Shown here in pieces: positions 1 to 64,000 of a stretch of DNA of 64,000 nt (position 1 is its first letter; each line of letters opens with the position of its first letter). A program made the position numbers and the translations under genes. Where the stretch lies: NCBI GenBank assembly GCA_043228905.1, contig JBHGNT010000018.1, positions 15,748,001 through 15,812,000 of the forward strand, read 5' to 3'. Origin of the DNA: Azolla caroliniana. Its lineage: Eukaryota > Plantae > Polypodiophyta. The notes below the pieces were generated by a model. The model worked only from the letters and a program-made list of their open reading frames with translations. It did no database searches and was not told the origin of the DNA.

Positions 1-2455
1 GTTTTTGGTGCGTACCAGAATGTGGACTCGTCAAAAATGACATCTCGACTTACACGAGCTTCTCGGGTAGATGGGTTGTAGCATTTGTACCCCTTCTGTT
101 CGAGTGAGTATCCTACGAGGATGCATTTCTCCGACTTCGGGTCGAGCTTTTGTCGTGTGTCGTCGGGAATATGTACGTCAGAGATTGCGCCAAAAATGCC
201 GACATGTGATAAGTCCGGCTTCTTTCCCGAGAACTTCCCATGAGGAGTTATGTCGTGTACTCCTAAGAGTGTGCACCTATTCATGAGGTATACCGTCGTG
301 TTCGCCGCTTTTGCCCAGTACGATTTTGGCAGGTTCTTCTCATTCATCATAGCTCGAGCGGCTTCTACTATGAGTCAATTTTTACGCTCAACTACGTCGT
401 TCTACTGAGGTGTGTGACGACATGAGAATTCTCGTCGTATTCCTTCCTTTCGGAGATACGTTGTAAACTCATCCAAAAAGTATTCTTTGCCTCCATCTGA
501 TCGAAGTTAGCGTACATGCTGACCCGTAGTTTTTTTCGACTTCGGCCTTGAACCTCTGGAAGTGTCCGAACACTTCGCTCTTTTGTCTCATCAGGTAGAC
601 TCAGTTGTGCCTGGAGAAGTCGTCGATGAACGTGACGTAATATCAGCATCCGCCGAGTGTGCTTGTCTGGGCCGATTCCCATACATCTGAAAGTACAACA
701 TCCAGGATCCCTTTACTCACATTTTGCTCTTTCGGAAATGGATTTCGGCATTCTTTCCAAACTGGCACGCTTCGGATACGCCCGTAATCTCCTTCGCAGT
801 AAAATTCGGGAGTCTGATTACGATTCTCTTGTGCCACAGATTTTTGGAGATTGATGTGGCCGATTCTCTTGTGCCATAGATTTATATCGGTTTCGACTTT
901 AAGGCCCTTTGTGAACATTGTTGACTTTACCTCATTCGATTCAAGGATAAACATATGGCCTTCTCGTCGACCGTGGGCTATGACTTGTCCGCCCCTTTCA
1001 ATGAAGCACCCGTCGTTGCTGAATCATACCTGCATTCCTTGTTCAACAATCTGGCCGACCGAAACCAGGTTTTCGGTGATGGTAGGGACATGCAGTACGT
1101 TCTTGAGATAGGTTTGTTTGTCGTTGTTTCCGAATGGGACGTTCTCGATATGCTTTATTGGATGAGTCGTCTATCTCGACATATCTGGGTTGTTTAGGTT
1201 TTCGTAATTCCCGAAACCAATCTTCATGAGACGTCATGTAGTTAAATGCTCCCAAGTCAACAAACCATATGTTATTTGAGGTGGAGGCGCTAGTTGAGGC
1301 CTGTTCTGACATCGAGTGTGCTTCGTGCCTCATTACGAATATTTCACCACGGTCGCCAGTGTCGTAGTGTAGGTTGCACACTATGTGGAAATTATATTTT
1401 TGTCCCTCCGGATAGAGAATGGAGTGCTCGGTGAGAACCGGAAGAAAACGGCATACCGGCAAGGAGGAAAACGGCATACCGTGGTTGAGATTCGTGTTGT
1501 AATTTGTAAACATTCTGCTACGATCGTCGTAGTTGGAATTCGATGCATAATTCGTGAGCTGTTAGCTAGTTGACGTCGAGTCTCGTACCTTTTTCCAACA
1601 CTCCTCTTCATAGTGGCCATGTTTTCCATAGTACCAGCATTCGATTGGGTTGTTACAATTGCTTGATCCGAAGTGATGACTCCCCTTTCTGTGAAACTCT
1701 CTAGGACCATTCCTGTCTACTTGCCATTGGTGGGAGTTACGCTCTTGAGTCTGCCAACCATTACGACCTTGTTCGAATCGACCTCCATTTCCACGACCGA
1801 AATTTCTTCTATCATCTAACTGGGAGTAGAGCATATGACCCTTTGGTGCGTTGTTCCTTTTTCCTCAATCAACAATATTGATTGGAGATCGAAAAATGGA
1901 GGGTTCTCCCTTGCAAGGATGGCCGATCTAATCGAGCCAAATCGGGGTGCTAAGCCGTCGGGGCATATTTGCACCATCTCGTCATCGTCGATTACAAAAT
2001 TAATCAAACAAAGGGCATCACACAACTCCTTGATCTTTAAGGTATAGCCTATGATCGACCTGTCCCTCTATTGCATGTTGTTTAGCTCCTGTTGAAGTTG
2101 GAGCTTTTGTGCGGCCGTGTTGGCCACAAAAATCTTCTTGGAGGTTTTCCCAAGCCTCTTTCGCTGTTTTCGAATCTCGAATATAGCCAAGCATATGATC
2201 ATGAACGCATGATACAGGGCAATACAACACTCGGCTTGCGGCCTGTTCCCAAGCGAGATAGTCTACGTGTGTTGGGTTGGGTTGAGTTTCGTGAGCTCCT
2301 TCAATGTAGCTCCAGTAACCTTGTCCGATAAGGTATTGATGCATCTTGTATTCCCAAGATGCGAAGTTTGTTCTGTCAAGCTTCTCGGTAGGAAGAGCGC
2401 TTCCCATCTAAGTGTTCATTATGTCGATACTTCTTTGTTGATGAGCCGGTTCTGT
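1..2455 (-). mobile_element. Decayed Ty1/copia gag-protease-integrase region (copia A)
   Basis: Minus-strand fragments in copia order: gag MGSALPTEKLDRTNFASWEYKM (2018-2407), zinc-knuckle remnant CWYYGKHGHYEEEC, protease IWFVDLGAFNYMT, GAG-pre-integrase LWHKRIGH, integrase remnants. Many frameshifts. Confidence 0.9.
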
Positions 2456-3577
2456 TGAGTTGACTAAGTAGGCCGACCGAATAACTTAGGTCTGGTCACG
2501 TAATGGTGAGATAGATTAAGTTGCCGATTAGTTGACGATACTGAGTTGACTCGCACTCCGTTGTGTCGGAATCGGCATCCATCATGAGATTATGATCGAG
2601 AGGGGTAGACACAGGTTTGCACTCGGTCATTCCAAACTTGTACAGAAGGTTGAGAATGTAGTGTCGTTGAGAAATCATTATTCCAACTAGTTTTCGAATT
2701 ACTTCAATGCCAACGAAGTAATGGAGCTCGTGCATGTCTTTCATTTCGAATCTGTTGGAAAGAAGTGATTTGACCTTGTCAATCTCGGTGAGATCCTTTC
2801 CTCTCATGACAAATCATCCACATAAAGGATGATGACAATCGGGTTATCCGACTCATTTCGGATGTACAGGGAAGTATTGTATTTTGACATTCGAAATCCG
2901 ATCTGATGAAGATATTGCGTGATCTTTGCGTGCCACACACCTGGTGCTTGTTTAAGGTCGTAGAGAGGCTTCTTGAGTCGGCACACGACGTTCAGATGAT
3001 TGTGCAATTCAAAACCAGGTGGTTGGATCATGTACACCTCCTCTTCCAATTTGCCTTGAAGAAAGGCGTTCTTGACGTCCACCTGGTGGAGGTGCCACAC
3101 AGTTCTCATCTTTGCCACTGGGGCAAAGGTCTCTTCGTAGTCTATGCCGTGCATTTGCGCGTATCCTTTCACAATGAGTCGTGCTTTAAAGCAATTTACG
3201 GAGCCGTCGACATTGTGTGTAAATCCACTTGTAGCCAAATTCTTTCTTGTTCGTCGTGTGAGGAACGAGATCCCATGTCTCGTTTTTGCATATGGCTTGC
3301 ATTTCTTCATTCATCGCATCGACCTATTGCGGCTCCTTTATGGCTTCGGAAAGCGTCTCTGGCTCTCGTATTGATGCTACCTTCATCATGAAGGCGTAAT
3401 GGTACGCCATATAATGGTTGTAGTGGAATCGACTTACGTGGTTCTTTTCACGGGTGGATCAGCGGAGTTTCTCGTTTGCGGATTCTAAGCCTTTCTTCGC
3501 TCCATTTGTCTGGATGATTGGGATGTCCGAATGCTAAGCATTTCTTAGCTCCATTTGTTCGGATGATTGGGATGTCC
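2456..3577 (-). mobile_element. Ty1/copia reverse transcriptase fragment
   Basis: KARLIVKGYAQ..GIDYEETFAPVAKM, DVKNAFLQG, LYVDDL, MKDMHELHYF, LIYLTIT (2496-3310). No RNase H or LTR before it joins the copia A leader. Confidence 0.9.
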
Positions 3578-4124
3578 ATTTTACTACGTATCAAGTTATG
3601 TGAGTATGAAACTTGAGAAGATGGGGAAACAAAATTGTAAGATATTCCACATAGACAGGACAACATCGAATCCACCAATATATAAGCAAACCTAGAACCC
3701 ATTACTTCATGTATGTATGTTTGGAGCACATAACGGTGTCGTGAAGATTTTCGACAACGGTGTGAAAATCACATAAAATGTACGAAATCGAGTGTAATTC
3801 ATATAAAACAATAATGAAGATGCTAATTTTAAATAAGTTTAATATCTTAGTACAAAAAGATCGAGGTCTTGAAGAGCTTTCCGATGCACTTTACTACATA
3901 AGAAACGGACATCGAAGTGTCAACTTATGTGGGTATGAAGTTTGCCAAAAGAAAAAGAAAAAAATAAAATTGTGAAATATCCCACATAGATAGGAAAGTT
4001 AAGGCCTTGGCTATATAAGCACATTGAGATCCCTTATTTTTCATTTGTGCTAAGAGCATTTTGACCACTTTGTCTAGATTGATAAATGTGGCCAAATTCC
4101 AAAAAACCGACTAGCAATAAAATG

Positions 4125-4330
4125 GAACCAGTCGGTAATGGATCGGAATTGACCGCAAATCAATTCGGAATCGGCCAGTAAGCAATTTGGAACCGGCCGA
4201 AAAGCAAACAAGAACTGGTCGGTAAGCAAAACCGGAATCGGTTACTAAGCAAACCAGAACTGGTCGGAAAGCAAACAGGAACCGGTCGATAAGCAAACCA
4301 GAATCGGGTGGTAATCAAATCGGAACCAGC
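4125..4330 (+). repeat. ~21-bp degenerate minisatellite within the LTR (mirror copy at ~5860-6075)
   Basis: Repeated GCAAACCGGAA(T/C)CGGTCGGTAA-like units. Confidence 0.8.
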
Positions 4331-5113
4331 GAAATCGACAATTAGATGGTGTCGAAAATCGGGCGAAACCAAAAACCGACGACCGGACGGGACTAGTGAT
4401 CGGGCGGAACCGGTGACCGAATGAGGCTGGACGTGGACCGGACGGATCAGTCGGGTCTATTGATCACGGTTCATGGTGTCTTAAAAATATTTGGTCCAAA
4501 AGCCTAATAGTATTTTGTGCATAAAAGAAAAAGATGTAAGCAAGACTCGAACTTAACACCTCCAAGATAGGAAGCAATAGGCTTACTATTAAGCGAAACC
4601 ATTTCTTTAGAGATTTTATTTTTATCATTATAACTTTACATGTAAATTCTCATACATGAGAGCTAAAATGAGTGACATGGTTATCATGCACCACATATAA
4701 TACATGAGCGCCAAATGGCAAACATGCATGTCTTGTACCTATAAAAGCGAGGAGGAAAAAGATGAAAGGGTAATGTAAATTTTTTATCAAGCAAGCTTTG
4801 TACTTTAAATCAAAATTAATATTAAGAAGAAAATTTGTTATCCTTTTGATGATATACCTTATTCTTAAATCTAAAGTCAAGAGTTCAATCTTAATCTCTC
4901 TCTCAATAAAAAATCAAGCATTCGATCTTATCTCAATCTCTCTCTCTTTCAATCTAACTTAAATCCTTTCTCACTTAAAGCTAGTAAAACAAGTTGAGTC
5001 CTTCCGGTCCAGAACCCCAACGGTTCCTCTTCACGATCTGCACATAGTGACGGATCTTCACGACATAATTATCTTAACAACCTTCACCATACACTTCAAA
5101 TGGATGGTTGATC

Positions 5114-5131
5114 TTCACGTCGGGTTCACCA
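5114..5131 (-). promoter_or_regulatory. Primer-binding site complementary to the 3' end of plant cytosolic tRNA-Trp
   Basis: Plus strand TTCACGTCGGGTTCACCA matches the plant tRNA-Trp(CCA) 3' end from memory; it lies 8 nt inside the right-arm LTR. Confidence 0.8.
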
Positions 5132-7373
5132 CTTAATTATGTCGTGAAGATCCGTCACTACGTGCGAATCGCGAGGTGGAATCGTCGGGGTTTTGGACCG
5201 AAAGGATTCAAAGTTGCATTAGCTTTGGCGCAAAAGGAATTAAGATAGATTGAACGAGAGAGAGATTGAAATAAGATAGAACGCTTGCATTTAGATTAAG
5301 AGATTAAGATTAAACGCTTGACTTTAGATTTGAAGAACAAGGTATATCATCAAAAGGATAACGAATTTTCCTCTTAATATTAATTTTGATATAAAGTACA
5401 AAGCTCTTAATAAAAAATTTCCATTATCCCCTTTCATCTTTTCCCTCCCCCTCTCTTTTATAGATGCCCTCATGCATTTGAGGGTACAAGACATGCATGT
5501 TTGCCATTTGGCGCTCATGTATTACATGTGGTGCATGATAACCATGTCACTCATTTTAGCTCTCATGTATGAGAATTTACATGTAAAGTTATAATGATAA
5601 TAATATAATCTCTAAAGAAATGGTTTCGCTTAATAGTAAGCCTATTGCTTCCTATCTTGGAGGTGTTAAGTTCGAGTCTTGCTTACATCTTTTTCTTTTA
5701 TGCACAAAATACTATTAGGCTTTTAGACCAAATATCTTTAAGACACCATGAACTACAATCAACCGACCCGACCGATCCGTCCGGTCCAGGTCCAGCCTCG
5801 TCCGGTCGCCGGTTATCGATTTCACCCAGTTTCCAACACCATCCGATTGTCAATTTCGCCGGTTTCGATTTGATTACTGGCCAGTTCCGGTTTGCTTACC
5901 AGTCGGTTCCGATTTGCTTACCGACCGATTCCGATTTGCTTACCGGTCGGTTCCTATTTGCTTTCCGGCCAGTTCGGGATTGCATACCGTCTGGTCCCGG
6001 TTTGCTTACCGGCCAGTTCCAATTTGGTTTCCAGCTTACCGGCCAATTACGGTTCCATTACCGACCGGTTCCATTTTATTGCCAGTTGATTTTTGGGAGT
6101 TTGGTGACATTCAATCATCTAGACAAAGTGGCCAAAGTGCTCTTAGCACAAATGAAAAATAAGGGATCTCAATGTGCTTATATAGCCAAGGCCTTAACTT
6201 TCCTATCTATGTGGGATATTTCACAATTTTATTTTTCTCTTTTTCTTTTGCAAAACTTCATACCCACATAAGTTGACACCTCGATGTCCGTTTCTTATGT
6301 AGTAAAGTGCATCGGAAAGCTCTTCAAGACCTCGATCTTTTTGTACTAAGATATTAAACTTACTTAAAATTAGTATATTCACTATTATTGTTTTATATGA
6401 ATCACACTCGATTTCGTACATTTTATGTGATTTTAACACCATTGCCGAAAATCTTCACGACAACGGTCAGGGTAATTAGGGTTGAACTATTTATACGGGC
6501 AGATGCGGTCGAACTACTTAGACGGATGAGTGTCGATGAACAATCGAAACAATTTTAGAACAATTCGAAACATACGGGTCAGGACATGATGGTTGGTAGA
6601 GACGCACAGATCGGTTAGGACGACTGTATGAACTTGTAAGGATCATGCAGCCAAATTGTAAGGACAGTCACATGCAATTAAAGTAAAGGTCATGTATGGA
6701 CGCATTCTACGTTCTGTTGCATACGTCCACCCATCACCTTTACTTTAGTTGCATGGCCTCTACGTTCAGTTGCATGCACCCACACATTACCTATACTTTA
6801 GTCACATACGATTGTCCTTACAATTCAGCCGCATGATCCTATCATCTGTAAAGTTCAGCCTGTGCATGACCCATATAGTCGTCCTAACCAACTCGACCAT
6901 TTCGATCGATCCATGCGTCGTGAACGGCCGATGCACAACGACTGACCGGTGCCTCTCGACCCAGACGTTCCGAACCATTCTAAACTCATTTTGAACAGTT
7001 CATCCACACTCGTTCGTTTAGGCAGTTCGGCCTCATTCGTCTGTCTTGATAGTTTGGCCCAAATCGCCCATATCGTTTTGTGCTCCAAACACACAGAAGC
7101 CATATCTCTCGAAAAACCCTAATTTTCCTTACGAAAGCCAATCTCTCAAAAACCCTAAATTTTCTTATCTATTAATCTCTTTAAGCCTAAACCTTTGTAA
7201 TTCCAATCTTGGGATAGATTGTAATTTTCTTTTCTTTGCTAATGAAAATTACTAAATTTTCTCATTTCCGTTAATTCTTAAAGTATAAACGCACGAATCT
7301 AATATCCTCTGGTCTGAGGCCTTAAGATCTTGCCTCAAGTTCACGTGTCTTTGTCGTATTTTCGCGACATCTT

Positions 7374-7391
7374 TGGTGAACCTTATGTGAA
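7374..7391 (+). promoter_or_regulatory. Degenerate tRNA-Trp PBS (second copy 10189-10206)
   Basis: TGGTGAACCTTATGTGAA, 15/18 identical to TGGTGAACCCGACGTGAA, 4 nt after the LTR-terminal CA. Confidence 0.75.
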
Positions 7392-10300
7392 ACGAGGCAA
7401 AAGGAGGATATCTCATGGAGGTATATAGATACAAAGAGCCGAAGAGATGCAACCTATACGAGTTCGACCAATGGGTATCATCATTAAAGACCCACCAAAC
7501 TGTCGTGCATGCGTTCATTGAGTTCGAGAGTCTCTTTGCTCAACTCTCAGAGCGGGATCGAAGATTGATGGGGGTGAATAAAGTCCTAATGTTTGTGAAA
7601 TCGATAAATCTGAAGGAAAGGAAGGCCATTGGAATTCGACTTGAGGATGACGATGGTGCAAATGGCCTAATCGAAAATTGATGGGAATCTTGTCGACAAC
7701 ATCATGTTCTACGAGGGATAATCAAAGGAGGATGAGATGTGGCAACACGCCACCACCAAAGGAAGAGAGCTCAAAGAAAGCAGATTCAAAGACACTCAAC
7801 ATAGAAGCTTTGATGAGAGAAGTATTCGAGAACTTAAAGGCACAAGTCAATGCTAACGAGGAGCTTAAAATGGAACGAAAATTGAGGCAAACGGTTATGA
7901 AGGAAGAAAAGACCTCCCAACAAATACGAAGAAATGATACAACCAATATGAAGGCCTAGGTTCTGTAAGACAGTACCACGAGAGAAGGTGTGGAACAAGC
8001 TACCTTCTCAACATACGGAGGAACGATGGTCAAGAGAAGGGCCGAAGACTAAAGAGCGGAATATGTCGCTTTGAGAGTGGACAAGCGTTTCGGAACACAT
8101 GTTGTGTCTAAAACATCAAGTGATTAAGAAGTAAGCATGAGCAAAGCATGCGTGATCAAGGGAGATAAAAGGTGTGAGGCCGACGTGATTGATGAGATAG
8201 CCACGAAAAATGACATTGAGTTAGAGGTGGCTATGGACGAGTGGATGGCGGATGGCCGTGTTGAGACTTTCTCCACACTTGTTCCAAAGACTTTGGCAGT
8301 TGTGCCCGCGAGCCAACATAAGACCGGAGAGATGGAAGGTGGTAGCGAGGAAGCAAAGGTTGAAGTTGATACATACGACGAAGAGGGAAGCATAATTGCG
8401 GCTTGCTTGATTAAGAGGGTCAATGAGTACGGGGCCCATGAGCCAACATAAGACTGGAGAGAAGGAAGGTGGAGACGAGGAAGCAAAGGTCAAAGGTAAT
8501 GCATATGATGAAGAGGTCAAACAAAGCACAATGGTGCACGATGAGGACCAAACAAACGAAGTGGATTCGAAGGGCGTTTCCTGGGATTTGAAGATCGAAC
8601 CATCGATGGTCAACTCTCACATGAGAGCATACAATGAAAAAGGAAGAAGTGGAAAACATGCAATCTAGTTGTCTAAGGGCCTAAATGTGAGCATGTACTT
8701 AACGCATGGGCTAACAAAGACAAGCTTGGATTGACGAAAGAAGGAAGATTGAAGTGTCTTGTCCACGAAGATGATCGAAATGAAAGTGACACATACATGG
8801 TGCATTATGGTTATGCTTGGGAAAGGTGGAAAAGGCCACGACAATCGATCGTGGCGATGCAAAGCTCGGACAAAGGATTTGCTAGTTTGGATGGTCTCCA
8901 TCGCTATGGTGGAAAGAATGGTCGCAATGGTATTGGAAGAGATCTAACGAGCCAATGAGTTAGTTCAAGGTCAATGTATATAATAGATAGTTAGGTTATG
9001 AAGAAAGGAATATATTCGGACAAGGATTAAAATTTTCAACTAGGCGCACCAGTGGATGTGCCGGTTTGGTGGCGGTGAATGTCGTGTGATTCTTTACACG
9101 CGATATGAAAGTAATGAAATAATTATTTTAGATTAGCTTAATGGCTTGGTACGAAAAGATGGAGGTCATCAAGAGCTTATGAACACATTTTACTACATAT
9201 GAAACGGACAACTTCGTATCAAGTTATGTGAGTATGAAGCTTGAGAAGATGGGGAAACAAAACTGTAAGATATTCCACATAGACAGGACAACATCGGATC
9301 CACCAATATATAAGGAGACCTAGAACCCATTACTTCATATCTGTGTGTTTGGAGCACAGAATGGTCAGGGTAATTCGGGCCGAACTGTTTAGACGGGTGG
9401 ATGCGACCAAACTGTCTAGACGGACGAGTGTCGATGAACAATCGAAACAATTTTGGAACAGTTCGAAATGTCTAGGTTAGGACGCGCGGGTCGATAAAGA
9501 CGCACGGATTGGTCCGTACGCACGGATCAGTCGAGACAACTATATGAACTTGTAAGGATCATCATGCGGACGAATTGTAAGGACGGTCGTATGCAACTAA
9601 AGTAAAGGTCATGTATGGACGCATTCTACGTTCTGTTGCATGCGTCCACACATGACCTTTACTTTAGTTGCATGCGTCCACACATGACCTTTACTTTAGT
9701 TGCATGGCCTCTACATTCAGTTGCATGCGTCCACACATTACCTTTACTTTAGTCAATGCGACCGTCCTTACAATTCTGCCGCATGATCCAACCATTTGTA
9801 AAGTTTAACCCATGCATGACCCGAACAATCGTCCTAACTGACCCACTCGTTTCGACTGATCTGTGCATTACGACCAACCCTAATGTTCCGAACCGTTCTA
9901 AAATCATTTATAGCAATTCATCCACACTCATTCGTTTTGGCAGTTCGGCCGCATCCGTCCGTCCGGATAGTGCGACCTAAATCACCCATATCGTTTTGTG
10001 CTCCAAACACACAAATATAAACTAATGGGTTTTGGGTCTGCTTATATAATGCTAGATCCGATGTTATCCTATCTAAGTGGGATATCTAATTCTTAATGTT
10101 TAAACGCAAGAATCTAATATCCTTTGGTCTAAGGCCTTAAGGTCCTGCCTCAAGTTCACGTGTCTTTGTCGTATTTTCGCGACATCTTTGGTGAACCTTA
10201 TGTGAAACGAGGCGAAAGAAGGATATCTCATGGAGGTATATAGATACAAAGAGCCGAAGAGATGCAGCCTATACGAGTTCGACCAATGGGTATCATCATT

Positions 10301-10697
10301 AAAGACCCACCAAACTATCGTGCATGCGTTCATTGAGTTCGAGAGTCTTGTTGCTCAACTCTCAGAGCGGGATCAAAGATTGATGGGGGTGAATAAAGTC
10401 CTAATGTTCGTGAAATCGATAAATCTGAAGGAAAGGAAGGCCATTGGAATTCGTCTTGAGGATGACGATGGTGCAAATGGCCTAATCGAAAATTGATGGG
10501 AATCTTGTCGACAACATCATGTTCTACGAGGGACAATCAAAGGAGGATGAGATGTGGCAACATGCCACCACCAAAGGAAGAGAGCTCAAAGAGAGAAAAT
10601 TCAAAGACACTCAAACCTAGAAGCTTTGGTGAGAGAAGTACTCGAGAACTTAAAGGCACAAGTTGATACTCACGAGGAGCTTAAAATGGGGCGAAAG

Positions 10698-11835
10698 TCG
10701 GTACACTCTTCTCTTGCAAGATTCATGCTTGCCTGCTCACAAATGAATAGGATCTCCTTTGCACTCGTAGCTACGGCAAATCAGTCCTTTTAATCAGGAA
10801 TCTTCTTGGGTTCGACATTGTTACCGACACCTTTGTCCTTCTTGAGGTGTCGACGCTCCTTTTGGAAATGTCCAAGTTTCCCGTAGTAGAAGCATGTCAG
10901 CTTTCCTTTGGCACTTGGATCTAGCTTGGGACTTGTCTCTTCTTTGTGAACTTCTTTGTCGGTTCCTTACTCTACCGGTATGGGACTGGAACAAGACACA
11001 CTTGTCCTTCCTTCTTGTCTCCTCGTTCAAGATGCTTGTCGTTACATCTTGAAGAGACAAGTTCTCTTCTTGACACAAGGTACTGAGACTCACCACCAGA
11101 TTCTCCCCATTGTCCGGCAAGGTAGATAGTAGTAGGATGGCCTGCATTGCATCATCAAGAGGAAACTTGGTTGCAACAAGTTGGTTGACATACCTAATGA
11201 ATGTGCTTACATGCTCGACTATGCTTTCTTCATCCCTGTATTTCAGTCTCACAATCTTTCTCATCAAAGATGTTTTGTTGAGGACATTCTTCCTCTCATA
11301 TAGACATGACAACTTTTGTTAAAGGACACTTACATCGACGCACTATCTGATTGTGGCCACCGCCTTTCTATTCAAAAGTTTTCATTCGGACTCTAATACC
11401 CAAGTGTGTATTTCTGCTTTGTTGATGGGCTCGTATAAGTCTTTGACTATGAGAACGTCTTCCATCTTTATCTTCCAATTTGCATACTTCTTAGAGTTCA
11501 AAACTATCATAACTAGGAAACCACTCACACATCAAGTTCTAATACCAGTTTGACGGGATCTGATATAATATCTATGTTAAAGATATGCCGAAACACAATG
11601 AACAAGATATACATTGCACATAGTTTTACGTGGAAACCCTAAAACGAGAAAAACCATGAGAGAACAAATCTTCCACTATACAATGGAGAATACAAAGGAG
11701 ACAATATACAACACTCTCTGTCTGCACAAAGTGTATCAGCCTTGTAGGGCTCTTGGTGTCTAAGCTCACTCATCTACGACGTTGCTCCCACTATCATGCA
11801 CTCTCTCTTCTCTCTCTATAACTCAGAGCTACAAG
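10698..11835 (-). mobile_element. Decayed copia 5' fragment (partial LTR, Met PBS, gag), related to the copia at 59371+
   Basis: LYERKNVLNKTSLMRKIVRLKYRD aligns with LYERKNALNRTSLMRKIVNLKYRD at ~60270. PBS TGGTATTAGAAC at ~11537-11548. LTR motif ACGTGGAAACCCT is shared. Confidence 0.85.
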
Positions 11836-12455
11836 AACTTTGAGTTCACGTTCTTTCAATTTTCAGACATCTATGTGTTCTATATTCTTCTCTCGATGCA
11901 TTACAAGCATATTAGATGAGTTTCATAACACATCCCCACCACATACATCGGCCCATGACTTCATTGTACATACATTTTTCATCTCACTTACATCATGCCT
12001 CATCGTGTTAACGCGTCCAAATTTTCTTCTTTTAATGATTCCTTTAACTCAATCTTTCTTACATGCTTGAATCTTATCTTCAAGTTTTGAATCCACTTTC
12101 TTAAGAATTTCATTCTGAATGAAAACAATTTGGAGCTTAGCATTTTCTTTCATTAACATCCTAATCTCTTCACCTTCCTTGTTTATGGTTTCTTAAAGAG
12201 AAGTCAAGTGACTCATAAGCATTTTGCCTTTTGCATTGGAATCAAGATTTGTTGGTGATCTAGGTTCATTATCAATTATACTCCCGAACTTTGTGGTGGC
12301 TTTACGAGTGTTCACCATTGTAGGACCAAACCCTACGGGAAGAGAGAGAGAAGAGAGAGAGAGACGGAGACGGAGACGGAGAGAGAATGTACCTTTCACT
12401 TGATTTAGGGCTTCAAAAACTACCTTGCATTTGAGGAAGCGTGGGACAAAAATGC
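11836..12455 (-). mobile_element. 5' fragment (UTR plus ORF1 start) of the LINE A family
   Basis: MVNTRKATTKFGSIIDNEPRSPTNLDSNA is nearly identical to ORF1 at 18775. Confidence 0.9.
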
Positions 12456-14840
12456 TCATAAATTCTCGCCACGATAATAGAATTTAGTAAATGAAAATTC
12501 CTTTTTCCGTAATTCGGTATGGGGTATAATGAGTATAAGGTGGTTGAAGTGCGTGAATCGGAGAGCTACATAAAAATGGCAAAAGACGTCAGTTGGCAGA
12601 AGGGCATGGAGGAAGAGATACGAGGCATTATCAAAGAACGAGACTTGGGACCTGGTAGACGCACCCACAGGTGTGAAATCAATCGAATGCAGGTGGGTAT
12701 AGAAGGTCAAGTACAAGGCCGACTACTATAAGGCCCGATTGTTGGCCAAGGGCTACGCGCAAAACCACGACATCGATTACAATGAGACCTTTGTACAGGT
12801 CACGAAGATGAAAATTGTTCGTGTATTGTTTGTGGTAACAATGGCAAAGAGATGGCACTTACATCTAATGGATGTAAAGAACGCATTTCAGCAAGGCGAT
12901 CTTGGGGAACAAGTGTACATGGTACAACCCCTAGATTTCTATCTGAACAAAACACTTCGATAGTTTGCCAACTTAAGAAATCATTGAATGGACTTAAGCA
13001 AGCCTCGTGTGCCTGGAACGCAAAGTTCACGCATCAACTACGTAAGATGGGGTTTGCCCCATCAAAATCAAATTCTTCACCAATTAGCATTCTGCTATAT
13101 GTCGATGATGTAGTCATCGCCAGTGCCAACCTAAAAGAAATCGGTTGAGTCAAGTCTCAGCTTGCGGCATCATTCAAAATGAAGGATCTAGGGGATCTTC
13201 ATTACTTCCTTGGGATCGAAGTGATCTGTACCCCTGAAGCCATTACATGCTGAATATGCTCTTCAAGCTCGGGATGGCGATTTGCTCGAGAAATGTTAAG
13301 ATTCGCCAAAGTTCGGGAACAGCATGTGACCCGACACGATTCCAACAGATTGTCGGAAGCCTCACTTATTTGACGATTACTCGTTCGAACCTCATTTATC
13401 CGGTCGACTTGATCAGTCAATTCATGTCACAGCCAAAGGCCGAAAACCTTTAATGCACGCAAAGAATATTGTGATATGACAACAAAACTAAAAATAGGGC
13501 GTTGTTGTATCAGGTAGGAGTAGCCGAGGAGTTAGTTGGCTACACGGATGCCGATTGCGTTAGATTCGCGTTTTCATCGGGAAGCGCTACCATCGCCTAG
13601 AGCAACAAGAAGCAATTGACAGTGTCATTGTCAAGCATTGAGGCTAAATATCGAGGGACGATTGTCTCCACGTGTAAAGCCAACCTCAATAGCATCCATT
13701 TAGTGAAGAACCACGTCTTCCATACTCAGACAAAGCACATCGAAGTGCACTATTATTTTTGTTCGCGAGCGTGTACTCTTTGGTGAAGTCAAATTTGTTT
13801 ATGTTCAAACTAATCGGCAGGTTGTCGATATCTTCACCAAACCTGTTGGCATGGACAAGTTGCGACATTTTTCGACTATGCTTCGCTTACAACATGTCGA
13901 CATGCCGAACATGAGGGGGAAGAGTGATGCTAAAAAGGAGGAGAGAGATCAGGTCCGAAAAGTTGAATCAGATGAAGAATTAGATTTTGGATCGACTGAA
14001 GAAGTCGAGAACGTGTGGATAGATGGAAGAAGATCGACTAAACAAAGACTAGCTAGATGCAAGGGGATCGGCCGCAAGAGAGAGTCGAAGCCAGAGCCAA
14101 CCGAACCAAGGGGAGGAAGAGCCGAGAGAGGTGGCAAAGTCGAGAAGGACAGAGCCAACCAAGTGAAGACATGGGCGGAAAAGCAATCGATTCAAATGAG
14201 GAAGGCGATTCGAATGAACCGAATCACACAAAGGCCAAGCGGACATGAAAGAGTGGAAGGGTCGAGGGGCCAAGGCAGTAGACAAACCGACCGTAGAGGT
14301 TGAGGTGCGAGGAACCAAATGAGTCAAGAAGCGCCAGACCAAAGGGGTCATGGGACGCAAGGCCGGACTAGACAGGGAGTGCAAGCAAGGCAACAAGACA
14401 CCAAGAGAGGCTAGAATGACGAACTAGCTAGAGCTGACACAACGGGACCTCGGGTTGAGCTTAAGGGGGATTTTTGAGAAACAAGCTCAATATGGGTCGA
14501 ATCGGTTGGAGACCAATCGACTAGGCCGGAATCGACTGAAGAAGCCAAGAGGCGAGAGGCGAATCGAATAGAGTTCCATTCGGGTATGTCGAGTCGAAGG
14601 GAACCCGATCGATCGTTGGGAGCCTATATTCCTATTATAGTAAATAGGGCTTGTACGTTAGCCCACTCGTTAGGGCTTGTATATAAACTGCACTCTAAGC
14701 ATTGTTGTATGTATTGAGTCTTTTTGTAATCGAAATATTGTTGCCTGCTCCACTTTCTCTCTCTCTCATATTCTTTGTGTTAAATACCTAACTATCAAGT
14801 TTCCGAATAATCGACTGTGTACGCGGTTGTCTTTCGCACA
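12456..14840 (+). mobile_element. Decayed copia 3' half (RT, RNase H, PPT, 3' LTR ~14472-14840)
   Basis: LAKGYAQNHDIDYNETF, MDVKNAF, LLYVDDV, TKHIEVHY remnants; PPT AAGGGGGA at 14463-14470; LTR ends CGCACA. Confidence 0.88.
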
Positions 14841-15111
14841 TGCTTCCACACACTAATCTATTCACAAAAGTCAAGGTGAGTCAAAAATTTCGCCCACTGA
14901 GCTTTTCACCGAATCAAGATGCGAGCATTTTGGAAATATGTCAAGTTCTTATGATCGTTGTAGACAATGATATGTTGAGAAGAACATTTCAGAAAATGTT
15001 GCCATTGTTAAAAAGAATCCACAATTGCAAGAAGTTCTTTTTCATGGATCTCATTGTTGATCTCTACAGCTTCAATTTTCAGGAATGAAAGACGACCCTA
15101 GTGCAAAGTCG

Positions 15112-15587
15112 AATGCATTAGCTTCAAGAATTAAGCGTTTTGTTAGGTCGACATGTGTGCTAAAATAAGTGTCGTTGTAAACGCTTGTTTTAAACTTTCA
15201 AATGCCTTGGTTGTATCCAAACTCCATATGAAACGCATCAGCTTCAAGGATTAAGCATTTTGTTGGGTTGACATATGCTAAAATAGGTGTCGTTGTAAAC
15301 GCTTGTTTTAAACTTTCAAATGCCTTGGCTGCATCTGACATCCATATGAAACGCATCAACTTCAAGGATTAAGCATTTTGTTGGGTTGACATGTGCTAAA
15401 ATAGGTGTCATTGTAAACACTTGTTTTAAACTTTCAAATGCCTTGGCTACATCTGAACTCCATATGAAACGCATCAGCTTCAAGGATTAAGAATTTTGTT
15501 GGGTCAACATGTGCTAAAATAGGTGTCATTGTAAACGCTTGTTTTAAACTTTCAAATGCCTCGGCTATATCTGAACTCCATATGAAT
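15112..15587. repeat. Four tandem copies of a ~119-bp unit from the RT-RNase H connection
   Basis: GCAT(C/T)A(G/A)CTTCAAG(G/A)ATTAAG recurs at ~15114, 15234, 15353 and 15471. Confidence 0.92.
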
Positions 15588-18289
15588 GGTTGATTTCTAT
15601 GTGTGAGTTGAGTGAGTGGAAGCACGACCTTGGAATAATTTTTAATAAATTCCCGATAAAAATTTACAAACCCGAGAAAACATTGCACATGGCGCACTGA
15701 AAGGGGCATCTATCAAACTAAAATTGCTTGAACATTCATGGGGTCCATAGAAATACCATCTGATGATACAACATACCCCAAAAATTTCACTTGATTTTGG
15801 CCGAAACTACACTTTTCTAATTTTGCGTAGAGACCATATTCTCGTATTCGACATAGTACCTAATCAACATGTTTATCATGCTCCTCTTGGGTCTTCAAGT
15901 ACATCAATATGTCATCTACGTAAGCTATAGTGAAGATATCGAGAAAATCTTGAAAAATATCATTCGCCATATGTTTGAAAATTGCAGGTGTATTCATGAG
16001 ATCAAATGGCATCAGAATATGTCCATAGCGAGTGCAAAAAGCAATCTTCCATCCATCCTCCGGACGAATCTGAACTAGATTATATGCACCGCAAAGGTCC
16101 AAGAGATTCAAGATTAATCCATCGATAGTCACTTTGTTTAACCATCGATAATCCACTACCAACTGAAGAGACCCATTTTTTTCTTAACAAAAAAGATAAG
16201 TGCACCAGCAAGGGATCTCAAATGCTAGATGAATCCATTTGTCAAATTCTCATTGACATATTCTCGTACAATCTCTAGCTCTACAGGTAAGAGATTATAA
16301 ATTGGACCCCATGGAGGTTTGTTCCCTAGTTGTAAGTCAATAGGTTAGTCGTATGGCCAATGCTCTAGCAATGTATTGGCCTTCAACTTATCAAAGACAT
16401 TTGAGAACTCTTTGTATTTCTCTAGTAGTTTGATGCCCGACTCATGTAAGATGGATGATGGAATTGCTACTATTGCAAATACGAACATGTCCTCGTTCCC
16501 CCCTTCCTTACATAACCGACGTAGAGAGATGGTCAATAACTTATGGGATCTAGTATCAAATGTCGGAGATGACTACTTGACTATATTACCTGATGTTATG
16601 AGATGACCATCGATGACTCCTACGGTTACTGGGTTTGGGAACATATTCAAGAGGATATTTTGTGTCAATGCAAACTCACGATCCATGAAACAAGAGTTGG
16701 CTCCAGAATCTAGGTAGAGACTATGACTCGATGACATGTAGATGTGGTAAGCTCAACTTGTGTAGGAACCACGACTAGGAACTAACTCTACATATATCTA
16801 AGATGCTCCAACCAAATGGCTCCTATTTTGACCAGACCTACTCATTTAATACATCCTCTAATTGGCCCAAAACATCGAATCTATTCTCATGGCATGGACT
16901 ATTAGGATTACTTATATTATTAGAAGTAATAATGGAACTCAAAGTAAGGTTGTCATGTGCACTTACTTGGTATACTTGACATGTAGGTTTATGTGGACAA
17001 TTCACGACTATATGTCCTGGACCGCCACAATTCACGTCGTTGCTTCTCAACATCTAATAAAGGCCCTCGACATTGTGTCGACAAATTTCTATCGGACTTG
17101 GGTCATCCCTCGTAATGGGTCTGGAAACTTGTGGAGGCGTTGTGACTACTGAAGCGTACATCTGTATCAGTTAGCAACGTAACATTTGTTGACGCTCAAA
17201 ACGTCGTTCAAATAGGTGATTATCACATCACACAGCTCGACTAATGGCCTGTGTAAGAGACTTCGGATCTTCGGATCTTTGACATCATTACGCAAACCTT
17301 AACATAATTGATCTATTAAGGCCGCCTCATCCCAACGGATATCGCATGCCAAGAGACGGAAATCAACAGCGTAAGCCAATGCGGGACGATCTCCTTGTTG
17401 GCACCTTCGAATGTTGTATTGTCGTCCTAATGATGTTAGTGTCTCCGAAACTAGCTTGACACTCCTTAAGAAATACATCAAAATCCTCCAACAACGATGA
17501 TTTCTCCTCGAGGAGTGTTGCAAACCATGCTAACATTGTACCATTTAGCAAGGTTCCTACTAATCCCACACGAGCAGCGTCAGTTGGATACTGATTAGGA
17601 TGTAACTGAATAGCCAAACATACTTTATTCAAAAAGCCTCGATCAAATTTGGCAAGGAGGCTAAATCTTTGGTTCTCTAGGGGAGTTTTGAACCCCGACA
17701 CTTGTTCTCATAATGACAATATAGTAGCTTTGAGTTGGTGAACCTGTTGTGATAACTCTTCATATTGTTGAGTTTTCTCGGTACTCACGTGTTGTAGGTA
17801 CCCGAGTAGCCTTTGATTTTCATGCATGCTCACAAACACCATAACTTACGAGGGAAGAGGAGAAGAAAGAAGAGAACTTGTTAGGGTTCTTGGAAGAGGA
17901 AGAAATGAGGAAAATTGGTTCAAACTATCAACATAGAGAGAGGGAGAGAGAGAAGAAGAGTATATTACCATTAAGATCTTGAGAAGTTTAACTTGTACCA
18001 TGACACAGATGGAAGTAATAGAGAATGCTTGCTATTGGTATCCTCATGTTGTGTTTTGCTTACCATGATAGAGAGAAAGAGAGAGTTGAAAGGAAAGTAT
18101 TATATTGCACTATAAGATGGATTACAAAGAGTACGCAACAAGGAGCTCTAGAATGGTGTTGAACCAATTTTATTTTGGGATGATTAATAAATCCCTATAG
18201 AGGTTCTAGAATATAGAACACTCTAAAAATATTCTAGGTTACTCTATATTCTAAAATACTCTAAGAATATTCTAGATTCCTCTATATTC

Positions 18290-18588
18290 TTGAAGCAACG
18301 ACGTCGAGCACACTGCTTATGCCTATATTATGCCGGTCCATGACATATAGTCGTGAATTGTCCATATAAACCTAGACGTCAAGTATACCAAGTGCACATG
18401 TCAACCCTACTTTGAGTTCCATTATTACTTCCAATAACATCAGTAAGCCTAATAGCACATGCCATCAAAATAGATTCAATGTCTTGAGCCAATTAAAGGA
18501 TGTGTTAAATGAGTAAGTCTAGCCAAAATAGGAGCCATTTGGTTGGACCATCCTAGATATGTAGAGTTAGTTCCTAGTTGTGGTTCCA
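18290..18588 (+). repeat. Inverted copy of the chromovirus gag end/protease leader (16765-17050)
   Basis: Reverse complement of 16765-17050. It retains zinc-knuckle bases (LCLYY.GP.HIVVNC) that are deleted in the 17030 copy. Confidence 0.88.
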
Positions 18589-18610
18589 TCTCATCAAATC
18601 AAATTAGTAG

Positions 18611-18664
<54 letters not shown>

Positions 18665-18670
<6 letters not shown>

Positions 18671-21600
18671 GTTCCTCAAATAGAAGGTAGATTTTGAAGC
18701 CCTAAATCGAGTGAAAGGTACATTCTCTCTCCTTCCCTCTCTGTCTCTCTTTTCCCATAGGGTTTGTCCCTACAATGGCAAATACTCGTAAAACCGCAAC
18801 AAAGTTCGGGGGTATGATTGATAATGAGCCGAGATCACCAACAAATCTCGATTCTAATGCAATGGACAAAATGCTTATGAGTCACTTGATTTCTCTTCAA
18901 GAAACCATAAACAAGCAAGGTGAAGAGATTAGGATGTTAATGAAAGAGAATACTAAGCTCCAAAGTGTTGTCATTGAGAATGAAAGTCTTAAACAAGTGG
19001 TTGCAAAACTTCAAGAAGAGATTCAAGAATGTAAAAGAGTTTCTTTTGAAACAAATGAACACCTTAACAAGATTGAGTTAAAGGAAGCGTTAAAAGAAGA
19101 AAAATTGGACACGATGAGGCGGGATGTAAGTGAGATGAAAAATGTATGTACAACGAAGTCATGGGCCGATGTATGTGGTGGGGATGTGCTATCAAACTCA
19201 TCTAATATGCATGTGATGCATCAAGAGAAGAATATAGAAAGCATAGATGTCCGAGAATTGAAAGAACGTGAACGACGATCAAAGAACATTGTCGTCCGTG
19301 GGATTAAAGAAGAGAGTATTGAAACACCCACATCCCTTGGAAAGGCCATTGGTGAATTTTTTAGCATGCAGTAGGGATGTCAGATGTGAATGTATATGGG
19401 GCACACCTAGTTGGGAAACATGGTGTTACTTGCTCCGGAGAAAGGCCTATTGTATGCACAATGACAGATGATACAAAGCGGCAGATCATACTCGAAAATA
19501 GTTGGGTATACCTCAAAGGTACACAATGCTTTGTGAGTGAAGATCGTACTATCTCACAACAAAATGCTCGTCGTAAAGCATATGAAGAAAGATTGAAAAA
19601 CAAGGTTAAGCATGTGCTTAAAGATGGAAATGTAGGTAAATAGGGACACGTGATCAATGAGACTAACCCACACCTTTTATGACTATGCTTTTGGAATTGC
19701 AATGGATACCCATGGAATTCAGGATTTAGCATAGAGGAGTTCACCGATGACTCGGATATCACACTTCTTGTTGAAACATGGGAGCATGATACTCAAAGGA
19801 TTCAAGGTTTAGGAAACTATAATGTACACTCTTTTATATGGAAGAAAAATCCAAGACAAAGAAGAGGACAAGGAGGGGTGGCATGTTTGATTAAGAAGGA
19901 AATAGAGAAATATGTGTCAATCATAAAAAATGATGAACATAAATGTTACATATGGCTCAAAATAGAAACACCTAATGATTTGCCCACTTTTGTAGTTGGA
20001 TGTTACATTCCTCATCAAGATTCTAACTTTTATGCTTGTTTGGATAAAGATCAACCGTTTGCCAATCTAGAAGATGATATTGCTTATTTCAAATCCAAAG
20101 GGGAAGTTATTGTCTTTGGTGACATGAATGCTCGTACAAGAAGTTTCCAACTTGATTCACAAGAATCTTTCATGCCACATATCTCAAGGATGCAAGAGGA
20201 TATGCAAATGTATAACCGCTCTTCTAGCGATAAAAAAGATCCGGACCAATTTGGGAAGTTACTCCTACAAATGTGCAATAGTACCGGATTGCTTATTGCA
20301 AATGGTATTTCCTTATGGCCCAACACTAATGGTTTTACATGTAGAAAACACAACGAAAATAGTGTGATTGACTATCTGCTACTTTTCGAAGGTATTTTGG
20401 ATCGTATACATAAATTCACACTTGGTGAATGGACACCGGAATCCGATCATAAGACTACAAATTGAATCAAACCTTTACATAAAGGTGGAGATATAAATAA
20501 TGTAAACAACTATCGAACCATCATGGTTGGCTCATTAATGGCAAAACTATTTGGATGTATAATGGAATCAAAGATAAGTGTATGGGCTGAAAAAAGTGGT
20601 AAGAGAGCTTATGGACAAGTTGGCTTTCGAAAACACCATAGCACCATTGATCACCTTATCACCCTTCGAGTATTAATGGAGGAAAGTCGCCTTAGAGGTA
20701 AAGGTTTATATTGTTGCTTTGTAGACTTCAAGAAAGCTTTTGATATGGTACCTCGTGAGCATCTTTGGACGCAAATGGAAGAACTTGAGGTGCCAAGTGA
20801 ATATATGATTGCAATTTCCCGAATTTATGAGAAGGTTATATGTTGTGTGCGCATGAGAGATAAACTTTCAGATTTTTTTCAAAAGCACTATTGGTGTTAA
20901 GCAAGGATGCCCACTCTCACCAACACTATTTGGTCTATGCATTGATGAATTGGAAGAAATGGTTACCAAGTTTGCAAAGGAAGAATGTGTTGAAAAAGTT
21001 GCCATTGGGAATGTTGTGATTATGATTTTGTTATATGCAGATGATGTAGTGCTTTTTGCAAATACTTTAGGAGATGCACAAAAGCTTATGAAGGTATTGG
21101 AAAATTTTGCATGCATACTAAATTAAGTGTCAATAGCTCTAAAACAAAGATTATGCTTGTGAAGAGCCAAAAAAGAGATAAACCATGCATTAGGTACAAC
21201 AATGAGCCACTTGAATGTGTGGAAAGCTTCAAATATCTTGGCCTTGAAGTTCCTTCAAATCATAGATGGAATGAATGTGATACACGTTGCTTAAAGGCGA
21301 GCAAGCGAGCATACTATGCATTTGAGAACACATGCAATCTTGGAGATATTAAGTGTTGGGTCCTCAAGAAATATCTTTTCGACACTTTGGTGGCACCGGT
21401 TCTTCTCTATGGGGTGGAAGTATAGGGCGGTAGCATCCCTAAATCTATGTGGAAAGAGTTTGAAAATGTCCAAAAGCATTTTCTTACCAAGTTTCTACAA
21501 GTTAAGAAACAAACACCCTACACCCTCCTCCTCCTTGAGACGGGATCGTTTCCCATTGAGATCATGGCCATGGAAAGGGTTGTTGAATACATGCTGAAGG

Positions 21601-22310
21601 TTCAAAAATGTCCCTCACATCGACTTCCTAGAATTGTATGGGAAGCAAGCAAAAAGATCCAAAAGACGCATAAAAGCAAAATTTTGTGTTCCGGTTGGAT
21701 GCAAGATATAGAAAAATGGTTTGGTAAATGGGATGCGAGACACTTGCTTCATGATGCATCATTAGATTCCTCTATAAATGAGGCCTTTTTGCAACACCAA
21801 TGTATCATGATATGGGACAAATGTGGAGGCTCACACTTCACACATTATACTACACATGTTGCACCTAACTACAAAACCATATTCTTTGCGGAACGGGGAA
21901 ATCGTACACATCCATACATGTTAGAGCCCATATCGTTATCTTCCATTCGAACCATTGCTTCCATGCGACTTAGCTCACATGCATTGCGATGTGAAACAGA
22001 GCGTTGGGGTACAAGTGATGAGAGTGGTCGGCTATGCACACTTCGCCCTAAACAAGTTCGCGAGTCTGAGTATCACACTTTGATACAATGCTCTGCCTTT
22101 GATCATATTCGACCATGCTTTCCACATCTCTTCGATCGAGGCCAATCTTTGTATGAATTCCTCTCACAACCACAATGTGCACTCTCAATTGCAACATTCA
22201 TTGGTAAAGTTCTTGAACATCGAGAGTCACTACTCACTTTCACACGTATCACGTGAAATGTAATTTTTTGGTCTCATAGGTCATATTTGACCTCCGAAGA
22301 CGATAATATA

Positions 22311-22378
<68 letters not shown>
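18665..22378 (+). mobile_element. LINE A: RTEX-like non-LTR retrotransposon, near full length but defective
   Basis: Coiled-coil ORF1 (18775-19643, internal stop); APE endonuclease GDMNAR/IDY/SDH; deletion at ~20455; RT FVDFKKAFD, GVKQGCPLSPTLF, LLYADD; C-terminal RLSSHALRCETERW..C..E.EYH..C; (ATCT)n tail. Begins right after a (CT)n tract. Confidence 0.9.
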
Positions 22379-22488
22379 CTGTTTTTGACACTACCCAAAT
22401 AGCCAAAATAGGAGCCATTTGATTGGATCATCCTAGATATGTAAGTTAGTTCCTAGTCGTGGTTCTGTCTCATCAAATCAAATTAGTA

Positions 22489-22549
<61 letters not shown>

Positions 22550-22827
22550 GACCGTTACTCTTTGTTTTGACCGTTACGTGGCCGTCATCTGCTGCCGCCG
22601 TCGTCTGCAGCCGCGTCGCCTGCTGTCGCTGCTGCTGATGACGCCGCCGTCGCCTGCTGCCGTCGTCGCCGCCGTCTGCCGACTGTCGCCGCCGTCTGCT
22701 GCCGCCGTCTGCCGTCTACCGTCTGCCGTCTGCCGTCTGCCGACTGTCGTCGTCGTCGTCACCGTTGCCATCTTCTTTTGTCTACCGTCGTTCTTGGGCG
22801 TGTTGTTTGCCGATTGTCGCCGTCCTA

Positions 22828-22927
22828 NNNNNNNNNNNNNNNNNNNNNNNNNNNNNNNNNNNNNNNNNNNNNNNNNNNNNNNNNNNNNNNNNNNNNNNNN
22901 NNNNNNNNNNNNNNNNNNNNNNNNNNN
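22828..22927. other. Assembly gap (100 N)
   Basis: Run of n characters. Confidence 0.99.
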
Positions 22928-23100
22928 ACACTCATATCTAGCGCGAAAGACGTCGATGCTTGGCTAAGTTTTTTCTGTCCTTTTGTCTTTTTCTTTCTTT
23001 ATCTTTTGAATTACAAGATGACTTCTCGACGAAACCATAAGGAAACAAACGAAGAAATTATAAGGAAGATTTTTTAGATGTCCTTAACCGGTTCGTTAAA

Positions 23101-23805
23101 ATGGAAAAATGGGTGAAAGAAATTGAAGCTGAAAAACAAAAAGATAAGGAAGAAAGAGAATTGCTTATTGCTGAAGTAGCGAAACTTAAGGTAGATAACG
23201 TAAACCTTCAAAAACGAATTAAGGACCTTGAAACATCTAGGGAAGATGGTGAAATATCTTCTCTAGAGGATATTAAGGACGAGATAAAAAAAGTTAAAGA
23301 AGAGGTTAAAAGTGATATGGAACTAGCAAAAACTGGGTGGGTTGATGTAGTAAAACGTAATATTAAAAAAGAACTAAAGGACGAAAATATTGTAAACACT
23401 ACCCTCGAGGAGGAAAAAATGCGTCAAGCTCGACGCCTAAATGTACGAGTTACTGGGCTCAAGGAAGGGGCATCTCCCGACGAAGATGCACAAACCTTGG
23501 GTAAAATGTTGGGATATGAAGCCCTACCAATCACTAAAACTTGGAGGGTAGGGCGTGACACCACTAGGAAAAGAGCTTTAGTTCTTCAATTTAAGGACTC
23601 GGAATCTAGAATCGCCTTTTTTAAAAAGAGACCAATTCTTCGAGGATTGGGCGGGGAGCCCATCTACCTTGATGAAGACTTGACCAAGATGCAAATTGAG
23701 CATCGTAAAACTTGTATGCCGCGAGTCATACAAGCTCGTAAAGAGGGGCATCGTGCCTTCTACCGAGACGGACGGGTCATAATAAATGATCGCGCTGCCA
23801 ATTGA
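23101..23805 (+). CDS. LINE B ORF1 (coiled coil plus RRM-like); possible true start at 23018 via a frameshift in a T6 run
   Basis: RRLNVRVTGLKE ... ALVLQF ... IYLDEDLTKMQ motifs typical of LINE ORF1; homologous to LINE A ORF1. Confidence 0.85.
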   Translation: MEKWVKEIEAEKQKDKEERELLIAEVAKLKVDNVNLQKRIKDLETSREDGEISSLEDIKDEIKKVKEEVKSDMELAKTGWVDVVKRNIKKELKDENIVNTTLEEEKMRQARRLNVRVTGLKEGASPDEDAQTLGKMLGYEALPITKTWRVGRDTTRKRALVLQFKDSESRIAFFKKRPILRGLGGEPIYLDEDLTKMQIEHRKTCMPRVIQARKEGHRAFYRDGRVIINDRAAN

Positions 23806-23811
23806 CGGCGT

Positions 23812-26800
23812 GTGGCCCATGTGACAAATAATAGACTTAGGATGAGTTTATGGAATTGTAACGGTGCACTTTGGACACACCCTGGCCGTCTAGAGGAGAT
23901 TTTGAGGGTATCTGATATACTTTTTTTGGTAGAAACACATCAAAGTCCAAATCGAGGATTACCACGAGTTGATGGTTTTCGTTGGGAATCTGTCTTTAGA
24001 CAAACCTCACGTCGACACACTACTAGAGGGTCTGGAGGGGTTGCGATATTATTTCGGAGAGAGATACATAGTAGGATAGAAATACTAAAGAAAGACCCAG
24101 CAGCCCGTTTTATGTGGGTGAAAGTACTCACTAGCAAAGATCAGGTGATATTTATTGCCATTTGTTACTTCCCCCCGAAAGGATCTCGGTATAATATGGC
24201 TGGAGTGGCGAGTATAGTTGATGAAGGAACGCCACATGGGCCTTCTCCATACGAACCTTTATCGGATGACATAATCCGATATTCTTCTCAAGGGGAAGTC
24301 TTCCTTGTAGGAGATTTCAATGCGAGAACCCAATCCCGCCAATGCACAATATTTCAGATGGATAGAAACCTAGAAATGGTGAATGTCGACCCTTTAGCCT
24401 TAGGCATAACACGTACATCAAAAGATCAAGGTGCGGACGCCACAAGCTTTGGCCATCATCTGCTTGAACTTGGAAGCCGACACCAGATGATCATATATAA
24501 TGGCTTAGCCAAGTGGCCGGGCTCGGAAGAGCTCACATGTTTCCCACATGGAGGAGGGGAAAGCACAGTTGATTACCTAATAGGACGCCCTGAAGCTACC
24601 CACATGGTTAGCTCCTTCCGGGTGGCCCCATGCCTCATTGGCGCAGACCATAGCTTCCTATACTTTGAGCTAAAATGTGACGCCTCCCACGCCACCAACT
24701 CTAGTAAACCAACCCATCGCACTATAATACATTTCACGCATGAGCTCGCTGACATCTATTCTCGACATGTTCAAGCGCATCTCTCCTCTTTTGATTCTTC
24801 CTTGCCTTTAGAGCACCTCACTACAGAACTCACACACATCCTCCACTCAGCAGCAACTAGTAGCTTCCCATACACGAAAGACTCCAATCATAGTAGAGTT
24901 GGGTCTATGCCACAGAACAAGTGGTATGATGAGGATTGTAGAGAGTTGTATAGACAACTTAAAGTATCGCGGCTTAGTGGTACTATTTCCTCAGTACAGG
25001 CTCGCAAAGAGATGCGCAAGATGACACGTCGTAAAAGATGGGCTTGGGAAGCATCTCAATATTGGGAACTCTACCATATGCTCATGAGTAGGGATTGTGC
25101 CCTCGCATGGAAGAGGCTACGGGAACCGAGACCACAAACACCCATCGAGGATCCCAATATTTGGCACACATATATTGAGAGACTCTACCATGTCCCGAAC
25201 CAACCACCCATTCCAATGCCCTCCACACCTCGACCTACCATGGGGACACTTTTCACGACCTCTAGGGTCACGAAGGTCATCAAAAAATTACAACATAGGA
25301 AATCCATGGACCACACAGGATTGTGTGCCGAGCACATCATATATGCTCGAGAGTGCCTAGCCCCCCTTCTCGCTCTAATCTTCAACCGCGCCCTCGCCGA
25401 GGGTTTTCCACCACAATGGGCCATGAACACAGTGGCCCCTATACATAAAGGAGGGGACTCAATGGACCCAAATACATATAGGACCGTTATGATAGGTCAT
25501 ACGCTCGCTAAACTATATGGTGCAGTAATGGAAGCGGAGCTCAGTGATTATATGGAAACATTAAGTCTTCGAGCACCTGAGCAAGCTGGCTTTAGACGAG
25601 CCTTCTCCACTATTGACCATATCTTCACACTCAGGTGCTTAATTGACCAGACAAAGGCTCGTAAGAAGAAACTATATTGTTGCTTTGTGGACTTTCGCAA
25701 GGCCTTTGACACGGTTCCTAGGGAAAGGTTGTTTGATAGACTTAAGAGCTTGGAGATACCAGATGACATGATCTGGGCCATTTATGCCCTATATGAGCAA
25801 GTCTCTGGGTGTGTAAGATGCCCAGGTGGCCTATCCGATTGTTTCACTAGCACCATTGGTGTAAAACAGGGTTGCCCCCTATCACCGACTCTTTTTGGGA
25901 TCTACATTGATGAGATCACTGATTTTATTGCTCGTAAGGGAGGCAAGGGAGTAGCTATTGGGGAGACGCAAGTTAGTCTCTTACTCTACGCAGACGACAT
26001 TGTCTTGCTCTCAGAGTCGGAACACGACCTACAAAAGCATCTTAATGCCCTGGATGACTTTTGTACACAACGAGGACTGGTAGTGAATTTAGCGAAAACT
26101 AAAGTCCTTATCTTTCATACATCGTCCCGAGTTAGGAGTCAATGTCACCTAATCCTCTCTCATAAACCAGTTGAGGTAGTGGGATCGTATGTATACTTGG
26201 GAGTCACCTTTAGTGCTCGCTCAGGTAAATTCTCGATGACCCAGGCAGCCAAAGATAGGCTAACGAGAGGGTATGCATCCCTCTCACTCTTAGAGAGACA
26301 ATGCCATCAGGCATACTTTCAAGAGCCACGGACTAAGGGATGGCTTTTTGACTCATTAGTGACCCCGTCCCTCATGTATGCATCAGTAGTATGGGCTCCA
26401 GGTTTACCATCTTTCATGTGGACGCAATTAGAGAGACCTTTAGTGACGATGTTATCACGTCAACTCCGAAGCAAATCGACGGTACCACATGACATTATTA
26501 GAGCTGAGTTCAGTCTACCCCCGATGTTAGTAGAAGCACTCTTTCAAGTGGTAGTTTTTATTCATCGGATACATAGCCAACCACAAGATAGGATATCCCG
26601 TCGAGCCTTTGAGGCGTCTCGATCTTTATATGTGTCTGGCGACACTAGCTCTTGGTATAGCATCGTGGTGAGTTGGCTCCGTGCGAACGGCATAGACATT
26701 AATAACCTACCTCCCCTTAAGTACAACCATGGGACTGATCAAACTTTAATCTCTCACGAAGATCGTAATAAAGTGATACGCCAAGAAATATGGCAAATTT

Positions 26801-27555
26801 ACACTCGATACAAATGGATCACCCCACGAGAACCACTCCCATCTAAAATGGTGTACTATAAGGAACACTTCTTGCGCTTCTCTACGCTAGGTTTTATTAC
26901 ACGACCAAGATATTTAGATACATTCTTATCAAATGCACTAAGGGTGGCCATTGGACAACTTAGGATATCATCTCACCAACTTGAGATTGAGAATGGTCGG
27001 GCTAATAGAGTCCCTAGAGAGGAAAGGTTATGTAGGTTATGCCACATAGAGATAGAGGATGAGTATCACTTCACATGCAAATGCCCAACTTATGCCGAGA
27101 TACGAGCGGAATACCAAGACATACTAGGACCCTCTCCCACCCTCTCCAAACTATTAGATACCCCGAATGTAAAGAGACTAGGTAGATATATCTTAGACCT
27201 AAAACAACATAGGGAGAATAAATTACAAAGTGCTAACGATAACCCTCTTAGTATTCATCACCATGTAACTAGTGTAATTTTTCAGGAACAAGGGGAGACG
27301 ATGAATGTGGATACACTTACGCCGCTCGGCCTCTCCCTTGAGGAAGCAGAAATGCAAAGAACAACGAAACGCCCTCGAATGTTGGGCTTCAAAACAAGTC
27401 AACGTGGAGTAGACAAGATTAAGAAGATAAGGGAACGTGAGCTACGTCGACTAGAAGCTATGGTTGGGGTACCTCTTACATGGGGACCACGGCCCACATC
27501 CACATCGCAACCCTTTGACCTTCCGCTTCTCTTCGAGAGACTTGGATGGAAATGA
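23812..27555 (+). CDS. LINE B ORF2: APE endonuclease, reverse transcriptase and C-terminal CCHC domain
   Basis: WNCNG, LVETH, GDFNAR, VDY, ADH; FVDFRKAFD, GVKQGCPLSPTLF, LLYADD; LRISSHQLEIENGR..RLCRLC..EDEYHFTCKC. No stops. First in-frame ATG is ~23842. Confidence 0.95.
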   Translation: MAHVTNNRLRMSLWNCNGALWTHPGRLEEILRVSDILFLVETHQSPNRGLPRVDGFRWESVFRQTSRRHTTRGSGGVAILFRREIHSRIEILKKDPAARFMWVKVLTSKDQVIFIAICYFPPKGSRYNMAGVASIVDEGTPHGPSPYEPLSDDIIRYSSQGEVFLVGDFNARTQSRQCTIFQMDRNLEMVNVDPLALGITRTSKDQGADATSFGHHLLELGSRHQMIIYNGLAKWPGSEELTCFPHGGGESTVDYLIGRPEATHMVSSFRVAPCLIGADHSFLYFELKCDASHATNSSKPTHRTIIHFTHELADIYSRHVQAHLSSFDSSLPLEHLTTELTHILHSAATSSFPYTKDSNHSRVGSMPQNKWYDEDCRELYRQLKVSRLSGTISSVQARKEMRKMTRRKRWAWEASQYWELYHMLMSRDCALAWKRLREPRPQTPIEDPNIWHTYIERLYHVPNQPPIPMPSTPRPTMGTLFTTSRVTKVIKKLQHRKSMDHTGLCAEHIIYARECLAPLLALIFNRALAEGFPPQWAMNTVAPIHKGGDSMDPNTYRTVMIGHTLAKLYGAVMEAELSDYMETLSLRAPEQAGFRRAFSTIDHIFTLRCLIDQTKARKKKLYCCFVDFRKAFDTVPRERLFDRLKSLEIPDDMIWAIYALYEQVSGCVRCPGGLSDCFTSTIGVKQGCPLSPTLFGIYIDEITDFIARKGGKGVAIGETQVSLLLYADDIVLLSESEHDLQKHLNALDDFCTQRGLVVNLAKTKVLIFHTSSRVRSQCHLILSHKPVEVVGSYVYLGVTFSARSGKFSMTQAAKDRLTRGYASLSLLERQCHQAYFQEPRTKGWLFDSLVTPSLMYASVVWAPGLPSFMWTQLERPLVTMLSRQLRSKSTVPHDIIRAEFSLPPMLVEALFQVVVFIHRIHSQPQDRISRRAFEASRSLYVSGDTSSWYSIVVSWLRANGIDINNLPPLKYNHGTDQTLISHEDRNKVIRQEIWQIYTRYKWITPREPLPSKMVYYKEHFLRFSTLGFITRPRYLDTFLSNALRVAIGQLRISSHQLEIENGRANRVPREERLCRLCHIEIEDEYHFTCKCPTYAEIRAEYQDILGPSPTLSKLLDTPNVKRLGRYILDLKQHRENKLQSANDNPLSIHHHVTSVIFQEQGETMNVDTLTPLGLSLEEAEMQRTTKRPRMLGFKTSQRGVDKIKKIRERELRRLEAMVGVPLTWGPRPTSTSQPFDLPLLFERLGWK

Positions 27556-27908
27556 AAATAACAATTGTATAACACCATTTTCATTGTAGTAGAACATGTT
27601 TCTATATAAAACATGTTTGTTATTTTTTAGAACTATTTAGCTTAAACTCTATTTTTCATCTTATTTTTATTTTTACTTCGATGAATGGGTAAATATCCCA
27701 TTTTTGTTGTAAACCATTTGTCTCATGGGCCAATTTTGGCCTTAGAAGACGTTAATATATCTTTCTTTCTTTCTTTCTTTCTTTCTCTCTCTCTCTCTCT
27801 CTTTGACACTACCCAAATAGCCAAGATAAGAAACATTTGGTTGGATCATCGTAGATATGTAAGTTAGTTCCTAGTCGTGGTTCTATCTCATCAAATCAAA
27901 TTAGTAGA

Positions 27909-27961
<53 letters not shown>

Positions 27962-27963
<2 letters not shown>

Positions 27964-28745
27964 GGACACTACAATGGCAAACACTCATAGAGCCGCCACA
28001 AAGTTCGGGAGTATGATTGATAATGAGCCAAGATCACCAACAAACCTTACTTCCAATGCAACAAACAAAATGTTTATGAGTCACTTGATTTCTCATCAAG
28101 AAACCATAAACAAGCAATGTGAAGAGATTAGAATGGTAATGAAAGAGCATTAATGCTAAGCTCCAAATTGTTGTCATTGAGAATGAAAGTCTTAAGGAAG
28201 TGGTTGTAAAACTTGAAGATTAGATTCAAGAATGTAAGAAATATTCTTTCCAAACAAATGAGTGTCTTAACAACATTGAGTTAAAGGAAGCATTAAAATA
28301 AGAAAATTTGGACACAATGAGGCGGGAGGTAAGCGACATGAAAAATATATGTACAATAAAGTCATTGGTCGATCTATGTGGTGGGGATGTGGTATCAAAC
28401 TCATCTAATATGCATGAGATCATCAAGAGAAGAATATAGAAAGCATAGATGTCCGAGAATTGAAAGAATGTGAATGACGATCAAAGAACATTGTCATCTA
28501 TGGGATTAAAGAGGAGAGTATGGAATACCCGCATCCCTCGAAAAAGCCATTGGTGAATTTTTTTAGCATGTATTATGGGATGTTGGATATGAATGTATAT
28601 GGGGCACAATGAGTTGGGAAACATGATTATAAAGCATCTAAAGAAAGATAGAAAAATAAGGTTAAAGAGGTGCCTAAAGATGGAAATGTAGGCAAATAAG
28701 GACACGTAGCCTATGATACTAGCCCACGTTTCTTAGACTATGCTA
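27962..28745 (+). mobile_element. Older decayed LINE A-family ORF1 fragment
   Basis: MANTHRAATKFGSMIDNEPRSPTNL, with stops and an internal deletion; follows (GT)n. Confidence 0.88.
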
Positions 28746-29404
28746 GAACCTTATGGAATACTCTAAGAATATTCTAAGATAGGGTAACGAACTCCATATT
28801 ACGGGCATGGGGTCATATACGACAAACATTTGTTCAAGCACAATCATTTGACACTAATCAATTGGACTAGACAACCATTATTTTGGAATCTAAATGTGCG
28901 AAGTAGTGATGACACGATGATAGGGCAACTCAACGGCCTAGCGTGGAGAAAGTTAGCGTAGATAGGGCTCCATTCTATTGGTGATTGGAGACGCGTAGTG
29001 GCTCCGGGAGGGGTGAAGTAGTATGAGGAGATTGATAGTAGAGGTAGTTGATAGGGTTCAGGTGGGGGATGCAGGAGGAGATACATGGTTGAGTCGCTTT
29101 GATAAGGCTAGAACAATTAACTTCCATCCTTCCCTTAATCCTACAATCTCTAAACTTAAATACACTAAAAATACCCCAAAATTAGGCATCCATAACTTCT
29201 TAAAAAAACTCTATAATGACCTAGTACTATATCTCGAGTTTACTAGCATCTCACGCCCCTTTATATGTTAGACAAAATCTAAGTCTATACATGCCCTCAT
29301 AGTTAAAACTATGTTTTCAAAATCCCACCCAAATCCCCCTTAATATTATCCCCCCATCCTAAAAACCTTTTCAATCACATTAAGAACACTCACCTTATTC
29401 CCAT

Positions 29405-30105
29405 GCCCATTATTACAACCATATAATAAAATCTCCAAGGAAGATTGTCCTAAGATACAAGAAGTAATCAATGGCATGCAACGTGCTGGCAAATTTTGTA
29501 TGGTTGATGCAAAGCCTCTTGGAGGGCCATTACAACCATATAATAAAATCTCCAAGGAAGATTGTCCTAAGACACAAGAAGCAATCAATGACATGCAAGG
29601 TGTCCCTTATGCTTCAACTTGTGGTTCACTTATGTATGCGATTTTTGCTACTAGACCTAATATCGTCTATGCAATGGGAGTTGTAAGCCGATTCATGGCT
29701 AATAAGACCAAGGCACATTGGAATGCAATAAAGTCCATTATGAGGTACTTAAAAGGGACTAAAAATAAATGCCTTTGTTATGGGAAAAACCCATTAGAGA
29801 TGAAGGGTTTCTATGACTATGAAATGGTAGGTGATGTGGATACACGAAAATTCACAGGTGGTTATGTATACACAATTGTAGGTGGTGTTGTATCATGGTG
29901 CAGTAGGCTGCAAAAGGTTGTTTGCCTTGTCCACTACCGAAGCTGAATATATTTCAACTACTAGAGCTTCCAAGGAAGCAATATGGTTAACACGTTTTCA
30001 CAATGAGTTTGGTTTGCCTGAAAAGGCACTTATGATTGGTTGTGATAGCTAGAGTGCCATCTATTTGGCAAAGAATGCTATATTTCATGCACTCACAAAA
30101 CATTT
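29405..30105 (+). mobile_element. Copia RT end/RNase H fragment
   Basis: VPYASTCGSLMYA..TRPNI..GVVSRFM..HWNAIK.IMRYLKGT, VSWCSRLQK; ~70-bp local duplication at 29405/29525. Confidence 0.9.
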
Positions 30106-30499
30106 GACACCATTCTCATCTTCAACACGGTGCCTACAGTCTAAACCGAAAGCAAAATTCAAATTTACCTTTTTCAACAATGTTCAACATCGTCAACTTC
30201 TTCAACAAGGCTCACTAAACCCTAAGCAAATTTTAACATGTTGAACGATGTTCAATGTCATCATGTTCTTCTTCTTCAATTAAGGTTCTTGGAACCCTAA
30301 AACAAAGTTCTTTATTAAGTAAAACCCCAAAGCAAAGTTCAATATCATATGACATCATATCTTCAAGGTTCCATAAAGCCTAATAAAGTGCAAGCCCTGT
30401 TTGTTTTAGTAGTTTTTATAATTGTGTATCTTATGTTATTTCACATTGTTAGAAAAAGAAACCATTATGTATAGGAAAAAAAGAGCCAAATGAGCTTAC

Positions 30500-31627
30500 T
30501 TTGAATTTATCATGTTCGAGAGGCTCAAAGAGAATTGCATCATCATCTTTGAGCTCGTTACCTTGTGTAAAACTCTTTCACCTTGTATTGAGCCCAATTT
30601 ACCTAGCCAAATTCAAAGACTCCCAAACTTCAACTTTCTCATTCACTGGATTCATGCATTAATCATTCTTTGGTAAATGTGCTATACAAAAGGTAAGCCA
30701 ATGATAATCCCAGCAACAACATCACACAAAGACATCATTATCATCATCATCTTCTTCTTCTTCTTCTTCATAGGACAAATACAACGACAAAAATTAAATA
30801 TCCACATAATTCCAGTTTAGGGTTTTTGACAATATGCCATACAAATAGAGAATCTACTACTTCTGGTTTCCTTTTTCCCATGTGAGAAAAAGACCAAACT
30901 TGCTTCTTGTTTCCACATCTTCCCTATAATGTTCGGCATTTTGAGCTTTTCGTCTCGAATCTTTAAACCCTAGGCATAATGTGCCAGCCTTCAACATGAG
31001 AATGACACCCCTATCCATCGAATTTACCCTTGATGACTGACAATTTCCTTTCCCATGTTTCCAAAAGTTTTCCTCTGATTTTTTATAGTTATGTGTGATG
31101 TGTTTACTCTGATGATTAAGAGAGATTGACAACTTCAATCATGTGAAACCAACCCTAAAGCCTAATTCAATACACCAAATGGTCCATAACCTTAACCTTA
31201 AACCCTTGCATTAAATCACAACTATAATTTTATGCATTATCTGCTCCAAACTCAAACAAAATCTAACCATTTTTATACTGTATCATTTTTTAACATGTCC
31301 ATTATACTATACATTACTTTGCATTATCTACAAACATGGAAATTTTTTAGATCTTTATAAACATTGGATGGCAATTTTGCAATACGAGAAGATCTACGCG
31401 TCTCAAGAGACCCTGGAAAAACATCTGAATTTGCATCATGATTTTCAAGAGAAAATGAGAAATATGAAAAGGTATTAAGAAAAGAGACAAGAAGAAGTGA
31501 GCATTAAAATTTGGGTAAAGAAGAATGTCTGTACGTACATGAGGAGCAGGGGATATAGCAGCAATGGTCTTGGCCTTCATGAAAGCATCTGAGAATTGTT
31601 TCAAGAAATGCTAGATACACCAAGCTC
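30500..31627 (-). pseudogene. Decayed B3 DNA-binding-domain gene (single-B3, At5g42700-like type)
   Basis: My translation of 30699-30500: GLP/FCIAHLPKND*CMNPVNEKVEVWESLNLAR*IGLNTR*KSFTQGNELKDDDAILFEPLEHDKFK followed by GTAAGC. Upstream exon-like 31627-31539 (TAG|ELGVSSIS/KQFSDAFMKAKTIAAISPAPH|GTACGT). Confidence 0.65.
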
Positions 31628-31727
31628 CTACACAATGAGAAAAAAAAAATTAGAAAGAAGGAAAGGATTTGATCAGGTAATTTAAAATTTTCTTTCACTC
31701 ACAAAAAAAATATGAATCAGTAGACCA

Positions 31728-31795
31728 GATGAAGAAGATGATGATGATGATGAACCTGGAGCAGCAGCAGAAGAAGAAGAAGAAGAAGAAGAAGA

Positions 31796-31833
<38 letters not shown>

Positions 31834-31861
31834 TAGTAATAGAGAAGAAGAAGAAGAAGAG
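31728..31861. repeat. Compound trinucleotide microsatellite (GAT/GCA/GAA/GTA)
   Basis: Direct reading. Confidence 0.95.
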
Positions 31862-32148
31862 TTTTTTAGTCTTCAATCCAACGGTCAGAATTTTGAAAAG
31901 AAACAAAAGGAACCCAACTGAACTTAAAAACTAAAAGACTCAAAGGGAAGTCAAAAAGCTTGGACATCCAAAATAATGGCCAAAGATCGTGAAGTCACGC
32001 CCCAATCTCTCTTTTGTTATTGTTGTGTGTGCCTCTAACTAACCAGAAAGAGCGGTATGGATGCGAGATACAAAAGATTGGTTGATTGTTCCTTATTGAA
32101 ACCCATTTTGAAGTTGTATGGTGCAAAAAGAATCTAGGTACATGCAAA

Positions 32149-32193
32149 TGGGCCATCTGCATACATATATTCATGGGCCTATCCCCCAGCCCA
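32149..32193. promoter_or_regulatory. Cluster of three site II (TGGGCY) motifs, candidate promoter of the B3 locus
   Basis: TGGGCC at 32149 and 32174, AGCCCA at 32188. Confidence 0.4.
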
Positions 32194-33522
32194 ATCGATG
32201 TTATAAACTTGAGCTTACATGTAACTCACCCACCTATTCAAACTTTGTTTTTTTTACTCTCGGAGGGTTCGAATTTGCAATAAGGTCGTAAAGAAGTTTA
32301 CATACTAGATGTATGGATCACTCGCAAAAGGGTGAAAGCGAAAAATCCTAGGTCATGCCACATGTTGACCCTTCTCAACTTTGTTTCATTCATGACCAAA
32401 CCGTCACCAAGAAGGTGGAATCCACGTTACATGTATGTTGGAACATTGACAAGATTTTTAGTCTAGCATGATTAGAAAAGCAAAGATGACGAATAAGAAC
32501 CATCAATAACTCATATCATAAAGCTTCTAATGGAACACATAATGGACATGTTTATGACAAGTAACCTAGCACATTTATTATTCTATATCTTACGAATTAT
32601 GTTTATTACGTTTAGTACTTGAACCCCTTTGCAGATAAGCCATAGACCAGCCCGGATATAAGCTATTTGTTTCCCAAATAGAGTGCAATTCTAACAATAA
32701 CATATGCATGATTGGATGTGTTGTAACTTCGTTGGATTATTTCATGTATTCCCCCATCTACCTAAGAGAAAATATTCCTTAAAAGTTTGAACTTTTGGAG
32801 AGTTTTGTCTTAAAATAATCTCCAATTTCTATGTTTCACTTATAACACTCTAATCATACATACCTTTCACTTATTATTATGGAGTATGTAAGATGTTTAA
32901 ACAATTTCCATCATAGTCCCAATCTAGCGGTTACGACATTGTGTGTGGTTACTTTAAACGCTTTTCATCATACATTATTTTGGTGTCAAGATGACATTTT
33001 TAAATCATCAATCGCCTGCATCACGCAACTTACCTACCATTGAAATAGTGATATCATCAAGAGCATGCAACTTGAAGTACTATAAAAAAAATTACCTTAT
33101 CACATTCAATATCCAACTAGTTTAACATGGCACCAAAATAGACATGTAGGCAATTATGAAATCCCTAGGTACAAAGTAATGATGAATTTCAATCATTCAA
33201 GTGTTAATGACCATGTCTCTTAATGAGTGTAGTGAACCATAGGCCCCCATCCTAATACAAGCCTTAGAGATATACAATTACAAGACATACATACATCATG
33301 TTAACGGTTCTTGGGGTACAATATGAAACGTATTCCTGTTGTCCGGATTTGATATTATTTGGTTGTGAAGTCTCTCTCGCCTTCTTATTCATGGGTCATA
33401 TAGAAGTAGTGCACTTCGACTTTTACGAGCTGATGTATTTGCAAGAGGATCATTGATATATTACATCATTACTAAAGATCCATGCCCAAAGAACGATGCT
33501 CCTTCCTATCCTCCAAGCACCA

Positions 33523-35883
33523 TTAAGAACATCTTTGCATAAGATACGAATCATAGTTTGTAAACTCCGGAAACTCTTTCATTGATTTAAGCTTTTCAAA
33601 TATGTCAACACACTGTTTATATTTATAACCTTTTCTAGAAAACATTTCCAGTAACTTGACGCATTCTTGTCGCGAGGGTCGAAGACCTCTATCGAGCATT
33701 TGTTGGCACAATTGCCAAGCATGGTCTACCCGCCCTTCATTTCCTAAAGACAAAATCAATGGCATATAGGTCTCACAATCAGCAACAAGACCAACATCTT
33801 CCATATCTTTAGATAGCTTGAACGCCATTGCCCAATCACCTATACTAGCATATCCTCCTATAAGTTGGCTATATGTGCTTACATTAGGGGCACATCCACC
33901 AGCAACCATTTTATTGAACACATCATGTGCAACTTTCATATCCCCCTTTATGCACAATACATTGATAAGATGATTACATGTATTGAGAGTTGGCATCAGC
34001 CTAGCTTGACTACTACTCATATCTTCGAAAAAGCGTAGTGCTTGATATAAAGAACCAAATCTGGTAAGGCAAAGGAGAATACAATCATAAGCAATGCAAC
34101 CAGGAGTATATCCAAGCTCTCCCATTGCATAAAAGATTTTCAGAGCTCCATCCAAATTGCCATTCTCGGCTAGTTTCTTAACAAGATCATTCAGTTTGTG
34201 AACGTCTGGTTTAAGTTCAAGGGTCACCAATTCTTTCAAGAAATCATGAATCTGATCCATTGCACCTATTTTGAGGAGGTTTTCCATCAATGAATCAATC
34301 AGCATAGTATTAGATGATGCTTTTTTCTTTGCGAATGCTAACACTAGTTTGCAAGCAGAGTCAATACTGTCTCCTTGTATGAGCCACTCCATAGCTTTAC
34401 TATAAGCTACTTCAGGTTCAATATGACCTTTTGAAGCCATATCCTCAACGAGATGCTCAAGATCAGAAATCCTCCCTTTTGGACCGAATGCATTTATGAG
34501 TGTAGAATATGTATGTGTTTCAGCCTCTAAGCCAAACTTTGAGATTTCAACATAAACTTTCAAGGCTAAATCTAATTCTCCAGCCTTGCCGAGAGAGTAT
34601 ATAAGTGAATTACACGTAGATAAACTCATGGATAGCTTCTTATCAATCAGTTCTGTGAAGAAAACATAAGCTGAAGGAATATCGCCAGTTCTTAGATGTG
34701 CTTGGATGAGCGCAGCATACGTATAACCATCAGGTTTTAATCCACATTCACACATTTCTTTATACAAGGTATTCGCCATGTGGACATTCTTTTTCCTCCC
34801 GAAAAGATTGATCAATATGTTATAACCAGTCCGATCCAAATAGCAACCATTCATTCTCATTTCAAAGTAAATCTCTCGAGCTTTATCAGTATACCCATGC
34901 TTTGCAAGTATATCAATGATACAGCTATAAGTCACTATACCAGGTTCCCATTCATTTTCTCGCATTCAATAATAGATTTCCAATACCTTCTGTGGTTGTT
35001 GAGCTTTGCTAAATCCTCTTATGAGAGTGCTTAAGGTAACCTGGTCAGGTTCACATCCATCATTTTCCATTTTCTCTTGCAAAAACTTCAAAGATATGGC
35101 ATTCTCTTTAGAGCTGGCAAGAATGCTCGCCAAAGCATTATATGATCTCGTAGTGTGCTTATATCCAGGTTGATTCCTTACCCATTCAAAAATCTCTATA
35201 CAGCAGCGAGGTTCTTGGATACCTTTGAGGATATGGCAAACATGGAAAGGATCAATTTGTGCTATTTTCATCACAAATTCTTGCTTCGTCATATCGTTCC
35301 ATCCTTTCTTCACAATAGAGGATGCAATCTCCCTGAGCAGTTTGCTTTCTTCCATTCTCTGCTTCCTCGAAAACTCGGCAGAAGAAACGGAAACAGAAGA
35401 ATGGAAAGGAAGAGAAGAGGAAGACGGAGAATCTTCGTACCTGCAATCACTGCTGCTCTGCCATAGCCATGCATCCTGGAATATCTTGACAGGGTCGTCT
35501 TCATTCTCGTCTCTGCCATGGGATAAAGTAGGGTTTGCAAGGATGCGACACTTCGAGGTAATCAAGTTTGCAATGTCGTCAAGGTCCATTTCTTTGGAAG
35601 AAGAAGAAGAAGAAGAAGAAGAAGAAGAGCAAGAAGCTTCTACAGCTTCTTCCATGGTGGTTAGTACAGAGCTGTCTGCAGTAGAATAGAATCTGGGGAG
35701 GGAAGGCCATATCCACCGCTGCCCTAAGGAGGAGGCCTGCAAGGCTCTGCTACTCATCAAGTGCCACAGAGAGACAGAGAGAGAGAGCGTACAGTGATGA
35801 TGAATGATGGTGGTGAGAGAGCTAAGGAGGAGTGCAAATGGGCGTGACGTATCATTCATTCTGGAGCATGGCCGGCCGGACAT
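33523..35883 (-). pseudogene. P-class pentatricopeptide repeat gene, intronless, interrupted by one in-frame TGA (34966-34968)
   Basis: The two listed ORFs are contiguous and in the same frame (..VLEIYY*MRENEWEPGIVTYS..). Many 35-aa PPR motifs; EIFEWVRNQPGYKHTTRSYN; presequence-like MSSRALQ...PRFYST. Confidence 0.85.
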
Positions 35884-35936
35884 GTACGCTTATGTATGTA
35901 TGTATGTATATGTACGTACATACGTACGTATGTATG

Positions 35937-35957
35937 TTTAGGGTTTAGGGTTTAGGG
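35937..35957 (-). promoter_or_regulatory. Three tandem telo-box/telomeric units just upstream of the PPR gene
   Basis: (TTTAGGG)3 within (TATG)n/(TG)n low-complexity DNA. Confidence 0.6.
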
Positions 35958-36362
35958 TATGTATGTATGTGTGTGTGTGTGCGGGTACGTTGTATGTATG
36001 TATCTACTGTCTATACAGTCTATGCATCATATGTATGTATGTGTGTGTGTGTGTGTATGTATTTATGTACGTACGTATGTATGTGTGTGTGTATGTATCT
36101 ATCTATTTATCATATGTACTATGAATGTGAGTTATGTATGTAATGTTATGAATGTGTGGTGTGTACACATGTACGTATTTATCTATGTATATATCCATTG
36201 TATGAACCATACGTACCATACGTGCATTCGCATTTTTAGCGAATGTTTCAATCATTCGCGTAAGAAAAACACCCTCAAAGAATGATAAATACCATACTTT
36301 TGGATTAACTATTTATTATGAGGTAAATAAGCCTAAAAAATGGGGGGGGGGGGGGTGGGAAA

Positions 36363-37928
36363 CAGGGCTTGAATTTGACGGGTTAGTCTTAAAGTTTTTT
36401 GACGGGCATTTTTTAAAGATGTATGTCATATGACGTAAGAGTGCAAAAATTAACATGTCATTTGACATACAAATTTCTTATAATGAAAAGCTCTATATGA
36501 TGCTTCATTATTATACATTTTATTACTATAGAAGGTACACAAATAGACACAACTACCTCGCAAAGATAATGAAATACAGAAAATAAATATCGTGTTAATG
36601 TTTTTTTTTTACCAAAAAAGTGTTAATGTTTTTTAAGCCAAAGTACAAACTATATATGTATCCATAATCATAATTCATTCTTGCAAAGTGGATACAATAA
36701 GCTTCAAACAAATAATCATACAAATCGAATACTTAATCATCATATATTTCTTAAAGCCCAAAAAACACAAAAAAATGTTTATCATACCGGGACTCCTCAT
36801 ACTTATTACTAAGCATTGTTCAATGATACTATCCTGTTATAAGAAGATCTCGACTCATTTGTGTTTGTAACCACCTCGTGCTCATTATTTGGAGCATCAT
36901 TAACATGTGTTGCCTTGCAAAACATAGTCTTAATAGAATGTTGTTGTGCTTGGTTCTTTGTTTTCCCCCTGAAATTATTTAAATAATAGACATCTAAAAA
37001 TGTACTAAAAGTATTTCATTTCACTATAATAGAGACATTGAAGTTATTGTTTAGGTATTAAGGTAATACAAAAACAATATTGTATAATAACTTGTTAAAT
37101 GAACATAATATGATAGATATTCATGGTAACTTACATTTTTAAAATGTAGTTAAAAAATGTTGAAGGTTGAAGGCTGTTTTTGTTCTATTCCCACTGCACA
37201 AAAAGGCTACATAGAATCAATAATTTTTAATTGGAACAATAGCTTGCTACCTAATAGTAAGTACTCACCTTTTCCTATACTAATAAGTTATTATTAACCC
37301 TAATTTTTTAATAAAGCATAGTAAAACGTAATAAGTATGTATAAAACAATAGGTTAGTAAAACATTTAGTTTAAAAAAACTTAAAATCAAACCTTATTTA
37401 AATGAAATACTTTTAGTTTATTTTTAGAGGTATTAAGGTAATACAAAAACAATATAATAACTTGCTAAATGAACATAATATGATAGATGATCATGGTAAC
37501 TTACATTTTTAAACTGTAGTTAAAAAATGTTGAAGGTTGAAGGATGTCTTTCTTTGTTCTATTCCTGCTGCACAAAAGGCTACATAAAATCAATCATTTT
37601 TAAGTTGAAAAATAACTTGTTACCTAACAGTAAGTAGTAAGTAGTAAGTACTCACCTTTTTCCTATACTAAAAAGTTATTACTAACCCTAATTTTTTAAT
37701 AAAGCACAGTAATAAGTATTAAGTATTAAGTATTAAGTAATAAGTATGTATAAAAAAGTAGGTTAGTAAAACATTTACTTTAAGAAAACTTAAAATCAAA
37801 CCTAGAGTGACTAGTCTACACTCTAGTATTTTTTAGAGTATTTAATAAAGCACCAAGGTTATTGTTTAAAATTTAAATTGATTTGAGGATTCATCATTAC
37901 AATTTATATGATATTATTTTAAGCGTGT

Positions 37929-37964
<36 letters not shown>

Positions 37965-38275
37965 TTTAGTATATTACACACTTCATACTATATAGTCAAA
38001 TTGAATCTTGATACTACATAGATGATAGTATGATAGTACATATATTTAAATTTTATATGACAATATGTGGTATATATATATAATATATATGAATAATGAC
38101 ATAGAAAATAAAATTTTAGCATGTCATTTGACATGTATAATTTTAAGGGGCCTTTCACATGAAAAGGAAAATTTTATACTTTATATGTCACTTGACGGAC
38201 ATTTTTAGTAGGTGTATGTTTTTTACGGGCAAAATGGCCTTTGACGGGCATGACACCCGTCAAATTCCTGCCCTG
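36363..38275. mobile_element. Non-autonomous hAT DNA transposon
   Basis: TIRs CAGGGCTTGAATTTGACGGGT / ACCCGTCAAATTCCTGCCCTG; perfect 8-bp TSD GTGGGAAA (36355-36362, 38276-38283); subterminal TGACGGGC motifs; no ORF. Confidence 0.92.
37052..37805 (+). repeat. ~375-bp tandem duplication inside the hAT element
   Basis: AGGTATTAAGGTAATACAAAAAC...CTTAAAATCAAACCT occurs at ~37052 and ~37428. Confidence 0.9.
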
Positions 38276-38699
38276 GTGGGAAACATTAAAAAAATAGGAA
38301 AAAACCAAAAATAAACACAAGAATGTTTGAATAACATTCGCATTCGTTTTCCAACGTAGGAAAACGAATGTTATGCTAGACGAACACGAATTTTACGTAC
38401 TATGTATATATCTATGTATGTATTTGTATGTACTGTGTATGTGTTTTTCTTTATGAAAAGATATTCATTCGTTGGTGTAAGCAAATTACATAGTTTTGAT
38501 TCCTAAGTGATCGGTTGAAGCCTAAAGGAACAATCGCCATCTTGGTGGCTGAAAGTGCCAAAAAGGAATGCCATTCGTCGAGGACATAAGTGCATTGTAT
38601 GTATTATATGTATGTGTTTTTTTTTTTTTGAAAAGATATCCATTCATTGGTGTAAGCAAATTACTTAGTTTTGATTTCCAAGTGTTTTCGTGTCATTAT

Positions 38700-40740
38700 G
38701 CGCTCCACTTTGCCAAAAACCTTTCTTTAGCTTATCCATCCCCAAAATACATCAAGGAGCACTTAACCATGGACTGAAGTAAAAAGAACAAAATCTTATG
38801 CAATGATAGATTCAACTGTCATATGAGATGATAGTGTCAAAGTTAACTTGTCTTTCTTAGGCCGGATTATAGTTGCCAACCAAGTATTATTGGCAACAAC
38901 ATGGTATGTTTTGTCTTGTTAGATATTTTCCTAGTCGTGCATCTTGCAAATATGAAGATTGATTCGAAATTTCTTATGGTCTAGAAAAGCTAAGGATCAT
39001 GCTCAGTCTAAAGTTAAATGGGAGGTAATTACGTTACCTCGTTCCAAAGGAGGATTGGGTATTATTGATCTAGTAGACCAAACCAGACTAGAGGATTAGG
39101 AGGATTTACTCATGGTCATGAGTTATATAAAGTATTGTTGCTCAACCGTTGTTTTGAATGTTTTCCTCGCTTAGGTGCACCTTGGTCGAAGGATGTTTAG
39201 AGAAATTTTCAAAATACCATCATCTCATGGATGGGAGGACAAATTTATTTGAACTATTTTTTCTACATGGAAGCAAGTCTTACCCAAATTTTTCCGCACG
39301 AAACCTACTCACTATAATGAATATTTAAGGCAAAGGCATTGTTTAAAACATCAAATGGTTTAGTGTTGGGTTCTAGAGAGTGGTTGGCATTGGGCAAAAT
39401 GGCAAAATGTCCTGCAAATTCTGTCAAGACTTGGCAAGTCTTTTTATCACGCTCCTAGGAGGAACAAAAGCAAGTACTACCTAGAATTCATGGAGGACAA
39501 ATAATGTATAAACAAATTTAAGGAGCTATGAACAAAGCTACCATACCATCCACTTGCTCTCACTGGGTAGGTGTTTTTTCAAGCTTGGAAGTACTCTTGA
39601 CTATTTGATGTGGATAATGCAAGCCAATTGTCTCCATCGGAGGAAGTGGTATTAGATTATCCTTATGTATGGAACACAAGATAAGGGTAATATGATACAT
39701 TGATCACAAATGGTATATTGATCTGCCGATAAAGGACATAAAGTCACATTAAAAATTGTGGGTGTTGGGTAAACAATCTTTGTTCAGATTGGCACGGGAT
39801 CCAAGTGACCCATCAATGGACGGACCCATTTATTGGTAAAAACATTAAATTTTTCCAAAATTGTGTGCAGTTGGGAAGACATGTTTTGTCAAGTAGTCGA
39901 GACGTTTTACCAACTACACTTCAATACTGGAATCAACATAGTATTATTACGAAGTTTCTTGCTAAGTTCTCAATTAATTTATGGGAATGAAAACAACCAT
40001 GGAAAATATTTCATGTGTAGTGGTTACTTGTGCATCGAGCCTTGCCTAATGACACATCGTTGCATGAGATGGGCGTATCCTCTAGTTGTACTCGTTGTTA
40101 TTTGCAAGTTGAAACTCAAAAACATTGTCTAATATGGGACTGCCTTGAATCTTAAATGGTATGGAAATACCTCTTAAGAATATTTGCCAATTACTTTCCC
40201 CTATTTGGTATTCACATGGGGGATGGTGGTTTTAACATCACTTGTCAGCTCTATTTGTCATAGTGATGTTGAATACATGGACCATGGTTTTAACACTAAC
40301 TTCGAAATAGTTTGTGTACTTCCATTAGTGTCCATGCAGGTTTTAAGAAAAACGAAGGAGGTGCAACCATTATGGGAGATATTGAGAAGTACTACTATAT
40401 ATTATGTACATCTGGACAGCTCACCGCTCTCTCATTTTCATCAAGCTAGAGGCTCACCCATTGAAATGGTACATAACATTTGGTTGGACATTATACACAC
40501 TTTAAAGGGACAATGGGATTGTATTATTGAAGATTCTGAACATAAAATTGCTTAGCATTCTCAGTTTCTTAGTATGTGGAAGGCTACTCCACTTATTCAT
40601 GAGAGGATGACAATCCTTTTTGGTACTTTCCGCCACCAATATGGTTGTTCCCTCCATTGTTAAGTTAAGAATTGAAACAATTTAAACTACTTACACTAAT
40701 GAATGGATATCCTTTATTTTAAAATAAATAAATAAATAAG
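38700..40740 (+). mobile_element. Old 5'-truncated L1-clade LINE
   Basis: Remnants GRIIVANQVLLATTWY, LPRSKGGLGIIDL and a zf-RVT-like CTRCYLQVETQKHC; (AAAT)n tail at ~40720. Confidence 0.8.
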
Positions 40741-40834
40741 TTTATCATCACATGGTTAAAGAGATAGAATTAGAGAGTTATTACAAAGGTTATTTGTGTC
40801 AGAAGATTGGAGTTGCATGTAGGAAAGTTCACAT

Positions 40835-42405
40835 TGTGGCGTAAACGCTCATGCGAGGGTCTTGGACTAGGGTGGAGATAAGGGCTAAGAGGGCGCAAAT
40901 GTTAATAATTAGGGAATTAATTAAGGGTTAATTAGTGTCTAATTATATGAGTAGTTAATCACGTATGTGATTAAGCAGTGGAAGGCTATGTGATATGTGT
41001 GTGTATGTGCGTGAGAGAAAGAGAGGAAGCACAATTATGAACAATAAGACAAAATGGGGGATGATTAACACAAGTGTAGCTTAAAGAACTCTTGCTTATA
41101 TTAAAAGACATCAAGTTACAAAAAATACCTATAATGAGGTATATATACATTTCATGTGCAAGGGTGCACATGTGTGAAGAGGATATAAGTACAAGGATGT
41201 AAGACCTATATTAAATGTACTTGGAGTGGAGGATCTAGAATGTATCTCACTTAAGTACAAAGTCGTATTTAAGGATTTAAGGTCAACACACTAACTAGAT
41301 TCTATTTATGTAACTACTAAGTAAAAAATTTGACAAAATAACTAAACCTAGTTGGCTCGTCAGAGTTGAAAGCTCTTAAGAGTGGAAAACCTCTCTAGGG
41401 TCGAAAGTTCTACAAAGTAAAATGTTCTCTAGAGTTGAAACCTTTAAAGAGTTGAAAGATCCCTAGACTCGAAGGAAAGGCAAAGTTGAAGGGAAGATAG
41501 AGTTGAAGGGAGGTGCAATTGTTAACCACTAAACAAGAAACAAAGACGAAAGGAGGGGGAGGGTTGAAGCTTCCAGTGATGGCAAGTCTAGTGGGCGTCG
41601 AGACCGCAACTACCTTTGATGGCTATGATGCCTCAAATCGGGGTAGAGTTCTCAGGCCACTCTGTCTTCCCTTCAAACGACTCACATGCGAGCTTGTCAG
41701 ACCTCTCCTTGGAGCCTCCACAAAGTAAAACAAGCTCCCCAATAAACTTGAAGCAGGAAAACGAAGGAGTAGACCAAAAATGCCCAAAGCAAAGTAGAAA
41801 ACGAAGAGGAAGAAGTCACCCAAAAACCGCTAGAAACCTCAAAATATGCACTCTTCCCCTTCTTTTATAATGTGGTGTGCATGTGTTCCTTTGTGTCACC
41901 CTTTTAGAACACCCCTTTTTGCATGCATGTAGCTAAGCCAAACCCCCCTTTTAGCACACCCTTTTAAGCACACATGTAGCTAAGACAATATGTGAAATGC
42001 ACATAGGAGACTCCAAACCAATGTACATAACTTCTTACTTCTTGCTCAATTTATAGTCGATACAAAGGTACCCATTTAGCTACACGCATGCTAAAAAGGG
42101 TGTGCTAAAAGGGTGGGTTGGCTTAGCTACATGCATTCTAAAAAGGGTGTGCTAAAAGGGTGGCACAAATGAACACATGCACACCACAATAAGAAGAGGG
42201 CGCCTAATTGCATTTAATGCAATTATTCCCCTTTTCCTTCGTAAAGAAAGGGAGGAATAATTACTCATTAAATCACAATGCATGGATTCGAAATCTACAC
42301 CTTTATTTATTATAATTATATTTTCAAAATTTTATATTTACATTGTCACACACACCCTTTGTTTTTTCCCTTCTTTTCACATTTTTCACCTTTGGCCATG
42401 CCACA
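40835..42405. mobile_element. Probable solo LTR
   Basis: TGTGGCG...TGCCACA termini; flanks ACAT/TCAT (3 of 4 match); internal AGAGTTGAA repeats. Confidence 0.55.
41871..42188. mobile_element. 318-bp foldback element, TGT...ACA termini, 4-bp TSD ATAA
   Basis: TGTGGTGTGCATGTGTTC...GAACACATGCACACCACA with ~112-bp arms; ATAA at 41867-41870 and 42189-42192. Confidence 0.85.
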
Positions 42406-43520
42406 TCATGACAGTGTTATATCTAATCCATCACAAAAACTAACAAAGTGTTTACCTAGGAGAAAGGAAGTACGACACTCCAAACATATAGGAAGACTGG
42501 ACCGCATGTTATATTGCTAGAGTTGCATGTAGGAAGACTTGATCACATACTATATCATTGGAGTTGCATATAGGAAGGTTCAACCACATGTTATATCTAA
42601 TCAATCACAAAAACGAACAAAGTGTTTACCTAGGACAAAGGACACATGACACTCCTAACATTTGGTCTACCATTGAAGACCCTAGACAACGATCCAAACC
42701 TCAAGTTTCTAAAAACTGGTAATCACAGAGATGGAGATGATAGCTGAGTGCCTTGAAGGGTTGGTTCTAAACAAGACAACAAAAAACAAACTGATCAGAG
42801 CCACACCAACAACCATATCGAGGCTGGTTCCAAGCATGATCGGAAAGGCCAAGTCGTTTCTAGTCATTGTCAGAAGCCTTATAATGCGAGCTGGCTACTG
42901 TGTCAGAAACCGATCATTTCCCACCTAATCGACGACCCATGGTTCTTCTTCTTCAGATGTTGGGCCCGACATTATCCATGATCTATGCCAAGTCGATGAG
43001 TTGCCACCCGAGCAATGACACGACCCTCTTCTTCTTCTTCTTCTTCTTCTTAAGATGTTGGTCCTGACATTATCGGGGATCCATCGAACGGGGTTGAGCT
43101 AGGGTTAGGAAATGGACACCTTTAGTGTGAAGAAATGGACACCTTATATAGGGTGAGGAATGGGCACCTTGTTCAAATAAAAGAGCATTCATTCTTGTGG
43201 GCAATAATAAATATACATACATATACATATATAACCTTCTAAAACCTCTACCCTGCCCCTGCCCCTGCCCCTGCCCCTGAATCCTTCATGAAGCTTACAG
43301 AGATGGATGATCGAGGGATTTATGTTCACCATGCAAACAACAAAGCAGGACATTTCCTCTGCAGCTTCCATGCCCACCTTACAGGTAAGGTTTTCCTGCA
43401 TCCCCCTCCCCCTCCCCCTCCCCCTTCAAAGGCAGTTGTAGCAATGTACTTATGTGATCGTATTACACATAGAGCCCGTCTCTATTCTGGTACGCATTCA
43501 TACGTAGCCTTGTCTTAACG

Positions 43521-45785
43521 ATGGCCCTCCCACAGAGGTCACCATTGAAGCTCATCCATTTGCAGGAATTCCCTTCTCTGTTGCGATGGTATGGAAATAA
43601 CAAGGATTTGTTCAATGCCATGATTGTCCACCATGATATATGTACCAGAGATATAGAGAGTGATCCGTACATTGGATCGTCCCTTATCGAGATGTATCTT
43701 AAATGTCAAGCGATAAGCGAGGCTCATCTCTTGTTTTTCACCTCACCGTCACTACATAGTTTGTTCACATGGAATCTCCTCATTAGGTCATATAGAACCT
43801 CAGGTGAAGACTTAATGGCATTACAATGCTTACACCGGATGCATGGAGAGGGTTTTATTCCAGAAAAATATGCTTTCGTGAACCTTATCTCCTCGTGTAT
43901 CAATCTCAATGATTTGTCAGGAATTTGTCGGATCCATGCTTGTATTGTGAAAGGTCCTCATGAATGTGATTTGGTGGTTGGAAATGCTCTTATCAATGCA
44001 TATGCCAAATGTGGTACGATAGGTGATGCCTGCACTGTATTTGATAACATGGTAGAACATGACTCTTTCTCGTGGGATACACTAATTGTAGCTCATGTGA
44101 ACTCCAAGCTTTATGATGAAGCTTTTCATCTCTTTCAAGGAGAGAAGCTTAAAGGTGTGCTTCCCACGCGGATAACGTACATGGCTATTATAGAAGCTTG
44201 CACCAATAACAGGCCTAGAACCATTATGACCACATTGGCTTGTGTCTTCGGTAGTGATCACAAGAATGATGTTGTTGTCGGAACTTCAATAATGAACATG
44301 TTTACCAAGATGGATTGTGGATCGGATTCGTGGAATATGTTTTGTAGCATGCCAGAGCGAAATTTACACACATGGAACGGAATTATTGCGGCAACTTGCT
44401 CTCAACTTCATCAAACAAACAGTTTGATTGATCTATACAACCAGATGTTGAGTGAGGGAGTGCTTCCAAATGAACTCACATTCATTCGCTTGCTTTCCTC
44501 ATGCACGAGCCCAAAATTGATAACACTAGGTAGGTACATTCATGCTAGCATCATGGCCAGTGAATTTGTTTCAAATATTGCAGTTCATAATGCCCTAATA
44601 AACATGTACAATAAATGTTGTGAACTAGAAGAAGCTCAAAGAGTCTTTGACTTAATAGTAGAGAAGAATACAGTTTCTTGGACTACTATGATTGTTACTT
44701 GTGTGGAACATGGACAAAGCATACTTGCCATTGGAAACTTCCATCAAATGTTGTATGAAGGCATTTTACCTGACAAGGTGATGCTAATCAGCATTCTCAA
44801 TGCATATGCAAGCCTACATTCTCTTTCTCGAGCCCGAAGAATGCACACTCTCATTCATGGCACGGATCTTGATTCCAATATAGAAGTTGGATCTTCTCTT
44901 TGCGTTATGTATGGAAAATATGGGAGTTTCAAGGATGCATTGAGAGTGTTTGACAAGCTTTGTAATGCAGATGTAAAGGTATGGAGTTCCCTGATAAGTG
45001 CTTATGCTCAGCACAACCATGCAGAGAAAGCCATACAATTTTTCTGTCAAATGCAGCAGGAAAGTGTGTTGCCAAATAAGGTGACCTTTTTCAGTCTATT
45101 TGATGCGTGTGCTCAAAGTGGTGCTATATCTGAAGGTAGGAGATTGCATATTCACATATTATCTAGTGGTTATGAAATTGATGCACATATAGAGACTGCT
45201 CTTGTAGACATGTATGGAAAATGTGGCAGCCTCGAAGAATCAACAAGAATATTCAAAGATGCATTCAAGCAAGACATTATATTGTTAACCACCATGATGG
45301 CATCATATGCTATCAACAACAAGGTCAAGCATGCGCTTGATCTATTTGATAAGGTGCGCCATACTAGATTAAAACCAGACGAAGTGACTTTTATCAATGT
45401 TTTATCTATGTGTAGTCATTCTGGCATGATTGAACAAGGACGCTTGTTTTTCACTTCCATGAGCCATGATTATAATATCACACCAAATATTTACCATTAC
45501 AGTTGCATGATTGACATGCTTGGAAGAGCTGGATGCCTCAAGGAAGCCGAGGATATGATAAATAATATGCCATGTCCTGCAACTTCATTGCAATGGATAA
45601 CCTTGCTTAGTTCTTGTCGGCAAAAACTCGATATCGAACGAGGAGAGCGGGCTGCACATCAGATATTCTTGCTCGATCCAAAGAACCCAATACCATATGT
45701 TGAGCTTTCTAACATCTATGGTTCGCTGAATAGAGATGCTGATGCTATAGAGATTATGCATAAGATGAAAGCGAGAGTTTTGTAA
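43521..45785 (+). CDS. PLS-class PPR protein with E1/E2 extension (organellar RNA-editing factor type), no DYW domain in frame
   Basis: Alternating P/L/S motifs (GNALINAYAKCGTI, TALVDMYGKCGSLEE, HYSCMIDMLGRAGCLKEAE); E domain W.TLLSSCR...YVELSNIY; 754 aa without stops. Confidence 0.95.
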   Translation: MALPQRSPLKLIHLQEFPSLLRWYGNNKDLFNAMIVHHDICTRDIESDPYIGSSLIEMYLKCQAISEAHLLFFTSPSLHSLFTWNLLIRSYRTSGEDLMALQCLHRMHGEGFIPEKYAFVNLISSCINLNDLSGICRIHACIVKGPHECDLVVGNALINAYAKCGTIGDACTVFDNMVEHDSFSWDTLIVAHVNSKLYDEAFHLFQGEKLKGVLPTRITYMAIIEACTNNRPRTIMTTLACVFGSDHKNDVVVGTSIMNMFTKMDCGSDSWNMFCSMPERNLHTWNGIIAATCSQLHQTNSLIDLYNQMLSEGVLPNELTFIRLLSSCTSPKLITLGRYIHASIMASEFVSNIAVHNALINMYNKCCELEEAQRVFDLIVEKNTVSWTTMIVTCVEHGQSILAIGNFHQMLYEGILPDKVMLISILNAYASLHSLSRARRMHTLIHGTDLDSNIEVGSSLCVMYGKYGSFKDALRVFDKLCNADVKVWSSLISAYAQHNHAEKAIQFFCQMQQESVLPNKVTFFSLFDACAQSGAISEGRRLHIHILSSGYEIDAHIETALVDMYGKCGSLEESTRIFKDAFKQDIILLTTMMASYAINNKVKHALDLFDKVRHTRLKPDEVTFINVLSMCSHSGMIEQGRLFFTSMSHDYNITPNIYHYSCMIDMLGRAGCLKEAEDMINNMPCPATSLQWITLLSSCRQKLDIERGERAAHQIFLLDPKNPIPYVELSNIYGSLNRDADAIEIMHKMKARVL

Positions 45786-46517
45786 TAGGAAGGGAAAAGG
45801 TTACAATCAACATAACATTAATCTGGAAAGCTCATTTTTCACTCAGCCATCTGCCATTGAACAGATATCCCATGTTTATTCTATGAAGTGGCAAGGTTGG
45901 CTATACATGTTGCCACCATTATTGACAGTAAATTCAGCAGCAAATTGCTCGTCATTCAGCTCCATGTTTTACACACATGGTGGCATGAATTTGGGAGGAA
46001 AACGAACCAATATGGGCAACCCCTGAGCAAAGATTGATCTATAGTATCTGGATCACACTGTATTGTGGAGTATCACTGCTTATGTGACCAAGATGCTTTG
46101 AGCAAGGATTTTCTATTATAGATGGCACATAAAACACTCCAAATATGAGAAACTGAGCTTCACACAAGGTGAAGTTTCTGTTTTATTTTTCGCGATTGAT
46201 GATCTAATGGAGTTACTGTAAAGGCCATGAAAAAGCACCACACTTGAAAGATAGAAAGATGCTCCTCTATAGCTTATTTATTTGTGACAGACACCCTTAA
46301 TCAAGCTCTAAAGTAACACATGAATCAAGACACTGAAGAAAAAAGGGCAGGATATGTACATATGTATCCACTTGTATGATGTGTACTACAGGCATTTTGT
46401 GAGCAGTTATCATTAAATGGCCATTAGTACCTTGTGTGCAAGCAATGGTGCAAGGTCAAGCAGAATTTGAGTCTTACTAGGGAATGGATTGCGAAGATCT
46501 TAAGGTTCGGTCCAATC

Positions 46518-46552
<35 letters not shown>

Positions 46553-46555
<3 letters not shown>

Positions 46556-46608
46556 AGGTCATATTTGACCTCCGAAGACGATAATATAATCTATCTATCT
46601 ATCTATCT
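46553..46608 (+). mobile_element. Extremely 5'-truncated LINE A copy (3' hairpin plus ATCT tail) within (CT)n
   Basis: ATAGGTCATATTTGACCTCCGAAGACGATAATATA(ATCT)n is identical to 22276-22310. Confidence 0.92.
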
Positions 46609-46679
46609 CTGATTTATTTACACTCACAAGAGGGGCCTATGAATCTAATAGATCTGCCTCCACAACCTTAAACAATATT

Positions 46680-46880
46680 TGTTGGAACCATTCTACCAAT
46701 CACTGGTATTGTGTCATGACAATATGTGTTGGTACTTCTACCAATCACTGGTATTTTGTCATTACAATATGTGTTGGTACATTCTACCAATCACTGGTAT
46801 TTTGTCATTACAATGTGTTGGTACATTCTACCAATCTATTGAATTGTTCATGATTATTGTACATTCTACCAATCCATTGT
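46680..46880 (+). repeat. ~45-bp tandem repeat, about 4.5 copies
   Basis: Units like GTTGGTACATTCTACCAATCACTGGTATTTTGTCATTACAATATGT. Confidence 0.9.
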
Positions 46881-47999
46881 GTTGTTTTATGATTATTTTA
46901 GATGAAGCGTGCAACTAACAATGATGTCTTGTCCCAAGGCGGTTTTGGCCTCCACCTTTTTGTGTAGTAATCTTTAGCAACTAAAATGTATTTATTGCCA
47001 ATATTCATTGCAATTGGGGTGAAAGGATCATGCTGGTCATGATTTGGACAATGAAGTCATTGGCACATGAATTTGCTCTATTTTTTCTATTAATCTAGTG
47101 AGGTTATTTTGATATTGTTCCTTGGTCAGCCTTGGGCAACACCGGTCGGCTCGACTTTTGACTATGGAGGCCAATCATGAAGAATGGATCATTCTAACGC
47201 CTAAGGGTTGGGCCACTTGGGTATGTAGATGCAAGGCTGTTGAAGGTGGTTGGATACAGTGTGGATACAACATGACGGCCAACAAATAACCTTCTCCCTC
47301 ACACACTAATTCAAATACTTTGCAATGCAAACGTTGATTAATTAATTAATAACCAAAACCTATGAAGTTAATGATGAAGAGTTAAAAGGGGATAAAAAAA
47401 GAAGTCAACAAAGATATATTCCTTAATGGGGTAATATTAAAATGATAGTTGTGCAATGATCTTTATTAATATTTCTCTTACTATCTCTAATCTTCTTAAT
47501 CTTATCTCTCTTTTGCCTTTGATCACCCCACCCAAATGGGTAGATGTATTACCTTAAGTTCCTATTTGGCTCATTACTCCTTTCTACTTCGATGAATATA
47601 TCTTCTTTATTTTATGATGTCAACAACCTTTAATCCTTTTCCTAGGGGCTACATATATAGAATGATCAAAATTAAAACCAATATTTGTAGGTGGCTAATT
47701 ACATCCTAAGGTGGTTTGATAGTACTACAACCAAACACAAGCAAACACAACCGACAAGCCAATCAAAATTGAGAACCCATATATAGAACAATGATGGAAG
47801 GATAGGTTACTCGGGCATCTAGGCTGTTTTGGTAAGTTGGAAAGGCATTAACATTTGTTTCACAATTTGTTGAATAGGTGTGCATCATTTTGGATTGTCA
47901 CCCATCATACATCACCTTGCCAAATCTTGCATGTTGTTTTGTTGTAGGTATAATGTACACCAACGATGTTGTAAGAAGTCTCTCTCTAGAATCCTTGTT

Positions 48000-48659
48000 G
48001 CGCGTGCTACCAAGTGTCACATCGTGTAATTGTGTCAACGGTGTCAGGGTAATTGTTGTTTGTGCAGTGAGGTCATAGGGACTAAGGTTAAGGGGAGTTT
48101 GATAAAATCTTTATAAGGCTTGCACACCGATGTCACAAAGATTAAGGATAAGAGGAATAAGAGCGAATAGTAATGTGTAAGAGAGAGACAAGCACATATG
48201 AGAGTAAGAGACTATGTCTGCTTTAAGAAGCAAGAGTATACGATAAAAATATGTTTTATATTGAAAATACAAGATTTACTAACTTTACAATGCTTGATCG
48301 CATATATGAAACTTTTCTCTACCAAACTCCGGTTTTAAACCCTTGCCTTCAATTTTGAGAGACGGCACTTCCCACATGAGCTAACTTGTTTTTCTTGATT
48401 ATCTAAACTTATCCCTTGCTTAGATTGATTGATTATCCCTCCCTTCCCTCTTTTTATATAGGTGCTCACATGCATATGATGATGTGAGGGTGCATGGCAT
48501 GCATGCAATGCATGTGATGCATGATTGCCATTTGGCGCACATGCGTTATATGTGATGCATGTTCGCCATTTGGCGCACTTGCGTAACATGTGATGCATGT
48601 TCACCATTTGGCGCACTTGCGTAACATGTGATGCATGTTCACCATTTGGCGCACATGCG
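48000..48659 (-). mobile_element. Partial LTR plus putative PBS (TGGTAGCACGCGC), containing a 38-bp tandem repeat (~48528-48659)
   Basis: LTR end ...GTGACA at 48015; minus-strand CCTATATAAAAAG; the GCGCCAAATGG motif is shared with the LTRs at 3737-6462. Confidence 0.55.
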
Positions 48660-51600
48660 TGTTAGCCGGTCGGTTACCTAGAGTCGAATGGTCGGAGTTG
48701 GACATGTGTGAAATAGAGTCGGAGTCGACAATGTGAACATGAGTCGGAAGGCAGAAGGACAAAGACAGAATCGGAATATGAAAAGGAGGGAAATTAATAA
48801 TTTTTGCAAAGTATAAAATCTAGTAAGTTAGTTAGAACAATTTTGTTGTAGTTCTTGCTGAAGAAGGCAAGTGTAATCTTGGAAAGAGACTACATCATCA
48901 TACTATTTTTATTAATATAAGTTTGGTAGTTAGAGTTATTTTCCGTATCGAATATCGACTAGTGTGGTGTATGTTTGAGTTCAATCTCTATTATACAGAG
49001 TTGATTATATCTAATAGTTGATCAAGTTCATACTCTAATTACATTAAGTTTATTTGTCTATTACAGTTCTGAGTGACTGAATGTCATAGTTGACAAACAC
49101 CATCTTTCCAACCACAATCATCTTGATAGAATAGTTCGGTTATAGCATGTTCGACCCATTGGGTTTGTCAATTACAATAGTAGGCTGTCGGTAGGTCAAC
49201 ACAATATTTTGGCACGCTCGGTTACATCTGTAATATCCGGAGAACGAGGAGAATAGATGTCGTCTAGTCGACCGATTACAGATCAACCCGCAGAAAGCAG
49301 AAGACCACGCACGAGATCGGAGAACCGATGTGCAAAAGGTGGTGTTTTTGATTGTTTGGAGATTTCCGAACAAGTCCAGCAAGAAGTTGAAGGGGAACTA
49401 AGAGCACTTCCTGATTTAACTACCGATAGTAGTTCGGACAAGGAGAAGTCCGACCAAAGGTACATGATCACATTTTGTGAGGAAGATACAATACCGCATC
49501 CCTATCATAAGTATAATGATGAAGCTGATGTGGAAGTGCATATGCGTGCTTTCTCATGACATGGGAAGCGAACAATGTTTCACAAAGATTGTTGGAAGCA
49601 AATGCCGACAAACCCAAAATTGCAAAATTTGGATTATCGCTCAACGTCCAGTTGGTGAATTGGTACTCCCAGCACGAGGCGGGTGAGTTTGAGCCTTTTA
49701 AGCAATTAACTACTAAATTTATTAAACTATTTCATCGTCAAGTTCTGAAGAGGGAATTAATGAGCCAGTTCTACGCGGATTACCAAGAAACCCATGAAAC
49801 TGTGCCCCAATTTATTATTCGGTTTTAGAATCTGGCGACAGTTAGCAAGACCTCTTCCGGAAGAGGATGTGAAGGAAACTTTCTTGTCAGCTTTACAAGA
49901 GCCCCTTCGAACAATGCTAGCTGTGTTAGATTTCAAGGATCAATCACTGGAGCAAGTGATCGACAAAACACTTGTCATGGACAAGACGCAGACTAGTAAT
50001 AGTCTGTCTATGGCGTCCTTACAACGATCTTTACTGATGTCGGAAAAAATACGGTTCCGTCAAGCAATTCAATGTGCGACTTGTCTGAATCTAGGCCATT
50101 CTACGGTCAAATGCAGTTTACGCATTTATTGCCCGATTTGCCATTCCAAGGCGCATACGATCGACTAGTGTGAATACAATCTGCTTAATAAAGTTGTGGC
50201 ACCGATAAGATAGATACAATCCCAAGTTGATCGCTCTGAGGATCGGAATCAGTCGGTCCAATTTGGGGATGATGATCGTTATCGGTTAGATAATAATCGG
50301 CGAGATTATTGTAGAGACGATTATCAACGAAACGTTGGATACAATGATTATCAACGGGAAGATGACCGACAAGATGACTATGGACAAGAGAGTCGAAACA
50401 ATTATGATTGGGATTATTCACCCCGGCAAGATAGAAATAATCGACAACCTTACTGGGGTAGTAGGTATCATGATGAGAGAAGGTCTTACGACCAGAGGAG
50501 GAATGAAGATAATCGACCACTGAATCGTCGGTTCCATGATAATAGAAGACCCAAAGGATCCCGACATTTTCAGTATAATTCCAAGGGTCGAGAAGAGTTG
50601 AGAAGAGTCGACACTGCAAGATGTTCGGCAACCCCAATATGAAAATGGCAAATCCAGTGGATCATTCGTGCCGAATTGGTATAATTGTAGGAAGGATGGT
50701 CATTACGTCAATCAATGTTCGACAAAAGAAAAAGGGAAAGCACATGCAATAAATATGGTCACGCATGAAGTACAACAAGTCACCACTCAAGGTCAAGCCA
50801 AACAATATGAGTGGGAAATGCAGGAAGTTGTGTGTAAAGCAACGAAAGAATGGGTTGAAGAGGCAAACAACAAAAATGTTGGTCAAATGCTGCAGGAAAG
50901 TAAATTGCCGATCGACAATTCGGCAAGTTGACAAAAGGAAGTGTCTACAGTTACATCGGAAGATGGTGAAGCATGGAAGGTATTGGCTGACTGTCAAGTA
51001 TCATTACCCTTAGTAGGATTAAGTCTAAAATTAGTGCCTCGATTAATGGAAAAGGTAGCAAGCATTATCACCAAACAGGAGTTGGAAGACGTGTCGGTAA
51101 ATTTTACAAATCCAGTCAATGGACCGATAATAATGGATGAGCAGAGTCCGATAATCAAGGTCATCATTCACAACCAAGAGGTGTCAGGCAACATCATTGA
51201 TCGAGGTTCCGTTGTGATTGTCATTAACAAAACTACTTGTGATCGGCTAGGTATCACTACATGGAACGCATGTCCGTTCTGGTTGCGAATGACTGACATT
51301 AGCACGGTCCGACCATTAGGGTTGATTCGACAACTGGATATAATCATTGGTGGTCACGCATTTCAGATATCGACGGTTTTTCTTCATCTTGATGCACCAG
51401 GTGCATATCCTCTATTATTGAGAAGACCCTGGCTTAAAACGACGAATATTATGCAGAATTGGCAGAAAAATATTCTTACATTTTGGAAAGGCAAGAGCAA
51501 GATTTGAGTGTCGACTCAAGGAACGATCATGACATCTTGAGAATGTGTACCCTTACATGCAGAGGCAGTTAATATGATGGAAGGATTAGATGATGTAGAA

Positions 51601-51944
51601 GAGGATCAACACTTCAACGACAATCCAAAGATCATGCCATTATTCAAAGTCGACATTGTCAAGGCACTCATGCCATATTTCGGAGAAAACGACAAAGAAG
51701 ATGAGGTGTAGGTCGATGATAAAACTTTGACAGAATTACGCCTGCAATAGGAAGCAATGGAAAGGGAAATGCAAGTATCCCAGCGAGTACATGCTTCGGC
51801 ATTAGAAGAATTGAATCGAGCCGACATAGACGCCTAGCCAAAAACAGTTCTCATAGCGAAGGAAATGCAGTTGGCCGATAAGGAAAAATTGACCGAACTT
51901 CTATGACAATACAAAGATGTGTTTGCGTGGTCGTTCGAAGATAT
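48660..51944 (+). mobile_element. Decayed Ty3/gypsy (Tat-like): LTR ~48660-49201, Arg-type PBS, gag, protease, start of RT
   Basis: TGTTAG...GTCAACA then TTTGGCACGCTCGG; CCHC knuckles (CATCLNLGHSTVKC, CPICHSKAHTID, CRKDGHYVNQC); protease IIDRGS...LLLRRPWL; YKDVFAWS at the RT start. Confidence 0.85.
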
Positions 51945-54900
51945 TGTTACGAAGGCGCTATGACTCTTTTGTGTGCACAACGGATCGTGATGTGCTAGAT
52001 CGTTTACAGCTCAAGATAGAAAGGAAGGGGAGGGAGACTTACCTCTGTGTAAAACAAACACTTCTATTCCATTACACGCAAAGCTCAACTCACTCTCGTC
52101 AGCTGTTTTTTGTTCTTTTGTTCTTACTTCTCTCTACTCTCACTACTCTACTACATACTTTTTACCTAAGTTATAAGTCACTTACATATGTAACTAATTA
52201 GCTGTCAGTAGCCAAATAACTGTGCGTAGCTAAATAACTGTTTCACCTTTATGTCCACTAGTAGCTAATTAACTAATAACTACTATAGCTTATTTCTCAA
52301 TAAGCATCACATACCTTTGTTGAGCTTGCTTCTCAACACTCCCCCTCAAGCTCAACTTATCCTTTCTTGGGATCATGTTCAATCTTCGTTTCTTCATGCT
52401 TTTCAGCTACCATGCCGATGGTTATAACTCCCATCATGTCTCTAAACTGTGTATGTTTTTCCATGCTCAATCCCTTCGTAAGAATATCAGCCACTTGCTG
52501 ATTTGTACTTACGTACAACAGATCCACTTCTCCATCAATCACTTTTTCTCTAACAAAGTGATAATGCACTTCAATGTGCTTTGTTCTTGCATGGAACACT
52601 AGGTTTTTTGCGAGCTGAATGTTGGTCATATTGTCACACCAAATTGTGACAACACCATCTATATATTCTCCCAAATCAGCAAGCAGTCTTCTGATCCATA
52701 CCTCTTCACAGGTAGCTATTGCAGCTCCTCTATATTCAGCTTCAGTACTTGATAATGCAACAACAGTCTTCTAATCCATACCTCTTCACAGGTAGCTATT
52801 GCAGCTCCTCTATATTCAGCTTCAGTACTTGATAATGCAACAATAGCTTGTTTCTTGCTACTCCATGAAATAATTGCACTTCCCAATGTAAACATATATC
52901 TGTCATAGACACACCAAGTGCGGACTAAGACAGAGCACAGACGATAAGTCTATGACAGAGCGATGACGCGAGGAACAAGAGCATAAAGATAGAGATGAAG
53001 ATCAAGGAGAGAGGATGGGCGAAATGGGAATACTAGATTGATATGTCCATGACTGGCGTTGTTCACCTTGAATTCCTTCAAGGTGAACTCAACTATTTAT
53101 ACTGAGTGGCATGCATACCTGTTGCACGCATGTGATACAATAGAGCATGTAGGCAGTAGGTACGCATGCATGTGCCAAGTGTTAATAATACAAGGGAGAA
53201 ATTATGCACATGATGCTAGCTAAAACCTACAATGAGGAAATATATACATGATTATATGTTAGATGTGTGGTTAGCACATAACACTCGATTACAACATGGT
53301 TATGTCAAGAGTTCGAATCTTGACATTATCACCCCTCCAACGATGCCTTCCCAAATCGTTTGTCGGCTTAAGGGGATATTGTTGATGAAAATCTTAGATC
53401 ACCTCCAAAGTATTTTGTAAACCCTAGACAATGAGTAACCCTTCCACAAGACGAGGTATTTAACACCAACGGGCATGAGCGACCATGTGTGGTCCTCGCC
53501 TAGAACTAGAACACAAATATCAACGGGTGTGAGCAACCATGTGCAGTCCTCACGGGGAGCATGAACACCAAGGGGCATGAGTGACCATGCGGGGTCCTTG
53601 TCAGGAACTGGAACGGTCCTCGCTGAGAGTTGGAACACGAACACCAACGGGTGTGAGCGACCATGATGTCCTCACCGAGAAATGGAACACAAACGAGTGA
53701 GCGACCATGTGGCCCTCACCGGGAACAGGAACACGAACGAGAGTAATCGACGATGTGTGGTCCTCACCGGGAACTAGAACATGAACAACAACGGGCATGA
53801 GGAACCATGTCGGTCCTCACCGGGATCTGGAACACAAACAATAGTTGGAGTGAGTGACCATGTGTGGTCCTCACTAGAGACTGGAACACGAACACCAACG
53901 GGCATGAGAGACCATGTTGGTCCTCGCCGAGAGTTGGAACACGAACACCAACGGGCGTGAGTGACCATGTGAGGTCCTCACCGCGAGAACTGGAACATGA
54001 GCCGCAATGGGCATGAGCGACCATGTGCGGTCCTCGCCGGAGACTGGAACACGAACGGGAGTGAGCGACCATGTGGCCCTCACTGGGCACAAGAACACGA
54101 ATGGGCGTGAGCGACCATGCGGCCCTCACCGGGAACTAGAACACGAACACGAACGGGAAAGAAACTAAAAAATAGAGACAATGATGAGGAGAACTAAAAG
54201 CCAATAAAAATTATGAGAAGAAACTAGGAGATAGAAACGACGAGGAAGATAGGAAATGAAGCGATGTTGATGATGGTACGGTGACGATGGTAACTCTAGA
54301 AGCAAAGGCGATGACGGAGACGGGTGATGCTTCTAGTTGGAAGGTGAACAAACTATCATGGACACACCAAGCGCGGACTAAGATAGAGCACGGATGGTGA
54401 GGCTATGACGGAGCGATGATGCGAGGAACAAGAGCATAAAGATAGAGATGAAGATCAAGGAGAGAGGATGGGCGAAATGAGAATACTAGATTGATATGTC
54501 CATGACTGGCGTTGTTCACCTTGAATTCCTTCAAGGTGAACTCAACTATTTATACTGAGTGGCATGCATACCTGTTGCACGCATGTGATACAATAGAGCA
54601 TGTAGGCAGTAGGTACGCATGCATGTGCCAAGTGTTAATAATACAAGGGAGAAATTATGCACATGATGCTAGCTAAAACCTATAATGAGGAAATATATAC
54701 ATGATTATATGTTAGATGTGTGGTTAGCACATAACACTCGATTACAACATGGTTATGTCAAGAGTTCGAATCTTGACAATATCCACTTGTGGATCTTCTG
54801 TCAGTTTGGCTTCTAGCCCTATCAACATCTGTATATCCTTCCAGCTTTATGTCCAAATCAGCCCTGTAAAACAATCCATAATTTAGAGTAGATTTTACAT

Positions 54901-57900
54901 ACCTCAAAATTCTTCTTATGCAGTCTAAATGTGACTTTGTTGGCTGTTGCATAAACTGGTTGACTAATCCAACAACATAACTCAAATCAGGTCTTGTTAT
55001 AGTCAAATATATGAGGTTGCCCACCCTAGACTTGTACATGTTTATATATTCTATTTTGGCTCTCAAATCAGCCCTCAATTTGCAGTTCTTATCTAGTGGT
55101 ACACCAATAGGTTTGCATCCAAGCATACCATACTTCTTCAACATAGTTGTTGCATACTGTTTTTGCAACATATATATACCACTTTCAGATCAAAGTATCT
55201 CAGCTCTCCCAAATCCTTCATATGAAATTGCATTTCAAGATTTGTTTCCAGCTTGCTTATTTCATCCATGGAATCATCTCAAATGATTAAATCATCAACA
55301 TAAATCAAAATAACAACAATGCAATCATTTATCCTTTTTACATACAATGATGGATCAACCTTTGACATTTTGAAAGCAATTTTTTTTAGAGATTCTAAAA
55401 GTTCTTTATGCCATGCTCTCGATGCTTGTTTTAGTCCATAGAGAGCCTTTTGCAGCCTACATACATATTCTGAATGCTTCTTATCTTCAAAACCTGGTGG
55501 TTGACACATATACACTTCTTCTTCCAAGTTACCATGTAAAAAAGCATTTTTTACATCCATATGGTGCAGAACCCATCTTTTGGCTGCACTCATAGTAAGT
55601 AGTGTTCTCAAGGTTGCCATTTTTGCAACCGGTGCAAATGTTTCATCGTAATCAATACCTTGCATCTGGGCATATCCCTTTGCCACAAGTCTTGCTTTAT
55701 GTCTACTAAAATTTCCATTGGAACCATGCTTTGTCTTGTAGACCCATTTGCAACCAACAACATTTTTTCCTTTTGGTATTTTTACCAAATCCCATGTTTT
55801 GTTTTTACCCAATGCATCTATTTCTTCTTGCATTGCATTCACCCATTTCTTATCCGATTTTACTTCATCAAAATTATTTGGATAAGGGATTTGTACCACT
55901 TTAGACATGTATGCATAATGCATAGCCATGTATGTATCATAACCAAATCTTTCAACCGTCTTTTTCTCTCTATCTGATCTTCTCAGTTTCTGATTTGCAT
56001 CTTTCATTGCCTTTTCCATACTAAGGATTTTCAAGGCTCCTATACCAAGCTCATCATCCAATGATGTATCTCAATCTACATCTTCCATGTTTCTAGATCC
56101 ATCATCAAGCATTTCATATTCTGGCATTTTCTGTTTTCCCTTTCTATCATCATATTTTTTGTCTTGCATTTTTTCCACTCCAAGCATTAGATTCAGATTT
56201 ACTACCAGAGTTTTTAGATGGTCCGGAACATTCTATTGATGTTGAACTTTGCTGTCCAACATTGTATCCATTTCCATGGGAATCTCTTCCATTTTCAGAT
56301 TTTTCTCTATCTTCATTTTCACAGTCTTCATCAGTTTCTACATTTCCTTTTGGGTTGTACCAGCTGCCCAACTCATCAAATATTACATCATGGCTTACCA
56401 CAATCTTTTTTGTTAAAGGGTTATAGCATCTATACACTTTTTGCTCCTCTGAATATCCAAAAACACATTTTTAAGCTTTTGGATCAAGCTTACTTCTCAC
56501 TTTAGCAAGTACATGAACATAGGCAAGGCATCCAAACAATTTTAAGTGTCCTAAACTTGGTTTTCTGCCATAGAAACATTCTTTAGGAGTTACTTCATGT
56601 ACTCCAGATGTTATACATCTATTTAGGATATAGTTTGCTGTGTTTACAGCTTCTGCCCAATAATACAATGGCCTCTTTTTTTTTGTCATTAAAGCTCTTG
56701 CTATGTTCACCAAAGTTTTGTTTTATCTCTTAGTAACTCCATTTTGCTGTGGAGTATATCTACATGTAAACTGTCTCCTTATTCCTTGATTGCATGCTTT
56801 TCCACCATCCATTTAAACTTATGAAAGCAATCAAATACTTCACTTTTTTCTTTCATGAAGTAAACCCATGTTTTCCTTGAGCAATCATCAATAAATGTTA
56901 CATAAAACTTACATCCACTAATTGATGCATTTTTTGTTGGTCCCCATACATAAGTATGTACCAAATCCAACAAATTTTTGCTTACATGTCTTTCATGAGG
57001 GAAAGGCAACCTGTTTTGCTTTCCATATTGACATGCTTCACATATTTTGCTCATCTCACAATCTTTCAACTTAGGCAGTCTAACCACTGCATTTTTCCTC
57101 AACATATTTTTCATGGTTTGCATACTTATGTGACCAATTCTTTTATGCCACATTTCCACATCTGAGATTACACTCATTCCTTCTGCAAACATGGCTATAA
57201 TCTTATTAGGCATATCCATATCTAACACAAACATAATTCCTTGACGTTTTCCTTTTGCAATAAGTTTTCCCTGTTTCTCTATAAAGCATCCACTTTGGTT
57301 GAACTTAACTTGCATTCCTTGCTCCACTATTTGTCCAACAGAAAATAGATTTTTTGCAAGGTTTAGCACATGCATCACATTCAACATATACTTTGTTTTT
57401 CCTTTTTCTTCCCACAATGGGATATCTCCAACATGCTCGATTGTATGGGTGGTGTTATCACCTGTTTGTACATAACCGGGAACCTCTGGTTCTCTTAGAC
57501 TTTCAAACCAGTTTGTATGTCCTGTCATATGATTAGATGCCCTAGAATCTACATACCACATAAACTCTTCATTGCATCTTTGTGAACATTCAGCCATTGC
57601 TGTTGTTTCATGTTGCACCACAAATGCAATATCTTTATCGATCTTCACTAGTTGAGGCATACAATTATTTTGCTGTCTCTTCCCTCTTTTTTCATCATTT
57701 TGCTTTTTATAGCATTCAGCTTGTGTATGGCCTGGTTTTACACAATACCAACAACCATCATCATTCAAATAAGTTTGCTTGACTCTACCTCGATTGCTCC
57801 CCCTATCTCTGATGTTGTTTCTTCCACTTGTTACCTGTTGTCCTCTTCCTTGATAACTATTGTTGATTCTAGTTGAACCAAATTTTCCATGGCCTCTTCA

Positions 57901-58840
57901 TCAGCCTCTTCCAGCACTATTGTAGAGGGCTTGCCCCTCAGTCTCAGAGTTTCCTTTGTTTACATCATCCATTTGATTTCTTTCTTCCACTACAAGCATT
58001 GAAACTAGATCTAGAAAACTTGGGATGCTATCCCTTGTGAAAATAGATGTTTTGAAGCTTTTATATTGAGGTCCTAAGCCTCTTAAGCATATTTCCACCT
58101 TATCATCATCTTCTACCTTCACATTAATAGAAGCAAGTGATTCACATATGCTCTTTATTTTTGGAGCATACTCATTCACTGACATCTTACCTTTATCCAA
58201 GGTATTCAGCTCAGTCTTTAACTGAAGCTTTCTAGTCTTTGTGTTCACTGCAAATAGTTTTACCAAACTGTCCCAAGCTTCTTTTGGAAGCATAACATCC
58301 TGTATGTGTCCAAGCATCAAACTGAGATGCTAAGTGAGAGCCAATGCAATACTTTCCTTGCCCCTTGATTCCATTCCTTAAATGCTTTAACATCTGCAAC
58401 AGTTGCATTTTCTTCAAGGATCTTTGGAGCCTCTTTTAGGTCTCCTTCAATGTAATCCCAATATCCTTTTCCCACTAGGAAGTTTGTCATTCTGAATTTC
58501 CACGTCGGGAAATTGTTTGTAACCAGCATTTCTGTGACTATTTGGCTTCCATTCTCAGCAACCATTCTCTCTTTCAATTAGGGCTTTTGCTATGATTAAC
58601 TTCACAGACAACTCTCTGATTTAGATCAACAACCAGAACCAAACTTCTCAGATTTGTACTACTCTAATCTTCTTTACGAGCAACTCTACTCTGATACCAT
58701 ATTACGAAGGCGCTACGGCTCTTCTGTGTGCACATCGGATCGTGATGTGTTGGATCATTTAGTGCTCAAGATAGAAAGGAAGGGGAGGGAGACTTACCTC
58801 TATGTAAAACAAACACTTCTATTCCATTACATGCAAAGCT
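51945..58840 (-). mobile_element. Near full-length decayed Ty1/copia (copia B)
   Basis: 3' LTR 51945-52338 with PPT; 5' LTR starts 58700, truncated at 58840 by insertion; Met PBS CTCTGATACCA; gag, CWYCVKPGHTQAEC, WYVDSRASNHM, integrase, RT (55279-56061), RNase H. Confidence 0.95.
52901..54778 (-). mobile_element. Non-autonomous chromovirus-derived LTR element (1878 bp)
   Basis: 425-bp LTRs at 52901-53325 and 54354-54778; TSD ATATC; PPT GGAGGGGTGATAA; chromodomain-like remnant VKYLVLWKGY; interior is ~55-60-bp tandem repeats. Interrupts copia B at RRSTSGY. Confidence 0.95.
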
Positions 58841-59370
58841 TGTTACCCGTAGAAGTTGTATGGGGTGATATAAGGGTAGAACACATTAAAGGGGTTGTTC
58901 GGTATATGTAATGTATATGAGTGTGAGGATGAGTATGTGTGAGCACATGCACAATTATGTGCATGTGACAAGAATGTGATAGTCTCTTTTTATAACGGAC
59001 ATATTTACCGTTACATTATGTACTATAAAAACCCCTTATGGGGGCACGTAAAGAATATAGTTTTTCCCCCTCTCATTTGGTGTCATTTCCTATTTGTCGT
59101 TCTCTCTTGCTCTCTCTCTAACGTAACCCCCTAGGCTTCACCCCCCCCACCCAACAACACTTTTGGCATGCATGGTGGGACGACCCTCCCTTGAGAGGAA
59201 GTCTATCCCTCTTTCCCTCTCTATTGCATCTCTATGTCTTATTTGCGAGTATGCCCGAGTGTGTGGGTGTGTGCTATTGTGAACGAAACCTAAAGCCAAG
59301 CAAGATCGTCCATGGCCATGGTGCTTGAAGCTCCCACTCCCTCTCCTCATCACGATTCCTTTCTCCCTCC
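58841..59370 (+). mobile_element. Short LTR (58841-59159) plus Arg-type PBS and leader of another gypsy-like element
   Basis: TGTTACC...CAACAACA, TATAAAA at ~59024, then TTTTGGCATGCATGGTGGGAC. Starts exactly where the copia B 5' LTR stops matching its 3' LTR. Confidence 0.7.
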
Positions 59371-62300
59371 TGTTGGGATTACGGTCCCTTCGGATGGGAT
59401 GGTCGGATGTCGGAGATGAATGCCGACGAGCCCGGTTTCGGTTTCGGAACCGGATGATGAAGACCCCGGCTTCGGAGCCGGATGACGAATGTACCCGGAG
59501 AGAGATCCGGATGCGGGGACATATCCGTGAATATGTTTGCTAAGGGCCCTTGAGGCTATAGTTGTAAATAGCCCCAAAGTCATATGTGTATAAATATGAC
59601 TTAGGGCAAACAGTTTTAATGTTGCTTCTTATTTTTCTGTTTTTCCACTCAAGAGGAGTGAAGAGAGAGCAGCCGTGAGAGAGATAGAGCGTGAGAGAGG
59701 AAGAGGTCGACGCCTCTGTGTATTTCCGCCGCCTGTGGCGAGGACAGCGAGCTCAAGGTCGTCGCCTTGCAGCTCGCCATTGTATACTTCTCTGTCCATA
59801 GTTTTGGTTCGGAGTCTTGTACTCCCGTGGTTTTTCCCGTACAGGGTTTTCCACGTTAAATCGTGTGTCCACTGCATTTCCCATCTTCTGCAACAACGAT
59901 TCGTGTGTTTCCTTGGTTGTGGCCGAGAGGTGAAGTTTTGGAAAGTGTCGATTAATTTTCCATCAATTTGGTATCAGAGCGAACTGCTGCAGAAAATGGA
60001 AGGCGGCGGCAGCGGGCAGCCGGGGATGATGGTGCTGAATGCGCAGAATTACGCCGACTGGAAGATCAAGATGGAGGATCTTCTGATTGTTCGGGACCTG
60101 TACGAACCGATTGACAGGTCGGAAATACCGAAGGGGGTACTTGAGTCGGAATGGAGGCTTCTGAACCGGAAAGCCGTTGCAACCATTCGGCAATACGTCG
60201 ACGTGAGCGTTCTACAACATGTGGCGAACGACACCAACGCATATGAGATGTGGCGGAAGCTGTCGGGCCTCTATGAGAGGAAGAATGCGTTGAACCGGAC
60301 CTCCCTGATGAGGAAGATAGTGAACCTCAAGTACCGGGACGGCGAGAGTATGGTGGAACACGTAAGCACGTTCATGGGATTCGTGAACCAGCTTGCGGCG
60401 ATCAAGTTCCCGCTGGAGGATGCAATGCAAGCCATCATTCTGATGTGTACATTGCCGGAAAGCTAGGAGAACTTGGTGGTGACTCTCAGCACCTCCTGCA
60501 CCGAAGATAACTTGTCCCTACAAACGGTAAAGACAAGTATTTTGAACGAAGAAGCGCGTCGGAGAGATAAAGAACCGGCCTCCGACTCGAAGGCGCTGCT
60601 TACCGAATCGGAACGGGGAAGACAATGGAACCGGAGTCCGCAAAGACGGGAGAAGTCGGGGACCCGGTCGCAGTCAAGAGTAGGACCCACATGCTTCCAC
60701 TGTGGGAAGCCGGGGCACTTCCGGAAGAATTGTCGGCATTACCGAAAGGACAACGGAGCCGACGACACCGATTCGAAGAAGTCACCGGAGAGAAACGGTG
60801 CATACCGGGGAGCCACGGACCGGAGAGGTCCGGATCGGCGAGGGCAGGACCGAAAAGGAACGACGGCACTCGCGGCAAGTGAGGAAGAAATCATGCTCAT
60901 CACCGAAGAAGGTGAACTAAACATTGCCGGCGATGAGACGACCTGGGTGGTCGATTCCGGAGCGTCGTTCCACCTGACCCCGGAAAGAAGATACTTCTCA
61001 TCCTACACAGCCGGTGAGCATGGCTGTGTTCGGATGGGAAATGAAGGTACGTGCCGGATTGCCGGCATAGGAGACGTGTGGTTGACAACCCCGACCGGAT
61101 GCAAAATGCTGCTGAAGGATGTCCGACACGTTCCGGAGGTTCGATTGAACCTGATTTCGGCCGGGAGGCTAGACGATGAAGGCTACACAGGTAGCATCCG
61201 GAACGGCGTAATGAAGTTCAGCAAGGGGAGCCTGATAGTGGCTCGGGCCCGGAAAGTCAACACCCTGTACCTGATGAATGCCCGTTTATGTCCGGAAGAG
61301 CTGAATGTGGCAGCCGACACTGCCGGTGAGCTGTGGCACAAAAGACTGTGCCACATGAGTGAGAAGGGGATGAAGAGGCTTGCAGAAGACAACCTTATTC
61401 CAGTGAAGCATGTGCACCTGGAGAAGTGCACCGATTGCCTGGCCAGTAAGCAGAACCGAACCTCCTTCCACTCAAGGCCACCGACGAGACGTAGTGCACC
61501 ATTGGAGTTGGTGCATACTGATGTGTGTCAGGTAGAAACGAAGTCACATGCCGGAGCCCAGTACTTCGTGACATTCATTGATGATCACAGCCGGAAGCTG
61601 TGGACGGCACCGTTGAAGACAAAGGACCAAGTGTTGTCCGTCTTCAAAGAACTCCACGCGAGAGTGGAAAGGGAATCCGGCAAGAAGCTGAAAGCGATAC
61701 GAGCGGATAACGGAGGGGAATACCGGGGGCAGTTCGCGGAGTACTGTCGCTCGAAGGGAATCCGGCTCGAGTTTACTATGCCGAAGACGCCGGAACTGAA
61801 CGGGCTGGCCAAGAGGATGAACCGGACCATAATGGAGAGGGTCCGGAGTATGCTGGCGCATGCGGAATTACCCAAGGGGTTTTGGGCTGAGGCGATGTCG
61901 ACGGCGACATACATGATAAACAGATCACCCTCAGTACCTTTGGACGGAGACACGCCGCAGAGAGTGTGGACCGGTAGGGAAGTATCCTACTGGCATCTGA
62001 AGGTGTTCGGGTGTCTCGCATACGTGCATGTGGCAAAGGACCGGAGAGGAAAGCTAGATCCAAAGACCCGGCCATGCATATTCCTCGGTTACGGCGACGA
62101 CGAGTTCGGCTACCGAGTATGGGACCCGGTCGACAAGAAGATATTCAGGAGTCGAGATATCATCTTCATGGAGGACAAGACACTCGCCGACTGGGAGTCG
62201 GAGAAGAAGATGAAGAGCTCCAAGTCGACCGGTGAGGATCAACTCTACGAAGAGCAGTCCCGACCGGCAAGGGACCGGTTAGCACTCGAGGATCCGGCCA

Positions 62301-64000
62301 AAGACGGTGAAGAAACAGAACCGGCCGAAGAAGATGAAAATGATACCGGAACCGGCCCCGATCCCGAAATGGATTCGGATGAAGAAGAATCGGAAGAACC
62401 GGTTACTGAAGCTCCGGAACGGAGATATCCTCTAAGAGAGAGAAGGCCCCCCCGGAGATTTCCGGAACCAGAGCACGTGCTGCTAACCGACGAAGGGGAG
62501 CCGGAGAGCTTTGAAGAAGCAAAGCATGACACCCAAAGCCGCAGGTGGTTGAGTGCCATGCAGGACGAGATGGATTCCCTGCATGAGAACCACACATATG
62601 AACTTGTGGAGTTGCCGAAAGGAAAGCGGGCACTTCGAAACAAGTGGGTGTTCAAGCTGAAACCGGGAGATGCCGGAAACCCCCCGAGATACAAAGCCAG
62701 GATCGTGGTGAAGGGGTTTCAGCAGAAGAAGGGCGTCGACTTCGACGAGATATTTGCCCCGGTAGTGAAGATGACCTCCATCCGGACGGTGCTGAGCATA
62801 GCGGCAAGCATGGACCTCGAGGTAGAACAGATGGACGTGAAGACGGCATTCCTTCACGGTGACCTCGAAGAAGAGATCTACATGCAGCAACCGGAAGGAT
62901 TCGAGAAGAAAGGGAAGGAGCACCTGGTATGCCGGTTGAAGAAGAGCCTTTACGGACTGAAGCAGGCTCCCCGGCAATGGTACTGGAAGTTCGACTCCTT
63001 CATGACCGACGAAGGGTACCTCAAAACGCAGTCCGACCACTGCGTGTTTGTGAAGAAGTTCGAAGGAGGAGACTTTCTAATACTCCTCTTGTACGTGGAC
63101 GACATGTTGATCGTCGGACGAGACCAGGTCAAGATACGGATGCTGAAGAAGGCTCTTCACCGAACCTTCTCAATGAAGGACCTGGGTCCGGCGAGGCAAA
63201 TACTAGGGATGCACATCATCCGGGACCGGAAGAAGAAGCAGTTGTGGCTGTCATAGGAGAAGTACGTGACAAAGGTGCTTCACCGGTTCAACATGTCGGA
63301 AGCAAGACCGGTCGGGTCAACACTCCCGGCAAACTGCAAGCTGTCCAGCAAGCAAAGCCCCAAGACAAAGGCTGAGAAGGAGGCCATGATGAAAGTACCA
63401 TATGCCTCTGCCGTCTGGAGCTTGATGTACGCAATGATGTGTACAAGACCGGACATAGGATATGCAGTCGGAGTGGTGAGCCGGTACATGAGCAATCCCG
63501 GCAAAGAGCATTGGAACGCAGCCAAGTGGATACTCCGATACCTGAAGGGCACGGCAAACGTGTGCCTCCGATTCGGCTCCGGTAAGCCCGAACTCGACGG
63601 CTTCACCGATTCGGATATGTCGGCTGATGCAGATACCAGCCGGTCCACATCAGGGTATGTGATGACGTATGCAGGGGGAGCTGTCTCATGGCAGTCGAGG
63701 CTGCAGAAGACGGTTGCGTTGTCAACCACTGAGGCGGAGTACATGGCGGCTGTTGAAGCCGGCAAGGAAATAATATGGATGAAGGACTTCATTAGAGAGC
63801 TCGGTATCCGGCAGGAGGAGTACCGACTCTACTGCGACAGTCAGAGTGCAATCCACCTTGCGAAGAACGCGGCCTATCACTCCCGGACGAAGCACATCCA
63901 GCGAAGATATCACTGGATCCGGGAAAGGATAGAAGACAAGGAGTTCGTGCTGACGAAGGTCCACACGGACGAGAACGGGTCGGATATGCTGACCAAGGTG
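59371..64000 (+). mobile_element. Young Ty1/copia (copia C, Tnt1/Tork-like), runs off the window
   Basis: LTR 59371-59965 (TGTTGG...CCATCA); PBS TGGTATCAGAGC at 59969-59980; single-frame gag-pol from ATG 59996 with only two TAG stops. Confidence 0.97.
59996..64000 (+). pseudogene. Copia C gag-pol polyprotein with nonsense codons at 60464-60466 and 63254-63256
   Basis: CFHCGKPGHFRKNC, WVVDSGAS, LWHKRLCH, DNGGEY, MDVKTAFLHG, LYVDDM, RNase H. The stops replace expected W (LPESW) and Q (WLSQ). Confidence 0.92.

Follow-up and report, generated by a model that had tools for sequence, protein, structure and literature searches.

An integrated pair of inverted LTRs in Azolla caroliniana, best read as a fossil of aberrant reverse transcription

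A stretch of 64,000 nt from Azolla caroliniana, analysed here as a whole and referred to as the window, carries at positions 3733-6466 a unit in which two complete LTRs face each other across 74 bp (5066-5139), the same U3 start, TGTCGTGAAGAT, forming the outer tip on both sides. With its LTRs inverted rather than direct, the unit is not a canonical LTR retrotransposon, and it entered its site in a single insertion. It is best read as the one-off fossil of a copying accident in a Ty3/gypsy family, presumably primed by tRNA-Trp, and not as a new kind of mobile element. The explanation that we favour, with a probability of roughly 0.6, is that reverse transcription itself produced a head-to-head joint between two strong-stop-type LTR modules and that the product was integrated once, through its two U3 tips.

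Architecture and insertion site

The unit, the host LTR that it interrupts and an uninterrupted paralogue of this host LTR are made up of the following features, in window coordinates.

3583-3736, plus strand: left flank, host LTR copy A (a related Trp-type element), 92.9% identical to 9211-9365
3733-3736: ACGG, left copy of the 4-bp target-site duplication; the paralogous empty site has a single ATGG (9361-9364)
3737-5065, plus strand: left LTR, complete, 1329 bp, from U3 tip TGTCGTGAAGAT to U5 end ATCTTCACGACA, both ends being family LTR ends in the metagenome loci
4145-4319, plus strand: 22-bp tandem repeats in the left LTR, mirrored in the right LTR at 5837-6034; the arms diverge most in this block
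5066-5071, plus strand: TAATTA, the first 6 nt of the family's 8-nt LTR-to-PBS spacer TAATTAAG, on the left LTR; the last 2 nt (AG) are absent
5072-5113, plus strand: probable gypsy integrase gene fragment, 42 nt, from nucleotide matches to relatives, a conserved motif and tblastn
5114-5131, minus strand: primer-binding site (PBS), 18 nt, TGGTGAACCCGACGTGAA, part of the right LTR module; exact and single in the window
5132-5139, minus strand: complete spacer TAATTAAG (8 nt), linking the right LTR to its PBS, the same as in related loci
5140-6462, minus strand: right LTR, inverted, 1323 bp, U3 tip outermost (right end)
6463-6466: ACGG, right copy of the target-site duplication, matching 3733-3736
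6467-7369, plus strand: right flank, remainder of host LTR copy A; a decayed PBS comes next (7374-7391)
9080-10184, plus strand: host LTR copy B, uninterrupted paralogue, with the empty site at 9361-9364

When the unit and one ACGG are taken away, 3580-3736 and 6467-6620 become colinear with the paralogue at 9208-9520, in which the site reads ATGG (9361-9364), and no host sequence lies between the arms. A single 4-bp duplication, a colinear empty-site paralogue in the same window and the lack of host DNA between the arms together identify the unit as the product of one insertion. All four LTR ends in the unit match the tips TGTCGTGAAGAT and ATCTTCACGACA exactly, the same tips being found in related loci, and each LTR is bounded by a 12-bp terminal inverted repeat.

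The arms agree at 88% of aligned positions (1135 of 1285; 82 gap columns) and differ by several indels of up to 33 bp. Their divergence is a mosaic: two blocks differ by 4-5%, but the repeat block and the last 165 bp by 18-28%. Such a pattern requires that the arms decayed very unevenly or stem from two different parental templates. Judging by the 4-5% divergence of its best-kept blocks, the copy is old. It contains only spurious open reading frames and no transposase gene; its centre (5066-5139) has neither a leader sequence nor a purine tract such as the GGTGGGGGTGGA that relatives carry before the 3′ LTR. Since no 3′ R or purine tract is present in the right orientation, the copy in its present form cannot replicate. 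A tRNA-like stretch within the LTRs is called by neither ARAGORN nor Rfam. Rfam returned only a sub-threshold match to a long-hairpin microRNA (54 bits, the cut-off being 200), a hit that echoes the palindromic structure.

Most of this anatomy had been proposed by a sequence-only reading of the window, whose two complete facing LTRs with the same end at both outer tips, TAATTA next to both inner LTR ends, single ACGG duplication (3733-3736 and 6463-6466) and clean interruption of a related LTR are all borne out, the last by the colinear empty-site paralogue. The 2.7-kb palindrome that it described does form inverted arms within one unit, although the measured arm divergence makes it an imperfect one. 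It had rightly placed one 18-nt PBS on the minus strand of the 74-bp centre and seen no purine tract there, but it overlooked the 42-nt integrase fragment, as well as the 12-bp terminal inverted repeat of each LTR.

The parent family and the centre of the unit

Related loci were drawn from 81 plant contigs obtained in a metagenome scan, which are collapsed repeat assemblies. The family that emerges has the order LTR, 8-nt spacer TAATTAAG, 18-nt primer site, gag-pol, G-rich purine tract and LTR. The spacer followed by the exact 18-nt PBS is common to 18 related loci, a leader sequence comes after the PBS in normal relatives, and the purine tract GGTGGGGGTGGA stands directly 5′ of the 3′ LTRs in 7 loci. 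These relatives have direct LTRs and a DDE integrase, and one of them, L010, is an autonomous member encoding reverse transcriptase, RNase H and integrase. From such sequence correspondences, the arms of the unit are assigned to a tRNA-primed Ty3/gypsy LTR family. Its PBS, which we take to be of the tRNA-Trp type, has a single exact match in the window, where chance would be expected to give 0.01. The complement of these 18 nt is an abundant plant 3′-CCA tRNA fragment matching gypsy PBSs (PMC5846777). All 7 of the LTR tips that abut non-element sequence in the related loci are flanked by NCGT, and the ACGG at the unit fits this 4-bp, CpG-centred target of the family.

Read from left to right, the centre consists of 6 of the 8 spacer bases, the 42-nt piece, the 18-nt primer-site copy and a full spacer. 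The 42-nt piece reads TIHFKWMVDL in the sense direction on the plus strand, and is thus antisense to the PBS and the right LTR. At the nucleotide level it matches two of the related loci at 16/16 (L038) and 18/19 (L069) positions, and its motif is kept in 14 loci. The motif at 5072-5113 is the top tblastn match in the window (E 2.9e-4) and occurs only once there. In five of the related loci, L010 among them, the same stretch of integrase is found some 4.6-4.8 kb downstream of the PBS. Taken together, these matches identify the piece as a probable fragment of a gypsy integrase gene, an assignment that extends over 42 nt only. Two other sources were considered and rejected. A leader or a decayed purine tract does not agree with the 42 nt, given that the leader of the relatives differs, their tract is G-rich and the match of the 42 nt is to integrase. 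A copia integrase present in the window, with the motif FKWMVE, agrees at only 5 of 10 residues, where the gypsy relatives agree at 9 of 10. The filler has no other occurrence in the 64-kb window, which argues against local replication slippage.

The two breakpoints that flank this filler fall at particular places in the replication cycle. That of the right module lies exactly at the boundary of the 18-nt PBS, which is the end of plus-strand strong-stop DNA, and that of the left module leaves the spacer 2 nt incomplete, at the same distance from the point where minus-strand DNA starts. For breaks placed at random in the 5.7-kb internal region, each of these coincidences would have a chance of about 1 in 1000.

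A probable miscopied cDNA and competing routes

These termini suggest how the unit may have been made. The right module, an LTR with TAATTAAG and an 18-nt PBS copy, has exactly the content of plus-strand strong-stop DNA, and the left module, an LTR with TAATTA, has that of an LTR whose inner end reaches within 2 nt of the minus-strand start; a copy of 42 nt of the integrase gene joins the two head-to-head. Most probably, reverse transcriptase switched template twice inside the particle. In the first, strong-stop DNA would prime on a plus-sense integrase template, replacing the second strand transfer; in the second, synthesis would jump to a plus-sense LTR strand and run off at the U3 end of that strand. 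The resulting duplex, with a U3 tip at either end, could then be inserted by the family integrase into the LTR of a related element, with the usual 4-bp CpG-centred duplication. The enzyme should be able to use such a substrate, since in this family the 12 bp at the U3 tip recur at the U5 tip. What we infer from the product is that the joints arose by template switching and not by ligation, in which order the steps took place, and by which route the second strand was synthesised. The sequence-only reading had likewise favoured an aberrant cDNA, in which an LTR with its PBS was fused to an inverted, unprocessed LTR end, and the spacer and PBS breakpoints lend support to this idea.

Ligation is the first of two unlikely alternatives of similar standing. 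Incomplete reverse-transcription products, one LTR module ending in the PBS copy and another in an untrimmed spacer, would have lain free in the nucleus and been joined head-to-head by host end-joining, with the 42-nt filler between them, before integration. The joints do sit at natural DNA ends, the loss of 2 nt (AG) and the insertion of a short filler are typical of such repair, and there is precedent in two-LTR circles, whose junction nucleotides have been ascribed to end-joining (PMC7197481). However, strong-stop modules do not normally come loose from the long minus strand, a pair of isolated LTR-only duplexes, each with an exact U3 tip, would be unexpected as free products, and integrase would still have to bind the product after repair.

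The second, equally improbable, places the inversion after integration: a normal or internally deleted element at ACGG would later have had one LTR inverted, by recombination between its inverted 12-bp tips or by fold-back replication. The terminal inverted repeat of each LTR means that a flip in place would preserve both tips and duplication, and the integrase piece is in the sense direction relative to the left LTR, as it would be in an internally deleted plus-strand element. Nevertheless, at least three events are needed, namely a 4.7-kb deletion beginning 6 nt past the LTR, the loss of everything beyond 42 nt of integrase, and the placement of an inverted LTR, spacer and PBS with its break exactly at the 18-nt PBS boundary. 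The PBS would, moreover, adjoin the wrong LTR, and the filler has no source in the window.

Far less probable is a mobile family of LTR-derived foldbacks that move as DNA, either Ginger-like or mobilised by a gypsy integrase. The TGT...ACA tips, the 4-bp duplication and the long inverted arms are of the expected kind, and a small foldback with a 4-bp duplication does exist in the window (41867-42192), but it has no PBS and no sequence in common with the unit. The LTR family itself ordinarily has such tips, a duplication of this length and a CpG target, so that the Ginger-type element once offered as the other possible reading is not needed; the arms are complete LTRs, no transposase is encoded, and the asymmetric centre, with its one-sided PBS and integrase filler, resembles an accident rather than a conserved design. 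No second copy of the unit was found in the window or among the 81 related loci. Least credible is an assembly artefact from a chimeric or fold-back read, for although palindromes are known from some long-read libraries, the arms differ at 12% of aligned sites in addition to their indels, the centre is asymmetric, the duplication is exact, an empty-site paralogue exists and the sole gap in the window lies elsewhere (22828-22927).

Related systems and possible consequences

Three known systems with inverted ends or inverted duplications bear comparison with the unit. Ginger DNA transposons have TGT tips, a 4-bp duplication and a gypsy-like integrase as transposase; the unit shares the tips, the duplication and the inverted termini, but it lacks a transposase gene, its arms are whole LTRs of a tRNA-primed family with a PBS, and its tips and duplication are inherited from that family. 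DIRS elements are, like the unit, retroelements bearing inverted terminal repeats, but they use a tyrosine recombinase and are not known to make a duplication, whereas the unit has a duplication, is without a coding region or internal complementary region, and has normal relatives with direct LTRs and a DDE integrase. Mu killer of maize, an inverted duplication of a transposon whose hairpin RNA silences the family, resembles the unit as an inverted duplicate of a transposon end; it differs in its origin from a DNA transposon and in its proven silencing effect.

Two further parallels come from reverse transcription itself. Complex LTR retrotransposon insertions generated by template switching have been described as direct LTR-internal-LTR-internal-LTR arrays (Sabot and Schulman 2007, PMC1950507). 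As in those insertions, a single round of reverse transcription would have yielded something abnormal, which an ordinary integrase then inserted with a single target-site duplication, and the marks of a complex insertion found here are one duplication with an empty site, and inner joints at the termini of replication intermediates. In contrast to the arrays, the LTRs of the unit are inverted, nearly all of the internal sequence is gone and the breakpoints mark strong-stop termini; the word 'inverted' is absent from that paper. Mutually inverted LTRs, as in the unit, are known from the 'inversion circles' that arise by autointegration in retroviruses, Ty1 and Arabidopsis SISYPHUS, which are dead-end circles with processed CA ends joined to an internal target (PMC7197481). 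The unit, unlike these circles, is a linear product integrated in a chromosome, and 6 and 8 bases of spacer are still attached to its inner LTR ends, so the inner joints were not made by integrase and autointegration was rejected as their source. No description of an integrated inverted-LTR pair was found in the literature searched, a weak absence given its thin coverage of older work on retrovirus DNA rearrangements.

Integrated fossils that preserve the termini of reverse-transcription intermediates are rare. On the best reading, the unit would record a failed second strand transfer and indicate that the integrase of a presumably tRNA-Trp-primed gypsy family accepts a substrate with two U3 ends. 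A hairpin some 1.2 kb long is a physically plausible fold for a read-through transcript, and such RNA, if produced, would be directed against the unit's own family. A more speculative extension, to which we give little credence, is that head-to-head LTR units are a recurrent product in this lineage, favoured by three features of the family, namely 12-bp tips that are identical, a long spacer with the palindrome TAATTA at its core, and a U3 end for which trimming is unnecessary. On this view, such units, once integrated, would behave as hairpin-RNA loci and silence the family they derive from, as a retrotransposon equivalent of Mu killer. For annotation, LTR finders that demand direct repeats miss or mislabel such units.

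An inverted LTR pair inserted as one unit

A genuine but imperfect palindrome occupies 3733-6466, in which two complete LTRs stand face to face across 74 bp. The coordinates confirm this arrangement as the sequence-only reading had described it, with the same LTR end at both outer termini, TAATTA inward of both arms and one primer-binding site (PBS) in the centre. Its parts are as follows.

3733-3736, left copy of the ACGG duplication
3737-5065, + strand, left LTR, 1329 bp
5066-5139, centre between the LTRs, 74 bp
5140-6462, - strand, right LTR, 1323 bp
6463-6466, right copy of the ACGG duplication

The U3 start of the LTR (TGTCGTGAAGAT) forms the outer tip on both sides, and the U5 end (ATCTTCACGACA), followed by TAATTA, is the inner end of both arms, so that each LTR carries a 12-bp terminal inverted repeat. 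At 5114-5131 on the minus strand, separated from the right LTR by 8 nt, is the 18-nt PBS, TGGTGAACCCGACGTGAA; no other exact match to it occurs in the window, with 0.01 expected by chance. Its complement is presumably the 3′ end of cytosolic tRNA-Trp. The same complement is an abundant plant 3′-CCA tRNA fragment matching gypsy primer sites in Cryptomeria (PMC5846777). Both arms also contain, in antisense, a tRNA-like stretch (4535-4600 and 5622-5687; with a T-arm-like GTTCGAGTC), which is perfectly conserved from arm to arm and receives no call from ARAGORN and none from Rfam.

When the window is compared with itself, the flanks of the unit prove to be parts of an LTR (copy A) that has a second, uninterrupted copy (copy B, 9080-10184) 5.6 kb downstream, with the following matches.

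3583-3737 against 9211-9365, 93%
6462-7095 against 9360-10013, 73%
7272-7880 against 10087-10696, 95%

Once the unit and one ACGG are removed, the flanks are colinear with copy B across the joint, and ATGG occurs once in copy B (9361-9364) where ACGG occurs twice in copy A, which bears out the proposed single 4-bp target-site duplication and clean interruption of a related LTR. Two independent insertions, each with its own duplication, are excluded because the arms enclose no host sequence and neither is flanked by a duplication of its own; the unit is one insertion. An assembly artefact is very unlikely, given that 150 of the 1285 sites aligned between the arms are mismatched, with 82 further gap columns, the centre is asymmetric, the ACGG duplication is exact and the window's only gap is at 22828-22927.

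The centre of the unit and its relatives

Read inward from the right LTR, the centre consists of the full 8-nt spacer between LTR end and PBS, then exactly the 18-nt primer site, beyond which there is neither leader nor purine tract, in keeping with the earlier remark that no clear polypurine tract was visible. The 42 nt that follow (5113 down to 5072), here called the filler, represent part of an integrase gene in reverse complement. Translated from the + strand, 5086-5115 gives TIHFKWMVDL, a motif conserved in 14 related loci (9/10 residues against locus L079). Its place is at the beginning of the integrase core, some 4.6-4.8 kb downstream from the PBS. The filler matches L038 at 16/16 and L069 at 18/19 nucleotides, and a 24-residue query finds its top tblastn hit of the window here (E 2.9e-4). 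The motif was not found elsewhere in the window's six frames; a copia look-alike, FKWMVE at 56800-56817, was rejected as the source of the filler, being a poorer fit (5/10 residues). Beyond the filler come TAATTA and then the left LTR, inverted relative to the right.

The related loci come from a scan of metagenome contigs in one set of assemblies, which looked for the primer site preceded, at a distance of 2-10 nt, by an LTR end. The resulting 81 loci are plant DNA (one, L068, bears a glycosyltransferase family 17 gene) and represent a broad group of Trp-primed gypsy elements, including a subgroup whose LTR ends, spacer and primer site match the arms (TAATTAAG exactly in 18 loci, close variants in 9). 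Downstream of the primer site these relatives have a leader (AGAGGCGG...) and then gag, a G-rich purine tract, GGTGGGGGTGGA, directly precedes the 3′ LTRs in 7 loci, and one autonomous member (L010) has reverse transcriptase, RNase H and integrase domains. The LTR of L011 comes closest: it shares 89% identity with the right arm over that arm's first 272 bp, and 86% with the left arm over the corresponding stretch. NCGT flanks were found at 7/7 LTR tips abutting non-element DNA; together with the tips of the relatives, they make TGT tips, a 4-bp duplication and a CpG-centred target ordinary properties of the family.

The 18 loci that keep the 8-nt spacer fall among L005-L080. Integrated ends stop at CA, so the U5 end in this family has to shed 8 nt, an unusually long tail; spacers of other Trp-primed subgroups are 2-6 nt. 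At L041:2690-2745, U3 tips of two different subfamilies stand tip to tip, separated by ACGT alone, the arrangement that would result had one element landed precisely at the boundary of another.

Origin of the unit

The breakpoints were interpreted by the standard model for reverse transcription of LTR elements. In that model, synthesis of plus-strand strong-stop DNA begins at the U3 tip, immediately downstream of the purine tract, and stops once 18 nt of the tRNA primer have been copied. The molecule thus contains the LTR, the spacer and an 18-nt primer-site copy, a content to which the right module corresponds exactly. Minus-strand DNA begins with the complement of the spacer, so that a finished LTR naturally terminates, on its inner side, in untrimmed spacer; the left module has such an end, 2 nt short. 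Each outer end is an exact U3 tip, the point where a plus-strand template ends. If breaks fell at random in an internal region of 5.7 kb, either position would be reached about once in 1000; on this improbability, we conclude that the unit was assembled from replication intermediates before integration.

In the simplest path, the 3′ end of a strong-stop molecule, instead of making the second transfer, would have begun to copy a plus-sense integrase template, switched after 42 nt onto a plus-sense LTR strand at the spacer, and been extended to the U3 end of that strand. If each strand were then extended on the other, the product would be a blunt duplex with a U3 tip at either end. Integrase could use it owing to the 12 bp common to U3 and U5 tips, the U3 end being without the 8-nt tail that the U5 end has to shed. 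The idea of an aberrant cDNA integrated as one unit through two identical ends is thereby supported, and refined by the breakpoints and the filler.

Ligation of free intermediates by host end-joining would yield the same anatomy as the strong-stop path, and is an unlikely but tenable origin. Similarly improbable is a rearrangement after insertion, with one LTR flipped via the 12-bp inverted tips or copied by fold-back replication: it would retain the ACGG duplication, but needs several further events, leaves the coincidence of breakpoints with strong-stop termini unexplained and has no source of filler within the window. Autointegration makes inverted LTR arrangements in plant particles, as circles joined via processed CA ends (PMC7197481), whereas the inner joints of the unit keep 6 and 8 spacer bases, and it was rejected. 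A mobile, Ginger-like foldback family, the alternative first suggested, is highly improbable, as no feature requires it, tips, duplication and target being ordinary for the LTR family, and no second copy occurs in the window or the 81 loci.

A 326-bp foldback at 41867-42192 (TGTGGTG...CACCACA tips, ATAA on both sides) has no PBS and no similarity to the unit, and looks MITE-like. Three-LTR complexes under one duplication have been ascribed to template switching by Sabot and Schulman, but these are direct arrays rather than an inverted pair (PMC1950507). We found no description of an integrated inverted LTR pair in a literature coverage that mostly excludes older papers on retrovirus DNA rearrangement.

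Divergence of the arms and the host LTR

Divergence between the arms is uneven along the LTR, as listed here in left-arm coordinates.

3737-4080, about 4%
4081-4140, 18%
4141-4420 (22-bp repeats), 28%
4421-4745, about 5%
4746-4900, 7%
4901-5065, 18%

CpG transitions account for 41 of the 150 differences. Two genomes are packaged per particle, and the mosaic may reflect either two somewhat different templates or faster decay of repeats, microsatellite-like tracts and CpGs. Plant LTRs change at ~1.3e-8 per site per year, a rate that is not fern-specific; with 4-5% divergence, it suggests that the insertion is roughly 2 million years old or older. Normal replication is impossible for the unit, and a read-through transcript would be predicted to fold into a hairpin pairing 1176 of the 1329 left-arm bases with the right arm.

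The host LTR holds an imperfect inner palindrome of its own (~820 bp, 69-78% identity; 9268-10087 in copy B, about 3640-3736 plus 6467-7270 in copy A), into one arm of which the unit inserted; a conserved U3/TATA block occurs twice, inverted, in this LTR and once in the metagenome relatives. After each of copies A and B comes the same decayed PBS (7374, 10189) with a gag start, 95% identical, and a purine tract precedes copy B (about 9062-9079), so that the host is an LTR-internal-LTR-internal array sharing an LTR. A minus-strand copia gag cuts the array (3583-10700) off near 10800, and a 49-bp tandem duplication (3479-3576, 88% identical), absent from copy B, lies just upstream of the conserved part of copy A. 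Further along, the window contains a LINE ORF with endonuclease and reverse transcriptase domains, a pair of PPR genes, of which one has an E motif, and two copia elements (together 23812-27555, 33523-35883, 43521-45785, 55279-57768 and 60473-63256).
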